From: Candidatus Latescibacterota bacterium
GTDB taxonomy: Bacteria > Latescibacterota > UBA2968
DNA length: 64,000 nucleotides
Assembly: GCA_965208125.1 (NCBI GenBank)
Contig: OZ242320.1
Span: forward strand, 608,001 to 672,000
Direction of reading: 5' to 3'
In this document: positions 1 through 64,000 of the stretch, in pieces
How positions within the stretch are numbered: the first letter of the stretch is position 1
How the letters are laid out: each line of letters opens with the position of its first letter
Made by a program: the position numbers and the translations under genes
The notes under the pieces: generated by a model
Database searches by the model: none
What the model was told of the DNA's origin: nothing
Seen by the model: only the letters and a program-made list of their open reading frames with translations

Positions 1-381
1 ATAGAAAAACTTATGGGTTTCCCGAAAATACTTTTGAACCTGTATATCGAGATTCATTTCATAAGTACCCGTACGCTCAGAATCTTCAAATGAAAATTGG
101 CGAAAATATGAGGCCGAACTGAGCGCATCGATAAAATATGCAAACGGCAGAGAACTGTAGAATTTTCTGTACACAAGGCCAACTCTGCCCTCTTCGTGTA
201 TGACTTCTTTGCCCTCGGTCGTCAAATTAAAACTCAACGCATCAATGCGTAGATTATCCACCTGGCTCACCGGCACTTTGTAGTCGGTGACCGAAACATT
301 TTGCGCCTCTGCCGATGCTGTAATCAGCAGCATTGCAAGCGTACAGCAGGCAAGTGCCTTTAATAGATATTGTGCATTCAT
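1..381 (-). CDS. Secreted or outer-membrane protein, 5' part only (runs off the window start)
   Basis: ATG at 381 preceded by GGAGG; manual translation MNAQYLLKALACCTLAMLLITASAEAQNVSVTDY... has a signal peptide ending AEA-Q and stays open to position 1; missing from the ORF track because it is truncated. Confidence 0.75.
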   Translation of the reverse strand, partial: MNAQYLLKALACCTLAMLLITASAEAQNVSVTDYKVPVSQVDNLRIDALSFNLTTEGKEVIHEEGRVGLVYRKFYSSLPFAYFIDALSSASYFRQFSFEDSERTGTYEMNLDIQVQKYFRETHKFFY

Positions 382-455
382 GAGTAGCCTCCGCGATAAG
401 CTATTTGTCAGTCCAGCAGGTTGTCCCCAGGATGAACGAGCCTGACATCCGTTCT

Positions 456-1373
456 TCATTCTGTATTCTCCGGATCCTTTTCAACTGTGGGCCTTGAAAT
501 AATAAAGGTAATATCATCGTAATCCGCTGCGACAACCGTCCCCGTATTATTTGAATCGGTAAGCAACCCCAAATAATCAACCGGACGGGGATCACCACCG
601 AACAGCCGCCGATAGTCTTGGTATGCATTCACTTCTTCCCAAACCCATTTTTTTGCATCTTTTGCACCGTTGCGCAAGACAATAATATATTGGACCCCAA
701 TCCTCCCCTTCTTAATGACCGTCCCTTTGGGCAGTGTCTCGCTCCAGATGTATTTGAGCGTTTTGGTACGGCCAAAGACCAGACGCACCGCAGCAGCACT
801 GTCATTTTTGTCGTCGTCGGTTTCATCGGATCCCTCGGGCAAATCGTGTACTCGCCAGCGCCAGCGCAATTTTTGGAACAAACGCAAACTTGCTTTGATT
901 TCTCTGCCTCGATATGTGACCTTTGCTTCTCTCCCAAAATTTACGGCACCGCCTTTTGTTTTCGCGCTCAGATAATGGTTATTGTTTTCCTGTAAGATTC
1001 GATAGTAAACATCTTCTTTTTTTGCTTTGCTATATCGCCAACCCGATACCCCCACCCAAATCTTGTCGGGATAAGAATTCAAAAATTGAGGATAATCAAA
1101 GGCCTCAAGCACCTGCGTGGAATCTCCCGCAGGCGTGATCCAGTGGGATGGGGGCTGTGAGGGATCTGTTATCTCAAGTATAGTCGAGGGATCGAGACCT
1201 GACCTGGAAGGATCGGCCATTGCAGGATCAGTCGAGAGCAGTGAGTCAACGACCGTAGAATCAACAGATACAGAGACAACCGGTTGGACGACCGTAGAAT
1301 CGGGACCGGCAGCAAAGCATATGCTGTACCTGACAATCACAAATACCACGAGCACGCACAACCTGAGAGCCAT
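456..1373 (-). CDS. DUF3047-domain exported protein
   Basis: Signal peptide, S/T/D/P-rich linker, then motifs LRWRWRV..LP, LKYIWS..LP.G, WVWEEVN...DY...FG..P and LTDSNNT; start chosen at MALRL. Confidence 0.75.
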   Translation of the reverse strand: MALRLCVLVVFVIVRYSICFAAGPDSTVVQPVVSVSVDSTVVDSLLSTDPAMADPSRSGLDPSTILEITDPSQPPSHWITPAGDSTQVLEAFDYPQFLNSYPDKIWVGVSGWRYSKAKKEDVYYRILQENNNHYLSAKTKGGAVNFGREAKVTYRGREIKASLRLFQKLRWRWRVHDLPEGSDETDDDKNDSAAAVRLVFGRTKTLKYIWSETLPKGTVIKKGRIGVQYIIVLRNGAKDAKKWVWEEVNAYQDYRRLFGGDPRPVDYLGLLTDSNNTGTVVAADYDDITFIISRPTVEKDPENTE

Positions 1374-1420
1374 GTTTATCAAGTATATGCTGATAAAGTC
1401 AGTATGGGAACGCAATCCCA

Positions 1421-2299
1421 TCATCCAACCCCGCCGTTACCAATAAAATATCGACTTTTGTAAAGTTGATTTTCCGCATTGCTGGTGACAGCCGATAGAA
1501 ATCCAGAACGGGCTGCGGCTGCACCCCAGTTACCATATTTGTCAATGGCGATATAAGCCATCTGATAGGGACGCGCAGAGGGAACGCGCGCAATGAGTTG
1601 TTGTACAACAGCTTCGCAGGCTTGCTGCGGAGATTTGCCTTGCCGCATGTGTTCAACAACAGCAAACGACCCGCAAGTGCGAGTGATTTCCTCACCGCGA
1701 CCAGTGGCCGCGGCAGCACCTGCGTCATTATCCGCATAAAGTCCCGAACCAATAAGCGGTGAATCGCCGACGCGACCGGGCAACTTAAACGCCGCACCGC
1801 TTGTAGTACAGGCCGCCGCGAGATTTCCGTGCTGGTCAAGGGCGATCATGCCAATAGTATCGTGGACATCTGCGGGAGGACCTGTTCGCTCTCTTTTCCA
1901 CTTTTCCCAGGCTTCTCGCCCCTGCTCAGTAAGCATATTGCATTCTCCAAAGCCCTGTGTGCGAGCAAATTTCAGGGCGCCATTGCCCACGAGCAAAACG
2001 TGATCGGTTTTCTCCATCACGCGTCGCGCCACAGCAGTGGGAGTGGCAATTTTTTTAAGTCCTGCCACCGCACCATAACCGAGGGTGCGCCCGTCAACAA
2101 CCGCGGCATCGACTTCGACCGCCCCCTCGGCATTGGGATATCCGCCGAACCCAACGCTCTTGACCGCAGGATCGCGTTCCGCCACTTCGACACCCCGCAC
2201 AACAGCATCGAGCGCAGAGCCACCGCTTTTCAAAATTTTCCAGGCGGGCTGATTAGAAGACAAACCAAACCGCCATGTGGATACAACAATGTGGGACAT
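1421..2299 (-). CDS. Glycosylasparaginase / isoaspartyl peptidase (Ntn hydrolase, asparaginase_2 family)
   Basis: SVGFGGYPN, HDTIG autoprocessing site, TSG..FKLPGRVGDSPLIGSG, ATGRGE. Confidence 0.9.
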   Translation of the reverse strand: MSHIVVSTWRFGLSSNQPAWKILKSGGSALDAVVRGVEVAERDPAVKSVGFGGYPNAEGAVEVDAAVVDGRTLGYGAVAGLKKIATPTAVARRVMEKTDHVLLVGNGALKFARTQGFGECNMLTEQGREAWEKWKRERTGPPADVHDTIGMIALDQHGNLAAACTTSGAAFKLPGRVGDSPLIGSGLYADNDAGAAAATGRGEEITRTCGSFAVVEHMRQGKSPQQACEAVVQQLIARVPSARPYQMAYIAIDKYGNWGAAAARSGFLSAVTSNAENQLYKSRYFIGNGGVG

Positions 2300-2328
2300 C
2301 GCCTTCTTTCTATTTGAGAATTTTTTAC

Positions 2329-3624
2329 CTATTCTCCCATCGCCCGATAAATCGCATTTCGCGTCCCCTCGAGATCAAAGCACTCGTACTGGTTGTCGTA
2401 CATCACACGCGACGCAATGTGCATGGCCTGTGATTCGGTTAGATATCCCTCTCCTACTTCGGCCTCGAGCGTTTTGTCAAGCCAGAAACGGGTTTGAAAT
2501 GCGTAAGCAGCGGCACTGGTGGGCCAGCGCGTATCGCCGCCAAAGACAAAGAGCTTATTGATGGGAGCACCGTGAATAAATCGGCGGACAAAATCGCTTG
2601 AAGCGTAGGGATTGATAGACCATGCCCAGCACAGATCTGCCCAGACATTTTTGTAGTGCTTGGTCAGCGCGATGAGTTCATCGCTGTAGGGATAGGCAAT
2701 GTGCATAAGCACAAAGCGGGCGTCGAGATACCTGGCCAAAAGCGCGCAGAGATTGCCAGCTTTAATGCGGTCAACGGGCATGCGATTGTTACCGGCGTAA
2801 TAGCCCGTATGGATTTTGAAAGGCAAATTGTGTTCAATAGTCAATTCCACACCCCGTGCCCAGCACCAATCGCCAAGACACAATCGCATGGACTCGGAAA
2901 CATTGTTATTCGATCTAAGCGTCGCGTAAAGCGCGCGTTCAACATCGCCGCGGGCGCGCGCTTGCCAATTGAGGGTACGATTGTACGCATGTTGGGCTTT
3001 AACCGCAATAGCACAGGGCGCGTGCTTTTCAAATATCGCCTCCATCGCCTTCTGCAGAGAATCGAGATCAACAACAGTAATACCAGTATCTTTGGCAATG
3101 GCTTCCTGATCTATCTGCCCACTGCAAAAACCCGCCCACGAGAGATCGTAAAGAAAAAAGTCTGGTCCCGATTCGTCGGGGTCACAGGGCCAGGAAGAAT
3201 CATCGGTTTGAATATGATCGAGATTGGCGACTTCGCGCAGCAAATTGTAGCGACCGCCGGAAGTACGCAATTCGGTCAGTTTTTCCTGTGCGGGCGCGAG
3301 CACATCGGGTGTGAATTCATCAAAACCATACACATCGGTGACAATGCGCCGCACAGCCTCGCCATAACCCGTGTATTGCGTGGCCTCCCACGCTGCGCGC
3401 ACACCTTCAAAACGCCCGGCGAGATCGGGATCTGAGGCATCCGTGAGACGACGCAGAGCTTCGGGAGATGCACCAGCCGTAATGAGATCCGCAGGCACAT
3501 AATTGCCAAAGAGATCCTGTAATACATCGGGACCGTCATCAATCCAATCAGGCTCTCGACGAAGATGTTCGTGCGTATCGCACAGCGCGGTTTGTTTGAT
3601 ATGTTCAGATAAGTTGGTAGTCAT
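2329..3624 (-). CDS. Amidohydrolase-superfamily protein (uronate isomerase-like)
   Basis: DTHEH metal motif, KIHTG, FVLMH..YP, FGGD. Confidence 0.8.
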   Translation of the reverse strand: MTTNLSEHIKQTALCDTHEHLRREPDWIDDGPDVLQDLFGNYVPADLITAGASPEALRRLTDASDPDLAGRFEGVRAAWEATQYTGYGEAVRRIVTDVYGFDEFTPDVLAPAQEKLTELRTSGGRYNLLREVANLDHIQTDDSSWPCDPDESGPDFFLYDLSWAGFCSGQIDQEAIAKDTGITVVDLDSLQKAMEAIFEKHAPCAIAVKAQHAYNRTLNWQARARGDVERALYATLRSNNNVSESMRLCLGDWCWARGVELTIEHNLPFKIHTGYYAGNNRMPVDRIKAGNLCALLARYLDARFVLMHIAYPYSDELIALTKHYKNVWADLCWAWSINPYASSDFVRRFIHGAPINKLFVFGGDTRWPTSAAAYAFQTRFWLDKTLEAEVGEGYLTESQAMHIASRVMYDNQYECFDLEGTRNAIYRAMGE

Positions 3625-3640
3625 GTGTTTATTCCTTTCA

Positions 3641-4408
3641 TCATCTCGCAACTTTCAACCAATATCCCCCATCTACACTCAACACCGTCCCCGTAATATA
3701 GTCGGCAGCATCAGAACAGAGAAACGCGGCGGCATTGGCAATATCTTCCGGCGTCCCCAGGCGCTTCCAGGGCAGCGCAGTAGCAGCCTCTCGGATTTGT
3801 TCTTCGGTTGCATATTGACGCTCGCCGGGCGTATCGATATACCCGGGCGTAATCACATTGGAGCGAATGCGATGATCGGTAAGCTCGTTGGCAATAGTCG
3901 CCGACATCTGATTGATCCCCGCCTTCGCCGCATTATAGGGCAACGAGGTCGGAAAGGGGATATCGGACAAAACAGAACTGATAAAGAGAATTGCCCCCCC
4001 ATCGCCCTGTTTGACCATCTGGCGAGCACCGGCCTGAGCCATGTGGAAAGCACCCCAAAAAGTGACATCAAGCGTGCGCCGCGCACCATCCAATTCCAGA
4101 TCGAGAAAAGGTTCGCGTTTGCTGTAATACGCATTGGAAACCACAATATCCAGACGACCAAATTCCTCAACCGCAGCGGCGACCATCGCATCCACCGCAT
4201 CGCGGTCAGAGACATCTGCGCCATAGACAAGCGCGTCAGATCCCACATCGCGAATCTCAGCGGCAACGTCCTCTGCCTCTTCGGGATGCGTGCGATAATT
4301 GACCGCAACCTTTGCGCCCGACCGTCCCATCCGAAGGGCAATACCGCGTCCAATACCGCGCGACGCGCCAGAAATAAGCGCGACCTTTCCGTCCAAATTG
4401 ATATTCAT
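3641..4408 (-). CDS. SDR-family oxidoreductase
   Basis: GASRGIG, YNAAK, PGYIDT, VDGG; AAGGAG RBS before ATG 4408. Confidence 0.9.
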   Translation of the reverse strand: MNINLDGKVALISGASRGIGRGIALRMGRSGAKVAVNYRTHPEEAEDVAAEIRDVGSDALVYGADVSDRDAVDAMVAAAVEEFGRLDIVVSNAYYSKREPFLDLELDGARRTLDVTFWGAFHMAQAGARQMVKQGDGGAILFISSVLSDIPFPTSLPYNAAKAGINQMSATIANELTDHRIRSNVITPGYIDTPGERQYATEEQIREAATALPWKRLGTPEDIANAAAFLCSDAADYITGTVLSVDGGYWLKVAR

Positions 4409-4427
4409 AGAGAACTCCTTATTCAAA

Positions 4428-4847
4428 TCACTCCGAGGACAGACCAGTACCCGGCCACTGATCGTCGCTGGAAGTAATATCCACAGTGATACCATCGGGA
4501 TCCTCTACTTTGAACGCGCCCTCCTCGAGCTTATCCGGAGCCAAGGGCTCTTTACCGCCCAGACCATCGGAAAAAATCTCGTAACCCATATCCGTCAAAC
4601 GCCGCGCCGCAGCTTCCAGATCGGGAACCCGAATACCAATATGCAAATAATCCAGCATCCCGCTGACGTGCTCCGGACGGGAAGGCCCATTGTGCTGAAA
4701 AATGCGAAAATTGTGATAGCCATCGGTCAGATCAAAAGATTGCCCTCGATCCTGAACCAGGCTCAAACCCAGGCCATCTCGCCAGAAGCGGATGGTCTCA
4801 TCGATATCTGTGGCGCGCACGCCAATATGAACAAGTGTAGTACCCAT
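4428..4847 (-). CDS. VOC / glyoxalase-family protein
   Basis: HIGVRATDIDETIRFW, HIGIRVPDL, DPDG; AGGAGG RBS. Confidence 0.85.
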   Translation of the reverse strand: MGTTLVHIGVRATDIDETIRFWRDGLGLSLVQDRGQSFDLTDGYHNFRIFQHNGPSRPEHVSGMLDYLHIGIRVPDLEAAARRLTDMGYEIFSDGLGGKEPLAPDKLEEGAFKVEDPDGITVDITSSDDQWPGTGLSSE

Positions 4848-4886
4848 AATGGTATTCCTCCTGTTAAAGTATAATCTGTGCATCTT

Positions 4887-4910
4887 GGGCGAGGCAAGCC
4901 TCGCCCCTAC
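4887..4910. repeat. GTAG-type REP-like palindrome
   Basis: GGGCGAGGC-AA-GCCTCGCCC followed by CTAC (GTAG on the minus strand). Confidence 0.7.
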
Positions 4911-5001
4911 CCCTGTATGGTTCTTCGCCTTTGCCTTTCTCCTTTCCATCTGCGTTCAGGCTCAAATTACTCGCCTTCATTCTGCGGATTATTTTTCACC
5001 A

Positions 5002-6747
5002 CTAATCCCACAATTGCTGCATTTCCGCACTCGATTCGAGCAACTCTTCCAGCGTCCCCACGCCCTCGATACGACCATCTTTGAGAACGACAATTTGATC
5101 TGCGCGGCGAAGCGCGGGACGGCGGTGAGAAACCACGAGACAGGTAGCACGACGGTGTTCAAAAACGCGCCGCCAGAGAATGCGCTCGGTTTCCACATCC
5201 AGCGCAGAAGATAAATCGTCAAAAACCAGAAGTTCGGGATCGCGAATAAACATGCGGGCGGCAGCAGTGCGCTGAATTTGTCCGCCGGAAAGTTTGACAC
5301 CGCGCGGCCCAACAATCGTATCCAGACTGTTTTCAAGAGTAGAAATATCGGTCTCCAAAACGCCATTGTAAAGCGCGTGTTCGAGTGCTTGTGGATCATC
5401 GGGCAATCCCAGGAGAATATTATCGCGCAGAGACTCGCTGAAAAGACGCGGGATTTGTGGCGTATAAGCACAGCGCGGAGGCGTAAAAAAAGTTTTGGGA
5501 TCCGCGACCTTCTCACCATTCCAGTAAATATCCCCATCCGCAATCGGAAGAACACCGAGAAGCGCGCGGATAAGCGTGGTCTTGCCCGATCCGATTTGCC
5601 CCGTAATAACCGTAAACGATCCAGCGGGAATGACGAGATCAATATTGTAAATCCCATTTGTAGATTTGGGATAAATATAAGTCATATTGCGAATGGTGAG
5701 TGCGTTGAGCTTGTCCGATTCCACACGGGATGGCAAACGCAGTGCGTCGGGTTCTCGATTGAGATAAACATCCGTGTGCTGAGAGATGCGTTCTCGGGGC
5801 ATATCTTCAATAGTATAAGCCATCCGAAAATAAGAAACTTCGGCACGCTTGTGATTGGTGAGAAGGGTCCCAAGCAGGGAACCGCTTCGGGCAACCTGAC
5901 CGACATAAGTGGCAAAAAGTGCCATATCGCCAACTGTAAACGCGCCCGATTTCATTTTTTCTGCCACGAGAATCAGAATAACGCCCGTGGCAATATGCCC
6001 CAGATTGAAATTTATCGAACTTAAAATTTGAGTGAAGAGATTATCGATAAGAGTAGATACGCGGCGCGCATCATTGAGTTGCCGAAAGCGATCAATCACA
6101 TGGGCTTGCGTGGTGGCGACTTTTACAGCGAGAATAGATTGAAACATCTCATTGATAAAATTGGTAGATCGCTCTGTTGCAACCCGCTGCGCAGTGCGAT
6201 ATTTGTGAATATAGTTGCGGGCAAAATCCACCACAATAACCACGCATATCGCCGGTATAATCGTAATAAAAGTGATATAGGGATCAATTCTCGACATATA
6301 AAAAATAGCGAGTGCTGCAAATACGAGATTGCCCCACATGTGGATATATCGATTGAGGTATTGAATAATGCCCAACACATCGTCGCGGAATCGGTTGGTC
6401 ACCTCGCCAGAGGCGGTAGAAATATTTCCCGGATCTCGAACTTCGAGAATAGCAGTCATAAGATTTTTCCGCAACAGTGTCTCAATAGCATACCACCAGC
6501 GCGGCCATGCAAAAGCCGAACCGAGAAGGGCGATGCGGTTGCCAATCTCAACGGCGACAAAAAGCGCGACAAGCGACCAGGCAGTGAACCCCGCCTCGGC
6601 CTGACCGGTGAGCGCGTCAAAAAAACCCTTCATAATAACGCCCGCGAGAAAAGGCGCAACATCGTCGATACCGCGAAAAAATATCGTAGTCAAAAAAAGT
6701 CCGGGACGAAACTTGAGCAATCGCCATGTCGTTTGGCCCATCGTCAT
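5002..6747 (-). CDS. ABC exporter, fused permease/ATPase (heterodimer subunit B)
   Basis: 6-TM domain, [18 protein letters not shown] degenerate Walker B. Confidence 0.9.
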
Positions 6748-8552
6748 GCGATAAGTTCCTCCAGCCCCGTATTGTGCAAGCGTGAAAACTGCGAATTTGG
6801 ATCCGCAACGAGATCTGTGCGAAGGCCAAATTCACCCACCTGTCCATCATCGAGAATGAGAATATTATCCACGCGCTCTACGGTCTCAAGGCGATGCGCG
6901 ATAATAATACCCGTGCGACTTTGCAACAGGCGTTCCACCGCAAAATTGATATTCTGCTCGGTTGCGGGATCGAGCCGCGATGAAGGCTCGTCCAGAATGA
7001 CCAGACCGGGATCTTTGAGGAAAACGCGGGCAAAGGCGAGCAACTGGGCTTCGCCAGCCGAGAGACTGCCCGAGACGAGTTCGGTATCCAAACCATCGGG
7101 CAATGATGCATACCATGCACCAAGGCCGAGTTCATCGAGTATAGCGACGATTTTTTTATCCGAAACATCGGGTCGAAAAAGGGTGAGATTGTCGCGTACG
7201 CTGGCATTGAAAAGTTGCACATCCTGCGTAACGAGACCGACGTGCTGCCGCAAATCGTCGAGCAAAATATCCCGGATATTTTGATCACCAACTCGAATTT
7301 GTCCGCGCTGAATATCGTAAAAGCGAAAAAGCAAGCGGGTAATCGTGGTCTTGCCACTGCCCGTGCGCCCCAACAAGCCGAGGGTTTTGCCCGGATCGAG
7401 AGAAAAGGAAATATTCCGCAGAACGGGATCGCCGGGATTGTACGCAAAATGGACATTGTCAAACGCAATGCCCAAAGGTATTACCTCGAGATTGCCAGAA
7501 GGAGCAGCTAATTTTTCATTCCCATCCCGAATGCGGGTCTGGATGCGGTGGAGTTCTTCAATGCGTTTAAGCCCGGCAGTGGCACGTTGCAAATCGTTGA
7601 TTTGCTGGCTAATTTGAAAAAGCGGTTCCCGCAACATCGACGTATAGTGAAAAATGAGAAAAACCGCGCCAATTGTAAATGTACCCTCCCGATAAAGCCA
7701 GATACCCATGCCCATAGCAAGCGCATAACCGAGCGCGAACATAATGCCGGTAATCGCACGCAATCCTTCACTCATAATTTCGGATTTCTTCACGCGGGCA
7801 AAAACGCCGTTATTGACCCCGTAAAACCGATTCACAGTGTAGTCGCCTGCGCCATTTGTGCGGATGTCTTCAAGGCCGAGCAATCGCTCTTCGATAAAAC
7901 CGTAAAGACGCGCATAACTTTCGCGTTCAGCCGTATAAATGGGCACAGCAATATTGCGCGTGAGATTAAAAACAATAAAAGCGAGAATCGAAAAAGCCGT
8001 CAGCGCTGCGCCCACGCGCCAATCTTCGCGAAAGACGAGAATGAGGACGCCCAAAAGAAAAAATGAGCTTCCAATAACATGGATGACAAATTGCGAAAAA
8101 AAATTAGAAAGTGCCGTTGTATCGCCGTCAACGCGCTCGATCATCTCGCCCGGAGTACGCTCGTGGTGAAAGCCCATATCGAGGTTGAGACAGTGGTGCG
8201 CAAGCGTATTCCGCATCTGATTCGTCGCGCGCCAGCCCACATCTTGCCCCAAATAAGAACTCACAATTTGCACGCCCTGGCGAATAATCCCAATGGCGAG
8301 AAAAGCGATACCCGCCCATATCAGATTTTGTACGGCACCATCTGCCTGCGCCGTATCGATAAAATATCGAACGATTTGGGGATTGAGCAGATTGAGACCA
8401 ATACCGGTGAACATGAAAACGCCGAGAAAAACAACGCGCTTCCAATGGGGGCGAAGATAGTGTATCAGGAGGGTGGCATAATGCCTGAGAGGGACGCGTT
8501 CCAAGAGGATTCCCGAAGTGGGTGAAAAAAAATGGACATCCAAATCGCTCAA
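6744..8552 (-). CDS. ABC exporter, fused permease/ATPase (heterodimer subunit A)
   Basis: TM domain, [18 protein letters not shown]; stop overlaps the next ATG; exact start uncertain. Confidence 0.9.
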
Positions 8553-8681
8553 AGTTCTTGAAAATTAAGAGGTCGCATGTTAATTTCCAAATGAAATTTA
8601 ATCACTAACACTGTAATCCAATAACGTATTTACACATTGAAGCTTGTCTTTGAGTGATTTGAAGGATATATTTTACCGTAA

Positions 8682-9014
8682 ATGAAACTGCCGAATAGGG
8701 AAAAAGCGCATATACCTCGAGAGAAAATCCTTGATTATCTCCTTTCACCAACTCATCGGGACGGAAAACCTAAGCATGATTTTTTTATTCGGTTTGGATT
8801 TACACGGGAACGCTGGGAACAGTTAGCAAATGTTTTGATCCAACATGCACAATTTCATGATGTCCAGGCATTTTTTGAAACCCCTTTTGGTTATCGATAT
8901 ATTATCGAAGGCGTGATTATGTGTCCCGATGGTCGCCAGCCTGTAATTTTAAGTGTTTGGTTTATCGATGCAAGTGGCAATGCACCTCGATTGGTGACTG
9001 CATATCCAGCTTGA
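8682..9014 (+). CDS. DUF6883-like protein (putative nuclease-type toxin)
   Basis: MKLPN.EKA.I..EK..DYLL...H..GK.K..FF...GF ... SVW......PRLVTAYP pattern; AT-rich. Confidence 0.7.
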   Translation: MKLPNREKAHIPREKILDYLLSPTHRDGKPKHDFFIRFGFTRERWEQLANVLIQHAQFHDVQAFFETPFGYRYIIEGVIMCPDGRQPVILSVWFIDASGNAPRLVTAYPA

Positions 9015-9035
9015 TAAGTGTATTTTGAGGGAGCT

Positions 9036-9269
9036 ATGAAAACCATACAAGAACACGATCAAATTATTTTAATGCGTAATTTGAAAGAATTTGGCCTTTG
9101 CCTGGGCGATATAGGAACTGTTGTACTTGTACATCAAGCAGGTCGAGGTTATGAGGTAGAATTTCTTACATTGGATGGAAAAACCATTGGCGTCACAACA
9201 TTGATGGCTGATGAGATACGTCCAACTGGTAGCCGAGAAGTCGCTCACGCACGGTTGCTGAATACTTAA
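9036..9269 (+). CDS. DUF4926-like protein (putative antitoxin/immunity partner)
   Basis: GL..GDIGTVV.V......YEVEF....G.T motif; GAGGGAG RBS. Confidence 0.75.
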   Translation: MKTIQEHDQIILMRNLKEFGLCLGDIGTVVLVHQAGRGYEVEFLTLDGKTIGVTTLMADEIRPTGSREVAHARLLNT

Positions 9270-9275
9270 ACTCTC

Positions 9276-10580
9276 TTGATGATTCTACCCCGAATGCCTC
9301 CCAAACTCATCTCCCTTCTAAGAAATACTGGCCTCGACATCCATTGGGAAAAATCTGTCGCAACATTCCCCGGCAACCTCTTCTTTCTTAAGCCCGAAGC
9401 CATCCGCGAAAATGGCGCCTGGGCAAATCTTCCGCCCAACGCCATAGACTTCGCAATCCGCGCCGCTAAACAAATCGCCGCCGATCCCGACCTCGCGCAC
9501 ATGGTCTGGCATGCCCATCGCCTCCTCTTCATCGACAAAAGCACCCAGAACTCGGCAACCCGCGACTGGCCCCTCCTCGCCCCCGTACTCGGCAATTACG
9601 GCGGTGCCTTTTATCTCCTCATCGCGCTCTCGGGCATACCACAACTCCGCACCTACCACCAATCGCGCGACATACCCGAACACATCACCCGATTGACCTG
9701 CCGCGACACGTACGTCTGGGCGCAGCAATACCACGACATCGGCGTCTTCAAAAACGATCGTTTCTTCCACCCGGGTGCCCCCGGCGCGTGGGGATTGTGC
9801 ACGCGCATCTTGCCCTGGCTGCTCGGCCATCTCAACGGCGACCTCTATCGCGTAGGACGCCTGCAATACAAAACTGGACCCTTTCGCCAGAAAATGCGCG
9901 CGTACCGCCATCGCACCTCTACACATCTGTGTCTCCTGTGCGAATCCGGATTGGAATTTCGCACCGACGGCAACTTCAACGGCGCGGGCGAACGGGAAGA
10001 CCCACAAGCCTGGACATCTGAACTCACCGAAACCTCGACCCATATCATCGGCAATCCCATACACCCCAACGGCCACGCACAACGCCAGCCGGTCGGCCTC
10101 CCTCGCGCTCACTGGAATTGCGTCCTCACTGGAGGCGATCCCATCCTCGAAATTCACATCCCCGAAGACGGACCAATGGCATTTGAAAATTGCGGCGACT
10201 CCCTCCGTCAGGTCGCCAAATTCTTCCCCAAACACTTCCCCGACCGTCCCTTCAAAGCGATCTGTTGCACATCCTGGTTCCTCGACCCCACGTACCAGAA
10301 CTTACTCTCCAAAAATTCCAACATCGCTCGCTTCCAGCGCGAATGTTATCTCTTCCCACTCAACTCGCGCAGCAAATACAGCAGCCTCGATCGCATCTTC
10401 GGTCCCTATGTCCACGACCTCTCCACAGCCCCGCGCGACAGCAGCATGAGAGCCGCGGTACTCGATCACATCGAAAACGGCGGCTGTCTCATCAGCGGAG
10501 GCTGCCTCCTCTGGACAGACCACCTCGACAAATGGGGCACCCAATTCTACCTCCATCAATCTCCCAGTCCCCAAAGTTGA
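9276..10580 (+). CDS. GNAT-like acyltransferase domain protein (DUF5596-type)
   Basis: YRVGRLQY, LEIHIP..GP, F.A.CC.SWFLDP, SNI.RFQ motifs. Confidence 0.7.
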   Translation: MMILPRMPPKLISLLRNTGLDIHWEKSVATFPGNLFFLKPEAIRENGAWANLPPNAIDFAIRAAKQIAADPDLAHMVWHAHRLLFIDKSTQNSATRDWPLLAPVLGNYGGAFYLLIALSGIPQLRTYHQSRDIPEHITRLTCRDTYVWAQQYHDIGVFKNDRFFHPGAPGAWGLCTRILPWLLGHLNGDLYRVGRLQYKTGPFRQKMRAYRHRTSTHLCLLCESGLEFRTDGNFNGAGEREDPQAWTSELTETSTHIIGNPIHPNGHAQRQPVGLPRAHWNCVLTGGDPILEIHIPEDGPMAFENCGDSLRQVAKFFPKHFPDRPFKAICCTSWFLDPTYQNLLSKNSNIARFQRECYLFPLNSRSKYSSLDRIFGPYVHDLSTAPRDSSMRAAVLDHIENGGCLISGGCLLWTDHLDKWGTQFYLHQSPSPQS

Positions 10581-10605
10581 CATCTTCTCAAACACATATT
10601 ACCTT
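10577..10605 (+). promoter_or_regulatory. Putative sigma70 promoter for the ABC operon
   Basis: TTGACA-17 bp-TACCTT. Confidence 0.4.
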
Positions 10606-10694
10606 TCGCCTCACAAATAACACCCTCGCCACTCGTATCCCCGTGTCTTTGTGTCTTTGTGTGAGACATTTATCCAATCCCATATCTTTTGCCC

Positions 10695-11669
10695 ATGTCC
10701 AACACCCCCGACATCGCCGTTCAAAATCTCCGAAAAACTTATGAAGTGCCCCAGCGAGAACCCGGATTGGGCGCAGCGATCAAAAGCCTTGTCTCGCGCA
10801 CCACACGCGACGTCGAAGCTGTAAAAAATATCTCCTTTGACGTTGCCCCAGGCGAAATCGTCGGATTCTTGGGACCCAATGGCGCCGGCAAAACCACCAC
10901 CCTCAAAATGCTCTCCGGCTTGCTCCACCCCACAGCCGGCGAAATCTCAGTCATTGGACACACCCCTTATGCGCGCCACAAAAATTTCCTCAACCGCATC
11001 ACCCTCGTCATGGGCCAGCGCAACCAGCTCATGTGGGACATCCCCGTAGCCGATTCTTTTGAACGCAACCGCGCAATCTACCGCATTTCTCACGGCGAAT
11101 ACAACAAAACCCTCGACGAACTCAGCGCCTTACTCGACCTGAGCGATCTGCTTTCCAAACCCGTGCGCAATCTCTCATTGGGCGAACGAATGAAATGCGA
11201 AATCGCCGCAGCCCTGCTCCACCGCCCAAAGATTCTCTTCCTCGACGAACCCACCATTGGCCTCGACGTCACCATGCAGCGCCGCATCCGCGCCTTCCTG
11301 GGCGAATACAACCGCCGCCACAGCGCCACCGTATTGCTCACCTCGCATTACATGGCCGATGTCGAAGCCCTGTGCAAGCGCGTCATTGTCATTCACCACG
11401 GCGAATTGCTCTTTGATGGTGATTTAAATGCCCTTATCGAACGCTTTTCACCTCACAAAACCATAGTAGTTGATCTCGAAACCGAACGCGCCGACCTCTC
11501 TTCCTACGGCGAAGTCGTCACCGCCGAGGGCAACAGCGTAACCCTGCGCGTACCAAAAGCAAAAACCGCCGATGTCACCGGAAAATTGCTCGCCAATCTG
11601 CCCATCATCGACCTCACAGTTGAAGATCCACCCATAGAGGAAGCCATCGAACAGGTGTTTTCAAATTGA
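10695..11669 (+). CDS. ABC transporter ATP-binding protein
   Basis: GPNGAGKTT, LSLGE, LFLDEPT. Confidence 0.92.
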   Translation: MSNTPDIAVQNLRKTYEVPQREPGLGAAIKSLVSRTTRDVEAVKNISFDVAPGEIVGFLGPNGAGKTTTLKMLSGLLHPTAGEISVIGHTPYARHKNFLNRITLVMGQRNQLMWDIPVADSFERNRAIYRISHGEYNKTLDELSALLDLSDLLSKPVRNLSLGERMKCEIAAALLHRPKILFLDEPTIGLDVTMQRRIRAFLGEYNRRHSATVLLTSHYMADVEALCKRVIVIHHGELLFDGDLNALIERFSPHKTIVVDLETERADLSSYGEVVTAEGNSVTLRVPKAKTADVTGKLLANLPIIDLTVEDPPIEEAIEQVFSN

Positions 11670-12469
11670 AACATTATACCACCATCTACTGGGCCTTTTT
11701 CAAGACCTCATTGCTCGAACAATTTCAATATCGCGCCGCCATGGCGATATGGATGATCGGTCGCATACTCGAACCCATCATCTACCTCACCGTATGGACG
11801 ACAGTCGCCCACGCACGCGGAGGCAGCGTGGGATCCTATTCACCTGCCGACTTTGCCGCTTATTACATCGTCCTCATGCTCGTCAACCAATTCACCTTTT
11901 CCTGGATCATGCACATATACGACTTTCGCATTCGCCAGGGCGAACTCTCCAACTTCTTGCTCAAACCCATACACCCCATACACGCCGACATTGCCGAGAA
12001 TATCGCGTACAAAGTCATGACCGCCATCATCATTTTTCCCACGGCAATATTGCTCTTCCTTCTCTTTGACCCCAATCTCGCCTTTCACATACAGATATTC
12101 GCCGTCTTTTTACTCGCATTGGGCATAGCGTTCCTCATGCGATTCTTCATCGAGTGGACCCTCGCCCTCGTCGCCTTTTGGACCACGCGCAACGAAGCTA
12201 TTAATCAGATGTACTTCACACTCGGCCTATTTCTCTCCGGACGCATCGCACCCATCGACCTGCTGCCGGGAGCCATCCAGACCCTTGCCGACGCGCTCCC
12301 CTTTCGCTGGGCGGTTGCATTTCCCGTCGAACTCATGCTCGGTCGCCTTTCGCAAGAACAAATTTGGAACGGATTCACCATGCAAGCCGTTTGGCTGCTC
12401 GCGGGTTTTCTGTTAATCCAACTCACCTGGCGGTTGGGAGTAAAAAAATACTCGGCAGTTGGATCATAG
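11666..12469 (+). CDS. ABC-2 family permease (DUF990-type)
   Basis: Six TM segments, IRQGELS.FLLKP, LSGR..P motif; coupled to the ATPase. Confidence 0.85.
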   Translation: MKHYTTIYWAFFKTSLLEQFQYRAAMAIWMIGRILEPIIYLTVWTTVAHARGGSVGSYSPADFAAYYIVLMLVNQFTFSWIMHIYDFRIRQGELSNFLLKPIHPIHADIAENIAYKVMTAIIIFPTAILLFLLFDPNLAFHIQIFAVFLLALGIAFLMRFFIEWTLALVAFWTTRNEAINQMYFTLGLFLSGRIAPIDLLPGAIQTLADALPFRWAVAFPVELMLGRLSQEQIWNGFTMQAVWLLAGFLLIQLTWRLGVKKYSAVGS

Positions 12470-12480
12470 GTACTTAGTCC

Positions 12481-13266
12481 ATGTACTACTTAAAACTGAT
12501 ATGGACCTTCTTCCGCATTGGCCTGCTCAACGAAATGGCCTATCGCGTGAACTTCTACGTCCAACTCCTGCAATCCCTCCTCAGCCTGGGCACAGCCATC
12601 GCGGGTCTGGCAATCGTATTTTCACACACCGATACCCTCGGCGGATGGCAGGCCGTTGATATCCTCGCACTACTCGGCGTATTTATGTTTGTAGGTGGCG
12701 TGATAGGCATGGTCATATCTCCGAGCATGAGCCAGCTCATGGACGATGTGCTACGAGGCCTATTCGACTACACCCTCACCAAACCGTGCGACGCGCAATT
12801 CCTCGCCAGTATCTCGCAAATCCGCGTATGGCGGCTCACCGATATTCTACTCGGCGCGGGCGTGCTCATCGCCGCGCTGATCTATCGGGGACTCGATATT
12901 GGTCCGCGGGAAGCACTCGCCTTCGCCTTTGTTCTCTGTACCGGGGGCAGCATCATCTACAGCTTCTGGCTCATGCTCGCCACCCTCACCTTCTGGTTCT
13001 TGCGTATCGAAAACATCCTCCACATCTTCCAGAGCATGTACGAAGCCGGCCGCTGGCCCATTGGCATCTACCCCCACTGGCTGCGCTATATCCTCACATT
13101 CCTCGTACCCGTAGCATTTGCCATCACAGTACCCGCGGAAGCACTCTCAGGTCGCCTGACACCCGAAAGCATGATCACATCTGGCCTGCTGTGTATCTTT
13201 CTCATCGCATTCTCGCGCTGGTTCTGGAAACGCGGCCTAAAAAACTACTCCGGCGCATCGGCATAA
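12481..13266 (+). CDS. ABC-2 family permease (DUF990-type)
   Basis: YR.NF, G.FDY.LTKP, GRWP..IYP, C-terminal YSGASA. Confidence 0.85.
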   Translation: MYYLKLIWTFFRIGLLNEMAYRVNFYVQLLQSLLSLGTAIAGLAIVFSHTDTLGGWQAVDILALLGVFMFVGGVIGMVISPSMSQLMDDVLRGLFDYTLTKPCDAQFLASISQIRVWRLTDILLGAGVLIAALIYRGLDIGPREALAFAFVLCTGGSIIYSFWLMLATLTFWFLRIENILHIFQSMYEAGRWPIGIYPHWLRYILTFLVPVAFAITVPAEALSGRLTPESMITSGLLCIFLIAFSRWFWKRGLKNYSGASA

Positions 13267-13279
13267 TAGTCATGCCCGT

Positions 13280-13308
13280 TTGACTTTCCAGATTCTATCG
13301 GCTATTTT
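13280..13308 (+). promoter_or_regulatory. Putative sigma70 promoter
   Basis: TTGACT-17 bp-TATTTT upstream of the AAGGAG RBS of the gene at 13353. Confidence 0.45.
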
Positions 13309-13352
13309 ACCCCTGCTTTCAACACCAGACAATACATATAAGGAGTTACAGA

Positions 13353-15011
13353 ATGGCCTACCAACTTCCCGAACTCGCCGAACCCGAAGCACCTGAAAAG
13401 AACGAAGTCGTACTCATTGCCAACGGCGACCTGCGCTTATCTGCCAACCAGATGTGCTGGCCCGCACAAGAAGCAATGGAAAAAACCATCATAGCCGCAA
13501 TCCAACGCGAAGGATGGAAAGTCCGCCGCGGACATCCCTACAAACAAGACGAAGAACACGGCTTTATCGGATCGCAAAAAGAGGGCATGGCCGTCTTCAA
13601 AAATATTCATCCCGACGCCCCCCTCATCGTAGCCGAAGCCGTCTGGCAATACAGCCACCACGTACTTCACGGACTGATCTCACACCGAGGCCCCATCCTC
13701 ACCCTTGCCAACTGGTCTGGACAGTGGCCCGGCCTCGTCGGCATGCTCAACCTCAACGGCTCCCTCACCAAAGCCGGAGTTGAATACAGCACCCTTTGGA
13801 GCCTGGACTTTACCGACGACTTCTTCAAACGCGGCCTGCGCGAATGGCTCTCCAGCGGCAGCGTCACCCACGACACCTCCCATGTACGCGACGCCAACAC
13901 CTTCCGCCTCTCCGAAGCCGAGGCTCAACTCGGACAGGCGCTGGCAGAACAACTCCAGAGCGAAAAAGCCATTATGGGCGTCTTTGACGAAGGCTGCATG
14001 GGCATGTTCAACGCCATCATCCCCGACCACTTGCTCAATCCCACAGGCGTCTTCAAAGAACGCCTCTCGCAATCTGCTCTCTGGGCAGAAATGCAAACCG
14101 TCACAGATGCAGAAGCCAGGGCTATTCGCGCCTGGCTCGAGGGCAAGGGCCTCACCTTTGTCACCGGCACAAACGCAACTGATGAACTCACCGACGACCA
14201 GATCGCAATGCAATGCAAAATGTACATTGCCGCCGTACGCATAGCCGATGATTTTGGTTGTGCCACCATTGGCATTCAATACCAACAGGGCCTCAAAGAC
14301 CTGTGCCCGGCATCTGATCTGGTCGAAGGCATTCTCAACAACGCAGATCGTCCCCCGGTCAAAGCGCGTGCCAATGGTCAGATCCTCTACGAAGGCGAGG
14401 CACTCCCGCATTTCAACGAAGTCGATGAATGCGCCGGCCTCGACGGCCTGATCACCAACCGCATCTGGAAAGCACTGGGGCAGCCACCCGAAAACACCTT
14501 GCACGACCTGCGCTGGGGCGAACACTACCGGGGAAATGGCATTGACGACTACGTATGGGTCTTCCTCATCTCTGGCGGCGCGCCTCCTGCACATTATATC
14601 GACGGGTACAAAGGCACCTCTTCCGAACGCCAGCCCAGCATGTATTTCCCCCTCGGCGGCGGCACCTGCAAAGGCGTGAGCAAACCCGGCGAAATCGTCT
14701 GGAGCCGCATCTTCGTCCAAAATGACGAACTGCACATGGACATTGGCCGCGGTGGCGTCGTAGAACTCCCACAACCAGAAACCGACCACCGCTGGCGTGC
14801 CACCACGCCGCAGTGGCCCATTATGCACGCCGTCACCTACGGCATCTCCCGCGACCAGATGATGGCGCGCCACAAAGCCAACCACATCCAGGTCGCCTAT
14901 GCCCAATCAGCACAGGCCGCCAACAACGCGCTGGCTGTAAAAATCGCCATGATGCAAGCATTGGGCGTCAAAGTTCATCTGTGTGGCACAAATAACGGAT
15001 TGGTGGATTAA
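13353..15011 (+). CDS. L-fucose/L-arabinose isomerase-like protein
   Basis: [31 protein letters not shown]-terminal NHIQVAY. Confidence 0.75.
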
Positions 15012-15012
15012 A

Positions 15013-16023
15013 ATGAACCGTGTTCGTATTGGCGTTATCGGCGTGGGCAATATCGCCCGCAACTACCACTTACCCCCTGTACACGCACTCCCAAATGCCG
15101 AACTCGTCGCCGTTGCAGACCTCGACGAATCGCTCAGATTAAGAGCACAGAAACAGTTCGGCTTTCGCGATGCGTACACCGATTACCGTCGCATTTTAGA
15201 CCGCGACGACATTCACGCCATCATGCTCCTCACCCGCGTGAATACACGCACCGAAATCATTCCCGCAGCCCTCGAAGCGGGCAAACACGTCTTCACGCAA
15301 AAGCCCTTTGCACTGACAAATGAAGACGCCGAGTTTCTCGCCCAGGTAGCCAAACGCACGGGCAATCGCCTCGTCTGCAGCTTCATGCATCGCTACTTTC
15401 CACATACCCAGGGGGCGCGTCAAATCCTGCAGGAGGGCAAAATTGGCCGCCTTGAAATGGTGCGCCATCGCAACTGCATCGGCAGTCACTACGACAACGC
15501 CGTCCGCTTGTGGGGCGGCGTCCTCGACATTGGTACACACGGCATAGACGTCATCCGGTATCTCACCGAACAAGACGTCGTCAAAGTTCAGGCCATGATG
15601 GAACCCTATCTCACCAATGCAAACCTGCCGATAGACCCCACCATCAACCGCCCCAATGAAACCGTGGCCATCATGAATTTTGAAATGTCTGGCGGCACCC
15701 TCGTCACCTTTGAAATGCACTGGACCCAACGCGGTGGCGCAGGAGCCTATTATGCCGAACACTACGGCGATGAAGGCTCGGTGTTCATCAAACATCCCGT
15801 TGCGCCAGCACCCCTCATTTACACCCAGGGCCGCAAAGGCGACTGGATCCAACCCGACCTCGAACAACACCCCAAAGGTCACCTGCACCACAAAATCTTC
15901 ATAGACGACATCCTCAACAACACCTGTGAAAGTGCCTCCCCCGAAGACGCCGTGGCCACCGTAAAAATTATCAATGCTGCTTATGAGGCAGCACAAACCG
16001 GAAAAACAATCACCATAGACTAA
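15013..16023 (+). CDS. Gfo/Idh/MocA oxidoreductase
   Basis: GVIGVGNIA, GKHVFTQKP, GG.LDIGTH. Confidence 0.88.
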   Translation: MNRVRIGVIGVGNIARNYHLPPVHALPNAELVAVADLDESLRLRAQKQFGFRDAYTDYRRILDRDDIHAIMLLTRVNTRTEIIPAALEAGKHVFTQKPFALTNEDAEFLAQVAKRTGNRLVCSFMHRYFPHTQGARQILQEGKIGRLEMVRHRNCIGSHYDNAVRLWGGVLDIGTHGIDVIRYLTEQDVVKVQAMMEPYLTNANLPIDPTINRPNETVAIMNFEMSGGTLVTFEMHWTQRGGAGAYYAEHYGDEGSVFIKHPVAPAPLIYTQGRKGDWIQPDLEQHPKGHLHHKIFIDDILNNTCESASPEDAVATVKIINAAYEAAQTGKTITID

Positions 16024-16040
16024 AAAAAGGACATAGTACC

Positions 16041-16985
16041 ATGAGAATCGCGCTCGTCATCCGCCCATTCACAAATGAAAATCTTCAAACCGCGCTTCAA
16101 ATGGGCGTGGAAGATGTTGTAACAGTCTTACCCAATGCTGGTCCCATCTGGGATTATCTCGCCATCTTGCGCCACAAAAAACGCATTGAAGACCAGGGCT
16201 TGCGCTGGTCTGTTGTCGAATCTGTTCCCATCTCAGACAACATCAAACTGGGCCTTGAAGACCGCGACAGTGAAATCGACAACTACTGCCAGACCATCCG
16301 CAACCTCGGCGCAGCGGGCATTCCCGTAATGTGTTACAACTGGATGACCGTCTTTAACTGGATGCGCACCTCGATGACCACCCGCACGCGCGGCAATGCC
16401 CTGACCAGTACCTACGATCACAGCGACATGGAAGACGCGCCCCCCATCACCGACTACGGCGACATCACCGAAGAACGCCTCTGGGAAAACCTCGAATACT
16501 TTCTCAAAAGAGTTATACCCGTTGCCGAAGAAGCCGGCGTCAAACAGGGCCTGCACCCCGACGACCCCCCGCTCTCGCCCATTCGCGGCGTTGCCCGCAT
16601 CATCACCAACCCCGAAGCCTATGACCGCGTCATCTCTTTTATCCCCAGCGAATACAATGGCCTTACCTATTGCCAGGGCAACTTCAAAGCCATGGGTGCC
16701 GACATTCCAGCCACCATACACCACTTCAAAGACCACATCCACTTCGCCCACTTCCGAGACCTTCACGGCCAGGTACCCACCTTCTCCGAATCCTTTCACG
16801 ACGACGGCGACACCGACATGGCAGAAGCCATTCGCGCGTACAAAGCAATCGGATTTAAGGGCGTCGTTCGCCCCGACCACACGCCCACCTTTGCGATAGA
16901 CGAGGAGGATACAGGAGGCTACAACTTCCTCGGACGGCTCTACGCTGTCGGTTACATGCGCGGGCTTATACATGGGACAGACTAA
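16041..16985 (+). CDS. uxuA: Mannonate dehydratase
   Basis: CYNWM, LHPDDPP, GLTYCQGN, FAHFRD, RPDH. Confidence 0.9.
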   Translation: MRIALVIRPFTNENLQTALQMGVEDVVTVLPNAGPIWDYLAILRHKKRIEDQGLRWSVVESVPISDNIKLGLEDRDSEIDNYCQTIRNLGAAGIPVMCYNWMTVFNWMRTSMTTRTRGNALTSTYDHSDMEDAPPITDYGDITEERLWENLEYFLKRVIPVAEEAGVKQGLHPDDPPLSPIRGVARIITNPEAYDRVISFIPSEYNGLTYCQGNFKAMGADIPATIHHFKDHIHFAHFRDLHGQVPTFSESFHDDGDTDMAEAIRAYKAIGFKGVVRPDHTPTFAIDEEDTGGYNFLGRLYAVGYMRGLIHGTD

Positions 16986-16996
16986 AAATCTACAAT

Positions 16997-17030
16997 AAAA
17001 AAAGGCTGCGATCTTACGACCGCAGCCTTT
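16997..17030. terminator. Intrinsic (probably bidirectional) terminator between convergent genes
   Basis: AAAGGCTGCG-ATCTTACGAC-CGCAGCCTTT hairpin with a flanking A-tract. Confidence 0.8.
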
Positions 17031-17052
17031 GGTGTATCTGGTGGGAAGCTTC

Positions 17053-18069
17053 TTAGAAGCCAATGCCAACAGAGACGCGAATGGGATATTCATCAAGTGC
17101 CTCGGCCTTTGAATACGAAACATCCACACCCACACTCTGATCGCCCAACTTCTGGCGCAAGCCAGCACCCACACTCCACGATTCGGAGTCATAACCGGTC
17201 TTGTAACCAGCACGCAACGCCAGCATGCTCTGAACCCATGCTTCTGCACCAAAGTGGTAATGATTGACCCCATCGGTGAAAAACATCTGTTCGACAGCCA
17301 ACGTGAGCGACAGTGGATCGCCCAGATTGCCATAGACTTCTGCTGCTCCCGACAAATTGAACACCATCGGGAAACGCGCTTTCTGACCAATCACGTCCTT
17401 GTCGTTACCCAGGTTGCGAAACGACATACCCAGACGCGTGGAATAGAAACCCGTGTAAAAGAGCGTGCCAAAATCCATGTCAACTGCGGAATAGGACTGC
17501 AAATCCAGGTCTTCTTGAATCCAGCGCAGATTGCCGCCCACACTCAATTTATCGGTCACTTGCTTGGCAACGGTCAGCCCTGCGGCCATGTTGCCCGCTG
17601 TGGCCATGCGCCCCGTGCCACCCGGTTGAGACGACGTGGTCTCTTCAAATTCATCTGTGGTAAAATACGCAAAGTTGACTGCAAAGGTCGCCATATTCGT
17701 CTTGGCACCAATGGCAAACGTCCCCATTGAGGACCCCACAATCCACTTCAGATAAGAGGCTGTCAGCGCGTAGCGCTCGATCTGCGTTGCGCCAGCCGGG
17801 TTGTAAAACACAGCCGACAGATCATTGCCTACTGACGAATACGCATCGCCCATAGCCGCTGAACGCGCATTGCCCGTCAGCTTCAAGAAACCATAAGACG
17901 TCGTGGAAACACGAGCATACCTGATTAGATCCGTTTCAGGTGGAACGCGCTCCCTATCCACGGGAAAAGGCCCTAATGATGCCTGAGTCGGCCGCTCTTC
18001 CTGAGCCTGTGCATACATCGGCAGAGCAAGCGCAACAGCCAGACCCAAGAGCAGTACTTTCTTCAACAT
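17053..18069 (-). CDS. PorV/PorQ-family outer-membrane beta-barrel
   Basis: Signal peptide, FLKL...ARSAAMGDAY, A.FYNPAG, LALRAGY, terminal Phe. Confidence 0.85.
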   Translation of the reverse strand: MLKKVLLLGLAVALALPMYAQAQEERPTQASLGPFPVDRERVPPETDLIRYARVSTTSYGFLKLTGNARSAAMGDAYSSVGNDLSAVFYNPAGATQIERYALTASYLKWIVGSSMGTFAIGAKTNMATFAVNFAYFTTDEFEETTSSQPGGTGRMATAGNMAAGLTVAKQVTDKLSVGGNLRWIQEDLDLQSYSAVDMDFGTLFYTGFYSTRLGMSFRNLGNDKDVIGQKARFPMVFNLSGAAEVYGNLGDPLSLTLAVEQMFFTDGVNHYHFGAEAWVQSMLALRAGYKTGYDSESWSVGAGLRQKLGDQSVGVDVSYSKAEALDEYPIRVSVGIGF

Positions 18070-18105
18070 TGTCTTTCTCCTTTGTTATGTCTGACGCTTC
18101 GCGCC

Positions 18106-20763
18106 TTACTTAATGATCAGGAATGTGCCGGTCTGCGTCTTGCCTTCTGAACCCGGCATCAGAGAGGTGACCTTCCAGAAGTAAATACCCGGGAACATAG
18201 CCTCACCAAAGTTGGAGGGGCGGTTCTCGGCAAGCTGGATATACGTCACTTCACCCTTCAAAGGATCCTGGTTGTAGAATGTCCAGATCCGCTGACCTGT
18301 CACGTCGTAAAGGTCGATCTGGCAGCGACCCGGCAGATTCGTAAACCGCATATTCTGCTGACGGTTATACGTATGCAAATCGCTATCCACCTTAAACGGA
18401 TTGGGAACCACGCGAACCTGTTCTTCGAGGCGATCAAACACCGCCGCACCCGGAACAACGGGAACAATGCCCGTGCGAGAACCATACACAGAACCCAGAG
18501 AGGTGCTCTGCGAGGCTTCCAGGGCATCCACGCTGCCCAAGCCATTCCAATCACCGTGACCAGAGTCATACATACGCACGCTATACCAGTTGGGAAAACC
18601 TGCATTGGTGCCGTTATCGTCAAACAGATACGTGCCCTGAATTTCAGGACCAGCAGCAGGATCGATAGAACCATGCACACCGGGATGGACGAACTGATTG
18701 GTCGTCAGCGGAATACCCACTGGCCAGGAACCGCTCTTAACCGTTGTCCACGTACGAGAAGGTTCATACGAGACACCCGTGGGCAAATTGCCCGAACGCG
18801 CATCCTCGAAAGAAAACTCGGTTACATACTCCCACTCGCCCTGATATTCTACAGACGAGCGATAGATGCGATATCCGCGCAAGTCCTGTGCCTCGGCGCC
18901 AGAATAATCTGGATCCATTGCTTCTTCGCCAAAGGAACTCCACCGAATCTGCGTCTTACCCTGAAGGTTGGAATCCCAGGCCACCTTGGTATTGGGCGGC
19001 TGGTTGGGAAGATCATAACCCCAGTTGTAAAATTGAATGGCATTTTCAAAGTGATCGAACAGCACATCTTCACCCAGGGGAATCTCGGGCTGGCGATCTG
19101 CCAACTTCGTAGGCTCAGACCCCCTGCCACCGTAGTGATTCATCCAGCCCATGTTGAAGGGCTGCGCATATTTTTTGTAATCGGAATACTTGGCGTGATC
19201 AGCCGCCAGACCCGCTACATACGCGATCACCACTTTGGCCTTCTCACCCGGTGCCAGCGTGTAAGGACCATAAGAAACCAGCGTTGAGTAATGCCCAGGC
19301 GCTTCATTCTCAGGCGTATAACCGCCATTGGCTATCGCGTCGTAAATCTGGGCATTGCCCGTAACGTCTGGAGAGGGATATTCAAAGTCATTCTTACCGC
19401 GATAGGCGTGGAAGAGCACCGAAGCGGGCTGCTGCATGCTCTCATCGTGCCCCGTGGCCGGATTGTCGTGTGGTGCCACATACATCTCATTATCCACGCC
19501 GCCATAACGCATAAACGGCGGGAAGGCATCCACAGTGCCCAGGCCAAAATACTGACCGTGCTGAATCATCCCTTCGCGCACCCAGGTCTGCTCGCGGGTA
19601 TAGCGCTCGCGGGCGATAGCATAGCGATAGGGATCGCCCAGATCATTGATCAGATTGGAAATATGATCGGAATCCCCATCGTGGTAATACGTCATAAAAT
19701 GACCGTCATTGGCAAGATCGACACCGCGCTGCAAACCAGCAGACCTGCCCAGGGCAGAGGTGTAATCCGCACGGCTGACGCCGTTGAGATAATTGGCTGC
19801 CAATGTGTTGCGATAATAATCATCGCGCGTGTAGTCGCGCGGACGATTCCACGACGTTGATCGCCAGCCAGAAGCCTGGCCCGCGTGGAAACGGTTGGCA
19901 AAGGTAATATACACACCTTCAACCGTCGCACCCGAATTGTTCACCACTTCGTTGTCAACGACAAAATACTCATCGTGGGCTGTATGCGCCGAAGAAAACC
20001 ACTTGCGCGTCCATTCCAGACCCGTCGCGGTAGAAGCACCTTCTTGAATACCGATCATCTCGGGAAAATCATCTTCGGACAGCGACTCTACCCACGAAGG
20101 CGCACTGTACTGTGGAAGATCTCCAGAACTGATGCGCTGGGCAAAAGACTCAGGGTTATTATACCTTCCAAAACGGAAGTTCCAGACCACAACAGCCCTA
20201 TTCGTCCCGGGCGATGCCGGTGCAACGCCGTGCGCTTCGGGCCACCAGTTGGTTATGCGGTCGGCAACTGTTGAGCCCGCGATATTGGATGCATCGCGAC
20301 CACCATCCTGGCGAATCGCCATTGCCCAGCCGCCGTTTTCTACAACGCCGACATAGGCTTCGGGCATCTTCGTCATATCGTGGGGACGACCAATCAGGTC
20401 GGAAGACGTAATACGCGGACCTGCATACGTACCGTGGGGGTTGCCTCCCGTATTGGAAAGCACCCAGAAGCCTTCACCACCTGTATTCGACTTGGCATTC
20501 CAGCCTTCGCGCTCAGAACCACCCGAATACACTTTGATATTGCGGCCCTGAGGATACGAAAACGAAGACTGTGCCAACTTTGTCTCGTTATCTTTCTTTC
20601 CCGTCATTCCCGGGTTGTGGAGCGTGTGCCCGATCTGACCTCGGGACATCGAGATTCTGGCATTGCCGGGCCACTGAGCCTGAGCCTGTGTGACCAGCCC
20701 CGCCAGGCACATGCCAACTCCGGCGAAAAACCCGGAAGCGTAAAACCATAGCTTTTTGGACAT
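18106..20763 (-). CDS. Large secreted protein with Fn3-like region and T9SS-type C-terminal sorting domain
   Basis: Signal peptide; DLRGYRIYRS; C-terminus VRVVPNPF...MRFTNLP..C.I..Y.V.G...GIYFW.V......GTFLIIK. Confidence 0.75.
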   Translation of the reverse strand: MSKKLWFYASGFFAGVGMCLAGLVTQAQAQWPGNARISMSRGQIGHTLHNPGMTGKKDNETKLAQSSFSYPQGRNIKVYSGGSEREGWNAKSNTGGEGFWVLSNTGGNPHGTYAGPRITSSDLIGRPHDMTKMPEAYVGVVENGGWAMAIRQDGGRDASNIAGSTVADRITNWWPEAHGVAPASPGTNRAVVVWNFRFGRYNNPESFAQRISSGDLPQYSAPSWVESLSEDDFPEMIGIQEGASTATGLEWTRKWFSSAHTAHDEYFVVDNEVVNNSGATVEGVYITFANRFHAGQASGWRSTSWNRPRDYTRDDYYRNTLAANYLNGVSRADYTSALGRSAGLQRGVDLANDGHFMTYYHDGDSDHISNLINDLGDPYRYAIARERYTREQTWVREGMIQHGQYFGLGTVDAFPPFMRYGGVDNEMYVAPHDNPATGHDESMQQPASVLFHAYRGKNDFEYPSPDVTGNAQIYDAIANGGYTPENEAPGHYSTLVSYGPYTLAPGEKAKVVIAYVAGLAADHAKYSDYKKYAQPFNMGWMNHYGGRGSEPTKLADRQPEIPLGEDVLFDHFENAIQFYNWGYDLPNQPPNTKVAWDSNLQGKTQIRWSSFGEEAMDPDYSGAEAQDLRGYRIYRSSVEYQGEWEYVTEFSFEDARSGNLPTGVSYEPSRTWTTVKSGSWPVGIPLTTNQFVHPGVHGSIDPAAGPEIQGTYLFDDNGTNAGFPNWYSVRMYDSGHGDWNGLGSVDALEASQSTSLGSVYGSRTGIVPVVPGAAVFDRLEEQVRVVPNPFKVDSDLHTYNRQQNMRFTNLPGRCQIDLYDVTGQRIWTFYNQDPLKGEVTYIQLAENRPSNFGEAMFPGIYFWKVTSLMPGSEGKTQTGTFLIIK

Positions 20764-20800
20764 GGAAACTGCTCCTCTATGGAGTGATTGATGACATCTT

Positions 20801-20844
20801 TACTACTTGCGATCTACTACTACTTGTACTACTTGCGATCTACT
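20801..20844. repeat. Short direct repeat (TACTACTTGCGATCTACT x2, 26-bp period)
   Basis: Read directly at 20801-20818 and 20827-20844. Confidence 0.85.
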
Positions 20845-20904
20845 GCGTTTCCCCGGCGACTTCAAGCGAAAATATTGACCATCCCCCCTTTCTGCGTGAA
20901 GCCG

Positions 20905-20932
20905 GTAGTGTGCAGGCGCCCCTGCACACTAC
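20905..20932. other. Perfect 12-bp hairpin in the leader of the 18106-20763 gene
   Basis: GTAGTGTGCAGG-CGCC-CCTGCACACTAC. Confidence 0.8.
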
Positions 20933-20952
20933 TCAGGATTCTTTTAATCTAT

Positions 20953-20981
20953 ATTATAACATAAACTAACACCTGGAACAA
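20953..20981 (-). promoter_or_regulatory. Putative internal sigma70 promoter with extended -10
   Basis: Minus strand TTGTTC-17 bp-TATAAT with TGn immediately before the -10. Confidence 0.55.
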
Positions 20982-21031
20982 GAAGTTCCAACTTTTTTAG
21001 AAGGGCGCGAAAAACCGCACCCTTCCGCGAT

Positions 21032-24000
21032 CTACCACTTAATGCGCAAGCTGAATCTCAACTCGCGTGGAGAGTCCCAATAATTGAGAATATCGTTGTT
21101 TTCTGGAGACGCTAAATTCAACGCAACAATATCGGGATTGGTGGGTTCTAATGCCAAGATGCCATATTGTTGATAGCGATCCGTATTGAAATCAATCGGC
21201 AACGTACTCTCATTCTCAGGTCTAACCGAGCGGGTGTCCTGCTGGTTAAACAGATTATAGACCTCAGCTGCCAGAGTCATATTCACACCCGACGTATTGC
21301 CAAATACCTTCTCGGCATTGAGATCTGCACGCGTGTGAATTGGACCATATCTGAAGCCCTGAATACCACCCGTGCTATACGTAAACCGGGAACCCGTGTA
21401 CAGGCGATACACCAGATTGGCGCGAACATTGCCTAAAGCTCTGCCATCAAAAGGACCGTAGTTCGATGGCGTGGCAAACAAGAACGTAATCGAACCAAAG
21501 CTGCGGCGGTCGGCGGTCAGCGGGGTGCGCTCGCCAGATTCCTGGTTGTGCGCCACCGCCAGCGTGCCTTCGCCACTACCCGGATTGCCGGGATGGTTGC
21601 CAGCGCGTTCCCAGTATTCCCTGTCTGCGTCGTCGTAATGGCCCAGACTTGTCTTGGGTTCATCGGCAATAAACTGCGCGCCCTCTGACGAATAGTGAGA
21701 ATACCACGGAATCCACGACCACGCACCACCGGTGCCTGTGAAATTCACGATTCTGGTATGTTGAGTCCGCAAATAAAGATTCGCCTGGTGACCATACTGG
21801 ATGATGTAGTGATCCTCTGGCAATCCTTCACGACGCGCTTTTTCCCGCAATGACACGGGGCTCTCGACACCGGTCGTGGGATCGACATCCCAGGTGTTCC
21901 AGTAGTAACCACTGGCCACAAACTGAGAGTCGGGCCATACATCTCTGCGGTGCGCGCTGTTGCGCCCTTGATCGCCCCACTGCAGGTTGTAGCCCACATT
22001 GAACGAGAACATATTGGAAAACTTCTTGCGCAAATTGATCTCAAAACCGCGAACATCGCGCCAGTTACCCGGCCCATGGCCTTGAACACCCGTCACATAC
22101 TGGTGACCGGCTGGATCAATCCACTGTTGTGAGGCATTTCTGATCTCATTGCCCGACGCCTTGTAATAGGTCGTCAGACCGAGCACATAATCGCCCACGA
22201 AGTTCCAGTCTAAGCCCACCTCAAAAGAAGTGGTTTCTTCGGGCGGCAAATACGGAGTTCCATGTTCTGAACCCGAGTCATTGTATTCGTTGTACTGTTC
22301 GCCGGGGTCAATTATACCATTGCCATTCAGATCCCTATCCACAGCCTCATTAGACGTGAACTCGTTCTGGAACATTTGGTCGAATTGCGGGCGCTGCACA
22401 AACCGACCGTAGAAAAAGCGTATGAGGCTCTTTTCCGTAATCGGGTGCGACACGCCAACGCGGGGCTGGAACGCCTTAATCGAAGGTCCCTTGGTTGTGG
22501 GAATATAGACGGAACGCGTCATGCCATTCCAGGGTGCCTTAGCACCGTACCATGCATCGGTATCTTTGATATAGGTGTTCGGGAAGAAAATCTCGCCCCT
22601 TATGCCCGCATTCACGATCATCCCTTCAAACTCGATCTTGTCCTGAACATAAACGCCAAAATCGAGGGGATTGAGACCTACATTTTCCCCATTCGGCCAG
22701 AATGCCGTATCTTCATAGTTCTTGGAGAACCAGCGGACACGGCGATGCGTGGGACCAGTGGACCATCTTAGCTGATACCAGTTGTCGTAGCGAATTACTT
22801 CCACGCCGGCTTTCACAAAGTTTTGCTTGTTCACCTGGCTGGAAAGGTCCGCCTTAAAGCTCAACCGCTTGTATTCAAAAATACTCCAGTCGGTCGTTTC
22901 GCGATAAATCGTGTAGTATCCTGCCGCGTCCTTTGTGCTCGAAGACGTCAGATTTTCACCTACCACATAGTGAGGATTCAAGCCCATTGTGTCGCGCGTA
23001 GAAGTCGAATAGCCCAGATTCACCTCGTAAAAGGTCTTGGGAGACAGGGAATGCGTCACTGCTGCGTATAACAACGCATCTGTATCGCGGTATTGACCAC
23101 TGGGATTTACAACGTGCAAAAAGATGTTTTTGCCAAAGTCGCGCAAATTCAACCGACCGCCTTCATCTGGATTGGTAAAGCGGTTTTCAGCGCGATTATA
23201 AATCCCGCCCACGCGCAACTTCAAGTTGGGAGATGCGGCAAACGTGAGCTTTGCCGTATTGCGCGTATTCGGGGGGGTCGTCAAATTGGCATCCAAAAGT
23301 GCCGACGGCAGTCTGCGCCAATCTGTACTGGCAAAAAATGTCAGGTCCCGACTCAGTGGACCCGCAATATTGGCACTAATGCGATGTCCCATTTTGCCCG
23401 TGTAGTCCAGACGCTTATGCGCCTGCACCACATCGTTGGCACCATCGCCATTCAGGTCAGCGGGAATCTCGACCTGCTCTGCAACCCAGTCGGGATTATC
23501 CCACTTGTTGTTGCCACGGTGCATGGGCGAATCGTACACATTGGCACCCCAGTGCTTCTGCCCTGCAGGCGTGAACTGATAGTCCAGCATACCACTGTAT
23601 GCTGCGCCACCATCGCGCGTCACCATGGAAACCACACCACCCTGGGCATTGCCATACTCGGCGTTGTAACCACCCGTAATCACCTGAAGTTCCTGAACCG
23701 CACTCTTGTTCACGTTTCGCCCAATGCCCAGGCGAGAACCACTGTGGTCGGTCGTCGAAATGCGAACGCCATCCACTATGTATGCCACATGGTCGCGGTC
23801 GCCGCCGCGGATCATGATCTCATTACCATCGGCATCGATTGAAACACCAGCCTGAAGCTCGATGAACTCACCCATGTCGCGCACGATGGGCACGGCATCG
23901 AGCTCTTCGGAACTCATAATATACTTACTCGTCGTCTTATCTGGCTCAACGGGCGGACGCTCGGCAATAACCGTGATTTCACCCAATTCCAGAGCTGCCT

Positions 24001-24322
24001 CTCGAATCTGGAAATCAACCGTCGTCGTCAAGTCAGTTTGAACCCTGATGTCGGTCTGACGCTGGGCATCATAACCCACTAATGAGGCCGTCATCGAATA
24101 CGTGCCGGGATCGACGAGCAAAATGACAAAAAACCCATCGGTATCGGTGACAGCGCCGCGCTGTGTGCCATCAATGACAACATTGGCACCTGGCACGACC
24201 TCACCAGTCTGCGCGTCCCGCACTGTTCCCTGCAATTTTCCCGTTGTTGCGGCATAAGAAGTACCTGCGCCAACGAGCAAAGACAGTGCAACTATTGAGA
24301 ATGTCTTCAATAACTTATGCAT
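21032..24322 (-). CDS. TonB-dependent receptor with N-terminal carboxypeptidase-regulatory-like domain
   Basis: TGKLQGTV.D..TGE..PGANV, plug motif VQELQVITGGYNAEYGNAQGGVV, PRVGVSHPIT, YNLFN, terminal Trp; GGAGG RBS. Confidence 0.92.
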   Translation of the reverse strand: MHKLLKTFSIVALSLLVGAGTSYAATTGKLQGTVRDAQTGEVVPGANVVIDGTQRGAVTDTDGFFVILLVDPGTYSMTASLVGYDAQRQTDIRVQTDLTTTVDFQIREAALELGEITVIAERPPVEPDKTTSKYIMSSEELDAVPIVRDMGEFIELQAGVSIDADGNEIMIRGGDRDHVAYIVDGVRISTTDHSGSRLGIGRNVNKSAVQELQVITGGYNAEYGNAQGGVVSMVTRDGGAAYSGMLDYQFTPAGQKHWGANVYDSPMHRGNNKWDNPDWVAEQVEIPADLNGDGANDVVQAHKRLDYTGKMGHRISANIAGPLSRDLTFFASTDWRRLPSALLDANLTTPPNTRNTAKLTFAASPNLKLRVGGIYNRAENRFTNPDEGGRLNLRDFGKNIFLHVVNPSGQYRDTDALLYAAVTHSLSPKTFYEVNLGYSTSTRDTMGLNPHYVVGENLTSSSTKDAAGYYTIYRETTDWSIFEYKRLSFKADLSSQVNKQNFVKAGVEVIRYDNWYQLRWSTGPTHRRVRWFSKNYEDTAFWPNGENVGLNPLDFGVYVQDKIEFEGMIVNAGIRGEIFFPNTYIKDTDAWYGAKAPWNGMTRSVYIPTTKGPSIKAFQPRVGVSHPITEKSLIRFFYGRFVQRPQFDQMFQNEFTSNEAVDRDLNGNGIIDPGEQYNEYNDSGSEHGTPYLPPEETTSFEVGLDWNFVGDYVLGLTTYYKASGNEIRNASQQWIDPAGHQYVTGVQGHGPGNWRDVRGFEINLRKKFSNMFSFNVGYNLQWGDQGRNSAHRRDVWPDSQFVASGYYWNTWDVDPTTGVESPVSLREKARREGLPEDHYIIQYGHQANLYLRTQHTRIVNFTGTGGAWSWIPWYSHYSSEGAQFIADEPKTSLGHYDDADREYWERAGNHPGNPGSGEGTLAVAHNQESGERTPLTADRRSFGSITFLFATPSNYGPFDGRALGNVRANLVYRLYTGSRFTYSTGGIQGFRYGPIHTRADLNAEKVFGNTSGVNMTLAAEVYNLFNQQDTRSVRPENESTLPIDFNTDRYQQYGILALEPTNPDIVALNLASPENNDILNYWDSPRELRFSLRIKW

Positions 24323-24337
24323 CAACTTTTACCTCCT

Positions 24338-25111
24338 TTAGTCCCAAAAATAAAACTTGAACCCGGCACTCAGATCAAACATCTGAAGCGGGAAAGCCTT
24401 GTTCAGGCCCCACGCATCGTAAGGGCGGAGTTCGCCGAGAATAAAATGATACCGCGCACGCACATCCAGCGCAATCGTCTGCGTCAAATGCGCTTCCAAC
24501 CCCAATCCCAAAACTGCGGTCACGGCTGTACGCGTATCTTCCTGGCGGTCCATCACCACCTGGGGCAATATATCGCCCTGAGCATCCACATGCGTCGCAT
24601 CTATACCGCTGGCATCGGTCGGGCTCTGCCCCGGCCACACGATATTTTCCGCTACGGTCTTGTGATCGTACAAACCGCCACCCGCAACGATATAGGGCGA
24701 AAAACTCCCCTCATCCATTGAGCGCTCCGCATTGAAAAACCACAACCCGGACATCAACACGCTATTAAAGCGATTCGTATATGCACTATTCGGGTTGATA
24801 TCTTTGCTGCTGTATTGCTTGGCTGTCAAAGCCTTGGGGGACCAGGTAAATTCACCGTTCTCCAGGACGCCACCATCCATATTGGCGTGGTGATACTCGG
24901 CTTCAATAGTCAGACGAGAGCTACTCACGCGACTGGCAGTAATCCCCCATTTGTTTACGCCACCGCCAAATCGATCACCAAAGGTGAACACGGGATTCGT
25001 ATAGCTGACGAAACCGCCCAAACCCCATTTGCCGGCAACCTGAGCCGAAGACATGCTTGCCGAAGCCAAAACACCTGCGACGACAAAACCTAAAACTTTA
25101 AACCATCTCAA
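24338..25111 (-). CDS. Small outer-membrane beta-barrel (OmpA/OmpW-like membrane domain)
   Basis: TTG start with AAGGAGG; signal peptide; SPYIVAGGGLY, LGLGLE, LSAGFKFYF. Confidence 0.75.
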   Translation of the reverse strand: MRWFKVLGFVVAGVLASASMSSAQVAGKWGLGGFVSYTNPVFTFGDRFGGGVNKWGITASRVSSSRLTIEAEYHHANMDGGVLENGEFTWSPKALTAKQYSSKDINPNSAYTNRFNSVLMSGLWFFNAERSMDEGSFSPYIVAGGGLYDHKTVAENIVWPGQSPTDASGIDATHVDAQGDILPQVVMDRQEDTRTAVTAVLGLGLEAHLTQTIALDVRARYHFILGELRPYDAWGLNKAFPLQMFDLSAGFKFYFWD

Positions 25112-25350
25112 AGTGCTACCTCCTTTCGCAAACTGCGAAAAATGAACGACTTAACAACTTTACTATATGCAACGCAAAACAAATCTATCTCTATTCATCA
25201 CCTCCTTTTGTTTGTTATCAAATCTGAAACATACAATACAAAAATAGCCATCAAGACATAACAGATTGAAACTTTGTTTCAAAAATATTTCCAAAAATTC
25301 AACTTAATGTAAAAAAAATATATATGATATGCAACTCATTTTTTTAGTAG

Positions 25351-26559
25351 TTAGCGACCACTTACATTTTTCTCTAACCGCAACCTCTTTGCCTCTGTGC
25401 GGATCTTATCCATCTCCATCTTCATCCGCACAATGCCCTCCCAATGCGTATAATCTGGCGAATGGTGATACGCCGCCTTAAATGTAGTCGCGTGATAAAA
25501 CTTGAACAACCTGAAAAACGCCTGCTCAATCTCCGATGTATTTTCGTACAACTGCTGCCCACCCAGTTCAAAAGCGTGTCCAACCACTGGATTGGCCGGA
25601 CGGTCTTCGGGCATGGGATCCAGCGCGTTTTCATCGTACAATGCCTTAATCACCGCATAAGACTCCGCAACCAGCGCGTCTGCCTCGCGCTTAATCGCAT
25701 CTGCGCGCTCCAGACTCTCGCGAGAAAATCGATTGGAATGGCACGGCGCACACACCTGCAACATCGCATTTCGATTCGCTTCAAACTCCTCTTTGGTCAA
25801 ACGTTTCATCGCCAGATGCGGCAAAAAATCCTCCTCGAGCACTGCCCCCGTAAACACCGCACCCAACCCGATATTTGCCACATGCCCGTGATCGCCATTG
25901 GGCATGTGGCACGTCACGCAACTCGGCGACTTCTCGGCATCTCTATCCGCATAATACAAAACCCCGTGAATACTCGTCTTATACGCCTCCATCACCGGAT
26001 GGTCCGGACCGCCGTGACAAACGGCACACGCCTCTGGCTCTCGCGCAAGCGCCGCGCTAAATTCATGACTCGGATGACAGGTGTTGCACCCCCCCACGCT
26101 GCCATCGGCAAACCGCGCGCCAATGCTGTGGCACCCCATACACCCCTCTTCTTGCATCGCGCGCGACTGCGCCAAAAAACGCGCATCCGACAACGCGGCC
26201 AATTCCGCATCGGCATGTCCGCTCTCTGCAAATGCCTCGACCTCTTCTGCGTGGCATTTACCACACATACCAGCCGATACCTGTCCCCGAACAGCAAAAA
26301 CCGTCTCGTGGTTTTCACCGTGACAATCCGCACACCCCACATTGGCTCGAAAATGGGCACTCTCGCGCCACTGTTTATCCATGCCCGGATCGATATTCCG
26401 ATGGCACCCTTCGCACGACTGGTCACTCTGAATACGCAACAAAAAACCCGGATGTGCAACAAACTGAACCGCCTCCTCCGGCTGCAACACGTAAAACACA
26501 CCCCAGACGCAACCCAGAGCCAGCACACCAACGCCAACAATTTTCATCCAGAGCTTCAC
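25351..26559 (-). CDS. HAO-family octaheme cytochrome c
   Basis: Eight CxxCH (CEGCH, CADCH, CGKCH, CMGCH, CNTCH, CAVCH, CVTCH, CAPCH), GPDHP..EAY..S.HG, H.SPDYTHWEG; N-terminal anchor. Confidence 0.85.
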   Translation of the reverse strand: MKLWMKIVGVGVLALGCVWGVFYVLQPEEAVQFVAHPGFLLRIQSDQSCEGCHRNIDPGMDKQWRESAHFRANVGCADCHGENHETVFAVRGQVSAGMCGKCHAEEVEAFAESGHADAELAALSDARFLAQSRAMQEEGCMGCHSIGARFADGSVGGCNTCHPSHEFSAALAREPEACAVCHGGPDHPVMEAYKTSIHGVLYYADRDAEKSPSCVTCHMPNGDHGHVANIGLGAVFTGAVLEEDFLPHLAMKRLTKEEFEANRNAMLQVCAPCHSNRFSRESLERADAIKREADALVAESYAVIKALYDENALDPMPEDRPANPVVGHAFELGGQQLYENTSEIEQAFFRLFKFYHATTFKAAYHHSPDYTHWEGIVRMKMEMDKIRTEAKRLRLEKNVSGR

Positions 26560-29315
26560 AATTCACGCCCCCCCAATCCTCGCAACAAATCGCGCGCCTG
26601 CACATTGCCCGGCTCGCGCGCAATCACACGCCGCAAAACCGCAATCGCACTATCTCGCTGCCCGCTTATGGCATAAGCCTGTCCCATAAAAAACTCCAAC
26701 CCCTGCGCTTCTGGCTCCAGCACCCACGCCTGCCGATACACAGACAGCGCACCTTCTAAATCGCCGCGCTCCTGTAAAACCGTACCCAACACCGTAAGCG
26801 CGGGCACATAAAAAGGATCGACAATCAATGCATCCAGCAGGTGGGATTCCGCTGCCTCCAAATCGCCCAGATCAGCGCGAATAAGCCCCTGCATCGCATA
26901 CACATCAGCGCGATTGGCATGATATTTTTTCGCAACCTCAAAATGCGGCAACGCATCTGCGAGCGCGCCCTGCACATAGACGCGGTGCCCAGCGGCAAAA
27001 GCCGAATCCGACTTTGCAATCATCACATCCCGCGCCCGCCCGCTCAACCCAAATAATCCCGTACCCGCATCCTCCATTTCCAACGCCCTGCGGTATGCCG
27101 CGCGTGCCAATGCCCAATCGCCCGACAGCGCGTGTACAGTCCCTTTTTCCACCCAATCGCCTATCGGCATCTCATCCCAGTCATAATCATCTCGCACCTC
27201 GCCATCCCCAGCCGAAAACGCCAACAACGCGAGTTGTCGAATCGCCGGTTTGTATCCCGGCGCAACCGCAAGTGCGCGGCGATAGGCTTCAATAGCACCT
27301 GCGCGATCCCCACTGCCCCATCGCGCATTGCCCACAGCAGTATGCAAAACGGGCGAACCATCGCGCACATCGTCAAAAGTGGCATCTGCATAGCGCCCGT
27401 GGTGCAATAGCAATGCACCTGTGCGCAACCGGGAAATCAAATCGCTCTTTCCATTCAGCAACTCCCTCATCACCTCAAAACGCTTCTGTTTTCCCTCCAA
27501 TCGCGCCAGATCTGTCGCGGTCTCCGGATGCCGGGGGTCTAACTTTGCCACAATCTCAAATTCTCGCCTCGCATCTTCAAAAAATCCCTGTGCCTCATAC
27601 ACCTGTCCCAAACTCTCGTGAAAGCCCGGATCGTCGCCCTGCACGCCATACACCACATCGCGATGCTCCTCAAGCGCCTTGCGAAACGCATCGCCCACGG
27701 CAGAACCATCTGGCAAATAGCCAATATCCATCAGCGCGAACGGCGCTTGCACCCGCACAATACGCGCCGAATCGGACAACGCATCCAAAAGCGCGGGCAA
27801 ACCGCGCACATCGCCCAAACGCCCCAGCGAAATCGCCGCTTTCATCCGCACCATCGCATGTGAATCACCCATCGCCTCAACCAGCGCTGGCACCGCACGC
27901 GCATCCCCCAAACCGCCCAGCAAAGACGCAGCCGTTGCGCGCCACACCGCACTCTCGCGCCCATCGTTTACCAGCTTCATCAGCGACGTTGCACCACCGC
28001 CCTTTTGCCCATCGGCAATCGCCGTTGTACGCGCCACAATCTCGTCCTGATAATCGCCATACCACTGCTTTGCCCACGACGAAGCCCACTGCGGGGACTT
28101 ATCGCCGTGACACTGATTGCACGCATTGGGCACGCCATTGACCACCGTATTTTCCGGCGCAGGAGACGCAATGCGGTGATCCGTCAGATTTTCCCCCGTC
28201 ACATAGTGATACGGCATGTGACATTGCACGCATTGATTGCCCACACTGCCCGCGCGGTGATGCCCATGCGCGACCGGATCGGCTGCGATATCACCATGAC
28301 ACGTCTCGCACAGCTCCACGCCATTTCGATCCGCCACCAGATCGACATCGCGCGCTGTTCCGTGCGCATCGTGACACGTCGTACACGTCAACTCGCCCTG
28401 GATATAACACGCACTCATCAAATGCAATGCCGCGGGATACAAATAAACTCGGGGCTGTCCATCGGGATAGAAGATCGCCGCGTCATCTGGCAACACAAGA
28501 GAATAATAATCGTAAAAATTCTCCCCCGGCAAATACCCGGTTGCCACAATCTCCTTGGCAGCATGGCACTGTGCACACACCTCAACAGACCGCTCCTTAT
28601 CCAGCGTCCGCAATGCCAACAAATGCAGTGGTGCACCGACCTGCCCGCGCGTCTCATCGTGTTTGCCCGACGGCCCATGGCACGCCTCGCAATCAATACT
28701 CAGACTCCCCACAGTTGTGCGATAAGTATGGGTAGGCACATCGTAATGCTTTTGCACCCGGCTGGCATGGCAATCAAAACAGTGAAAATTCCAGGTGCGC
28801 CCCGCATTCGTCCAATAATAATAATCTTCTCTCGCCAGAGGCCGCGACTGTTCCACCACACCTCCTTCTTGTGCATCGACCCAATCATTTGTCGCACCAT
28901 CGTGATACAGGGGCAACACCTGCCATCGCCCATCGGGAAAAGCCGTCAAATAAGCCTGATGCTGTCGCTTGCCAATCGCGTAATCCACGCGATATGTCCC
29001 CACTCGCCCATCCTCATCCTCAGTCTCCATATAATACGCACCACCCCTGCGCAACATACGCGAACGCACCCCGCCATACACATGGGACACATTGTCAAAA
29101 TCGCCCACAATCGTCGAATCACCCGGCACAGTCATAGCGACACTGTGCAAACTCTGTCGCCACTCGGCATACTTATCGGTATGGCAGATCGCGCACCGTT
29201 CCAACCCCGTAAACCCCGGCTCAGAAGCACGCACCAAATTCGGCACCTCGCGTTCTCGACTGCACGACGCGAATACCAGAATCATCCATAAAATGTGAAA
29301 TTTTCCGCACCGCAT
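26556..29315 (-). CDS. Multiheme (8x CxxCH, c554-like) cytochrome with HEAT and TPR repeats, probable lipoprotein
   Basis: CAICH, CFDCH, CEACH, CAQCH, CTTCH, CETCH, CVQCH, CNQCH; HEAT repeats (VR..AA..LG.LGD); C-terminal TPRs; LVFASC lipobox-like; start uncertain. Confidence 0.85.
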   Translation of the reverse strand: MRCGKFHILWMILVFASCSREREVPNLVRASEPGFTGLERCAICHTDKYAEWRQSLHSVAMTVPGDSTIVGDFDNVSHVYGGVRSRMLRRGGAYYMETEDEDGRVGTYRVDYAIGKRQHQAYLTAFPDGRWQVLPLYHDGATNDWVDAQEGGVVEQSRPLAREDYYYWTNAGRTWNFHCFDCHASRVQKHYDVPTHTYRTTVGSLSIDCEACHGPSGKHDETRGQVGAPLHLLALRTLDKERSVEVCAQCHAAKEIVATGYLPGENFYDYYSLVLPDDAAIFYPDGQPRVYLYPAALHLMSACYIQGELTCTTCHDAHGTARDVDLVADRNGVELCETCHGDIAADPVAHGHHRAGSVGNQCVQCHMPYHYVTGENLTDHRIASPAPENTVVNGVPNACNQCHGDKSPQWASSWAKQWYGDYQDEIVARTTAIADGQKGGGATSLMKLVNDGRESAVWRATAASLLGGLGDARAVPALVEAMGDSHAMVRMKAAISLGRLGDVRGLPALLDALSDSARIVRVQAPFALMDIGYLPDGSAVGDAFRKALEEHRDVVYGVQGDDPGFHESLGQVYEAQGFFEDARREFEIVAKLDPRHPETATDLARLEGKQKRFEVMRELLNGKSDLISRLRTGALLLHHGRYADATFDDVRDGSPVLHTAVGNARWGSGDRAGAIEAYRRALAVAPGYKPAIRQLALLAFSAGDGEVRDDYDWDEMPIGDWVEKGTVHALSGDWALARAAYRRALEMEDAGTGLFGLSGRARDVMIAKSDSAFAAGHRVYVQGALADALPHFEVAKKYHANRADVYAMQGLIRADLGDLEAAESHLLDALIVDPFYVPALTVLGTVLQERGDLEGALSVYRQAWVLEPEAQGLEFFMGQAYAISGQRDSAIAVLRRVIAREPGNVQARDLLRGLGGREL

Positions 29316-29408
29316 AACATGTCCTGTTAATGCGCTAATTAAAATATACAAACCGTCATCCCTACAAGAGCAACGGCCACCAATGCGATGACAATAGCAG
29401 TGTCGCGA

Positions 29409-30278
29409 CTAACGCGCCTGAACCTCTCCCCTCGCACACCGAAACCCAATGTGGGCAAATATTTCATAGGTATCAAAATCGTCGCGCGACATAGCCTGTT
29501 CTTCCATAATTAAAACCGTACTCCGCACAAATACGCGGATACTGGGTTGTGGTGAAAACCAGCTCCCGCCGCGCAACGTGCGATCTGGCCCATCTTCCAT
29601 ACCTGAATTTTGCAAATTCACCGGATTGTGCCTGGGACTATTTGCGTAATACGTATGCTGATATTCATCCCGCGTCCACTCCCACACATTACCCGCCATA
29701 TCCATCGCGCCATAAGGACTTGCACCATCCGGATAGCTACCCACAGGCATGGGACCCGAAATAGAATTGAAATTGCACAGCGATGTATTCGCAGGCTCAT
29801 TGCCCCAGGGGAACACGCGCCCATCCGTGCCTGCAGCGGCCAACTCCCATTGCGCTTCGCTCGGCAATTGCAAACCCGCCCACTGACAATAATCCCGCGC
29901 CTGAGACCACAAAACTCCCACCGCTGGCTGACTGGGTTGGTCAAATCCCTCTACTCGAAAGTACTGCGGAGGTTCACTTCCCGTGGCCTCCACATAAGCC
30001 AAATACTGCGCATTGGTCACCTCGTATTTATCGATATAAAATGCGTCGAGCATCACCTCGTGTGGCGGGCGCTCATTGGTAGGGCCATCGCTCGAACCCA
30101 TCGTAAAGGTGCTGACCGGAACAAAAACTTGCACATGCTCTGTGCCCGCAGGCGTGGTCACAACAGATTCTTCAATCACATATTCTGGATCCGTCACTTT
30201 GCCACAAGCCATGGTCAATACAAGTCCCAAAACGCCGAATCGATAAATCGTTTTTGGTATCATGACGTACCCCATCAT
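29409..30278 (-). CDS. FGE/SUMF1-family (NirV/PvdO-like) lipoprotein
   Basis: FTMGS, P.HEV.L..FYIDKYEVTN, LPSEAQWE.AA, DMAGNVWEW, RGGSW, IGFRCA; LTMAC lipobox; ATG overlaps the YcaO stop. Confidence 0.88.
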   Translation of the reverse strand: MMGYVMIPKTIYRFGVLGLVLTMACGKVTDPEYVIEESVVTTPAGTEHVQVFVPVSTFTMGSSDGPTNERPPHEVMLDAFYIDKYEVTNAQYLAYVEATGSEPPQYFRVEGFDQPSQPAVGVLWSQARDYCQWAGLQLPSEAQWELAAAGTDGRVFPWGNEPANTSLCNFNSISGPMPVGSYPDGASPYGAMDMAGNVWEWTRDEYQHTYYANSPRHNPVNLQNSGMEDGPDRTLRGGSWFSPQPSIRVFVRSTVLIMEEQAMSRDDFDTYEIFAHIGFRCARGEVQAR

Positions 30279-31285
30279 GTCCAAACAATATAATTGCCCG
30301 AATCCACCATAATGCGATGCACATACGTCTCGATCATCGCGTGGTTCCGCTCGTATTCTGAAGTCTTTAAACTGAAAGGCCGCAACACTGGAATTTGCAT
30401 CTCTGGATCTGTCCAATCTTGCACATAGACCGAAGAATTCATGCCGCTCAACACCACCTGAATATCGGTTATCAAATCATCCGTAAAATGATTGGGCAAA
30501 TCCCACAGCGCAATCTCGGCATTAAAAATCTGCAAATCAGATACAAACCGCGTCTTGTGACTCTGAACAGTCTCATTAAACGCCCGCTGCAACGCCACGC
30601 GCCCATCCAAATGCGTACACGTACGCACCAGAGGTCCCAAATCTTTGGGACACACCACCGCGTGAACCGTCGTCACCTTCTCATTCTCCCCCGGCACGGC
30701 CACAGCCAGCATCTTCTCTGCGACGCGAGGAGCAAAATCCGTCAAATTTGGATCGATAAATTGCCGGTGTTCCAATCCGGGCCAGTAAAAATGCCTCCCC
30801 ACATCCAGATGCTCGTGCATCTCCAACAAACCGTGAAACACGCACTCCAGCACAGTATTGCCCGCCGAAACGCCATTTGCCGAATCATTCAAATGCGGCA
30901 CATCCGACGCCTTCATATCGGTCGGCACGAGTTCGACATCAGAAGTCAACTCATAAATCGGAGTCTCTCGCCCGCTCGCCAGCGCGTCAAAAAACGAAAT
31001 GCGCTCGACCGCCTCTGCCATTGCCCCTGCCAGCACCTGCTGTTTGGAAAGCCCTTTGCCCATCGTGCGAAGCGCAATACCCTCCATCAGCGGCCCTTCG
31101 TATTTGCGAAACAGCGCCGACTGCACGTAATCCGTATAACAATCGGCAATCCACACCGTATTGTAAAACCGCCGCGCGCGCGTTTGAAATCGGCACTTTT
31201 TGGACAGCGCCTCCCCAAACCGCACAATGGTCTCCTCAAACGGAACCGTGCGATCGGCAATAACGATATGATGCGACTCACTCAT
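30275..31285 (-). CDS. YcaO-family ATP-dependent amide-activating enzyme (compact)
   Basis: GKG......AGAMAEAVER, NGVSAGNT..E...HGLLE..EH, H.D..VALQRAFNE..Q, D.T.P...IPV. Confidence 0.85.
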   Translation of the reverse strand: MSESHHIVIADRTVPFEETIVRFGEALSKKCRFQTRARRFYNTVWIADCYTDYVQSALFRKYEGPLMEGIALRTMGKGLSKQQVLAGAMAEAVERISFFDALASGRETPIYELTSDVELVPTDMKASDVPHLNDSANGVSAGNTVLECVFHGLLEMHEHLDVGRHFYWPGLEHRQFIDPNLTDFAPRVAEKMLAVAVPGENEKVTTVHAVVCPKDLGPLVRTCTHLDGRVALQRAFNETVQSHKTRFVSDLQIFNAEIALWDLPNHFTDDLITDIQVVLSGMNSSVYVQDWTDPEMQIPVLRPFSLKTSEYERNHAMIETYVHRIMVDSGNYIVWT

Positions 31286-32415
31286 TGCGCCCGTGCCCGA
31301 TTCATATCTTCAACCGCCTCGGCAAATCGTCCCATTTGCCGAAACGTCTCCGCGCGAAGTTCTCGCGCCCATCCATTTTCGGGATCGAGATCCAACGCCC
31401 GCGTAAAATCTGAAACCGCTGCCTCAAACTGCCCCAGCATCCGTCGGGACTCCCCGCGATTTGCCCAAACCCACGCGTCTCCGCCATCCAGCATCACCGC
31501 CCGATCAAAATCGACCAGCGACGCCTCGGGATCATTTTCCATCCGCAACGCAACGCCTCGCCCCATAAGCGCCCACAAATGATCGGGAAAAATCTCCAGC
31601 GCCTGTGTAAAATCGCGTATTGCTTCGGCACTTCGCCCCAATTGCCGCAACATATCACCCCGCGCGGCCAACAAATCCGGGTCGTCAGGTACGATAACGA
31701 GTGCGCGGTCAAAATCCAAAAGCGCGGCCTCCAATTGATCGCACTCTCGCAGCACCTCGCCCCGTCCGATCAACGCGCCCAGATGATCGGGCATCGCCTT
31801 CAGCGCCTCCCCAAACATCTCCATCGCGGCCTCAGCCTCACCAGCCTGTCGATAGACCTCCGCCCGTCCGGCAAACGCATCTGGATGCCCATTGCCCACA
31901 GCAATCGCCCGGTCAAAATCGCTCGCCGCCGCATCGCACTGCCCCAACTGCAACAACACGTGCCCGCGGCTGATCAGCGCGCCGAAATAATCTGCATCCA
32001 ACGCCAAAACCCGATTGAGATCCCCCAATGCCTCTTCAAACCGCCCCATCTCGCGCAGAGTCTCCCCCCGGCTGGCAAGTGCCTGCGTATTTTCCGGATC
32101 GAGCGCAACAGCCTTTCCAAAGCTATCTATCGCCGCATCAAACTGCCCCATCAACCCGCAGGCAATCGCGCGATTGCTCCACACCCAGGGATCATCTGGA
32201 GCCAGAGCGATTGCGCGGTCAAAATCTGCAACAGCCGCATCAAATCTCCCCAATTGCCCATAAGTAATCCCGCGCTGAACAAACACAACGGGATCGCAAT
32301 CTCGGATCGCAACAGCCGCATCAAAATCCGCAACAGCCGCTTTCAGATCGCCGCCATCGCGGTGCGCAATAGCGCGCTGAACCACAGCGTCAAAGTCATT
32401 TATAGATAGAGACAT
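31282..32415 (-). CDS. All-TPR protein (about 11 repeats)
   Basis: 34-aa periodic RG......G..EAA..DFDRA..L.P; stop overlaps the YcaO ATG. Confidence 0.9.
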   Translation of the reverse strand: MSLSINDFDAVVQRAIAHRDGGDLKAAVADFDAAVAIRDCDPVVFVQRGITYGQLGRFDAAVADFDRAIALAPDDPWVWSNRAIACGLMGQFDAAIDSFGKAVALDPENTQALASRGETLREMGRFEEALGDLNRVLALDADYFGALISRGHVLLQLGQCDAAASDFDRAIAVGNGHPDAFAGRAEVYRQAGEAEAAMEMFGEALKAMPDHLGALIGRGEVLRECDQLEAALLDFDRALVIVPDDPDLLAARGDMLRQLGRSAEAIRDFTQALEIFPDHLWALMGRGVALRMENDPEASLVDFDRAVMLDGGDAWVWANRGESRRMLGQFEAAVSDFTRALDLDPENGWARELRAETFRQMGRFAEAVEDMNRARAQ

Positions 32416-32533
32416 AGAAGAAAATAATGGGAACCACAAAACACCCGAAACGTCTCCACAATGTAGATAAACCAAACCCCAAAATCAAGCGCAAACCCCG
32501 TGACATTTTGCACGCGATTTAGTATATTACAGC

Positions 32534-32614
32534 GGTGAGAGGTAAGCGGTAAGAGGTAAGATGACCGCCCTACCCCTCTCACGTCTCACTTCTCACCGCC
32601 TCTTAACGTCTCAC
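32534..32614. repeat. Heptamer tandem repeats in inverted arrangement
   Basis: GGTGAGA GGTAAGC GGTAAGA GGTAAGA followed by (C/G/T)TCTCAC repeats. Confidence 0.65.
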
Positions 32615-32630
32615 CTTATGGAGGAACACC

Positions 32631-33941
32631 ATGAAACATTTGCAAATGCGTATTTTCTCTCTCGCCCTATTTCTGTGCTTATGCACAACAGCTTTTGCCC
32701 AACCTGGAGTGGGTGAAAAAGTAGGTGAATTTCAACTCCAGGCCACCGATGGCAGGTTTTACGGCGTCAATCATTCGAACAACACGGTATCCGTCCTCTT
32801 TTTTGTCGGCTACAACTGAGGGACTTGCATAGGGGCGGGTCCCGCCTTTGAACAAAATATCCACCAGCGCAACAAAGACAAAACCGGCGTACAGATCCTC
32901 ACACTGGACAGATATGACGGCAACCGCGCACAGGCAACATCCTATCTGACACAATCCAGCGTCACAACACCGCTGCTCACAAGTGCCTCTGGCGTCTCCA
33001 GGAACCTCGGCACCCGAAACGAAGATATCCTCGTCGTTGACCAGGAAGGCATCTTGCGCCTCAGGACCACTGCAATCGCCAGTGGCTCTCATGATCTGAT
33101 CAACGCACAAATCGACGCTCTTCTCAACAAAACGCCCGTTATCACCCTGTTCCCGCGAGAGCTTTACTTCGGCACAACCCTTGAAGTGGGGCAATCCAAA
33201 ACTATAGAATTTAAGATCGAAAATACTGGTGCAGGTCCCCTCGAAATCACCGGATACACGGCTCCTACAGGCATCACAATGGAGCCATCCTCACTGACCA
33301 TAGCCCCCGGCGAAAGCAAAACCGTACAAATCACCCTGACACCAACACAGGCCGGGACATTCTCGGGTAAAATCACCCTAAAACACGGCGAACAAAGTGT
33401 TGGCACCCTGGAAATCCCCTTTGCCAACCTCACCATCGAAGCGCCCCAACTCCCGGTCATTTCACTGGTTCAGGAAAATTTGAGCCTGGATGAAATCGAA
33501 GTGGGTAAAGACTTCACAACAACATTCGCCATCACAAATACTGGTACAGGTCCGCTCACCATCACAGACATCCAATCCAACATCGCGGGCATTGCATTTT
33601 CAGAAACCCAATTAACAGTGCCACCCGGCCAATCTCAGAATATCACAGTGACTTTCAATCCGCCAGCCGAAGGTCCCATCACCGGCACCATCGACATAAT
33701 CTCAGACGACCCGGAAAAAGCCTCAATCAGCCTGACCATCACCGGCTCGGCCATCTTCATCCCCGCTGATCCACGCACCGACTTCGACGGTTCGCGCACC
33801 ATTGACTTCTCGGACTTCCTCTTGTTCGTAAGTGCCTTTGGCACGGCCAATACGACCTTCGATCTCGACGGATCCGGCACTGTTGACTTCCCCGATTTTC
33901 TCATCTTTGTCGCAAACTTTGGGAAAACAATCAATTCCTGA
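32631..33941 (+). CDS. Probable secreted selenoprotein: redoxin (UxxC) + two Ig-like (ASH/choice-of-anchor D) domains + dockerin-like EF-hand pair
   Basis: ORFs 32631-32819 and 33054-33941 share a frame; reading through TGA 32817 gives VLFFVGYN-U-GTC...VQILTLD...ILVVDQEGILR (redoxin fold); DFDGSRTIDFSDFLLFVSAFG and DLDGSGTVDFPDFLIFVANFG at the C-terminus; GGAGG RBS. Confidence 0.85.
32825..32855 (+). promoter_or_regulatory. Bacterial SECIS-like stem-loop
   Basis: AGGGGCGG-GUC-CCGCCUUU at +12..+30 after the UGA; GGU is codon +7, the same spacing as in the E. coli fdhF SECIS as I recall it. Confidence 0.7.
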
Positions 33942-33945
33942 AAAA

Positions 33946-33971
33946 CGGGCGGGTTTAAAACCCGCCCCTAC
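33946..33971. repeat. GTAG-type REP-like palindrome
   Basis: CGGGCGGGTTT-A-AAACCCGCCC-CTAC. Confidence 0.7.
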
Positions 33972-34025
33972 ATCATTATATATAACCTCCTGCGAGATCA
34001 TCGGTGTTAATCCGTGTTGCTTTCC

Positions 34026-34715
34026 ATGTCCCACCGCCAAACACTCATCAACGCATTCAAACGCATCCTCGAAATAGCGGATCACAACCATCTCTATTTG
34101 CCCTTTCAACGCGACAGCAAATTGCGGGCAGAACACTTTCCCGGCGCAGGGTCTAAAATCGGGCGAAAAAAACTCATCGACGCATATCTCTGTGAATTTG
34201 GCGGCACCAACCCCGATGAAAAATTGCTCCAACACGCCACCTATCCCTGGATTCACGGGTACGACGCCAGCCTCACGCATATTCTCGACGACCTTCGCAA
34301 GCATCAAAAGAAAGCACCCGAAGAACTTTCTCTTGACCGAAAGCGCGAACTCGAAAAAAAATTTACCCGCACGGGTGCCGAAGAAATCTCTGCCTTCTGG
34401 AGCGTATATGCCGCCGCCAGCCACAGCTATCGCAAAAGCGTCATAGAAATGCTCGCCCGCGTCGCCCCCCCCGAAGCAGCCCCTCCGACCATACAGCCCA
34501 CAACGCGCGATTCCTCTCAAATCGAACCCGCCACACAGTCGGGATATGCCTTGATGGGCGCGCTTATCTTCTTTGTCCCTACCCTTATATTTACTATAAT
34601 ACAATACTGGCGACTTCCACACGAAAGCCACTATATCGCTCTATCAATCGCCGGATTTTTTGGGATAGTCACACTCATCTTCCTCATCGACTACTTGCGT
34701 AAACGCAACACCTGA
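34026..34715 (+). CDS. Hypothetical protein with two C-terminal TM helices
   Basis: Codon style matches neighbours; two hydrophobic segments at the end; no family recognised. Confidence 0.65.
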   Translation: MSHRQTLINAFKRILEIADHNHLYLPFQRDSKLRAEHFPGAGSKIGRKKLIDAYLCEFGGTNPDEKLLQHATYPWIHGYDASLTHILDDLRKHQKKAPEELSLDRKRELEKKFTRTGAEEISAFWSVYAAASHSYRKSVIEMLARVAPPEAAPPTIQPTTRDSSQIEPATQSGYALMGALIFFVPTLIFTIIQYWRLPHESHYIALSIAGFFGIVTLIFLIDYLRKRNT

Positions 34716-34720
34716 TCACA

Positions 34721-36535
34721 ATGAAACGCCCTCTCGTCATCGCACTCTTTCTCGCCCTCCCACTTCGCCTCTGGGCAAATCCCCTCCAAACAGGTGCTGA
34801 AGAGGTTCCATTCAGTATCGGCGACACCCTCAATGATTTCGCCCTTGCCGACCTCAATGGCTCGCCCGTTACCCTCAGTGATTTATCTCAGAACCGCGCA
34901 CTCGTCATCATCTTCAGTTCCGTCGTCTGCCCTGCCTCGCTGAAATACGACATACACCGCACACAACTTCACGAACAATATGCCCCCAAAGGCGTACACT
35001 TGATCTCTGTAAATGCCAACTTTAACGAAACGGACAGAGACATCAAAGAACACTACGCCCAGAACCCCGTACCCTTCGATGTCCTGCGCGACCCGCACAA
35101 TAAACTCGCCGATCACCTCGGCGCGACCCACACCCCCCATGCCTTTCTCTTTGACGCCCAGCGCCGCCTGCGCTACAAGGGCGAAATCGACAACGGCTGG
35201 GGCATCCCCGAAGACACGACCTCGCGCGGTTTATGGGATGCCCTCGATGCACTGCTCGCCAACCGCGAAATTGTCAACACCAACCTGCCCAGTTTTGGCT
35301 GTGAAATCAGACGCATGCCCCGGCCAACAACTGTCGCGAACACCTCTATCCCAACATTTTATCGCGACATCCTGCCCCTGCTCCAAAACCGCTGTCAGAA
35401 CTGTCATCGCCCCGGCGGCATCGGGCGCGTACCCTTTTTCGACTACACAGAAGTACTCGCCTGGGCCTATCAGATGCGCGACTCCATCGAAGCCCGCATC
35501 ATGCCGCCCTGGAAAGCACGCCCCGAATACGGCGACTTCAAAAATTCCCGCAGACTCACAAATACCGAAATTCACACCTTCGCGCAATGGGTCAACAACG
35601 GCATGCCAGAGGGCAATCCCTCCAACCAACCCCAACCCATTGCATTTTCCAAAAGCTGGACCCTGGGCACACCCGACCTGACCCTCGAACCCGAAGCACC
35701 CTATCCACTCGAAGCTGTAGGGCGCGATGAATACCGCTGCTTTGTCTTGCCCACAAAACAGGACACGAGCAACTACGTATCGGCCATTGAAGTCCTGCCC
35801 GGAGAACGCGAAGTCGTCCACCACGTCAGCGTGTACATCGACATCTCTGGCAAAGCGAGCCTGCAACAGGAAAATTCGCCCTCGCCGGGATACCCATGCT
35901 TTGGCGGCATTGGCGTGCCCATCTACGAATCTCTGGGCGGTTGGGCACCCGGCAACACCCCCTTTGTCCTTCCAGATGGCACGGGCCGCGATTTACCGCC
36001 CAACAGCGACATCATCCTTCAGATCCACTATCACAAAATTGGTCGCGCCGTAAAAGATCATTCTCGACTGGGCATCTACTTTGCCAAAAAACCCGTACAA
36101 AAACAGCTCAGAGAAGAAGTCATCAACAGCCGCTTGCTCTTCATTCCACCCAACATCAAACGACACAGAGTAACCGGAGCACTCACCATCACCCGCGACC
36201 AGCACCTGCTCGGCATCTTGCCCCACATGCACCTGCTCGGCACAGAAATGAAAATAACCGCAACCTATCCCGACGGCACGCAACAACCCTTAATATGGGT
36301 CAAACCCTGGGACTTTAACTGGCAAGAAACCTACGTGTACAAAATACCCATCGCACTCCCGCGCGGCACACGCATCGCGCTCGAAGCCTTTTACGACAAC
36401 TCTGCCGACAATCCCCGAAATCCCAACAATCCCCCCAGGCTGGTGCGCTGGGGCGAAAAATCAACCGACGAAATGTGTACTGCATTTCTCTATGTCACGC
36501 ACGATGATGAAAACTTAACAACAGGTAAGAGGTGA
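34721..36535 (+). CDS. Exported redoxin + c-heme + copper type II ascorbate-dependent monooxygenase-like fusion
   Basis: Signal peptide; CPAS redoxin with ATHTP and FGC; CQNCH; VVHH, QIHYH, PHMH, WDFNWQ, DEMC. Confidence 0.82.
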   Translation: MKRPLVIALFLALPLRLWANPLQTGAEEVPFSIGDTLNDFALADLNGSPVTLSDLSQNRALVIIFSSVVCPASLKYDIHRTQLHEQYAPKGVHLISVNANFNETDRDIKEHYAQNPVPFDVLRDPHNKLADHLGATHTPHAFLFDAQRRLRYKGEIDNGWGIPEDTTSRGLWDALDALLANREIVNTNLPSFGCEIRRMPRPTTVANTSIPTFYRDILPLLQNRCQNCHRPGGIGRVPFFDYTEVLAWAYQMRDSIEARIMPPWKARPEYGDFKNSRRLTNTEIHTFAQWVNNGMPEGNPSNQPQPIAFSKSWTLGTPDLTLEPEAPYPLEAVGRDEYRCFVLPTKQDTSNYVSAIEVLPGEREVVHHVSVYIDISGKASLQQENSPSPGYPCFGGIGVPIYESLGGWAPGNTPFVLPDGTGRDLPPNSDIILQIHYHKIGRAVKDHSRLGIYFAKKPVQKQLREEVINSRLLFIPPNIKRHRVTGALTITRDQHLLGILPHMHLLGTEMKITATYPDGTQQPLIWVKPWDFNWQETYVYKIPIALPRGTRIALEAFYDNSADNPRNPNNPPRLVRWGEKSTDEMCTAFLYVTHDDENLTTGKR

Positions 36536-36536
36536 C

Positions 36537-38132
36537 ATGAAAAAACTCCTCAAACTCAGCATCCTCATCACCCTGATCCACGCGCCCATCCACGCCCAAT
36601 GGAATATCGCCGTATTGCCACATGAAAACACATTGGGCGACCCGCAGTGGAATTGGCTCTCCGCAGCCATTGTCGAAGGATATATCAACGCCTATTACCA
36701 TGTGCCCAAAATACATGCTGTTGACGAAGAATATCTGCGCCACAAACTCGGAGACACGCCAGTAAGCTCCTCTGACCTTGCACAAAAATTGAACATCCAC
36801 CTGATTTTAAGTGGGCGTTACGACATTGTGGGGTCCCGCATCCAAATCGAAACCGACATGCTTCAGGCAACCACAGGCGAAGTCATCGAAACCTTTGCGG
36901 GTCAGGCATCCATCTCTACTCCGCTCGACGCCATATTGCCCGTACTCTACGCCATTGCAAATCAGTTAAACGTGACCCTGACACCCCATGAAAAAACCCG
37001 CCTGCAAATCCCCATGTTTCACGATCCACAAGCTCTTCACATCGCAACCGAAAGCATGGTGGCACTGTATCGGGCGCTGCGACAATCTCCCATTGACGAC
37101 GCTCTGCTTACACAGGCTGAAGGCGGTCTAAAACGCGCCGTACAACACGATGTCAAAAGTGCGATGCCCCACTACTATCTCGGCCGCATACACGAAACGC
37201 GCAACAAAATAACAGAAGCGGAAAACGCCTATCGCAACGCCCTCAAAATCGACTTTGAACACGTTGCCGCGCGCTATCGCCTTGCCCTGATCCTCAAAAA
37301 ACGCGGACACACAGAAGAAGCCATGAGCGAACTCGAACAGGCCATCCAGCAGTCGCCCTTAAACCCCGATATTCAGACAGCCCTATCCAGCATGTTTTTT
37401 AATCAATACGCCCAAACCTTTGAAACCATCACCACCCAACTGCGCCAGGCCATCCAGGCCAACCCAAATGATCCCATTGCCTGTTATGAACTCGCCAATG
37501 CTTATAACGAACTCGACCGCATCGACGAAGCCACAAATTATTACCATCAAGCCCTACAACGCGATTCCACACTCGCCGATGCACATTTCAAACTCGGCCT
37601 CATTGCACACCGCAAAGGGGAACACGAAAAAGCCATTGACCACCTTCAAAAAGCCGCAGCGCACAACACCCAATTCACCCGCGTCCATTTCCGCCTCGGC
37701 ACCATCTTCCACCTTATCGAGCACTACGACGCGGCAATCAAAGCCTTTTCAAAAGCTATCGAAGTCGAACCCAATTACGTCATCCCGCGCTATCACCTCG
37801 GCCTGAGCTATCTCGCAAACGCGCAGCCAGACAGCGCTTATGAAGCCTTCCAGAAATACGCCGAACTCACCTCAGACGACCACCGCCCGTATTTCCAAAT
37901 GGCCGAGATCGCCCGGCAAAAAGGCGAACATGAACGCGCAATAGACGGGTATATACGCGCAATCGCCATCAGCCCTGTTCACGTACCCTCACACCTCCGC
38001 CTGGGCTATCTCCATGCCGAACAACAACGCTTTGACCTCGCTGTCCAGCAATTGCAAACTGTACTGCGCCTACAACCCGATCACCCGGAGGCCGAGAAAA
38101 TCCTCGCCGACATCCAGAAATGGACACCATGA
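36537..38132 (+). CDS. Exported TolB-N/CsgG-like domain + TPR protein
   Basis: Signal peptide, IAVLP.EN......WLS, then multiple TPRs. Confidence 0.78.
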   Translation: MKKLLKLSILITLIHAPIHAQWNIAVLPHENTLGDPQWNWLSAAIVEGYINAYYHVPKIHAVDEEYLRHKLGDTPVSSSDLAQKLNIHLILSGRYDIVGSRIQIETDMLQATTGEVIETFAGQASISTPLDAILPVLYAIANQLNVTLTPHEKTRLQIPMFHDPQALHIATESMVALYRALRQSPIDDALLTQAEGGLKRAVQHDVKSAMPHYYLGRIHETRNKITEAENAYRNALKIDFEHVAARYRLALILKKRGHTEEAMSELEQAIQQSPLNPDIQTALSSMFFNQYAQTFETITTQLRQAIQANPNDPIACYELANAYNELDRIDEATNYYHQALQRDSTLADAHFKLGLIAHRKGEHEKAIDHLQKAAAHNTQFTRVHFRLGTIFHLIEHYDAAIKAFSKAIEVEPNYVIPRYHLGLSYLANAQPDSAYEAFQKYAELTSDDHRPYFQMAEIARQKGEHERAIDGYIRAIAISPVHVPSHLRLGYLHAEQQRFDLAVQQLQTVLRLQPDHPEAEKILADIQKWTP

Positions 38133-38842
38133 ACCTGCTCAAAAAATGTGGTGCCGAATTTATCGGCGCATTTGCCATCGTCTTTGGCGGATGTGGTGCC
38201 GTCGCCATCAACCAGCTATCCGAAGGCGCCATCACCCATGTGGGCATTGCAACATCCTTTGGCCTCATCGTCATGACAATGGTTTACGCCACCGGGCACA
38301 TCTCGGGCGCGCACTTCAATCCCGCCGTCACCACCGCCTTTGCCTGCACCCGTCACTTTCCCAAACGCGAAATCCTGCCCTACATCGCAGCCCAATGCCT
38401 CGGAGCCATCGCCGCCAGCGGCATTCACCTGTGGTCTCTTACGCCCATCTTAAAATCAAAACACCCACAGCAGACCCTCAACCTGGGTGTCACACAACCG
38501 ATGGACAATCTTTTTACCACAGCTTTTATCTGGGAATTCTTACTCACCTTCTTCTTAATGCTCGTCATCATGGCCGTTGCCACAGACTATCGCGCCACGG
38601 GTCAAGCCGCCGGCCTGGCCATCGGCGGCACCATCTGGTTTGAAGCTATGTTTGCCGGTCCGCTATGCGGAGCCTCCATGAATCCAGCGCGCAGCCTTGG
38701 CCCCGCTCTGGCCGCTGGTGATTGGACCCATTTTCCCGCTTACGTATTCGGCCCCATTCTCGGCGCAACTGCAGGCGCGTTTTTTTACGAATTCATCCGC
38801 TGCCATTCCGAACCCGGCACCGATGTCAAAGGTTGTTGTTAA
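38129..38842 (+). CDS. MIP-family aquaporin (AqpS-like, probable arsenite channel)
   Basis: SGAHFNPAVT and GASMNPARS; C-terminal GCC; adjacent to arsC. Confidence 0.9.
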   Translation: MNLLKKCGAEFIGAFAIVFGGCGAVAINQLSEGAITHVGIATSFGLIVMTMVYATGHISGAHFNPAVTTAFACTRHFPKREILPYIAAQCLGAIAASGIHLWSLTPILKSKHPQQTLNLGVTQPMDNLFTTAFIWEFLLTFFLMLVIMAVATDYRATGQAAGLAIGGTIWFEAMFAGPLCGASMNPARSLGPALAAGDWTHFPAYVFGPILGATAGAFFYEFIRCHSEPGTDVKGCC

Positions 38843-38878
38843 AAGCGGTTAGCACAAACTAAGCAGCATCTAAATGCT

Positions 38879-38915
38879 TGTAATTCTCAATTTTTAATTT
38901 TTAATTTCTAATTCT
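38879..38915. repeat. AT-rich heptamer tandem repeat
   Basis: TAATTCTC AATTTTT AATTTTT AATTTCT AATTCT. Confidence 0.55.
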
Positions 38916-39338
38916 ATGAACCGCGTACTCATCCTCTGCACGGGCAACTCCTGCCGCAGCCAGATGGCGCAAGGACTATTTAGCCATCTGAGCAATGGCA
39001 CTTACGACGCCTATAGCGCAGGTGTCAGCCCTACAACAGTCAATCCACTCGCCATTCTCGCCATGCGTGAAATCGGCATCGACATATCCCACCACACATC
39101 CGACAGCATCGAACAATATCTCAATCGAAACTTTGATCTCGTCATCACCGTTTGCGACAACGCAAACGAAAATTGTCCGATCTTCCCGGGCGCCAAAAAC
39201 ACGCGACACTGGCCCTTTGAAGACCCCGCTGATGCCAAAGGTACAGAAGAAGAACGAATGCGCGTATTCCGCAAAGTGCGCGACAAAATACGCGACAAAA
39301 TCGCAAACTTCCTCCACATAAAAAAAGCCTCGAGATAA
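38916..39338 (+). CDS. arsC: Thioredoxin-dependent arsenate reductase (LMW-PTP fold)
   Basis: CTGNSCRSQMA, TVCD.A.E.CP.FP, HWPFEDP. Confidence 0.92.
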   Translation: MNRVLILCTGNSCRSQMAQGLFSHLSNGTYDAYSAGVSPTTVNPLAILAMREIGIDISHHTSDSIEQYLNRNFDLVITVCDNANENCPIFPGAKNTRHWPFEDPADAKGTEEERMRVFRKVRDKIRDKIANFLHIKKASR

Positions 39339-39355
39339 CTCGAGGCTTAAAAAAA
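39320..39355. terminator. Intrinsic terminator hairpin
   Basis: AAGCCTCGAG-ATAA-CTCGAGGCTT with flanking A-tracts (U-tract for the minus-strand transcript). Confidence 0.75.
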
Positions 39356-39381
39356 TTTCTGTGTCGGGGTATTATTTACCA

Positions 39382-39603
39382 TCATTTAAAATAGATACCG
39401 ATTATACCGCCGATAATCACAGACAAGAGTCCCAATTGCCAATATAATAATTTATCTATACGGTTTGTCGTATTATCTATACGAGTTGATATGGCACGCA
39501 TATCTTGTCTATACTCGGCCTGATCTTTAACCATTTGCTCTACGATGCCTTCAAGCCGCCCAATGTGCCTATCCGTATCTTGTGATCGGTCTGTAACAGC
39601 CAT
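39382..39603 (-). CDS. Small coiled-coil protein with a C-terminal TM helix
   Basis: GAGGA RBS; IGRLEGIVEQM...STRIDNTTNRID + LLYWQLGLLSVIIGGIIGIYF; AT-rich. Confidence 0.65.
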   Translation of the reverse strand: MAVTDRSQDTDRHIGRLEGIVEQMVKDQAEYRQDMRAISTRIDNTTNRIDKLLYWQLGLLSVIIGGIIGIYFK

Positions 39604-39683
39604 ATCTTGTTCCTCTCGCGTTAGTCTATCCAAAAATATAGCATAAATACCTCTTGATCCAAAGGCAATTTTTTGTTATCCCG

Positions 39684-40772
39684 CTACGCCCATACCACAC
39701 GCGGCCCATCCACATAATCCAAAAAGCGATTCGCAATATCGGCCTGCGCCGTATCCCCCGTATGCACAATCACGCGCCAGCGAAACGTCATAGATGCGCC
39801 CTCGGGCAAATGGTGGTCGGGCTTGAACATCCAGCAATTGGGCGCAAACAAACCATAACCGCGCACATGCCATGTGGTTGGATATCGGAAATTCTGCGGA
39901 TGATCAAAAATGGCAAACCCCGCCACCTCATCGCCCACCGGACCGTAGTAATCCATCCAGTGTGAAGGCAGCGACCAGCACCCCGTCTCATCCGTCGCGC
40001 CATAGGCATTGCGCATCTCCCCATCGGCATTGGCATTCATCGACGGATTCACGCGAATACACAAAAATCCCCCCTCTTTCGTATCCCCAATCGTCACAGC
40101 ACCGTGCGAAGCCTTGAGCGTCAGCGCAACATCCAGAACCGCTGCATCTCGACCCGAATCGTACAACCGATACGAACGACTATCGCTCATCAGCGCGCGA
40201 TTGCCCTCATACCACGTATTTTTAGAAGCGATCACCAGGGACAATGCATTGTGCGAAATAGAAATATCATCCTGTGCCGTGCGCCCATATCCCGGTTGGT
40301 TGGGCCGCTCGTTCCAGCAATCCACCCCATTTATAGCCCCCTGCATCAGAGTCAAACCCCGCTGCCAGGGATGTTCACCCTCCCCCCATGCCGCCATTGG
40401 CTCGCGCAACATATTGGTCCCATTCGGCGTCAAAATCGGATTGATAACTGGCTTGGGATAATCCGTCGTATGGTGAAACGTCATAAATGGCGACCCCGAC
40501 AGAGAAACACTGAGCGCACCATCGGCATCGTGAGACGAAATCCCCGCAGCCGCATCTGCACTATCCAATGCCAACACCTCAAAATTCGCTTCCTCTCCCC
40601 CGTCCAGCGCGGGCAGAATGACGTGATACACAGGCGCAGACGGATCGCGTTCGGCAATCAGCACCTCACCTCTACCCTTCAACTGCAATAACGGAGCCTC
40701 ACATCCCTCTGGAGCAGAAAAGCTCGCCAGATGCGCCGGACGAGAACGCGGAATTGAAAGCGTCAATTTCAT
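39684..40772 (-). CDS. DUF6807 ('PmoA family') protein
   Basis: KP.I.PI..P.G, HPWQRGL, IGDTKEGG...R, IFDHPQN.RYPT.WHVR.YGLF. Confidence 0.8.
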   Translation of the reverse strand: MKLTLSIPRSRPAHLASFSAPEGCEAPLLQLKGRGEVLIAERDPSAPVYHVILPALDGGEEANFEVLALDSADAAAGISSHDADGALSVSLSGSPFMTFHHTTDYPKPVINPILTPNGTNMLREPMAAWGEGEHPWQRGLTLMQGAINGVDCWNERPNQPGYGRTAQDDISISHNALSLVIASKNTWYEGNRALMSDSRSYRLYDSGRDAAVLDVALTLKASHGAVTIGDTKEGGFLCIRVNPSMNANADGEMRNAYGATDETGCWSLPSHWMDYYGPVGDEVAGFAIFDHPQNFRYPTTWHVRGYGLFAPNCWMFKPDHHLPEGASMTFRWRVIVHTGDTAQADIANRFLDYVDGPRVVWA

Positions 40773-40884
40773 ATGTCAAAACTCCTCCACAATAATGAAA
40801 AAAATGATCCGACCATTGAAAAAAATGACCAAAAAATGACCAAAATCAGGCACTATCGCTCAGTTGTGCAAACACCGTGCCAGA

Positions 40885-43224
40885 CTACGGGTTTAACTCT
40901 AACTTGCTCTGTAAATTCTCCACTATATCTTCCCAATCCATCAGCAGGGGATGGTATTCATCGGCGGCCCACAATTCGGACTGCGTGCGATAATTTGGAC
41001 TGAGCGGATGTCCCGACTGTCCACCTGCCGCCGTCGCCATACTCTGCGCCGGATTGCTCATATCCACCACCATCCGATAGGTCGAAAGCGAACCTACTTT
41101 AAACAGACTACCAAAATTATACCCCGTCGCGCGTACAGTACCCGTACTCCCCGACGACTCAAAAGGCCCCACATCAAACATCTCTGACAACGCCCCGCCA
41201 TCACTCAGCGGATGCCGAAAAGTTACAGTGTGCAAACGCCCCCAGCGCCACTGTGATTTGCGCGGACCCACGCGTCGGCGCAACCAATCCAGCGCATCGC
41301 CCAATGCCGCATGCACCTCCCCATCCAGATCCCAATCGCCCGGCGTCCACTCCGACGCCTGGCCCATCAACACCTGCCGCGCCACACTACCACCTCGACC
41401 TACCACCAATTGAGCCACATGCTCGGGAAACCGAACTCGCACCACCCGCCGCACCCAGTGCTCCCAAAAAGTCGTAAACACCGTCGCCGCAATCGAATCA
41501 ACCGAATACGCGCCATCCCATTCGTGTAACAACTCACCCAGATCGCGCAAGCGTTTATTTCCCGCTCTCAGTGCAATCTCTGCGACAACTGGCGCCAGAT
41601 CTTCTCCCCGCCCATGAACAACATCGGCATGAATAGCACCCGTACTCTCCTGCGTATGCGTCTCCAACTCCTCAATACGCGCCCTAATCCGCCGAAACCG
41701 ATATCCCTCCGACCACGAACCCAGCGACAGATAAGGACCGCGACCACCCCACGGTGGATTATTTGCCGTCGCCACCCAATTGCGCTCGGGATCCACCAGA
41801 TGCGGCAACTCATCAAAAGCATGCGGCGCGCCCCATTCGCAATCCGGATCATTGGCTTTGCGGAACCCAAAATCTCCCACCTTGCGCGTTGGCACATGCC
41901 CAACCACATGATATCCAAGCCGTCCATTGGAATCGGCAAACACAAAATTCAAAATGGGCATCGGCCATTTGGCGAGCGCATCCAGAACCTGCGCGACATT
42001 TTTTGACCGCATCAGCCCCAGCATCGCCTCAAACCCCGTTGTCGCCTCAGACCCTATCCAGCGCATAGACAATTGCTCTCCATCACCTGCAGCAGGCACA
42101 AACTCATTGACAACCGGGCCGCGACGGGATCGGCGAATCACCAGTACATCCGCTGCGGCATCGCGCACGGGAATCGCCTGCTCCTCCACCTCAAACGGAC
42201 GCCATGCATCGCCATCCCGGTACAAATTCTCATCCTCCGCCGACACATCTTCGACGTATAAATCGCGCACCGAAGCCGAGTGATTGGTCACACCCCAGGC
42301 CGTATCGCGCGTATGCCCCAGATAAATACCCGGCGTCCCCAAAAAAAACGCGCCCACAGCATCCATACCCGGCGCGCGCACCTGAGCCTGGTACCATTGC
42401 CTGCACAAACTCACATCATTGTGCGGATCAGTTGCCAGAACGGGTTTGCCATTCGCCGTTCGCTCTCCCCCAATCACCCAATTATTGCTGCCAATCCCCG
42501 TATCGTATCCCCCCACACCGGCCGGTTCATCAGACGGAACAATGGTCTCTTCTGAAGCCTCTGTAGTCAAAAACAAATCGAACAAATCGGGAGGCAAATG
42601 GCGTTTGGCCGCCTCATTCACCGCAACCGCACTCAGTCGCCCCGTCAGCATCCACCACCGCCATTTCCATATCGCAATCGAATCCACCACCGTCCACGGC
42701 GCGGGATCGTAATCCAGCAAATCGAACTCAACACAACGCCGATCACCCATCGCTTCCATCCACGCATTGATACCACCGCCCAGCGACTGCAACACCATCT
42801 TCACCTCATCCGACATCGCCGAAGCCGCCCCCTGTGCCGCACGCGTCAAACCAATCGTACGATGCAAGCGATCCTGCGCCAGACAATCCGCTCCCAAAAT
42901 CTCCGACAATTGCCCATGTGCCAACCGCCGCATATAATCCATCTGCCACAGCCGATCCTGCGCCATCGCATATCCCAGCGCAGTAAAACAATCCGCCAGC
43001 GAAGCCGCCTCGATATGCGCCACGCCCCACCGGTCGCGCAACACCGTCACCGATTGATCAACCGGTGCTTTTACCGTCTCCTGTGTCCCGGGCAATTTCT
43101 GGCGCAAAAACCGCCGCTGAAAATCCAGAAAGGCCCTGCGCGAAATATCCAATTGATCGGCTGCCTCATCAACAGTTATATCGCCCCGCATCGCCTGCAT
43201 CAAAACAGTTTTTCGGTCTGCCAT
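40885..43224 (-). CDS. Penicillin/AHL acylase family Ntn hydrolase with an N-terminal HTH-like extension
   Basis: RDRWGVAHI, GYAMAQDRLWQMD..RR, GSNNW, DPH, WRWGRLH, GQSGHP.SP.Y. Confidence 0.9.
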   Translation of the reverse strand: MADRKTVLMQAMRGDITVDEAADQLDISRRAFLDFQRRFLRQKLPGTQETVKAPVDQSVTVLRDRWGVAHIEAASLADCFTALGYAMAQDRLWQMDYMRRLAHGQLSEILGADCLAQDRLHRTIGLTRAAQGAASAMSDEVKMVLQSLGGGINAWMEAMGDRRCVEFDLLDYDPAPWTVVDSIAIWKWRWWMLTGRLSAVAVNEAAKRHLPPDLFDLFLTTEASEETIVPSDEPAGVGGYDTGIGSNNWVIGGERTANGKPVLATDPHNDVSLCRQWYQAQVRAPGMDAVGAFFLGTPGIYLGHTRDTAWGVTNHSASVRDLYVEDVSAEDENLYRDGDAWRPFEVEEQAIPVRDAAADVLVIRRSRRGPVVNEFVPAAGDGEQLSMRWIGSEATTGFEAMLGLMRSKNVAQVLDALAKWPMPILNFVFADSNGRLGYHVVGHVPTRKVGDFGFRKANDPDCEWGAPHAFDELPHLVDPERNWVATANNPPWGGRGPYLSLGSWSEGYRFRRIRARIEELETHTQESTGAIHADVVHGRGEDLAPVVAEIALRAGNKRLRDLGELLHEWDGAYSVDSIAATVFTTFWEHWVRRVVRVRFPEHVAQLVVGRGGSVARQVLMGQASEWTPGDWDLDGEVHAALGDALDWLRRRVGPRKSQWRWGRLHTVTFRHPLSDGGALSEMFDVGPFESSGSTGTVRATGYNFGSLFKVGSLSTYRMVVDMSNPAQSMATAAGGQSGHPLSPNYRTQSELWAADEYHPLLMDWEDIVENLQSKLELNP

Positions 43225-43246
43225 AGTCCCCTCCAATACCTCAATC

Positions 43247-44704
43247 TCACCGTTCACAATAAGGATTGGAATTCGGATCGTACCACGCGAACAATCGCGC
43301 CAGCAAATCCGCACGAATAGCTGCAAAATCTCGATTGTCAATCAAATTGATACACTCGCCTGGATCATTTTCCAAATCGTATAATTCATGCCGCGAACCA
43401 CCATCATTATAAACGCACTTAAACCGTTCGTCCCGCACCATATATTGGGGTATAGAAGAGCGCAACCCATGCTCGGAAAACGCGGCATCGGGACCTGGCG
43501 TGTCGGGATCGCGCACGATACTGGCAAAACTCTTCGCATCCATTGTATCGCGAGCACCATCAAAATCCACCAGCGTCGTCCGCTCTGGTGCCGACAACCC
43601 ACACAACTCCGAAAGCGTGGGATATAGCCCAAAATATTCGGTCAACGCAGAAGCTATCCGACCCTCTGGAAAACGAGACGGACAACTCACGATCAAAGGC
43701 ACCTTCACCGCAGGCTCAAACATACAAAACTTCTGATACAACCCGTGCTCACCGCCCATCTCGCCGTGATCCGAAGTATATACCACAATCGTATCTTCCA
43801 CCAGCCCCAACTCCTCCAGCCCATCCAGCACGCGCCCGATACAATAATCGACAAAAGATAGATTGCCCATATACCCCGCCTTATGCGCCCGAAGACGCTT
43901 TTCACCCATACCCTGCGTCCTATCAATGCGTTGTTGTATATGCCTCGGATACTGCGAACTATCCCCCACCTCCACCAGATCTACCGATCCCGGCGGAAAC
44001 TGCTCTGCCCATTCGCGAGGCGGGTAAAAAGGCGGATGGGGCTTCATAAAACTCGCCACCAGAAAAAACGGCTGATCGCGATATTCGCGCATAAACTTCA
44101 CAGACTCGCGCGCCACAAACATATCCAGATGATCCTCGGCATCGAGCGGCGAAGCCGTACTCGAAAAATCCCACTGCGCCACATTGCCCGCCCATGGACT
44201 TGCGCCATCCCACAGCACCGACACATCGGGAAACCCACTACCCGTATCAAAAACCGAATTGAAAAACCCCTCGCCTATCGCGTGATTGGCAATCTCATTC
44301 GCATAATGCCCGACCTTTGGCCCCAAATACATCAACCAATCGTTAATCGACAAATACGACGCAAAACCGTGGTTATGTGCATCGTTAAAATGCATCTTGC
44401 CGATCAAACTCGTCAAATATCCGTGATCGGCAAAATGATGTGCCACCGTGCGATAGCGCCAATCCAGCCGATCATTATTATTAATAGCCCCCGTATTATG
44501 TGCGTACAAACCCGTCAACAACGACATACGCGAAGCCGTACACACCGGATAGGGACAATAGGCATTCTCAAACCGCACCCCACGCGCAGCCACGCGATCT
44601 ATCATCGGCGTAGGCACCGTATTATTCCCGGCACACGTCATCCAATCCGCGCGGTGCTGATCGGTCATCAAAATGAGAACATTGGGGCGATTGCTATAAT
44701 CCAA
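43247..44704 (-). CDS. Cys-type sulfatase (choline-sulfatase-like)
   Basis: PNVLILMTDQHR, CTASRMSLLTG, GKMH, KPHPP, SDHGE. Confidence 0.92.
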   Translation of the reverse strand: MDYSNRPNVLILMTDQHRADWMTCAGNNTVPTPMIDRVAARGVRFENAYCPYPVCTASRMSLLTGLYAHNTGAINNNDRLDWRYRTVAHHFADHGYLTSLIGKMHFNDAHNHGFASYLSINDWLMYLGPKVGHYANEIANHAIGEGFFNSVFDTGSGFPDVSVLWDGASPWAGNVAQWDFSSTASPLDAEDHLDMFVARESVKFMREYRDQPFFLVASFMKPHPPFYPPREWAEQFPPGSVDLVEVGDSSQYPRHIQQRIDRTQGMGEKRLRAHKAGYMGNLSFVDYCIGRVLDGLEELGLVEDTIVVYTSDHGEMGGEHGLYQKFCMFEPAVKVPLIVSCPSRFPEGRIASALTEYFGLYPTLSELCGLSAPERTTLVDFDGARDTMDAKSFASIVRDPDTPGPDAAFSEHGLRSSIPQYMVRDERFKCVYNDGGSRHELYDLENDPGECINLIDNRDFAAIRADLLARLFAWYDPNSNPYCER

Positions 44705-44730
44705 GATATGACCTCCTAACTCAAAAGAAC

Positions 44731-45555
44731 CTATTCCTCAGGCATCTCAACCGGCAAATCCAGCCGGTCACCCCACTCTTTCCACGATCCAATATAATTT
44801 CGGACCTTTTCATAACCCAGCAACCGCAATGCCAGGTACGTTTGGGAAGAGCGGTACCCGCCCTGTCAGTAAGGCACAATTTCCTTATCGGGCGAAATAC
44901 CCACAGCCTCGTACATCGCCCGCAATTCATCCGCTGGCTTAAACGCCCCCGTCTCATCCAGATTATTCACATACTCAACATGCACAGCACCTGGAATAGC
45001 CCCCCCGCGCGCCGCACGCACATTGCGCCCGAAATACTCATCGTCACCCCGCGTATCCAGAGGCACAACATCCTCGCGCCCCAAAAGACCATTTAAAACA
45101 TCCGCCCCCATGTGACGCCCCGGCACCGCAGATATGACAAACTCCGCGGGCGCTGCCTCCTCACAATCCGTAGTCAATCCATAACCCATGGCCGTCCAGG
45201 CATTGCATCCCCCGTCCAGCACGCGCACATCGGGATGACCCAAATATTCACAAATCCAAAAACCGCGCGACGCGCGCACCCCGGAATCATCCTCGTACCA
45301 GACCACCGTCTTATCCGTACCAATACCCCGATTGCCGAACAAATAACCGAGCATCCACATAAACGCATCAAAAGCCTGTTCGCGGGTATCGTTCAAACTG
45401 ATCGCGTAAAGATCCAGATGAAGCGCACCCGGAATATGCCCGGCAACATAAGCATGTGTCGGCCGCGTATCCACAATACAAACATCGGCAGCCCTCTCAT
45501 ACAAATCCCGCGGCGAAATCAACAACTCGGGATTCACATACCCTTTATCGCTCAT
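44731..45555 (-). CDS. Two-domain rhodanese/sulfurtransferase with in-frame UGA at the catalytic Cys (probable Sec)
   Basis: GHIPGA, VRVLDGG, GAIPGA; ...[42 protein letters not shown] continues in frame to TAG at 44731; AAGGAGG RBS. Confidence 0.85.
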
Positions 45556-45671
45556 AATCACCTCCTTGCAATTTTCAAAACCCGAACCAAAAACCAACTC
45601 ATGTGTTCTATCACTTGACAATATCCCCTACCAATATCCATATTAAACGCCTAAACACCAGGAGACACTAT

Positions 45672-46538
45672 ATGAAAGGCATCTTACTCGCAGGAGGGGC
45701 TGGCACCCGCCTCTATCCCATCACGCGCGTGGTCAGCAAACAACTCCAGCCCGTTTACGACAAACCCATGATCTACTATCCCCTCTCCGTCCTCATGCTG
45801 GCCGGCATCCGCGATATTTTGATCATCTCCACCCCCCACGACCTGCCCCTCTACAGGCGTTTATTCGACGACGGCTCCTATCTCGGCCTCAACATCACAT
45901 ACGCCGAACAACCGCGCCCCGAAGGCGTTGCCCAGTCATTTGTGATCGGAAGCGATTTTATAGGCACCGACCCCGTCTGTTTAATCTTCGGCGACAACAT
46001 CTTCTACGGCCATGGACTCGGCGCAATATTAGATCGAGCCGGAAAACTCACCAAAGGCGGTCTCATCTTCGGATATGCAGTAACCGACCCCGAACGATAT
46101 GGCGTCATCGAATTTGACAGCGAAGGCCGTATCATTGGCATAGAAGAAAAACCCGAACACCCCAAATCGCGCTACGCCGTACCCGGCCTCTATTTTTACG
46201 ACAATCAGGTCGTTGACATCGCCAAAAACCTCACGCCTTCAGCGCGCGGAGAATACGAAATCACCGATGTAAACGGAGAATACCTCAAACGCAAGCAACT
46301 CGAAGTCGAACTCCTCGGCCGCGGGTATTGCTGGCTCGACACCGGCACATTTGAATCGCTTCACCAGGCATCGGGATTTGTCCAGGCAATTCAAGAACGC
46401 CAGGGCCTCAAAATTGCGTGCATCGAAGAAATCGCCTATCGCCGAGGATACATCGACGCTGCACAACTCGAACAACTCGCACAAACAATGGCGCAAAACA
46501 GCTACGGCCAATTCCTATTATCAGTCCTGAACGAATAG
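45672..46538 (+). CDS. rfbA: Glucose-1-phosphate thymidylyltransferase
   Basis: [41 protein letters not shown]. Confidence 0.95.
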
Positions 46539-46559
46539 ACGAACCCTACCACCACCCAA

Positions 46560-46587
46560 CGGGCGGGCACAGGGGCACCGCCCCTAC
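46560..46587. repeat. GTAG-type REP-like element; supplies the TAG stop of the amidase gene
   Basis: CGGGCGGGCACAGGGGCACCGCCCCTAC. Confidence 0.6.
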
Positions 46588-49391
46588 ATTACTATCGGAT
46601 GCATCGCGTGCCAATCGGTAGCCTGTTCATAGGCTCGTGCAACAGCGAGAATCGTCGCCTCATCGTACAAATTGCCCAAAAAAGTCAACCCTCTCGGCGT
46701 ACCCTCGGCAAACCCACAGGGCAAAATCACCGCGGGATGGCCCGTCAAATTTGTCACAGCCAAACTCGTCCTTCCACCGCGCGGCACCAGCACCGCATCC
46801 CAGTCTTGCATCACCTGCGCCACATCGCGCATCAACAGAGCACGCAAACGCTGCGCCCGCAAATACTCCACAGCCGTCACCGTGCGCGCCGCCCGAAAAG
46901 TATTGGGCCACGAACTCTTATCCGACTCCGTCATCACATCCAGTTCTCCGCACAGGGTTGCATCGTCAAACATCGCGGCAGCCTCAACCCGCAGCACCAT
47001 CGCAATCGCATCCGTCGGATAATCCGGCAACGCAACCGGTTGTAAATCAGCGCCCAAACCGCGCATCTCGTCCAGCGCAGCGGCATAAATACCAGTGGGA
47101 TCTTCCCCATCTGCCTCCTTCCGAAACTCAGACACCAGATATCCAATCCGCAACCCGGATAAATCCACATCGGGACACCAGTTAAACGGCGCATCCACCA
47201 CCGAACGATCCTTTCCATCCGGTCCACAAATCGCGTGAAACACCGCAGCACAATCCTCTACACTTCGGCACATAGGCCCCAATTTATCCATTGTCCAGCT
47301 CAGAGCCATCGCCCCGTAACGACTCACCCGCCCATAAGTCGGGCGCAACCCAACCACACCGCATGTGTGACTGGGCGAAACAATAGAACCTTGCGTTTCT
47401 GACCCGATACTGAACCCCACCAATCCCGCCGCGGTTGCCGCGCCAGACCCGGCTGACGACCCACTCGATCCCGTCTCGGTATCCCACGGATTGCGCGTCA
47501 TCCCCTCAAACCACGTCGGCCCCGACGCCAGCGCGCCCAGTGACAACTTGGCAACCAGCACAGCACCCGCCTGTCTCAATTTTTTCACCACACTCGCATC
47601 CTCATCCGGCACTCGATCTCTAAACGGCGTAGCCCCCCACGTCGTGCGAATACCCTTTGTACTCAACAAATCTTTCGCACCCCAGGGAATACCGTGCAAC
47701 GGACCTCTATAATCTCCCCTTGCAATCTCCGCCTCAGCGGCTTTTGCCTGTTCCATCGCCAGATCTTCTGTCAGCGTAACCACACACTTCAACTTCTCCC
47801 CATAACGCGCAAGGCGATCCAGATACAACCGCGTCAATTCAACCGGTGAAATCTCCCTCTGCGCAATCAAACGCGCAAGAGAACTCGCCGGCAAAAAAGC
47901 CAGCTCATCATCGTCATCTGGCCGCGCAATATTGGCGTCACTCAGCACAAACGGCTGCTGCTCGCCCTCGGGCACATCCCCCGGCGCAAACACCAGAGGT
48001 GGCTCCACATCATATCCCACCGACACATTGCGCAAAGCAGCATATTGCCGCCCCTGCCTTTCAATTTGCCCCCGTACCTTTTGCCATTGCGCCCTGGAAA
48101 ATGGCAACCGGGCAACATCTGCCAAACCCGACACTGCGCGATCCACCAGTGCATTCTCGCGCTCGGCAACCCCATCTAAAAACACATGTCGAATTTCCGT
48201 ATCGATATCCGGGCTGCATCCCTCACCTATCTCACCGTGCGTGTACAAAAGCTGGGGGACTCCGATCTTGTTCGCGGGCGTAGCACAACGCTCCAAACTC
48301 GGCAACCAATCCGACACTGTCTCATCCTCCGGCGAAACCCGGTACGCCCGCCAGGTCTCCCCCACATCCCGCGAAGTGAACAACACAATAGCATTTGTCG
48401 GATCGGCCCAATCTCCGCCGCGCTTACACACCACACCCGCCGCGTACAGCACCCCATCCTTTGACACACTCAACACACACCGATCTGACATCGCACACCG
48501 CCCAAAAACTTTCTCAGCCAAAGGCAAAAAAGACTTCCGCTTCCACTTCCCCTTTTTCCAGCGATACAAAAACGTCTCCTCAAACTCGCCCTCTCGCCGG
48601 TTCAACGTAAAAAGCACCACATCGCCCGCACAGGCCACCACATTGCCAATACGAACATCGAACCCATCGCTGTATTCAATCACACACGGAGAATCCGGCG
48701 TCACGGGCAAGTCGAGCCTCTCCCCCGCCACAGTCTCCCAGGTCTCACCCCAATCGCGCGACCGCATAATGCCAAACCCGCGGCCCTTTGTATCCCCCGG
48801 ATTATCCTCATTGCTCCGCGCCAGATGAAAAGACAAATACAGCACATCTCCTTCAATATGGATACAATTCTCAAGATGCACATAAGCCGGCGGTCCCTGA
48901 GGATCAACCAACTTCACCGGCACTGTCCAATCTCCATCCACAGACCGCTTCTGATAAAACAGACCCCAGGGCCGTTCGCGCTCATACGCCCCCCGATAAC
49001 ACGCATGCAACACATCGCGCGCATCGCACACCAGACTGGGATAAGTCGCATTCACACCGCCAAACGGGGGAAACAGTCTCCACTTAGACGCATCATTGGG
49101 ACGCACACTCACCGCGTGTTGCATCGGATTGTGATGCGGACCAAACGCGAGATAGAGATACCCCTTCGAATCCATTGTCATTGCCGCGCCCGCGTGATTG
49201 TCATCGCCATCTGCCACAAAAACTGGATCGCTCCACGTTTTCGCCTCGTGACAATATGTAGCCACATACGTCTTGTGAATCTGATCCAGCCACACCACAT
49301 GCGTCTTGCCCTCATGCGTAATAATTTTATTGCTCATCCCATAAGCCGTGCCGCGCGTCGAGCCAGTCTTTGACAAAACAGTGTATTCCAT
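46584..49391 (-). CDS. BNR/sialidase-like propeller fused to an amidase-signature enzyme
   Basis: DDNH, ATYP, Asp-boxes SRDWGETW and SRDVGETW; then GPLHGIPWGAKD, GSSGSSAGS, GSETQGSI. Confidence 0.85.
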   Translation of the reverse strand: MEYTVLSKTGSTRGTAYGMSNKIITHEGKTHVVWLDQIHKTYVATYCHEAKTWSDPVFVADGDDNHAGAAMTMDSKGYLYLAFGPHHNPMQHAVSVRPNDASKWRLFPPFGGVNATYPSLVCDARDVLHACYRGAYERERPWGLFYQKRSVDGDWTVPVKLVDPQGPPAYVHLENCIHIEGDVLYLSFHLARSNEDNPGDTKGRGFGIMRSRDWGETWETVAGERLDLPVTPDSPCVIEYSDGFDVRIGNVVACAGDVVLFTLNRREGEFEETFLYRWKKGKWKRKSFLPLAEKVFGRCAMSDRCVLSVSKDGVLYAAGVVCKRGGDWADPTNAIVLFTSRDVGETWRAYRVSPEDETVSDWLPSLERCATPANKIGVPQLLYTHGEIGEGCSPDIDTEIRHVFLDGVAERENALVDRAVSGLADVARLPFSRAQWQKVRGQIERQGRQYAALRNVSVGYDVEPPLVFAPGDVPEGEQQPFVLSDANIARPDDDDELAFLPASSLARLIAQREISPVELTRLYLDRLARYGEKLKCVVTLTEDLAMEQAKAAEAEIARGDYRGPLHGIPWGAKDLLSTKGIRTTWGATPFRDRVPDEDASVVKKLRQAGAVLVAKLSLGALASGPTWFEGMTRNPWDTETGSSGSSAGSGAATAAGLVGFSIGSETQGSIVSPSHTCGVVGLRPTYGRVSRYGAMALSWTMDKLGPMCRSVEDCAAVFHAICGPDGKDRSVVDAPFNWCPDVDLSGLRIGYLVSEFRKEADGEDPTGIYAAALDEMRGLGADLQPVALPDYPTDAIAMVLRVEAAAMFDDATLCGELDVMTESDKSSWPNTFRAARTVTAVEYLRAQRLRALLMRDVAQVMQDWDAVLVPRGGRTSLAVTNLTGHPAVILPCGFAEGTPRGLTFLGNLYDEATILAVARAYEQATDWHAMHPIVM

Positions 49392-49471
49392 AACACAACC
49401 CTCGGTATTGTTGCGTTCTTTCTCACGACCTGCTATAATAGACATCATCAACTTCACACGAAAGGAAGAAT

Positions 49472-50299
49472 ATGTCCAATCTCAAAAACAAAGTAGCCCT
49501 GATAACCGGTGCCGGTGGCGAACACGGAATCGGATGTGCAATAGCGTTGCGTTTTGCGCGAGAAGGCGCCGATATCGTTATCTGTGATATAGATTCAAAT
49601 GCCCGCGGCGACTGGGCTGGATTGCCCGCGGTTGCCGAAGAAATCGAAGCAATGGGACGGAGGGTTCTCGCAACAGAAGTCGATGTAACCAGCGCAGAGC
49701 AAGTCGAACAAATGATACAAGCCGCACTCGCGCACTTTGACAAAATCGACATCCTCGTCAACAACGCGGGTGCCCCCGCTGGACCGGACCGCGTACCCGT
49801 TGCCGAATTAGAAGAAGACGTCTTCGACCACGTTCATCGCGTAAACGTCAAAGGCACCTTCTTGTGTTCCCGCGCCGTTGTCCGCCACCTCATCGAGCGG
49901 AACAACGGAGGCAAAATCATCAACATCTCATCAACTTCGGGACTGCGCGGAATCGCCAGATTCGCGGCCTATTGCTCCTCAAAATTTGCCGTCATCGGAT
50001 TCACCCAAAGCCTCGCCCATGAAATGGGCCCCTACGGCATCCAGGTCAATGCAATTTGCCCCGGCCTGATTGAAACCGAACGCCTGCACGGCATAGCCAG
50101 CGGATTAAAACCCAGAGGAACATCGATCAAAGACTTTAGAGCGCAAATGGTCGAACGCTCCTCTCAGAACAATCCACTCGGACGCATTGGACAGCCAGAA
50201 GATGTTGCAAACGTAGCTGCATTTTTGGCCTCTCCCGATGGCGATTACATGACCGGACAGGCAATCAGCATATCGGGCGGAGCGGCCATGGTGCATTAA
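49472..50299 (+). CDS. SDR-family oxidoreductase
   Basis: TGAGG..GIG, NNAG, YCSSK, CPG. Confidence 0.9.
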   Translation: MSNLKNKVALITGAGGEHGIGCAIALRFAREGADIVICDIDSNARGDWAGLPAVAEEIEAMGRRVLATEVDVTSAEQVEQMIQAALAHFDKIDILVNNAGAPAGPDRVPVAELEEDVFDHVHRVNVKGTFLCSRAVVRHLIERNNGGKIINISSTSGLRGIARFAAYCSSKFAVIGFTQSLAHEMGPYGIQVNAICPGLIETERLHGIASGLKPRGTSIKDFRAQMVERSSQNNPLGRIGQPEDVANVAAFLASPDGDYMTGQAISISGGAAMVH

Positions 50300-51132
50300 T
50301 ACAAAATGCGTTGATCGCTCAAATCCTTGCCACCAACCGCGCGCGTAAGCGACCCGCCCAAATACTCGACAACCTCCAGATCGGCCAGCGCATTGACAAT
50401 ATTATACATCGTGGGCAAATCTTCCCAACGCGCGCGGTTCCACGCAATACACCCATCGCCGACCAGATGTTCCTCAACCTTTCGGTGCCCTCCCTTCGCA
50501 GGCGTAATAACCGGATAGGCAATATCCTCCTTACCCCATACGCCCGTCCGCGGCATATATTTGTAGTGAAGTGTCCCATCGACTTTCGTGCCACCGCCTT
50601 TTGCTGGCGTCGGATTTTCAGACGGCGACCTCAGATTAGTCACCGAAATATCCAGAAAATTGAACCCCAACCAACCCGCAACAGCTTGCGCTTCACTGCT
50701 CGTAATACGCGGCTCGGGCATCTCGCAATAGATCTTCGAAAACCCGAGTTCTTCGCGTCCCGTGATAATCGGATCACAGAGATTCTCCCACAACACGGAA
50801 AGAAAAGGCCCGCGAACATGGTCTCTCGCCCCCTTAAACACCGCCGGAAAAGAAACACCCAGAATATTGTAACCGCGCCCTGCCAGCCATTCAATTTCCT
50901 TCATATAATTGGCATACACCGACACAACAGGCTCCCCGCCGAGTTCAAAACACTCGGGCAAAAGCGCCTTGAGTTGCTCCGCATTTGAAAGAAACGACAC
51001 CGAAATCGAAGTATTCTTCGGATTATCCACACATTCAAATTTGCGACCATCTGGCCCCTGGCGAGGACCCATAAGCGGGCCAAAATGCGTGGGCATGCGA
51101 TACATCTTGTCGGGTTGAAATTTATAAGCCAT
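50296..51132 (-). CDS. Acetoacetate decarboxylase-like family protein
   Basis: WLAGRGYN, LWEN..DPI.TGREELGFSKIY. Confidence 0.75.
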   Translation of the reverse strand: MAYKFQPDKMYRMPTHFGPLMGPRQGPDGRKFECVDNPKNTSISVSFLSNAEQLKALLPECFELGGEPVVSVYANYMKEIEWLAGRGYNILGVSFPAVFKGARDHVRGPFLSVLWENLCDPIITGREELGFSKIYCEMPEPRITSSEAQAVAGWLGFNFLDISVTNLRSPSENPTPAKGGGTKVDGTLHYKYMPRTGVWGKEDIAYPVITPAKGGHRKVEEHLVGDGCIAWNRARWEDLPTMYNIVNALADLEVVEYLGGSLTRAVGGKDLSDQRILY

Positions 51133-51157
51133 AACAACTCCTTTTTTAAGTTTTCAC

Positions 51158-51970
51158 CTACTCTTCCTGCAAATTATCATACATAGACAGCGGCGACCCT
51201 GCGAACAGCCCTGCATCCACGGGCAAAACCACGCCCGAAATCCAGCGCGACTCATCGCTGCCCAAAAACACGGCTGCCCAGGCAATATCCCATGCATTTC
51301 CCTCTGTACCCAGCGGCGCAATTTTGCGGCGGCGCTCTCGCGACTCCTGGGGAATATTGCCGACAAAAGTCGTGTGAAGATGCCCGGGCGCAATACTATT
51401 CACGCGCACATTTTCGCGCCCGTGGTGAACCGCAGCCAGCCGCGTCAGCGTAATAATCCCCCCCTTGGTAATCCCGTAGGGAACATTGCGCGAATTGCCA
51501 GCGCGCATACCGTCAATAGACGAAATATTAATAACAGAACCGCCGCCGGAAGCCGCCATCTCGGGAATCGCGTACTTACACAAAAAAACCATACTCTTAA
51601 GCCCCACATCCATCACGCGATGCCAGTTCTCTTCTTCGACTTCTGTCACCCTCCCAGGCCCGTGAATACCCACATTATTAAACAGAATATCCAACTTCCC
51701 ATAGTGTTCAACTGCCGCATCCACAATCGCCTGACACTGATCCGTCCTGGAAACATCGGCCAAAACGACCTCTGCCTCTCCACCCTCTGCCCGAATCTCC
51801 GCCCGGGTCCTCTCCGCATTTTCCCCGTCAATATCCGCCAGAATGACTCTCGCACCTTCGCGGGCAAAAAGCACCGCAGTCGCACTCCCTACACCTCGTA
51901 ATTCCCGATCTTCAACCTCGCGCATACCCGCACCCGTAACAATAGCGACCTTATCTTTCAAACGATCCAT
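51158..51970 (-). CDS. SDR-family oxidoreductase
   Basis: VTGAG, NNVG, YGITK, RVNSIAPG, VDAG. Confidence 0.9.
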   Translation of the reverse strand: MDRLKDKVAIVTGAGMREVEDRELRGVGSATAVLFAREGARVILADIDGENAERTRAEIRAEGGEAEVVLADVSRTDQCQAIVDAAVEHYGKLDILFNNVGIHGPGRVTEVEEENWHRVMDVGLKSMVFLCKYAIPEMAASGGGSVINISSIDGMRAGNSRNVPYGITKGGIITLTRLAAVHHGRENVRVNSIAPGHLHTTFVGNIPQESRERRRKIAPLGTEGNAWDIAWAAVFLGSDESRWISGVVLPVDAGLFAGSPLSMYDNLQEE

Positions 51971-51981
51971 AAAAACGCCCC

Positions 51982-53427
51982 TCATCTCCTCAAATTTACC
52001 CACTGTTGGTATTTACCGTGATCAAAGCGATCGCGCAGTGGACCGATATGCGTCTCAATCAGATCCTGGCGAATCGACTCAAGCCCCACATCTTCCACCA
52101 GATTATTCATCTCATCCGGGTCAGCCTCCACATCATACAATTCAACAGACCTCTCCGAAACCGATTCCACCCCGAGCTTATAGCGCCCGTCAAAAACCAT
52201 CGTATGTCCCAAAACCTCGCTAATAACAGCGCCCTTCCCCCTCTGCGCCCTCTCTGCATCCGCACCCCCTTGAACCTGTGAAATAAGGGACTGCCCATCG
52301 GTCTGCAAAGGTTCGGCATTGGCAATATCAACAATAGACGCCGCCACATCAATCACATCGGTCAACGCCCTGGTTTGCCAAGCCCGCGTACCTCCCGGCG
52401 GACGCACAATCAGGGGAACGCGAACAGACGCATCGTAAAAAACGATCTTATTATACAACATATGATCGCCCAGCATCTCGCCGTGATCCGAATTGTAAAT
52501 CACCCATGTATTATCCGCCAGACCAGTCTCCTCAAGCGCATCGAGCATCTCGCCAATATAGTGATCAATAAGCGTAATCTTCGCAAAATAATTCACCATC
52601 ATGATTTGCTTTTGCTCAACCGTCATACCCGACAAATTCTTGCTCCTCTGCATACGTCGAACATTCAGCGGAACGGGATCGCCCGGCGCATCCATAATAC
52701 CCGCCGGCATATCCCCGGGATCGTACATATCCCGGTACTCCTGCGGAGAATCAAACGGATCGTGGGGACCGGGACAAAGAACCTGCAAATAAAAAGGCTT
52801 ATCGCCCTTGTAATCGCGAATCCAGTTCGCCGCAGTGCGCCCCGTATAACTATCTAAATGCGCCTCAGTAGGCAATGGACAGGGAGGTTCCTCCCAGGGC
52901 TTGAGCGTCCCTCTTTGCCAGGGAATGCGATAATCATTAATAAATTTTCGATGCGTCTCCAACAGCCCCATCTCATCGAGATAATCGGTATAAGGCGAAC
53001 TGTGTCTCCCCGAAGCAATCGGACCGTGAAGCTCGTGCGGATCGTCAAACCCCCACGCATTGAGCACATCGACGCGATCTCTGCTATGCGAAGCCGGCAC
53101 CCCGCCGTGAAGATAGAGATGTGACTTCCCAATCAGAGCCGTATGATAACCCGCATCGCGCACCTGACGCACATGGCTGGGACCTTCACAATCGGCATCC
53201 TGATCATTTGCCCACAGCCCGTGTTCGCGGGGATACAGACCGCTCATCATAGATGCGCGAGACGGCATACACAATGGACAATTGGTATAGCACTGCGTAT
53301 AAGTGACACTCTCAGACGCGAGGCGATCCAGATTCGGCGTCTTAACCGCCGGATGCCCAACGCACCCCATCGCATCGCCGCGATGCTGATCGGAAAAGAT
53401 ATAGAGAATATTGGGTTGATCAGCCAT
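51982..53427 (-). CDS. Cys-type sulfatase
   Basis: PNILYIFSDQHR, CMPSRASMMSG, GKSH, PHDP, SDHGE. Confidence 0.92.
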   Translation of the reverse strand: MADQPNILYIFSDQHRGDAMGCVGHPAVKTPNLDRLASESVTYTQCYTNCPLCMPSRASMMSGLYPREHGLWANDQDADCEGPSHVRQVRDAGYHTALIGKSHLYLHGGVPASHSRDRVDVLNAWGFDDPHELHGPIASGRHSSPYTDYLDEMGLLETHRKFINDYRIPWQRGTLKPWEEPPCPLPTEAHLDSYTGRTAANWIRDYKGDKPFYLQVLCPGPHDPFDSPQEYRDMYDPGDMPAGIMDAPGDPVPLNVRRMQRSKNLSGMTVEQKQIMMVNYFAKITLIDHYIGEMLDALEETGLADNTWVIYNSDHGEMLGDHMLYNKIVFYDASVRVPLIVRPPGGTRAWQTRALTDVIDVAASIVDIANAEPLQTDGQSLISQVQGGADAERAQRGKGAVISEVLGHTMVFDGRYKLGVESVSERSVELYDVEADPDEMNNLVEDVGLESIRQDLIETHIGPLRDRFDHGKYQQWVNLRR

Positions 53428-53436
53428 AAACTCTCC

Positions 53437-54474
53437 TTATCTCGGAATCGCGACCCTGCGCCCTCTCGACATCAGCGCCGCCTCATAAACCTTCATAACA
53501 GACAGTGCGAACTCCAGGGACCCGACCTCTGCCGTCCTATCTTCCAGAACACAATCGCAGAAATAGCGCATCTCATCGTAAAAGCCCTGCGTAAAAAGCG
53601 CCTTATTCTCAAGGGTCCCCAGCGTATCCTGGGGTTCCCATGAGATCGCACCAGAATCCAGACCCGTGGGAATATAACTTCTCGTACTTGAATAATTAAA
53701 AGGAATACCGCGTTCCAGAGTCACGCGAAGATCTTTATCAATCGCCACATGCTGCTGCCCCCAAAATGCATACCGCTCGCATCCGCGACGCGCGGAAACC
53801 AGATTAAAAGACCCCACGACACCACTCGCAAATTCGAGAATACACACACCAGTGCCGTGATCGCTCCTGTGCATAGTCACAGCCGAAACATCTCCCCCAA
53901 CAGCGAGCAGCAGCGAAAGCGGATGACAGCCATTCTTCAGCCAGTTGGGCGCTTCGCGCGCTCTGAGCACCTGCTCCCCATCCTCGGGAATGGTCATCGG
54001 ATACTCTGCGGAAAGTCCCCTGAGCGGACCGCAATCCTCTGTCCCCATCAACTCAATCACCTTCCGAGTCGCCGGCATAAATGCCTTCTTAAAACCCACA
54101 ACGACCACGCGATCCCCACGGTGGCGCATCATAGTTTCCACTTCAGAAGCCAGCGTAGCAGGCGGCTTCTCCATCCACACATGCAGCCCGGAATCCAGCG
54201 CCTCGCACGCCAGTTCTGGATGTGCTTCTGGAGACACACAGATAAACACGCAATCCAGATCTTCACCCGCGTACATATCCGCAGTGCTGGCATAGCAAGC
54301 ATCCACCCCGTATTCCTCTGCTGTCGCCTTCGCGAGATCCAGCCTCAAATCGCAAAAAGCCTTAAGCCTCACCGGAAGATAATGCATCGCAGGCAGGATA
54401 TTCCTGTAGCAATGTGACCCGATGCCAACAACGCCGACATTCAGCCGGCTTTCAAACTCTCTCTGATAACTCAT
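53437..54474 (-). CDS. Gfo/Idh/MocA oxidoreductase
   Basis: [17 protein letters not shown]. Confidence 0.85.
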
Positions 54475-54479
54475 AGCTG

Positions 54480-54884
54480 CTATCTGGCAAAACTGGAGCG
54501 CAATTTAATACCCCATCTGCCATCCTCATACGTAAGAACATAAAGAGAATCGTGAGCCGCAATCACCGAACCGTCTTCGCGGTAGCGGGTAAATTGCGTA
54601 TCGACGTGAATTTTCTCGTCCGAGCAATGGACAATCTCGCGCCGGGTCCACACACTGTAGTGCCAACCGATATTGCCCAACCCAGTCCTCACACGCGCGA
54701 TAAATGCATCGTCCATATCCGCATCTTCCCATCGGTGCATAATTCCCGAAGCCAGGCGAAAGTGTGGAAAATGCATCGTCGCTTTCCACGCCTGGAGATC
54801 CAGCGCATTAAAACCGGCCATCCACGCATCCAGCACGGGAATCGCCCGTTCTCTCGCCAGTGCAACTGCTTCTTCTGATGGCAT
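54480..54884 (-). CDS. NTF2/SnoaL-like small protein
   Basis: W...FNA.D....HFPH.R, KIH....FTRY..DG, SLYVLT..DGRWGI. Confidence 0.7.
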
Positions 54885-54895
54885 AAGCCCTCCTC

Positions 54896-57337
54896 CTAAC
54901 CATGCGGCAAATAATATTCATGTAGCTGCTCCTTCGCCACGCCCTTTGCGATCAGACCGTCAACAAAGTCGTCATCATACCCCAATTCCCCGAGAATCTC
55001 CCTCGTATGCGCACCCTGTTTGGGACACGCGTAGAGCAATTGAACAGGCGCATTCTTCAAACGCACATAAGCGGGTGGCGCGAGATCGACAGCACTGCCA
55101 ACCGGGTGATCCGTAAAGCGAACAATAGAAATGGAGCGCCCATCGTCCCATGTGTCCAACAGATCGTCACACACCTCGTGCAAAAACATCTCGCGAATAT
55201 CCTCAAGCGAATCAATGCGGTGCCCGGCCAGCCCCACCTCGTTAAAAACCTTAACCCAATAGGCCACATCGCGTTTTTTGATCTCACCCTCTAAAAATTC
55301 ACCAGCATCTTCATCGGGTGTATTCTCCAACCCCGCAATACATCTCAACTTACCCATCTCATGCTCCAATCCACCCAGGAAAACCCAGCCATCCCGCGCG
55401 CGATACATGCGGTGAAGCGCGTGTTCACCAACAGCATCCTGTCCCGCTGGCTCATCGCCCGAGCACCCGGCTTCGCAAGCATACATAAAAGGCGCCTGAA
55501 CGAGTTGCCCCCCCTGCGCGAGCGAAGTCGTCACAAAATCACCACCATCGGGAACACCACTGCGCCTGCGCTTGAGCAACGCCAGCACCGCGCCATAAGT
55601 TGCCGAATATCCCGTAATATAATCGATACACGACGCCCAACCGTGCAACACCGGTCTATTCCCCTCACCGCCATAGCGCATTTGTATGCCAGTCGATCCC
55701 TGAAGCAGGGGATCAAAACCCGGTCGATTCATCCACGGACCTGGACGCGGACCATTAAACGCCGTCAAATTGAGATACACAATATCGGGTTTGCACCTCT
55801 TAACAGCATCGTAATCAATACCCAAACTTTGCGCAACCCCGGGCCGGAAATTGTGAACAATAATATCGGCTGTTTCAACCAGCTTCATAAAAGCCGCCCT
55901 GCCAGCTTCGTCTTTCAAATTCAAAATCACACTGCGCTTGCCGGGACTGACCTCCAGAGGAAACCAACTGGAAATACGCGGACCAAAATAAGGCTCCGGC
56001 GGATCGATCTTAATAACCTCCGCGCCGTATTCCGCCAGCGTGCGCGCACTGGCTGGCCCGGCGAGCACATTGGATAAATCCAGAACGCGGATACCCTCCA
56101 GAATGGGTTTCCCGAGCGATGCCGCAATATCCCCATTCGGTTTGGGTTCAACATCTCCCACAAACGGTCCTGACGGCCTGGGAATCGCGCATTCATCCGG
56201 CGTCTTGGCAAGCCACGTCTGCACGCCGAGTTGCCGCATCGGACCGTACTCGGGATCGTCAACCACAACCGTCAAAGCCGCTTCCTCAGTCTCGGATTTG
56301 TGCAACCACGCCTGTGCCGTGCGCTGAATCGTACACGGCACGCCAGCAGCGGTCAAAACATCGACCCAGTGTTGTGCGGGTTCACTCGCCAGCACACTTT
56401 CAATTTTTTCGCGCGCTTTGAGATTCCATTCTCTGGACAAATGGGATGAATCGGGAATATTATTCGTCAGATGGAGATTCTCATACACGGGCACATCGAC
56501 CATCCCCTCCGCGATCAAATCATCGTACACCTCCAGCGCTTTAACCAGTGACCGACTATTTCGAGAATGCCCAGCCGCAATAATATAAAGCCATTGCCCA
56601 TCTCCCGCGCGAAACGTACCACTAAAAGGCGACCCCGCACTACTGCGTTGTTTCTGACGACCAGCATTAGACGGCGTGCCATATCGCGCGGGCTTATCCG
56701 CCACATCCAGCATAATAACCGCCATAGCAGACATCGCCGCACCAACCAGCGAAACCTCAATCACATCGCCGCGCCCGCTCTCTTCGCGCGCATAAAGCGC
56801 AAGCGTAACAGCGATAGCACCGTGAATCGCCCCATAAGTCGAACCCAATGGCATCGGCGTATAAACAGGCGGCAGATCCGGTCTTCTACTTTGAAGATCT
56901 GTATATTGACCTATAGCCGCGCTGATAATACCTTCAAATGCGCGAATGGACGCTCTTTCATCCGTCGAGGCAAAACCCGGCAAAGAGAGATAAACCAACC
57001 CTGGATTCAGCGCAGTCATCTCTTCTGCCCCCAAACCCAATCGCTGCATAACGCCCGGGCGAAAATTTTCAATAACCACATCCGCCGAACGGATTAACTT
57101 CACCGCAGTCGCGAGATCATCCGCATTTTTCAAATCGAGGGTAATGCGCTGTTTGCCCCGATTAAAAACGCCATTTGCCGGCGTATCGTAATCCGGTTTG
57201 CCCGGCCGATCCACCTTAATCACCTCGGCACCTTGATCTGCGAGTAACATCCCCGTCAAAGGCCCGGCAATATAATGACCGAAATCAACGACGCGGATCC
57301 CGGTCAATGGCGCTTGTCTATCGCGTTCTGGATTCAT
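54896..57337 (-). CDS. Tandem CaiB/BaiF (family III) CoA-transferase
   Basis: Two copies of L.GIRV.D....AGP, GAEVIK.D, ENFRPGV/HNFRPGV. Confidence 0.9.
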   Translation of the reverse strand: MNPERDRQAPLTGIRVVDFGHYIAGPLTGMLLADQGAEVIKVDRPGKPDYDTPANGVFNRGKQRITLDLKNADDLATAVKLIRSADVVIENFRPGVMQRLGLGAEEMTALNPGLVYLSLPGFASTDERASIRAFEGIISAAIGQYTDLQSRRPDLPPVYTPMPLGSTYGAIHGAIAVTLALYAREESGRGDVIEVSLVGAAMSAMAVIMLDVADKPARYGTPSNAGRQKQRSSAGSPFSGTFRAGDGQWLYIIAAGHSRNSRSLVKALEVYDDLIAEGMVDVPVYENLHLTNNIPDSSHLSREWNLKAREKIESVLASEPAQHWVDVLTAAGVPCTIQRTAQAWLHKSETEEAALTVVVDDPEYGPMRQLGVQTWLAKTPDECAIPRPSGPFVGDVEPKPNGDIAASLGKPILEGIRVLDLSNVLAGPASARTLAEYGAEVIKIDPPEPYFGPRISSWFPLEVSPGKRSVILNLKDEAGRAAFMKLVETADIIVHNFRPGVAQSLGIDYDAVKRCKPDIVYLNLTAFNGPRPGPWMNRPGFDPLLQGSTGIQMRYGGEGNRPVLHGWASCIDYITGYSATYGAVLALLKRRRSGVPDGGDFVTTSLAQGGQLVQAPFMYACEAGCSGDEPAGQDAVGEHALHRMYRARDGWVFLGGLEHEMGKLRCIAGLENTPDEDAGEFLEGEIKKRDVAYWVKVFNEVGLAGHRIDSLEDIREMFLHEVCDDLLDTWDDGRSISIVRFTDHPVGSAVDLAPPAYVRLKNAPVQLLYACPKQGAHTREILGELGYDDDFVDGLIAKGVAKEQLHEYYLPHG

Positions 57338-57427
57338 CAACTATCTCCTTTTGAAATTCTATTATGATCTACCATAATAATACTTTTATATTGCGGTAGT
57401 TAGCCAAAAGAGTCGTGGAGGAACAAA

Positions 57428-58606
57428 ATGTCCAAAAACAAATCACTCGAACAACGAGTCGCTGAAATTTTAGAGGCCTACGACCAGCAGGGCATCCACC
57501 GAACAGGAACAACAGGAGATACGAAAAACGCACACTATTTGGCCGAACGAATAAAAGCAACCGGCCAAAAACCTCTATTGACAAAATTTCGGCATTTGCG
57601 CGTTGACCCAATACAGTCTGAGCTTCAAATCGGCAATCACACAATTCAAGGCATACCTTTTTTTGACGGCACATTTACAGACAAAAATGGCGTAAGAGGG
57701 CGGATGGGTAGTCCAGAAAACAACGCACCCATAGCAGTGGGACACCACCTGACCAATCGGGGATGGGACAAACCCCAACTTGCCCATGCGCGGAGGCGGG
57801 ACAAAATCAAAGCCATGGTCGCGATATGCAAACGAACCCACCCCGATGACGTCCGCGGATTGACACCAACCAATGCAGAGAATTTTACAGCACCTTTTGG
57901 ACCGCCCGTATTACAGGTGCCCGACAGTGCCGAAGAGCGCATCGCAGAAGCCATATCTGCTAAAAAAGAAGCGCGCGTAATTACCCAGGTAGCGCGCACA
58001 GAAGTCCAGGCACTGAATGTTGAAACGCGAATACAGGGCAAAAATTCATCCCTGCCTCCGCTCGCAGTCATCACGCCGCGAAGCGGCTGGTGGCAATGTG
58101 TATCGGAACGCGGAGGCGGAATAGCCTGTTGGCTCGAAATGATTCGCGCCCTCTCTGAAAATCAGCCGCAACGAGACGTGTGGTTCGTTGCAAGCACGGG
58201 ACACGAATTGGGACACCTGGGATTGGATTTCTTCCTCTCGCACCACCGTCCATTGATCAAAGCGGCGCACGTCTGGATTCATCTGGGCGCGAATTTTGCG
58301 GCAACAAATTGTCCCATAAGACTTCAAGCATCGCGCGAGGAATTGGCGCAATTGGCCCATCGTGCCATTGCGGAGACCTGCGTTTCTGCAATAGACTTTA
58401 CACCTGTTGGCACGCGCCCTGGCGGTGAAGCGCGAAATATCTACGACAGAGGCGGGCAATATATTTCCATCACAGGTCGCAATCGCCTCTTCCATCATCC
58501 CGCTGACCGCTGGCCCAGTGCAATTGATCTGCAAAAAATTGTAAGCATCACCCATGCCTTGACCGAACTGACAGTACAACTGGCCAACTCAGATGATCTT
58601 ATGTAG
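57428..58606 (+). CDS. Hypothetical protein, PA + M28 peptidase-like fold
   Basis: HRTGT.GD, NVE..I.G, GHELGHLG, FHHPADR; canonical metal ligands look altered. Confidence 0.55.
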   Translation: MSKNKSLEQRVAEILEAYDQQGIHRTGTTGDTKNAHYLAERIKATGQKPLLTKFRHLRVDPIQSELQIGNHTIQGIPFFDGTFTDKNGVRGRMGSPENNAPIAVGHHLTNRGWDKPQLAHARRRDKIKAMVAICKRTHPDDVRGLTPTNAENFTAPFGPPVLQVPDSAEERIAEAISAKKEARVITQVARTEVQALNVETRIQGKNSSLPPLAVITPRSGWWQCVSERGGGIACWLEMIRALSENQPQRDVWFVASTGHELGHLGLDFFLSHHRPLIKAAHVWIHLGANFAATNCPIRLQASREELAQLAHRAIAETCVSAIDFTPVGTRPGGEARNIYDRGGQYISITGRNRLFHHPADRWPSAIDLQKIVSITHALTELTVQLANSDDLM

Positions 58607-60542
58607 CGACGCGTTTTTGCACCAACATCAGAACAAGTAAAATAGCTCCGCCAATCGCGTGACCGACCAGATTCCAATTCTCGGCATTGTCGAAAACCTG
58701 CACGATCTTCAAAAAAGAAACGATTTCCTGAAAAGGCCAAAGCAACAGCACCGCTGCCACCAGGAACAAGACGCGGTATAATACACTCAGCGACACCATG
58801 TGAAATCCCTCAGAAGCCGCAGCAAAACACAGCAGACCGAGAAGAGCGGCAATCGCAGTCTCAATAACGCGCCAGGTCTCTCCTTCAAAAAGAATGGGCG
58901 TATAGCAAAAAAGCAGGGGAATAAAATAAATACCCTTGGCAATGCGCCACGACTGAAAACCCGTACGAAGCGGATTTGCCCCCGCAATACCCGCAGCGGA
59001 ATACGCAGCCAGACAAACCGGCGGCGTGACATTGGCATCCTGTGAATACCAGAAAATCAGCAAATGCGCCGCAATCAGACTCACCCCCAGACTGGTCAGC
59101 GCAGGCGCAGCCAGCACTGCCAGCACGATATAAGAAGCCGTCACCGGCAAGCCCATGCCCAGAATCAGAGACGCAACGGCAATAAGCACAACAGTAATAA
59201 GCACACTGCTTCCGGCAATCGTCGAAATGAGCAAAGAAAATTTGATCCCAACGCCAACCATCAGCACCACACCCACAATAATACCAGCGCACAGCAGAAT
59301 AATACCAGTGGTAACCATATTGTGAGCACCCAGCGCAAGTGCATCGACAATATCGCGGATATTCATGCGCGTATTCTTATTCAACCAACTCGCAACAACA
59401 ATACTCGCGGTTCCCGTTGCCGCGGCAAACGTGGGTGTAAAACCGTAGATCAGCGTGCCCACGAGCACCCCAATGGGAATCGCAAAATGCCAGCCTTCTC
59501 GGATCGTATCGCGGATATTTGGGAGTTCCGAAGCAGGCAAGGGCGCAATCCCTCTTTTTCGCGCGCGAAAATGAATAAAAAATGTAACACTCAAAAAATA
59601 GATCAGCGCGGGAATAAAAGACACAGCGACAATAGTCAGATAGGGGATTTGCGTCCACTGACTCATAATAAACGCGCCCGCACCCATAATCGGTGGCATG
59701 AGTTGGCCTCCCGTGGATGCCGCCGCCTCAACTGCGCCTGAAAAAGTAGGCGAAAAACCCGTGCGCTTCATCATCGGAATCGTAAGCGAACCCGACCCCA
59801 CCGTATTCGCCACAGCACTCCCCGAAATTGAGCCGAGCATACCACTGGCAAAAACCGCCATCTTTGCCGGTCCGCCCACTGTGCGTCCCAGCAGCGCGAG
59901 CGCCAGACGAATCATAAAATCGCCCGCACCCGAACGCAGGAGAAACGCGCCAAAAAGCACAAAAAGCGCGACAAAAGTAGATGAAATAGTCGCAATCGTT
60001 CCAAAAATACCATCGGGCGCGAAGTACATGCGGTATAGCAAACGCGGAAATGACACACCGGGAAACGCCCATATACCCGAAAGATATTGCCCCCAAAAAA
60101 GCGCGTAAGTGAGAAATACAAGCGCGAGCAGCGGAATAAAAAAACCCGTCGTGCGGCGGGTAATCTCGAGCAAAAGGAGAATCGCGATACCCGCAAAAAT
60201 GAGATCAGCCGTATTCGGCACCTCATTGCGGGCGTGCAGCGCATCCTCAAAAAACACGAGATAAAGAGCGACAACGAGAGAGAGAATGGCGAAAAAATAA
60301 TCGAGAATCAGCGTGCGCGAGGCATAGCGCGTAGAGACGGGATAAAGCAGATATCCCAAAAAAAGAATGAAGGCATAATGAGCGGCATTGCGCTGCAATT
60401 CGGGCAAAACGCCCAGCGTATTGCTCCACAGATGAAACAGAGACAGGCAGACCCCCACAACAACGACGAGCACCTGATGCCTGCCAGTAAGCACGCGATG
60501 AGGCGTACTCACTTCGCCGCCCTGTTCAAATTCGGAATTCAA
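58599..60542 (-). CDS. TRAP transporter fused 4TM/12TM permease (TAXI type)
   Basis: GGPAKMAVFAS, SGSAVAN, EAAASTGGQLMPPIMGAGAF, GMGLP.TASY, TPPVCLAAY. Confidence 0.93.
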   Translation of the reverse strand: MNSEFEQGGEVSTPHRVLTGRHQVLVVVVGVCLSLFHLWSNTLGVLPELQRNAAHYAFILFLGYLLYPVSTRYASRTLILDYFFAILSLVVALYLVFFEDALHARNEVPNTADLIFAGIAILLLLEITRRTTGFFIPLLALVFLTYALFWGQYLSGIWAFPGVSFPRLLYRMYFAPDGIFGTIATISSTFVALFVLFGAFLLRSGAGDFMIRLALALLGRTVGGPAKMAVFASGMLGSISGSAVANTVGSGSLTIPMMKRTGFSPTFSGAVEAAASTGGQLMPPIMGAGAFIMSQWTQIPYLTIVAVSFIPALIYFLSVTFFIHFRARKRGIAPLPASELPNIRDTIREGWHFAIPIGVLVGTLIYGFTPTFAAATGTASIVVASWLNKNTRMNIRDIVDALALGAHNMVTTGIILLCAGIIVGVVLMVGVGIKFSLLISTIAGSSVLITVVLIAVASLILGMGLPVTASYIVLAVLAAPALTSLGVSLIAAHLLIFWYSQDANVTPPVCLAAYSAAGIAGANPLRTGFQSWRIAKGIYFIPLLFCYTPILFEGETWRVIETAIAALLGLLCFAAASEGFHMVSLSVLYRVLFLVAAVLLLWPFQEIVSFLKIVQVFDNAENWNLVGHAIGGAILLVLMLVQKRVAT

Positions 60543-60544
60543 AC

Positions 60545-61594
60545 CTATTCCCCTATCAAAGACGGCGAAATATCGATACCCTTCTCGCGATAATAGCGCG
60601 CGGCACCCGGATGCAGGGGAACAACCAGGCCCATCGTCGCTTTCTCGAGAGACATTGCGAGCGTGGCCTTGTGGATATTTTGAATCTCCTCTAAATTCTC
60701 ATAAATAGTTTTTGTGATCTCATACACCACATCCTCGGGCAAATCTGCTCTACACGCCAAAAAATTGGGTTGTGCAATCGTCTCAATCGCTTCGGACTGC
60801 CCGGGATACGTATTGGCCGGAATAATATAACGCGTCCACATGGGAAACGCATTTTGGATCGCCGCGAGATGATCATCGCTAAAAGCAAGCACAGAAACCC
60901 CGTCCGCACCGATCTGGGCAAAAGCCTGCGTCACAGCAGCCACGGGCGGACCAGCCGAAAGCGTCGCCCCTGCGATACGGCCGTCAATCATAGCCTGAGC
61001 AGACGGACTATAGCCCAAATACTCAGACGTAAAATCCTCATCCGGAGAAATATTAAGCGCTGCGAGAATAGTTCGAGTCGCGCCTTCTGTACCACTGCCG
61101 CGTTTGCCAATAACGTATTTGCGGCCGAGTTTTCTCAAGTCCTCAACAGTACCTGTTTTGGCATCAGACGCCCGAAGTAGAAAATGCTCGACATTCTCCC
61201 ATAGCAGGGTAATAGATCGGAGTTCTCCAACCGCTTGCCCCTGATAAGTCCCTTCTCCGCGATAAGCCATCGCACCGTACAAACCCAGCAAAATCGCCAG
61301 ATGTGCCTCTCGATTGACCAGCATCTGAATATTCTCGGCCGACCCTGCAGAATTGATAGCTGCTACCACAATTTTGGGCTGTAGCTTCTGTGTAATCGTC
61401 GTACTCAGCGCTACACCCACCGGATAATACGTGCCTCCGGGCGTGGCTGTTGCAATAATCAAACTTTGCGTCTGCATACCCTCCTGCGGTGTCCCACAAG
61501 ACATAAAGAAGAAAAAGGTGAGAAGCAACCACAGATGAACACGGATAAACACAGATGAAAGGGAAGGATGCAAAAAGGAAGATATACGCGACAT
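60545..61594 (-). CDS. TAXI-family TRAP solute-binding lipoprotein
   Basis: FMSC lipobox, ATATPGGTYYPVG, GSAENI, PLHPGAARYYRE; start uncertain. Confidence 0.92.
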   Translation of the reverse strand: MSRISSFLHPSLSSVFIRVHLWLLLTFFFFMSCGTPQEGMQTQSLIIATATPGGTYYPVGVALSTTITQKLQPKIVVAAINSAGSAENIQMLVNREAHLAILLGLYGAMAYRGEGTYQGQAVGELRSITLLWENVEHFLLRASDAKTGTVEDLRKLGRKYVIGKRGSGTEGATRTILAALNISPDEDFTSEYLGYSPSAQAMIDGRIAGATLSAGPPVAAVTQAFAQIGADGVSVLAFSDDHLAAIQNAFPMWTRYIIPANTYPGQSEAIETIAQPNFLACRADLPEDVVYEITKTIYENLEEIQNIHKATLAMSLEKATMGLVVPLHPGAARYYREKGIDISPSLIGE

Positions 61595-61733
61595 AAAAAA
61601 CCTCATATCAAAAAAGTGAACAGATATTTATTAGCCTAATTATACCTGCCCACCTATATGCGTCAAGAGAAAACACCTTTGCGCCTTGACAACCCCTGTT
61701 GCGATTTCTATACTTCCCCTGAGGAGTAGTTCT

Positions 61734-62717
61734 ATGGATAACACGCGCACAACTCTCTTTTGCACACTCGTATCCGTCTTGCTCTTGTCTGGCTGTGCCG
61801 AGTATCGGGCGTATCGCCATTTAGACCGCGCTATTGCTCTCGAAGCCAATCGGGATTACGAAACCGCGCTCGCGATATTTCAGGCTGCTGTGGATATATG
61901 CCCTGAAGACGCGGTTTTGCGGCGGTGGTTGGGCAGGGCATATTTGAGGCGCAACCAATACGACGCAGCGCGAGCCGAGTTCGAAACGGCGCTCGGATTG
62001 GCACCTGATTATATGCGCTTGTACCGAGACCTCGCAATCGTCAATGAAGCCCTACAAAAGCCAGAAGTCGCTATCGCGTGGTTGGAAAAAGCCGTATCAC
62101 AGGTACCCGAGCATCGGGAATCTTACCGCGACCTCGTCAGTCTCTATCTGTCTCACGATCGGTTGAGCGAAGCGCAATCCCTTTTGGAAACAGTTGTCGA
62201 ACAGTGGCCAAAAACGATGTGGGCACATTTTCAACTGGGCGGTCTCTATATGGTATTAAAATGGCCCGAGCGCGCCGAAGAAGCTTATGTGCAGATACTG
62301 AACATCGAGCCAAAAAACGACAATGAAGCAGAAATACGAGCACGCACGCACGGCGAATTGGGCAATGTCTATTACGAGCGCAAAAACTATGAGCGCGCCG
62401 AGGAATTTTACAAAAAAGCACTGGAACTCAATCCCCTTGACGACAGCAGCCTGAACAATCTCGCCTGGATATACGCCATTCAGGGAATTCACCTGCGCGA
62501 AGGCATTCGCCTATCGCGGAGGTCTTTGCGCCTGCGCCCACACACCCCTTCCTACCTGGACACACTGGCCGAACTACATTACCAGATGGGCAATACCGAA
62601 CGCGCCATTTTCATTATTCGCCAGGCCATTGCATTGGATCCGGATAACCCGGAGATGCGCGCCCATCTACATCGGCAACTCGCCAAATTTATTTCCGGCG
62701 GACGGGGGAAGGTATAA
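61734..62717 (+). CDS. TPR lipoprotein
   Basis: LLLSGC lipobox, TPRs, LNNLAW...YLDTLA. Confidence 0.85.
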   Translation: MDNTRTTLFCTLVSVLLLSGCAEYRAYRHLDRAIALEANRDYETALAIFQAAVDICPEDAVLRRWLGRAYLRRNQYDAARAEFETALGLAPDYMRLYRDLAIVNEALQKPEVAIAWLEKAVSQVPEHRESYRDLVSLYLSHDRLSEAQSLLETVVEQWPKTMWAHFQLGGLYMVLKWPERAEEAYVQILNIEPKNDNEAEIRARTHGELGNVYYERKNYERAEEFYKKALELNPLDDSSLNNLAWIYAIQGIHLREGIRLSRRSLRLRPHTPSYLDTLAELHYQMGNTERAIFIIRQAIALDPDNPEMRAHLHRQLAKFISGGRGKV

Positions 62718-62718
62718 T

Positions 62719-62835
62719 GAATTAAAAATTGAGGAGCGGTGTAAAACTGGTCGCAGCCCAGACCAGTTCATTAAAAATTAAAAATCGGGAAGCAAGGCGG
62801 GCTAACCACTGACTACTGACTACTGGATACTGACT
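62719..62835. repeat. Heptamer tandem repeats (AATTAAA and ACTGACT types)
   Basis: AATTAAAAATTGAG, ATTAAAAATTAAAAAT, ACTGACT ACTGACT ACTGGAT ACTGACT. Confidence 0.55.
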
Positions 62836-62836
62836 T

Positions 62837-64000
<1,164 letters not shown>

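Follow-up and report, generated by a model that had tools for sequence, protein, structure and literature searches.

A YcaO gene that lies between genes for an all-TPR protein and an FGE-like lipoprotein, with two octahaem cytochrome genes following, raises the question of what this YcaO modifies and which of its neighbors belong to it. To our knowledge, YcaO enzymes were until recently associated almost exclusively with peptide natural products, and only two proteins are established as their substrates: McrA and, from 2026 on, ribosomal uL16. We analyzed the locus in a window of 64,000 nucleotides (positions 608,001 to 672,000 of contig OZ242320.1, from a Candidatus Latescibacterota bacterium), together with the host genome, a 96%-complete single contig of 5.75 Mb that carries one YcaO gene. 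The features discussed here are as follows.

25351..26559, minus strand: HAO-family octahaem cytochrome of 402 aa (8 CxxCH; PF13447 Multi-haem_cyto, 81.0 bits against a cut-off of 21.9)
26556..29315, minus strand: MHC931, an octahaem cytochrome and putative lipoprotein with HEAT and TPR repeats (8 CxxCH; HEAT_2, 53.4 bits; TPR_2, 83.7 bits)
29409..30278, minus strand: FGE-fold putative lipoprotein of 289 aa (PF03781, 166.1 bits)
30275..31285, minus strand: minimal and divergent cytoplasmic YcaO of 336 aa (PF02624, 55.8 bits)
31282..32415, minus strand: all-TPR protein of 377 aa (Pfam TPR_1, 213.6 bits)
32631..33941, plus strand: exported selenoprotein of 436 aa, divergent from the TPR gene (conserved in-frame TGA)
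34026..34715, plus strand: membrane protein of 229 aa with two TM helices, of no known family (no Pfam or NCBIfam match; conserved adjacency)

ORF calls placed the five co-oriented minus-strand genes where an earlier note had put them, and Pfam and NCBIfam bore out their domains. The three start/stop overlaps that it described were likewise found (ATGA at 31285-31282 and at 30278-30275, GTGA at 26559-26556), as were its 16 haems, with exactly eight CxxCH motifs in each cytochrome. The selenoprotein and membrane-protein genes, both on the opposite strand, had been overlooked. RNA-library contigs of relatives spanned the region and bridged the TPR/YcaO, YcaO/FGE and FGE/cytochrome junctions; at the last of these, where a transcript break had been considered, the bridging contig is weak evidence against one.

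The TPR protein and YcaO proved to be a fixed, translationally coupled pair, as had been suggested. The TPR gene was directly upstream of YcaO in 31/31 loci with upstream sequence, and both the overlap (TPR end at 10004, YcaO start at 10001) and the start of the TPR protein (MSLS[IL]NDF) recurred in related loci. No signal peptide was found in the TPR protein. Its orthologue was single-copy in 26 of 168 Latescibacterota genomes, and all 26 were YcaO-positive. Within one sponge-associated family of Latescibacterota, YcaO is always made alongside a TPR scaffold protein of its own.

The distribution of the other genes was compared with that of YcaO, which occurred in 27 of the 168 genomes, all from one GTDB family, and in 0/138 genomes of other families. 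Orthologues of the FGE-fold lipoprotein (at least 250 bits) were encoded in exactly the 27 YcaO-bearing genomes and adjacent to YcaO in 29/30 informative loci, in agreement with the linkage claimed for it. The membrane protein was found in 27/168 genomes, of which 26 also carry YcaO; its gene was never more than 4.3 kb from YcaO there, even where the cytochromes had moved away, and was adjacent in 24/24 informative loci. Its N-domain is cytoplasmic and is joined by a Pro-rich linker to two TM helices (hydrophobic segments 174-192 and 203-221). The constant set is thus the TPR protein, YcaO, the FGE-fold lipoprotein and the membrane protein, which occur together in the same 26-27 of 168 genomes of one GTDB family. 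Because all of these genomes belong to one family, the co-occurrence counts represent few independent events.

These patterns bear on the idea that the target of YcaO is a housekeeping protein from another part of the genome, comparable to uL16 for E. coli YcaO, and that its location beside envelope and redox genes is a historical accident in one family. Protein-targeting YcaOs may lie apart from the substrate gene, the cluster itself shows no evident substrate, and PMC13063428 places TfuA near none of the uL16-modifying YcaOs. The genomes are also close kin, so that conserved synteny is weak evidence. However, the neighborhood has survived rearrangement: between genera, inversion of the membrane-protein gene and a swap of the FGE and MHC genes have left the genes adjacent. 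The TPR protein, the FGE-like orthologue and the membrane protein all match YcaO's narrow phyletic pattern, and an enzyme with a housekeeping target should be spread more widely than one family. We therefore consider this explanation improbable.

Nucleotides 32631-33941 encode a conserved selenocysteine protein, with a signal peptide, a thioredoxin-fold domain bearing U-G-T-C, two DUF1573/ASH Ig-like domains and a dockerin-like end. The in-frame TGA (32817-32819) falls within N-U-G-T-C, has conserved coding sequence on both sides, and was present in 24/24 other loci covering the site. The host genome encodes SelA (493.6 bits), an adjacent SelB wing domain (78.1 bits) and a tRNA-SeC with anticodon tca. 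In 8/8 sequences hairpins could be placed 3-14 nt downstream of the UGA, but their z-scores ranged from -2.28 to +1.57, and RNAalifold gave 5 pairs with 0 compensatory changes. The gene was next to TPR-YcaO in 27/27 informative loci, and together with the membrane-protein gene it adjoined TPR-YcaO in 24/24 loci whose sequence reaches both. Stop-to-stop ORF calling truncates this gene, and ORF callers split it in two.

The FGE-sulfatase fold of the lipoprotein was matched by solved FGEs (~86 bits), and its signal peptide ends in a sequence (...LTMAC) that can be read as a lipobox. In alignments to the true FGEs 6muj and 2q17, their RGGSYLC corresponds to RGGSWFS here, with Ser in place of the first catalytic Cys. 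The segment that follows, PQPSIRVFVRS, has no Cys; the second FGE Cys was judged by eye, since the alignment ends at the first. With the catalytic cysteine pair absent (the first by alignment, the second by eye), the protein was rejected as a true formylglycine-generating enzyme. Because Ser stands at the first catalytic Cys, the periplasmic redox maturation that had been assigned to this protein is unlikely to proceed by the FGE reaction.

We then considered the two cytochromes. In MHC931 the cytochrome motifs are followed by the HEAT and TPR repeats, and its N-terminal ...VFASC is a candidate lipobox. The best solved relative of the HAO gene product was Kuenenia HAO (4n4j, 115.8 bits), with 6h5l at 101.1 bits. 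Aligned residues run up to 438 of the 500 in the 4n4j chain and 394 of the 402 in the query, whose last 8 residues contain no Tyr. The cross-linking Tyr of 4n4j presumably lies beyond the end of the alignment, where the HAO protein has stopped. HAOs without the Tyr cross-link are described as reductases (PMC8042395). The HAO cytochrome is probably of this reductive type, and the MHC931-HAO pair probably reduces nitrite or hydroxylamine.

The cytochromes and YcaO keep company at the level of the genome: orthologues of MHC931 and HAO were present in 27/27 YcaO-bearing genomes, and both were missing from three YcaO-less genomes of the same family (G066, G070, G071). This part of the linkage expected from the earlier note held. 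Strict adjacency did not, since an MHC-family cytochrome lay within 5 kb of YcaO in 26/29 informative loci and adjacency was broken in the other 3. HAO was within ~8 kb of YcaO in 17/23 informative loci and missing nearby in 6. The MHC931-HAO pair was 0.35-1.1 Mb from YcaO in three genomes (G082, G087, G091) and 4.3 Mb away in a fourth (G085). In a tree, MHC931 formed a clade (100/100 support) apart from its paralogue MHC_B; the latter is the cytochrome that adjoins YcaO across genera, and the host genome has lost it. Two octahaem genes as a fixed part of the system therefore had to be given up: MHC931 and HAO are a separate pair and facultative neighbors of YcaO. In the host clade this pair came to lie downstream of the YcaO genes, probably on the same transcript.

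The same data weigh on a proposal that TPR-YcaO-FGE is a maturation system for multihaem cytochromes, in which YcaO would modify an apocytochrome before export and the FGE-like protein would finish the work in the periplasm. A functional tie between YcaO and the cytochromes may exist, because their orthologues accompany YcaO in every YcaO genome and because a cytochrome gene lies within 5 kb, downstream and in either order with FGE, in most loci; the absence of both cytochromes from the YcaO-less relatives and the RNA-library contig across the FGE/MHC931 junction point the same way. Against this, the pair has moved away from YcaO in the four genomes noted above, HAO is missing from the neighborhood in 6/23 loci, and the host genome has lost the cross-genus neighbor MHC_B while its YcaO remains intact and constrained. 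MHC homologues also occur in families f3, f4 and f14 without a YcaO of the present type, and no FGE gene was found near MHC in the three loci fetched from such families (f3 and f14). On balance we regard cytochrome maturation as unlikely.

The YcaO itself was highly divergent. It scored 55.8 bits to PF02624 against a cut-off of 25.7, with only residues 119-246 matching model positions 92-234 of 325, whereas typical YcaOs among its nearest relatives scored 163-312 bits; its best NCBIfam scores were far under every equivalog cut-off. When 1.84 billion representative proteins were searched with a profile, one full-length cluster came up, and the next match reached only 69 bits. An AF2 model (pTM 0.75, mean pLDDT 66.4) left residues 36-78 and 239-256 poorly defined. 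Foldseek of this model against the PDB gave 39 of 500 counted matches at E <= 0.001; among the matches listed, all to rank 41 were YcaO structures (TMq 0.40-0.58), and TM normalized by target length was best for the archaeal thioamide YcaOs 6ci7, 6cib and 6pe3 (0.53; 0.51-0.53 across the archaeal McrA-type structures). Though of middling confidence, the model retains the YcaO fold.

The YcaO ATP motif, given as Sx6-7Ex3Qx3ExxER (Dunbar 2014 as quoted in PMC7774982), reads S140-x6-E147-x3-H151-x3-E155-xx-E158-H159 here, so that 5/7 positions are kept, with changes of Q to H and R to H. The Q-to-H change is also present in the active enzyme MJ1094. The Arg to His change at 159 is invariant in the clade, as is Gly 87, where E. 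coli YcaO has Ser 71. The Arg that closes the ATP motif and the first-motif Ser presumably have functional roles in YcaO enzymes. E91 and E94 align with E. coli E75 and E78, and R234 and E238 with LRAVTE of MusD; none of the four motif glutamates varies in the clade, nor do N143, R234 and E238. YcaO had the lowest dN/dS of the four core genes (0.095), indicating strong purifying selection, and its identity between genera was 59-67%, as against 32-46% for its neighbors. YcaO is probably active as an enzyme, to judge by its sequence and model.

These substitutions would also fit a YcaO-like protein that no longer modifies amides and instead serves with the TPR and membrane proteins as an ATP- or nucleotide-binding scaffold or regulator, for example in the export or assembly of envelope proteins. 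The invariant Arg-to-His change, the Gly in place of the first-motif Ser, the partial Pfam match and the low NCBIfam scores are all consistent with such a loss. The invariance of the four glutamates and of N143, R234 and E238, the very strong purifying selection, the retained fold and the occurrence of the Q-to-H change in MJ1094 argue for catalysis, and we give the non-enzymatic alternative little credence.

The usual YcaO partners were absent, as the earlier note had stated. No match to TfuA (PF07812) was found in the single-contig host genome, whereas the control Methanosarcina acetivorans gave one, and the TfuA-associated thioamide type was rejected on that ground. The best host-genome match to the E1-like cyclo_dehyd_2 model (TIGR03882) reached 28.1 bits, under the cut-off of 36.9, and no E1-like/Ocin-ThiF or RRE-type domain was found among the cluster genes. 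Fourteen small ORFs (18-110 aa) outside the genes were examined as precursor peptides; 0 were conserved in 11 more distant loci, with matches confined to close relatives (loci L013-L015). The cluster genes scanned with Pfam included no protease or exporter gene, and no sulfur-delivery gene was identified for TPR-YcaO.

We also considered a RiPP pathway for which a distant part of the genome would supply the precursor peptide and perhaps the dehydrogenase. The host genome does encode a SagB-type dehydrogenase (TIGR03605, 126.9 bits), its gene coupled to that of a 534-aa protein without assigned identity, and sponge Latescibacterota are reportedly rich in biosynthetic clusters (PMC9426513). However, the dehydrogenase lies 992 kb from YcaO, and the same model matched in 9/14 control genomes. 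The missing E1-like or RRE-type partner, conserved small ORF, protease and transporter also speak against such a pathway. An azoline-forming cyclodehydratase was rejected as well: YcaO scored 15.1 bits to TIGR03604 (TOMM_cyclo_SagD) against a cut-off of 219, with neither an E1-like partner nor a precursor gene. The C-terminal consensus of YcaO (...NYIDWE) has no proline, and we assume a Pro-rich C-terminal motif to be the mark of azoline-forming SagD-type YcaOs. A RiPP pathway is accordingly very improbable.

We tentatively favor, with a confidence a little short of even, a TPR-recruited, ATP-dependent backbone modifier: a lineage-specific cytoplasmic TPR+YcaO enzyme that acts on a protein, likely by thioamidation. 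On the observed gene content, coupling, co-occurrence, fold, motif retention and purifying selection, we infer its catalysis, chemistry, substrate and the role of the TPR protein as follows. The minimal YcaO would activate a backbone amide with ATP. The all-TPR protein would act in trans like the fused TPR domain of E. coli-type YcaOs, in oligomerization, substrate capture or both. Either the membrane protein or an envelope protein before its export may be the target or docking site. Most likely the substrate is a protein and not a small RiPP precursor, because no conserved small ORF, TfuA, above-cut-off E1-like protein, cluster protease or exporter was found. The reaction is most likely thioamidation, because features of azoline formation are absent and, among characterized proteins, the nearest relatives are the McrA-type thioamide YcaOs, which are compact and have no partners. 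E. coli YcaO, with its TPR domain of 150 residues, thioamidates ribosomal protein uL16 without a TfuA (PMC13063428), and Methanocaldococcus jannaschii makes McrA thioglycine without TfuA (PMC5589413).

A bolder version of the modifier hypothesis, which we think improbable, divides maturation between two compartments. At the membrane, the TPR protein would keep hold of either an envelope pre-protein that is still unfolded or the domain of the 229-aa membrane protein that lies in the cytoplasm. YcaO would install a backbone thioamide, or conceivably a selenoamide in this selenium-using organism, and the cysteine-less FGE-fold lipoprotein would recognize or process the product after export. The multihaem redox proteins of the same locus might thereby gain a new site resembling a cofactor. 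If true, this would give YcaO enzymes their first exported bacterial protein as a substrate.

The favored reading makes this clade, which is sequence-isolated, has a stand-alone TPR partner and lacks the usual helpers, a good place to seek a third protein substrate, and the small, fixed set of companion genes yields a short, testable list of candidates. The annotation of the locus is also corrected, in that the HAO-type and octahaem cytochromes are not parts of the system and the operon neighbor is a selenoprotein that ORF callers split.

Among the accessory proteins, the HAO cytochrome shares eight CxxCH motifs and HAO-family sequence with Kuenenia HAOr kustc0458 (PDB 6h5l) and epsilonproteobacterial HAO. 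It is shorter than these reductive HAOs (402 aa), has an N-terminal membrane anchor, and is paired with an octahaem-HEAT-TPR lipoprotein instead of a dihaem partner. The FGE-fold protein resembles PvdO (PDB 5hha) and PorK/GldK (PDB 9mzu) in being a predicted periplasmic (lipo)protein of FGE fold without the active-site cysteine at the aligned position (sequence matches of 44-53 bits), although it scores higher to true FGEs (~86 bits).

With the azoline-forming LynD, TruD, McbD and SagD, the YcaO described here shares the YcaO fold and the Mg/ATP glutamates; unlike them, it has no E1-like/Ocin-ThiF partner or fusion, precursor peptide or adjacent dehydrogenase. It is closer in form to MJ1094 (PDB 6pe3/6peu) and the Methanopyrus kandleri YcaO (PDB 6ci7/6cib), which are likewise compact, stand-alone proteins (360-385 aa). 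The archaeal 6pe3 was its best PDB sequence match (31.4 bits), and MJ1094, too, has His where the ATP motif has Q. Archaeal McrA-glycine YcaOs modify the backbone of a folded protein, in these species without TfuA (PMC5589413). The likeness in size, fold and lack of partners may bear on mode of action rather than family membership, given a score of 37 bits to the McrA-glycine model TIGR03266 against a cut-off of 365. The bacterial host, the obligate TPR partner and the Arg to His change at the motif end also set it apart from the McrA YcaOs.

E. coli YcaO (PDB 4q84-4q86) and the Desulfovibrio vulgaris YcaO-TPR fusion DVU2210 combine a YcaO domain with TPR repeats, as is the case here (PMC13063428, PMC7774982). 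These sources also describe E. coli-type YcaOs as acting without TfuA and without an E1-like partner, and E. coli YcaO as acting on a protein and not a peptide (PMC13063428), as we propose for this enzyme. E. coli YcaO 4q85 was the top Foldseek match of the model (E 8e-8), whereas the sequence profile reached 4q84 at E 0.014-0.03 only, and the score to the E. coli-type model NF040716 was 16.4 bits against a cut-off of 700. No fused, longer YcaO-TPR form was found among the all-length profile-search matches, with TPR in 0/10 longer relatives scanned. The TPR module, a C-terminal 150-residue domain in E. coli YcaO, is here a separate protein of 377 aa encoded upstream. Unlike the E. coli type, this YcaO is confined to one Latescibacterota family, and its genes stay linked to envelope genes.

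Between 25351 and 32415 the window carries five co-oriented genes, all on the minus strand. The earlier note had described this run with three start/stop overlaps and two octahaem cytochromes, and each of these features was confirmed: the overlaps read ATGA at 31285-31282, ATGA at 30278-30275 and GTGA at 26559-26556, and eight CxxCH motifs are present in each cytochrome. The five ORFs were named by their Pfam and NCBIfam domains and are listed here with two plus-strand neighbors.

Genes of the run and its divergent neighbors
31282-32415, minus strand: all-TPR protein (TPR_1, 213.6 bits)
30275-31285, minus strand: YcaO-domain protein of 336 aa (PF02624, 55.8 bits against a cut-off of 25.7; the match covers only the middle of the model)
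29409-30278, minus strand: FGE-sulfatase-fold protein with a lipoprotein signal, here called FGE-like (166.1 bits)
26556-29315, minus strand: cytochrome followed by HEAT and TPR repeats, here called MHC931 (HEAT_2, 53.4 bits; TPR_2, 83.7 bits)
25351-26559, minus strand: HAO-family cytochrome, here called HAO (PF13447, 81.0 bits; PDB 4n4j, 115.8 bits)
32631-33941, plus strand: selenoprotein, divergent from the TPR gene
34026-34715, plus strand: membrane protein of 229 aa

The genome of this uncultured Latescibacterota source is a single contig of 5.75 Mb. Near-identical DNA was found mostly in sponge metagenome runs (shares below 0.5), which points to a sponge-associated source organism. GC skew of the plus strand is strongly and persistently negative (-0.15 to -0.31) over most of window positions 10001-58000. 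Behind HAO, the minus strand at 18106-25111 encodes a small outer-membrane beta-barrel, a 1097-aa TonB-dependent-type receptor with a CarboxypepD_reg domain and an 885-aa protein without a family; together these look like a SusD-less uptake cassette.

The TPR and YcaO genes form a fixed, coupled pair, which the FGE-like and membrane protein genes accompany as fixed companions. Loci were compared by tblastn with the window's proteins; 33 were distinct (24 from genomes plus 10 from metagenomes, minus L033, a duplicate of L021), and counts include only loci with sufficiently long sequence.

Conservation of genes around YcaO
TPR gene directly upstream of YcaO: 31 of 31 loci
FGE-like gene within 4 kb of YcaO: 29 of 30 loci (absent in L014)
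Membrane protein gene adjoining YcaO: 24 of 24 loci
Selenoprotein gene adjoining YcaO: 27 of 27 loci
MHC-family cytochrome within 5 kb of YcaO: 26 of 29 loci (absent in L013, L014 and L017)
HAO within about 8 kb of YcaO: 17 of 23 loci

Across 168 Latescibacterota genomes, the TPR orthologue occurs as one copy each in 26, all of them YcaO-positive, and the single miss falls at a contig edge. FGE-like orthologues (at least 250 bits) were found in exactly the 27 YcaO-positive genomes, with paralogues elsewhere scoring 210 bits or less. The membrane protein is encoded in 27 genomes, 26 of them shared with YcaO, and the two mismatching genomes are 82% and 88% complete. Gene order and orientation vary among genera, with the membrane protein gene inverted and the FGE-like and cytochrome genes swapped, and adjacency is kept throughout. 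Complex prediction for YcaO and the TPR protein gave two runs below the mark, without controls, and is neutral on binding.

No homologue of the membrane protein was found outside the clade; its 58 matches are hypothetical proteins throughout and lack Pfam domains, and the protein atlas gave no usable match. Hydrophobic segments at 174-192 and 203-221, together with a basic C-terminus, suggest an N-in topology. Downstream lie a gene for an AhpC/TSA (ResA-like) thiol-disulfide oxidoreductase fused to a copper type II monooxygenase (PHM/DBH-like) domain (34721-36535, plus strand), a TPR protein gene (36537-38132, plus strand) and an aquaporin gene (38120-38842, plus strand). These genes at 34721-38842 are kept beside the cluster in the nearer genera and were not found in loci of the g5 type.

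The selenoprotein gene has its in-frame TGA at 32817-32819, and stop-to-stop ORF calling shortens it to 33054-33941. Its product comprises a signal peptide, a thioredoxin-fold domain with U-G-T-C, two DUF1573/ASH domains and a dockerin-like end. All 24 other loci that span the site keep this TGA, and the genome encodes SelA, SelB and tRNA-SeC. Candidate SECIS hairpins can be drawn 3-14 nt past the UGA in 8 of 8 sequences, with z-scores between -2.28 and +1.57, and RNAalifold gave 5 pairs without any compensatory change. Homologues are also present in YcaO-less genomes, without the other cluster genes. In locus L021 the selenoprotein gene is immediately preceded by a paralogue (about 5009-5857), whose thioredoxin-like motif, GHD*AVC, likewise contains an in-frame TGA.

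Alignment of the FGE-like protein with true FGEs extends as far as RGGS-x-x, where Ser replaces the first catalytic Cys, and no Cys follows that motif. A role for it in serving the sulfatase encoded at 43247-44704 was considered and rejected because this first catalytic cysteine is absent.

The two cytochromes of the window, by comparison of genomes, are separable from YcaO. The MHC931 orthologue lies 0.67 Mb from YcaO in genome G082, 0.35 Mb in G087 and 1.1 Mb in G091; in G085 the distance is 4.3 Mb and another paralogue adjoins YcaO. HAO adjoins MHC931 in G082, G085 and G087, G091 being the exception, and in G091 the FGE-like gene has also relocated, together with the paralogue MHC_B. In a maximum-likelihood tree built from 27 cytochrome domains, after 11 almost identical rows from the window's clade had been set aside, the MHC931 clade (100/100) stands apart from the MHC_B groups, which are the cytochromes adjoining YcaO in other genera. 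The partners of MHC931 in the tree (97/82) are instead paralogues distant from YcaO and homologues in families that lack such a YcaO. No MHC_B orthologue was found in the window's genome, where three MHC_B queries matched only MHC931 and one other paralogue at 36-40% identity. The positions, the tree and the loss of MHC_B therefore point to an ancestral order TPR-YcaO-{FGE, MHC_B}, behind which MHC931-HAO docked in some lineages, MHC_B being lost later in the window's clade. The YcaO-multihaem system proposed in the earlier note finds partial support: an MHC-family cytochrome is near YcaO in most loci, but the particular pair MHC931-HAO lies 0.35-4.3 Mb away in four genomes. MHC-family paralogues also adjoin genes for FG-GAP/ASPIC (CRTAC1-type) propeller and TPR proteins in loci L039, L040, L041, L021 and L035.

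In alignment, the HAO-type protein ends short of the region expected to hold the cross-linking tyrosine of oxidative HAOs. HAOs without this tyrosine are described as reductases in PMC8042395. On this basis we read MHC931-HAO as a putative nitrite- or hydroxylamine-reducing pair on its own account.

The usual partners of YcaO enzymes had been reported as not visible in the cluster. This held for TfuA, which is absent from the whole genome as well, and for an E1-like partner, for which no protein scored above the cut-off. A flavin dehydrogenase is likewise absent from the cluster, but the genome does encode a SagB-type one, 992 kb off and in unrelated surroundings. It is encoded at C1:1630828 on the genome's contig (TIGR03605, 126.9 bits), directly after a 534-aa protein without a family, the two occupying G000:C1:1628986-1631331 (3987-6332 of locus L046). 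This dehydrogenase was rejected as a YcaO partner; its neighbors are an NHL protein, the 534-aa protein and enolase-like enzymes, with no link to YcaO. No conserved small ORF that might encode a precursor peptide was found in or beside the cluster among ORFs of at least 18 aa that begin with the start codons considered.

YcaO itself was assessed by structure, alignment and constraint. The AF2 model was of moderate quality (pTM 0.75, mean pLDDT 66.4), with residues 81-165 and 271-310 well defined. Foldseek with this model returned solely YcaO structures among the matches listed (to rank 41), and among these the target-normalized TM was best for compact archaeal thioamide-forming YcaOs. In the alignment with E. 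coli YcaO, E91 and E94 pair with E75 and E78, but Gly 87 takes the place of Ser 71. The published ATP motif is quoted as Sx6-7Ex3Qx3ExxER in PMC7774982. The corresponding residues in the window's family are S140, E147, H151, E155, E158 and H159; His at the Q position is common to the active M. jannaschii enzyme, and His in place of the motif's last Arg is invariant and found in this YcaO clade alone. Relative to locus L013, dN/dS was 0.095 for YcaO, 0.125 for both the TPR and FGE-like proteins and 0.218 for the membrane protein, and between-genus identity was 59-67% for YcaO against 32-46% for its neighbors. Fold, motif retention, constraint and identity are taken as good but indirect evidence that the active site works. 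Scores against curated models were far below the cut-offs (TIGR03266, 37 bits against 365; NF040716, 16.4 against 700; TIGR03604, 15.1 against 219), which places the protein outside all curated subfamilies on profile scores.

This YcaO is narrowly distributed. A word-indexed search returned 27 YcaO clusters, each sharing 58% identity or more with the window protein, and the protein atlas likewise gave YcaO clusters only. Searched with a profile, 1.84 billion representative proteins yielded 183 matches at E ≤ 0.001 and just 3 at E ≤ 1e-30: a single full-length cluster plus two fragments. The full-length protein ranked next scored 69.3 bits. The gene is present in 27 of the 168 genomes, confined to one GTDB family (26 of 30, plus the window's own genome), and in none of the 138 outside it. 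Locus L021, labeled Gemmatimonadetes in its record, is the same contig as a genome from the YcaO-bearing family. Neither the profile search nor a scan of longer relatives revealed a longer form with a fusion. After residue 6, the N-terminus carries 0-3 copies of a short repeat, approximately FNH[YD]GTS[IT]V (window 31264-31275; also in L003, L004, L008-L012 and L022), and one metatranscriptome contig has a 49-nt insert at this site.

Contigs of four metatranscriptome libraries, from relatives 88-99% alike, span nearly the whole stretch. In one of these libraries, single contigs join TPR/YcaO (30582-32435), YcaO/FGE (29674-30542) and FGE/MHC931 (27145-29684). The last of these crosses the junction at which the earlier note had considered a transcript break, but contigs are no proof of a single transcript. 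The RNA data are assembled contigs without usable depth, starts or ends, and RNA libraries can contain DNA; as evidence for joint transcription of the five genes in this clade they therefore carry little weight. Promoters and terminators predicted in 24000-34000 were no more numerous than in shuffled sequence, and the FGE/cytochrome gap carries a weak hairpin. A close relative, L002, has approximately 0.9 kb of additional DNA between the FGE-like and cytochrome genes (11862-12792).

Two kinds of YcaO offer a comparison. E. coli YcaO is described in PMC13063428 as thioamidating ribosomal protein uL16 without TfuA, and partner-less archaeal thioamidating YcaOs are described in PMC5589413 as acting on McrA. 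By analogy with these protein-targeting, TfuA-less enzymes, the window YcaO may work in like manner: its substrate would be a protein, and its chemistry most likely thioamidation, as in the archaeal enzymes. The leading candidate for a substrate or docking site would be the cytoplasmic N-domain of the 229-aa membrane protein, followed by the FGE-like pre-protein and, third, MHC-family pre-proteins. No earlier description of a TPR-YcaO arrangement with multihaem or FGE-like genes was found in the main texts of the literature searched. The TPR domain is fused in E. coli YcaO, whereas in the window it is a separate protein, which may supply in trans what the fused domain gives the E. coli enzyme. 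What is new relative to these enzymes is a TPR partner that stands alone, a companion with the FGE fold and the setting among envelope genes.

Follow-up and report, generated by a model that had tools for sequence, protein, structure and literature searches.

Selenoproteins with a peroxiredoxin-like fold are already catalogued, and both PF00578 Prx-like proteins with UxxC or UxxU motifs and PF08534 redoxins with a UxxC motif are listed as predicted families in the accessible text of PMC13188914 and PMC9312934. Among their thioredoxin-fold relatives, the cis-proline that precedes strand 3 is better conserved in thioredoxins and cytochrome-maturation proteins than the CxxC motif itself, and according to the consulted sections of PMC2757866 this proline likely aids the binding of polypeptide substrates and may prevent metal binding, its position being taken by Arg in peroxiredoxins; the loop that carries it closely approaches the CxxC motif (PMC2665069, in the part available). 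With respect to cohesin-dockerin systems, a cohesin scaffoldin bearing a type IX secretion (T9SS) C-terminal domain (CTD) has been inferred in Ca. Stygibacter of the Cloacimonadota (available text of PMC8542988), so that the pairing of cohesin and CTD has a precedent as a prediction, and Farag et al. 2017 identified cellulosome-affiliated enzymes in Latescibacteria, according to the portion of PMC7081726 consulted. Here we describe a Latescibacterota gene that brings elements of these systems together.

The gene lies in a window of 64,000 nucleotides from a Candidatus Latescibacterota bacterium (contig OZ242320.1). Preceded at a distance of 6 nt by a Shine-Dalgarno-like GGAGG (32620..32624, forward strand), its frame runs on the forward strand from ATG 32631 to the TGA at 33939-33941 (32631..33941) and encodes 436 residues plus the stop, with a sole internal TGA at 32817-32819 (forward strand) that corresponds to residue 63 in the context F-V-G-Y-N-U-G-T-C. 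The encoded layout comprises a signal peptide, a redoxin of AhpC-TSA/TlpA fold, two Ig-like repeats and a dockerin-like tail. An earlier note on this DNA had proposed that the open reading frame track split one gene into halves sharing a frame, that the single TGA fell on the first position of a CxxC motif and that 78 codons were left without a called ORF. Each of these points holds: the frame is continuous, U63 opens the U-G-T-C motif, and the sole ORF of at least 70 aa in this frame begins at TTG 33054, leaving codons 64-141 uncovered. The same note had anticipated that standard pipelines would annotate fragments, and all 26 database relatives within the 240-765 aa bracket are indeed truncated downstream pieces, 295-322 aa in length, that begin 3' of the TGA, two of them named 'choice-of-anchor D domain-containing protein'. 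The signal peptide (32631..32699, forward strand), recognized by eye from a basic start, a hydrophobic core and A-F-A followed by Q24, is conserved throughout 20 rows from the same genus, and 83 of 86 homologues have a hydrophobic segment 5' of the U/C position; export through the inner membrane is thus very likely.

To the question of how the internal TGA is decoded, homologues offer the most direct evidence. The comparison drew on 81 loci that were chosen rather than sampled at random (best hits, five near-full-length rows free of stops, one TAA row and a spread of distant members), yielding 89 domain copies and 86 distinct homologues. The first active-site codon is TGA in 80 of these 86 and a Cys codon (TGT/TGC) in the other six, the second active-site Cys is present in 86/86, and neither Trp nor any other residue besides Sec and Cys occurs at the U63 site among them, as the earlier note's proposed search for Cys-aligned homologues required. 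One of the Cys copies (L111) has a stop two codons upstream of its Cys and may be a pseudogene. The TGA also keeps its exact position in each of the 19 same-genus orthologues with sequence at this codon, which rules out the sequencing error that the note had considered. The genome carries a complete selenocysteine machinery, with selA (E 5e-148), selB (E 3e-118) and selD all above cut-off and a tRNA-Sec gene (selC) at 70.1 bits; its selD has a TGA of its own. Across the phylum, the redoxin domain was found in 106 of 168 genomes, and selA in 103 of those 106; of the other three, two are fragmented MAGs and one is a weak hit. The domain match is absent from all five genomes of family f4 that lack selA.

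Substitution patterns among 16 same-genus orthologues point the same way. The pN/pS ratio amounts to 0.34 over the uncalled codons 74-141, compared to 0.22 on the 5' side of the TGA and 0.24-0.33 over the remainder of the gene, values that indicate purifying selection on the uncalled codons and on both sides of the TGA. Codons 64-73 have a pS of 0.13 versus 0.21-0.36 elsewhere, with synonymous variation at 4/9 codons compared to 150/251 elsewhere, and the 10-codon stretch starting at codon 65 ranks 7th lowest of 402 for synonymous change, suggesting a weak additional synonymous constraint in this segment.

The competing explanation is that the TGA is a true stop or is recoded in some other way, in which case the gene would be a pseudogene or a pair of genes, or the genetic code a variant one. 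No stop codon is commoner than TGA in this genome (788 of 1910 long ORFs), as this explanation would have it, and a different hairpin becomes more stable when folding starts at the UGA (see below). The same high usage, however, excludes a changed genetic code, and a true stop is hard to reconcile with a TGA that is fixed at the catalytic Cys position in four families and interchanges with Cys, with purifying selection 5' and 3' of it, with co-occurrence with selA, or with a terminal stop that itself varies (TAA in 12 and TGA in 8 of 20). We consider this explanation very improbable, and these comparisons argue that TGA 32817 is almost certainly read through as selenocysteine. Read-through at the terminal TGA was also considered and rejected, since that stop varies and the palindrome following it is a dispersed repeat. 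This palindrome (33947..33972, forward strand) lies directly after the stop, is REP-like, has 26 genomic copies at up to 3 mismatches and is not conserved, orthologues carrying other palindromes at the same place; it is not part of the recoding signal.

In a few genomes a Sec copy lies beside a Cys copy as tandem paralogues (L050/L107 in G036, L105 in G082 and L106 in G079), and the Cys copy is possibly a backup tied to selenium availability. In the four runs analysed out of 21 (three RNA libraries and one DNA run), small-share runs being left aside, contigs of related strains cover most of the gene; contigs from RNA libraries are no proof that the gene is transcribed. No difference falls at the TGA among 40 of the 240 rows of differences between these contigs and the gene. 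The runs are labelled as sponge, a label that applies to the related strains.

The earlier note had also placed a hairpin at +12..+30 after the TGA, and folding recovers it as a bacterial SECIS-like element (32830..32850, forward strand) in which 32830-32838 pairs with 32842-32850 around a GUC loop at 32839-32841. Its energy of -11.1 kcal/mol (z -1.94, p 0.05 versus synonymous recodings) is borderline for a single gene, and a rival overlapping hairpin (32820-32843, -16 kcal/mol) is obtained when the fold is started at the UGA, with z of -2.3 over 44 nt and -1.0 over 64 nt. At the family level the hairpin signal is clear: against synonymous recodings, the interval +10..+42 of the 80 TGA genes has a mean of -10.0 kcal/mol and a z of -1.9, with p<0.05 in 37/80, compared to -6.95 kcal/mol, z -0.77 and 1/6 in the Cys genes and to -5.24 kcal/mol, z -0.41 and 11/80 in a downstream control interval of the TGA genes, although the genes are related and the tests consequently not independent. 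The stem is built from differing sequences in different families. A loose genome-wide scan for a TGA near Cys followed by a hairpin returned 421 rows, mostly chance, which was too much noise to yield a selenoproteome, and a hairpin alone therefore proves nothing.

The redoxin domain (32700..33140, forward strand) contains the U63-G-T-C66 motif. AhpC-TSA (PF00578) matches it with 27.7 bits as an isolated domain (cut-off 26) and 24.3 bits in the full-length scan, 70 of 71 family members match PF00578 at E<=0.01, and no NCBIfam model matches the target domain at that threshold. The UxxC motif in an AhpC/TSA-like protein, put forward in the earlier note as a known context for Sec, is established insofar as PF00578 UxxC selenoproteins are catalogued in the available text of PMC13188914 and PMC9312934. 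With the catalogued PF00578 and PF08534 selenoproteins the target shares the AhpC-TSA match, a UxxC motif with Sec first, a SECIS element just 3' of the UGA and Cys homologues; in contrast to them, as far as their descriptions allow comparison, it is exported, carries an Ig stalk and a dockerin (or, in relatives, T9SS) tail and lacks the cis-proline.

The predicted structure of the domain (pLDDT 94.4) is a thioredoxin fold of TlpA/ResA type with TlpA-type extensions. Fold searches rank first the uncharacterized Bacteroides thetaiotaomicron protein of PDB 2LS5 (Z 19.7, rmsd 2.0 over 146 aligned residues), with DsbE (Z 17.6) and ResA (Z 17.1) also among the closest, BCP peroxiredoxins at Z 16.2 and Dio3 39th at Z 13.2. 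TlpA, ResA, DsbE and 2LS5 thus share with the target a fold (Z 17-19.7), an active site spaced by two residues and an extracytoplasmic location; the target differs in having Sec for the first Cys and Glu for the cis-proline. The ResA model matches 60 of 71 members, far below its cut-off (scores seen, from Cys relatives, reach at most 61.5 against 170 bits).

The site of the cis-proline, located six residues back from the Asp of the hairpin, is occupied by Glu131 in the target and by Pro in none of the 86 homologues (E39, D18, H13, Q6, S3, N3, T2, G1, A1), nor does a Pro occur within two residues on either side. Arg is likewise absent from this position in all 86. The target therefore departs both from AhpC/BCP peroxiredoxins, defined by PxxxTxxC plus Arg where it has U-G-T-C plus Glu, and from TlpA/ResA/DsbE proteins, defined by a cis-proline before strand 3 where it has Glu131. 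A profile search of 1.84 billion representatives retrieved 162 proteins at E<=1e-30, and among the best 150 of these 162 the family Gly and the D-x-W motif are shared by 133 domains in 128 proteins, probably of FCB-group origin. The cis-proline site is Asp in 122 of these 133 domains and Pro in 26 of the 28 other domains from the same best 150. Like the target, these unnamed 'YDRL' redoxins have G-x-x-C-x-x-C and D-x-W-[DN]-G motifs, an acid at the cis-proline site and export signals; unlike it, they have Cys instead of Sec and a T9SS type A tail (87/128) or a lipid anchor, with a dockerin in only 3/128. In a quick tree built from 148 columns and 81 rows, among them 23 of the 71 Latescibacterota rows and 22 sampled YDRL rows, a branch with SH-aLRT 90 (not starred) has the Latescibacterota and Cys 'YDRL' proteins together on one side. 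The shared Gly and D-x-W motif, the acidic site and this branch indicate a distinct and apparently unnamed redoxin subfamily that includes the Sec forms.

For such a domain, a role as redox catalyst is probable. We judged it improbable that the protein is instead an exported metal binder, a scavenger or detoxifier in which U63, C66 and the Glu, Asp or His at the cis-proline site ligate a soft metal (Cu, Hg or Zn): the spacing is CxxC and not the CxxxC of Sco, 16 of 86 homologues have other residues at the site, and Sec in UxxC motifs is usually redox-active. Still less probable is a reductive dehalogenase of deiodinase-like type that would attack halogenated aromatics from the sponge host. The Y-D-R-L loop of the family aligns with the P-E-R-L of bacterial deiodinase-like selenoproteins (hhalign probability 96.9-97.7), the Dio3 pocket is lined by Tyr257-Phe258-Glu259-Arg260 (PMC7506546, in the part available), related strains occur in sponge metagenomes, and the deiodinase-like selenoproteins (PF00837) share with the target a Trx/Prx-like fold, an N-terminal Sec and an acid at the cis-proline site. 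Against this, PF00837 misses the target and picks another gene in the same genome, Dio3 comes as far down as 39th in the fold search, the motif is UxxC with a resolving Cys rather than U-P-P-F, the target lacks the omega-loop insertion together with its His and has Asp and not Arg after the Glu, and the tree support for joining the family with deiodinase-like proteins is only 85.

Downstream of the redoxin, two Ig-like repeats of the ASH/choice-of-anchor D type (33141..33446 and 33453..33755, forward strand, limits approximate) match DUF1573 and choice-of-anchor D profiles, in agreement with the two repeats of the earlier note. They are followed by a Phe-rich dockerin-like module of two Ca-binding loop-helix repeats (33765..33938, forward strand). 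The paired EF-hand character that the note had claimed for this tail stands, its profile finding 2Y3N_B as best dockerin (E 1.4e-9), on par with a calmodulin fusion (8.9e-10); the dockerin identity is less direct, in that Pfam Dockerin_1 (PF00404) hits 37/47 of the homologous tails at E<=0.01 yet misses the tail of the target, which scores as EF-hand. The module is not special to this gene. The tail profile finds 91 ORFs in the genome, in which it is C-terminal in 41, N-terminal in 35 and internal in 15, and it is therefore not a strictly C-terminal signal; one of the 91 also has a T9SS-type tail according to an HMM of our own.

The distribution of tails follows lineage. Dockerin tails end the homologues in 40/43 cases in family f1, 18/19 in f2 and 5/5 in f3 (63/67 together), the four f1-f3 exceptions comprising two cases at contig ends and two copies that look broken, whereas f4 homologues end in T9SS-type tails in 17/19 cases, with one dockerin and one W-G-x-x-K end. 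According to an HMM of our own, seeded with 26 proteins above the TIGR04183 cut-off (26 of 33 scanned), the 128 wider relatives carry a T9SS-like tail in 87 cases; they have a dockerin in 3, a W-G-x-x-K end in 2 and no tail in 36, of which 17 are lipoprotein-like by a simple pattern. The short W-G-x-x-K end, replacing CTD or dockerin in L126 (G153) and P0035, is possibly a third sorting tag. No T9SS C-terminal sorting domain was found on the target, where the dockerin occupies the place of the sorting tail of its relatives. Given the T9SS tails, lipoprotein signals and dockerins found across relatives, the redoxin family is predicted to be exported and mostly addressed to the outer surface.

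The earlier note had suggested display on the cell surface or on a cohesin-type scaffold and a search for cohesin-like partners. Such partners are present, four ORFs of the genome combining a cohesin-like domain with a CTD; the genome also has SprA, a C25 peptidase that carries a CTD and 18 PorV-family genes. A small protein with a cohesin and a T9SS tail is the likely partner, rather than a cellulosome scaffold. Two candidate adaptors consist of signal peptide, cohesin and T9SS CTD (genome 4832047-4832880, forward strand, and 1729281-1730141, reverse strand). Pfam at 1e-5 finds only FlgD_ig on the adaptor, and a search of PDB sequences with the adaptor cohesin alignment gave nothing at E<=0.1; its identity as a cohesin was settled by fold search, in which the top 20 matches are all cohesins (Z 14.4-10.2) and the next non-cohesin scores 9.5. 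A complex prediction for tail and adaptor scored 0.02 against a mark of 0.32, with a cohesin construct lacking its last strand, and weighs neither for nor against binding.

Of the 52 other genomes of the order, 51 carry the small adaptor at E<=1e-33, compared to a best value of 2e-17 in f3 and f4. Dockerin candidates range from 29 to 157 per genome in f1-f3 and do not exceed 36 in f4. Both contrasts are inflated by distance from the query. Dockerins are present in 52/76 and cohesin-like domains in 51/76 of the f4 genomes, and no close adaptor accompanies the dockerin tails of f3. Clostridial cellulosomes (dockerin of PDB 2Y3N) and Ca. Stygibacter (PMC8542988, in the text available) resemble this arrangement in the duplicated Ca-binding loop-helix tail and in the cohesin-fold partner with CTD; here, in contrast, the adaptors are small with a single cohesin, the tagged proteins number 91, the cargo is a redox selenoprotein and not a hydrolase, and the binding is predicted. 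Other T9SS-related genes in the genome include three adjacent large genes with T9SS CTDs (2266935-2280478), two of which end in dockerin-cohesin-CTD, and four large ORFs (4774371-4795594) whose CTD-like domain lies not at the C-terminus but close to the N-terminus, around residues 126-226. We know of no T9SS export of a cargo that lacks its own CTD.

The main alternative to surface display is a periplasmic disulfide reductase or isomerase of TlpA/ResA type, fed by DsbD/CcdA and serving exported dockerin-tagged proteins, with the tail as an envelope tether. The periplasm supplies electrons for thiol-disulfide enzymes, the closest solved folds and profiles are of TlpA, ResA and DsbE types, both active-site residues are kept in 86/86, and the target has no T9SS tail of its own. 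This alternative nevertheless appears unlikely, because the cis-proline that thioredoxins and cytochrome-maturation proteins keep (PMC2757866, in the sections consulted) is absent in 86/86, relatives carry T9SS tails at the same position, and nine ordinary Pro-bearing TlpA-like genes, counted by eye, are already present in the genome. Surface display by docking on a cohesin-CTD protein is predicted with slightly better than even odds, the location being otherwise periplasmic.

The genomic neighbourhood gives little guidance as to function. A divergent TPR gene lies upstream in 11/11 loci (L092-L102). Downstream, the 10/10 loci with sequence share a hypothetical gene and another that is AhpC-TSA/Cu-monooxygenase-like. 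Such conservation is ordinary synteny within the genus. An operon link was rejected for now, the upstream gene being divergent and the downstream genes without functional clue, and no neighbour indicating a substrate or reductant was found at the target and same-genus loci. In the window, the syntenic downstream gene (34721-36535, forward strand) encodes an exported-looking protein with AhpC-TSA and copper type II ascorbate-dependent monooxygenase-like domains, and the divergent stretch 25351-32475 (reverse strand) encodes a pair of multiheme c-type cytochromes, of which one bears HEAT and TPR repeats, as well as FGE-sulfatase-like, YcaO-like and TPR proteins. An aquaporin (MIP) gene adjoins an LMWPc/ArsC-type gene at 38120-39338 (forward strand), an adjacency that suggests arsenic handling.

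The genome contains two paralogues of the target, one at 862254 with 14 Ig repeats, the other at 4826969 with regions that resemble LRRs and proteases by eye. It also has a deiodinase-like selenoprotein gene with in-frame TGA (1038764-1039243, forward strand; PF00837 E 5e-27, F-G-S-F-T-U-P-P-F), TGA-bearing copies of which occur in many genomes of the class. Further likely selenoprotein TGAs belong to a UGC-type TlpA next to selD/selC (1007099, reverse strand), a UxxC Prx-like protein (5058587, reverse), an ArsC-like protein (4708952, reverse), a BCP-type T-x-x-U peroxiredoxin (2419460-2419999, reverse), a Prx-like protein with U and no second Cys (3782844-3783611, forward) and a long ORF with C-U (1098735, forward).

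Based on these analyses, we propose the following mechanism. Conservation suggests that SelB bound to the hairpin would insert selenocysteine at UGA 63, giving one 436-aa protein that the signal peptide would carry across the inner membrane. Its Ca-binding dockerin would probably attach to the cohesin of a T9SS-tailed partner, for which a small signal-cohesin-CTD protein is the likeliest candidate and which may carry the redoxin out or hold it at the surface, the two Ig repeats serving as a putative spacer. Judging from the fold, the UxxC site would cycle between a selenolate and a Se-S bond. Since the residue that aids the binding of protein substrates, the cis-proline, is exchanged for an acidic one, substrates might be small oxidants or non-standard extracellular compounds rather than protein disulfides in the manner of TlpA/ResA; the variation at this site in Latescibacterota (E39, D18, H13, Q6 and 10 others) counts against this reading, and a non-classical surface reductase is our best guess. 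As a whole, this combination of Sec redoxin, dockerin-cohesin docking, surface display and small or non-standard substrates has about an even chance of being right. A broader reading, which we offer tentatively and hold doubtful as a joint claim, is that the dockerin of the order took over the job of the type IX tail, so that some 90 tail-less proteins would be exported or anchored via signal-cohesin-CTD adaptors, one of these cargoes being a surface selenoenzyme whose redoxin family is unnamed and widespread, has an acid for the cis-proline and would act, where symbiont and sponge meet, on small molecules (peroxides, metals or halogen species).

The broad class to which the protein belongs, PF00578 UxxC selenoproteins, is already catalogued, as noted above. 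The main text of PMC13188914, in the version available, contains none of the words 'dockerin', 'secreted' and 'Latescibacter', and a fusion of this kind does not appear in the fusion section of the GOS study (PMC2398784), the part consulted. Literature searches by title and start of abstract, with subscription papers and supplements outside their scope, found no Latescibacter selenoprotein of this kind; with the same exclusions, nothing related emerged for Latescibacter and dockerin and no paper for type IX secretion with thioredoxin and selenoprotein. For cohesin, dockerin and T9SS the only relevant paper found was PMC8542988, seen in its available text. Farag et al. 2017 may already describe these Latescibacterota dockerins, to go by the accessible portion of PMC7081726, and the supplements of the selenoprotein catalogues could list this family. 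Relative to the literature searched, the absence of the cis-proline from all homologues (0/86) and the swap of tails by lineage are new.

These findings have several implications. An exported bacterial selenoenzyme is a category that was not found in the accessible main text of the selenoprotein catalogues PMC13188914 and PMC9312934. The correction of annotation spans the whole class, the domain being present in 106/168 genomes of the phylum and its database proteins starting after the UGA. The proline-less 'YDRL' redoxins include numerous Cys proteins, and these can be expressed more easily than the Sec form. Finally, the swap between T9SS tail and dockerin on one and the same domain constitutes natural evidence that a dockerin can replace a T9SS sorting signal.
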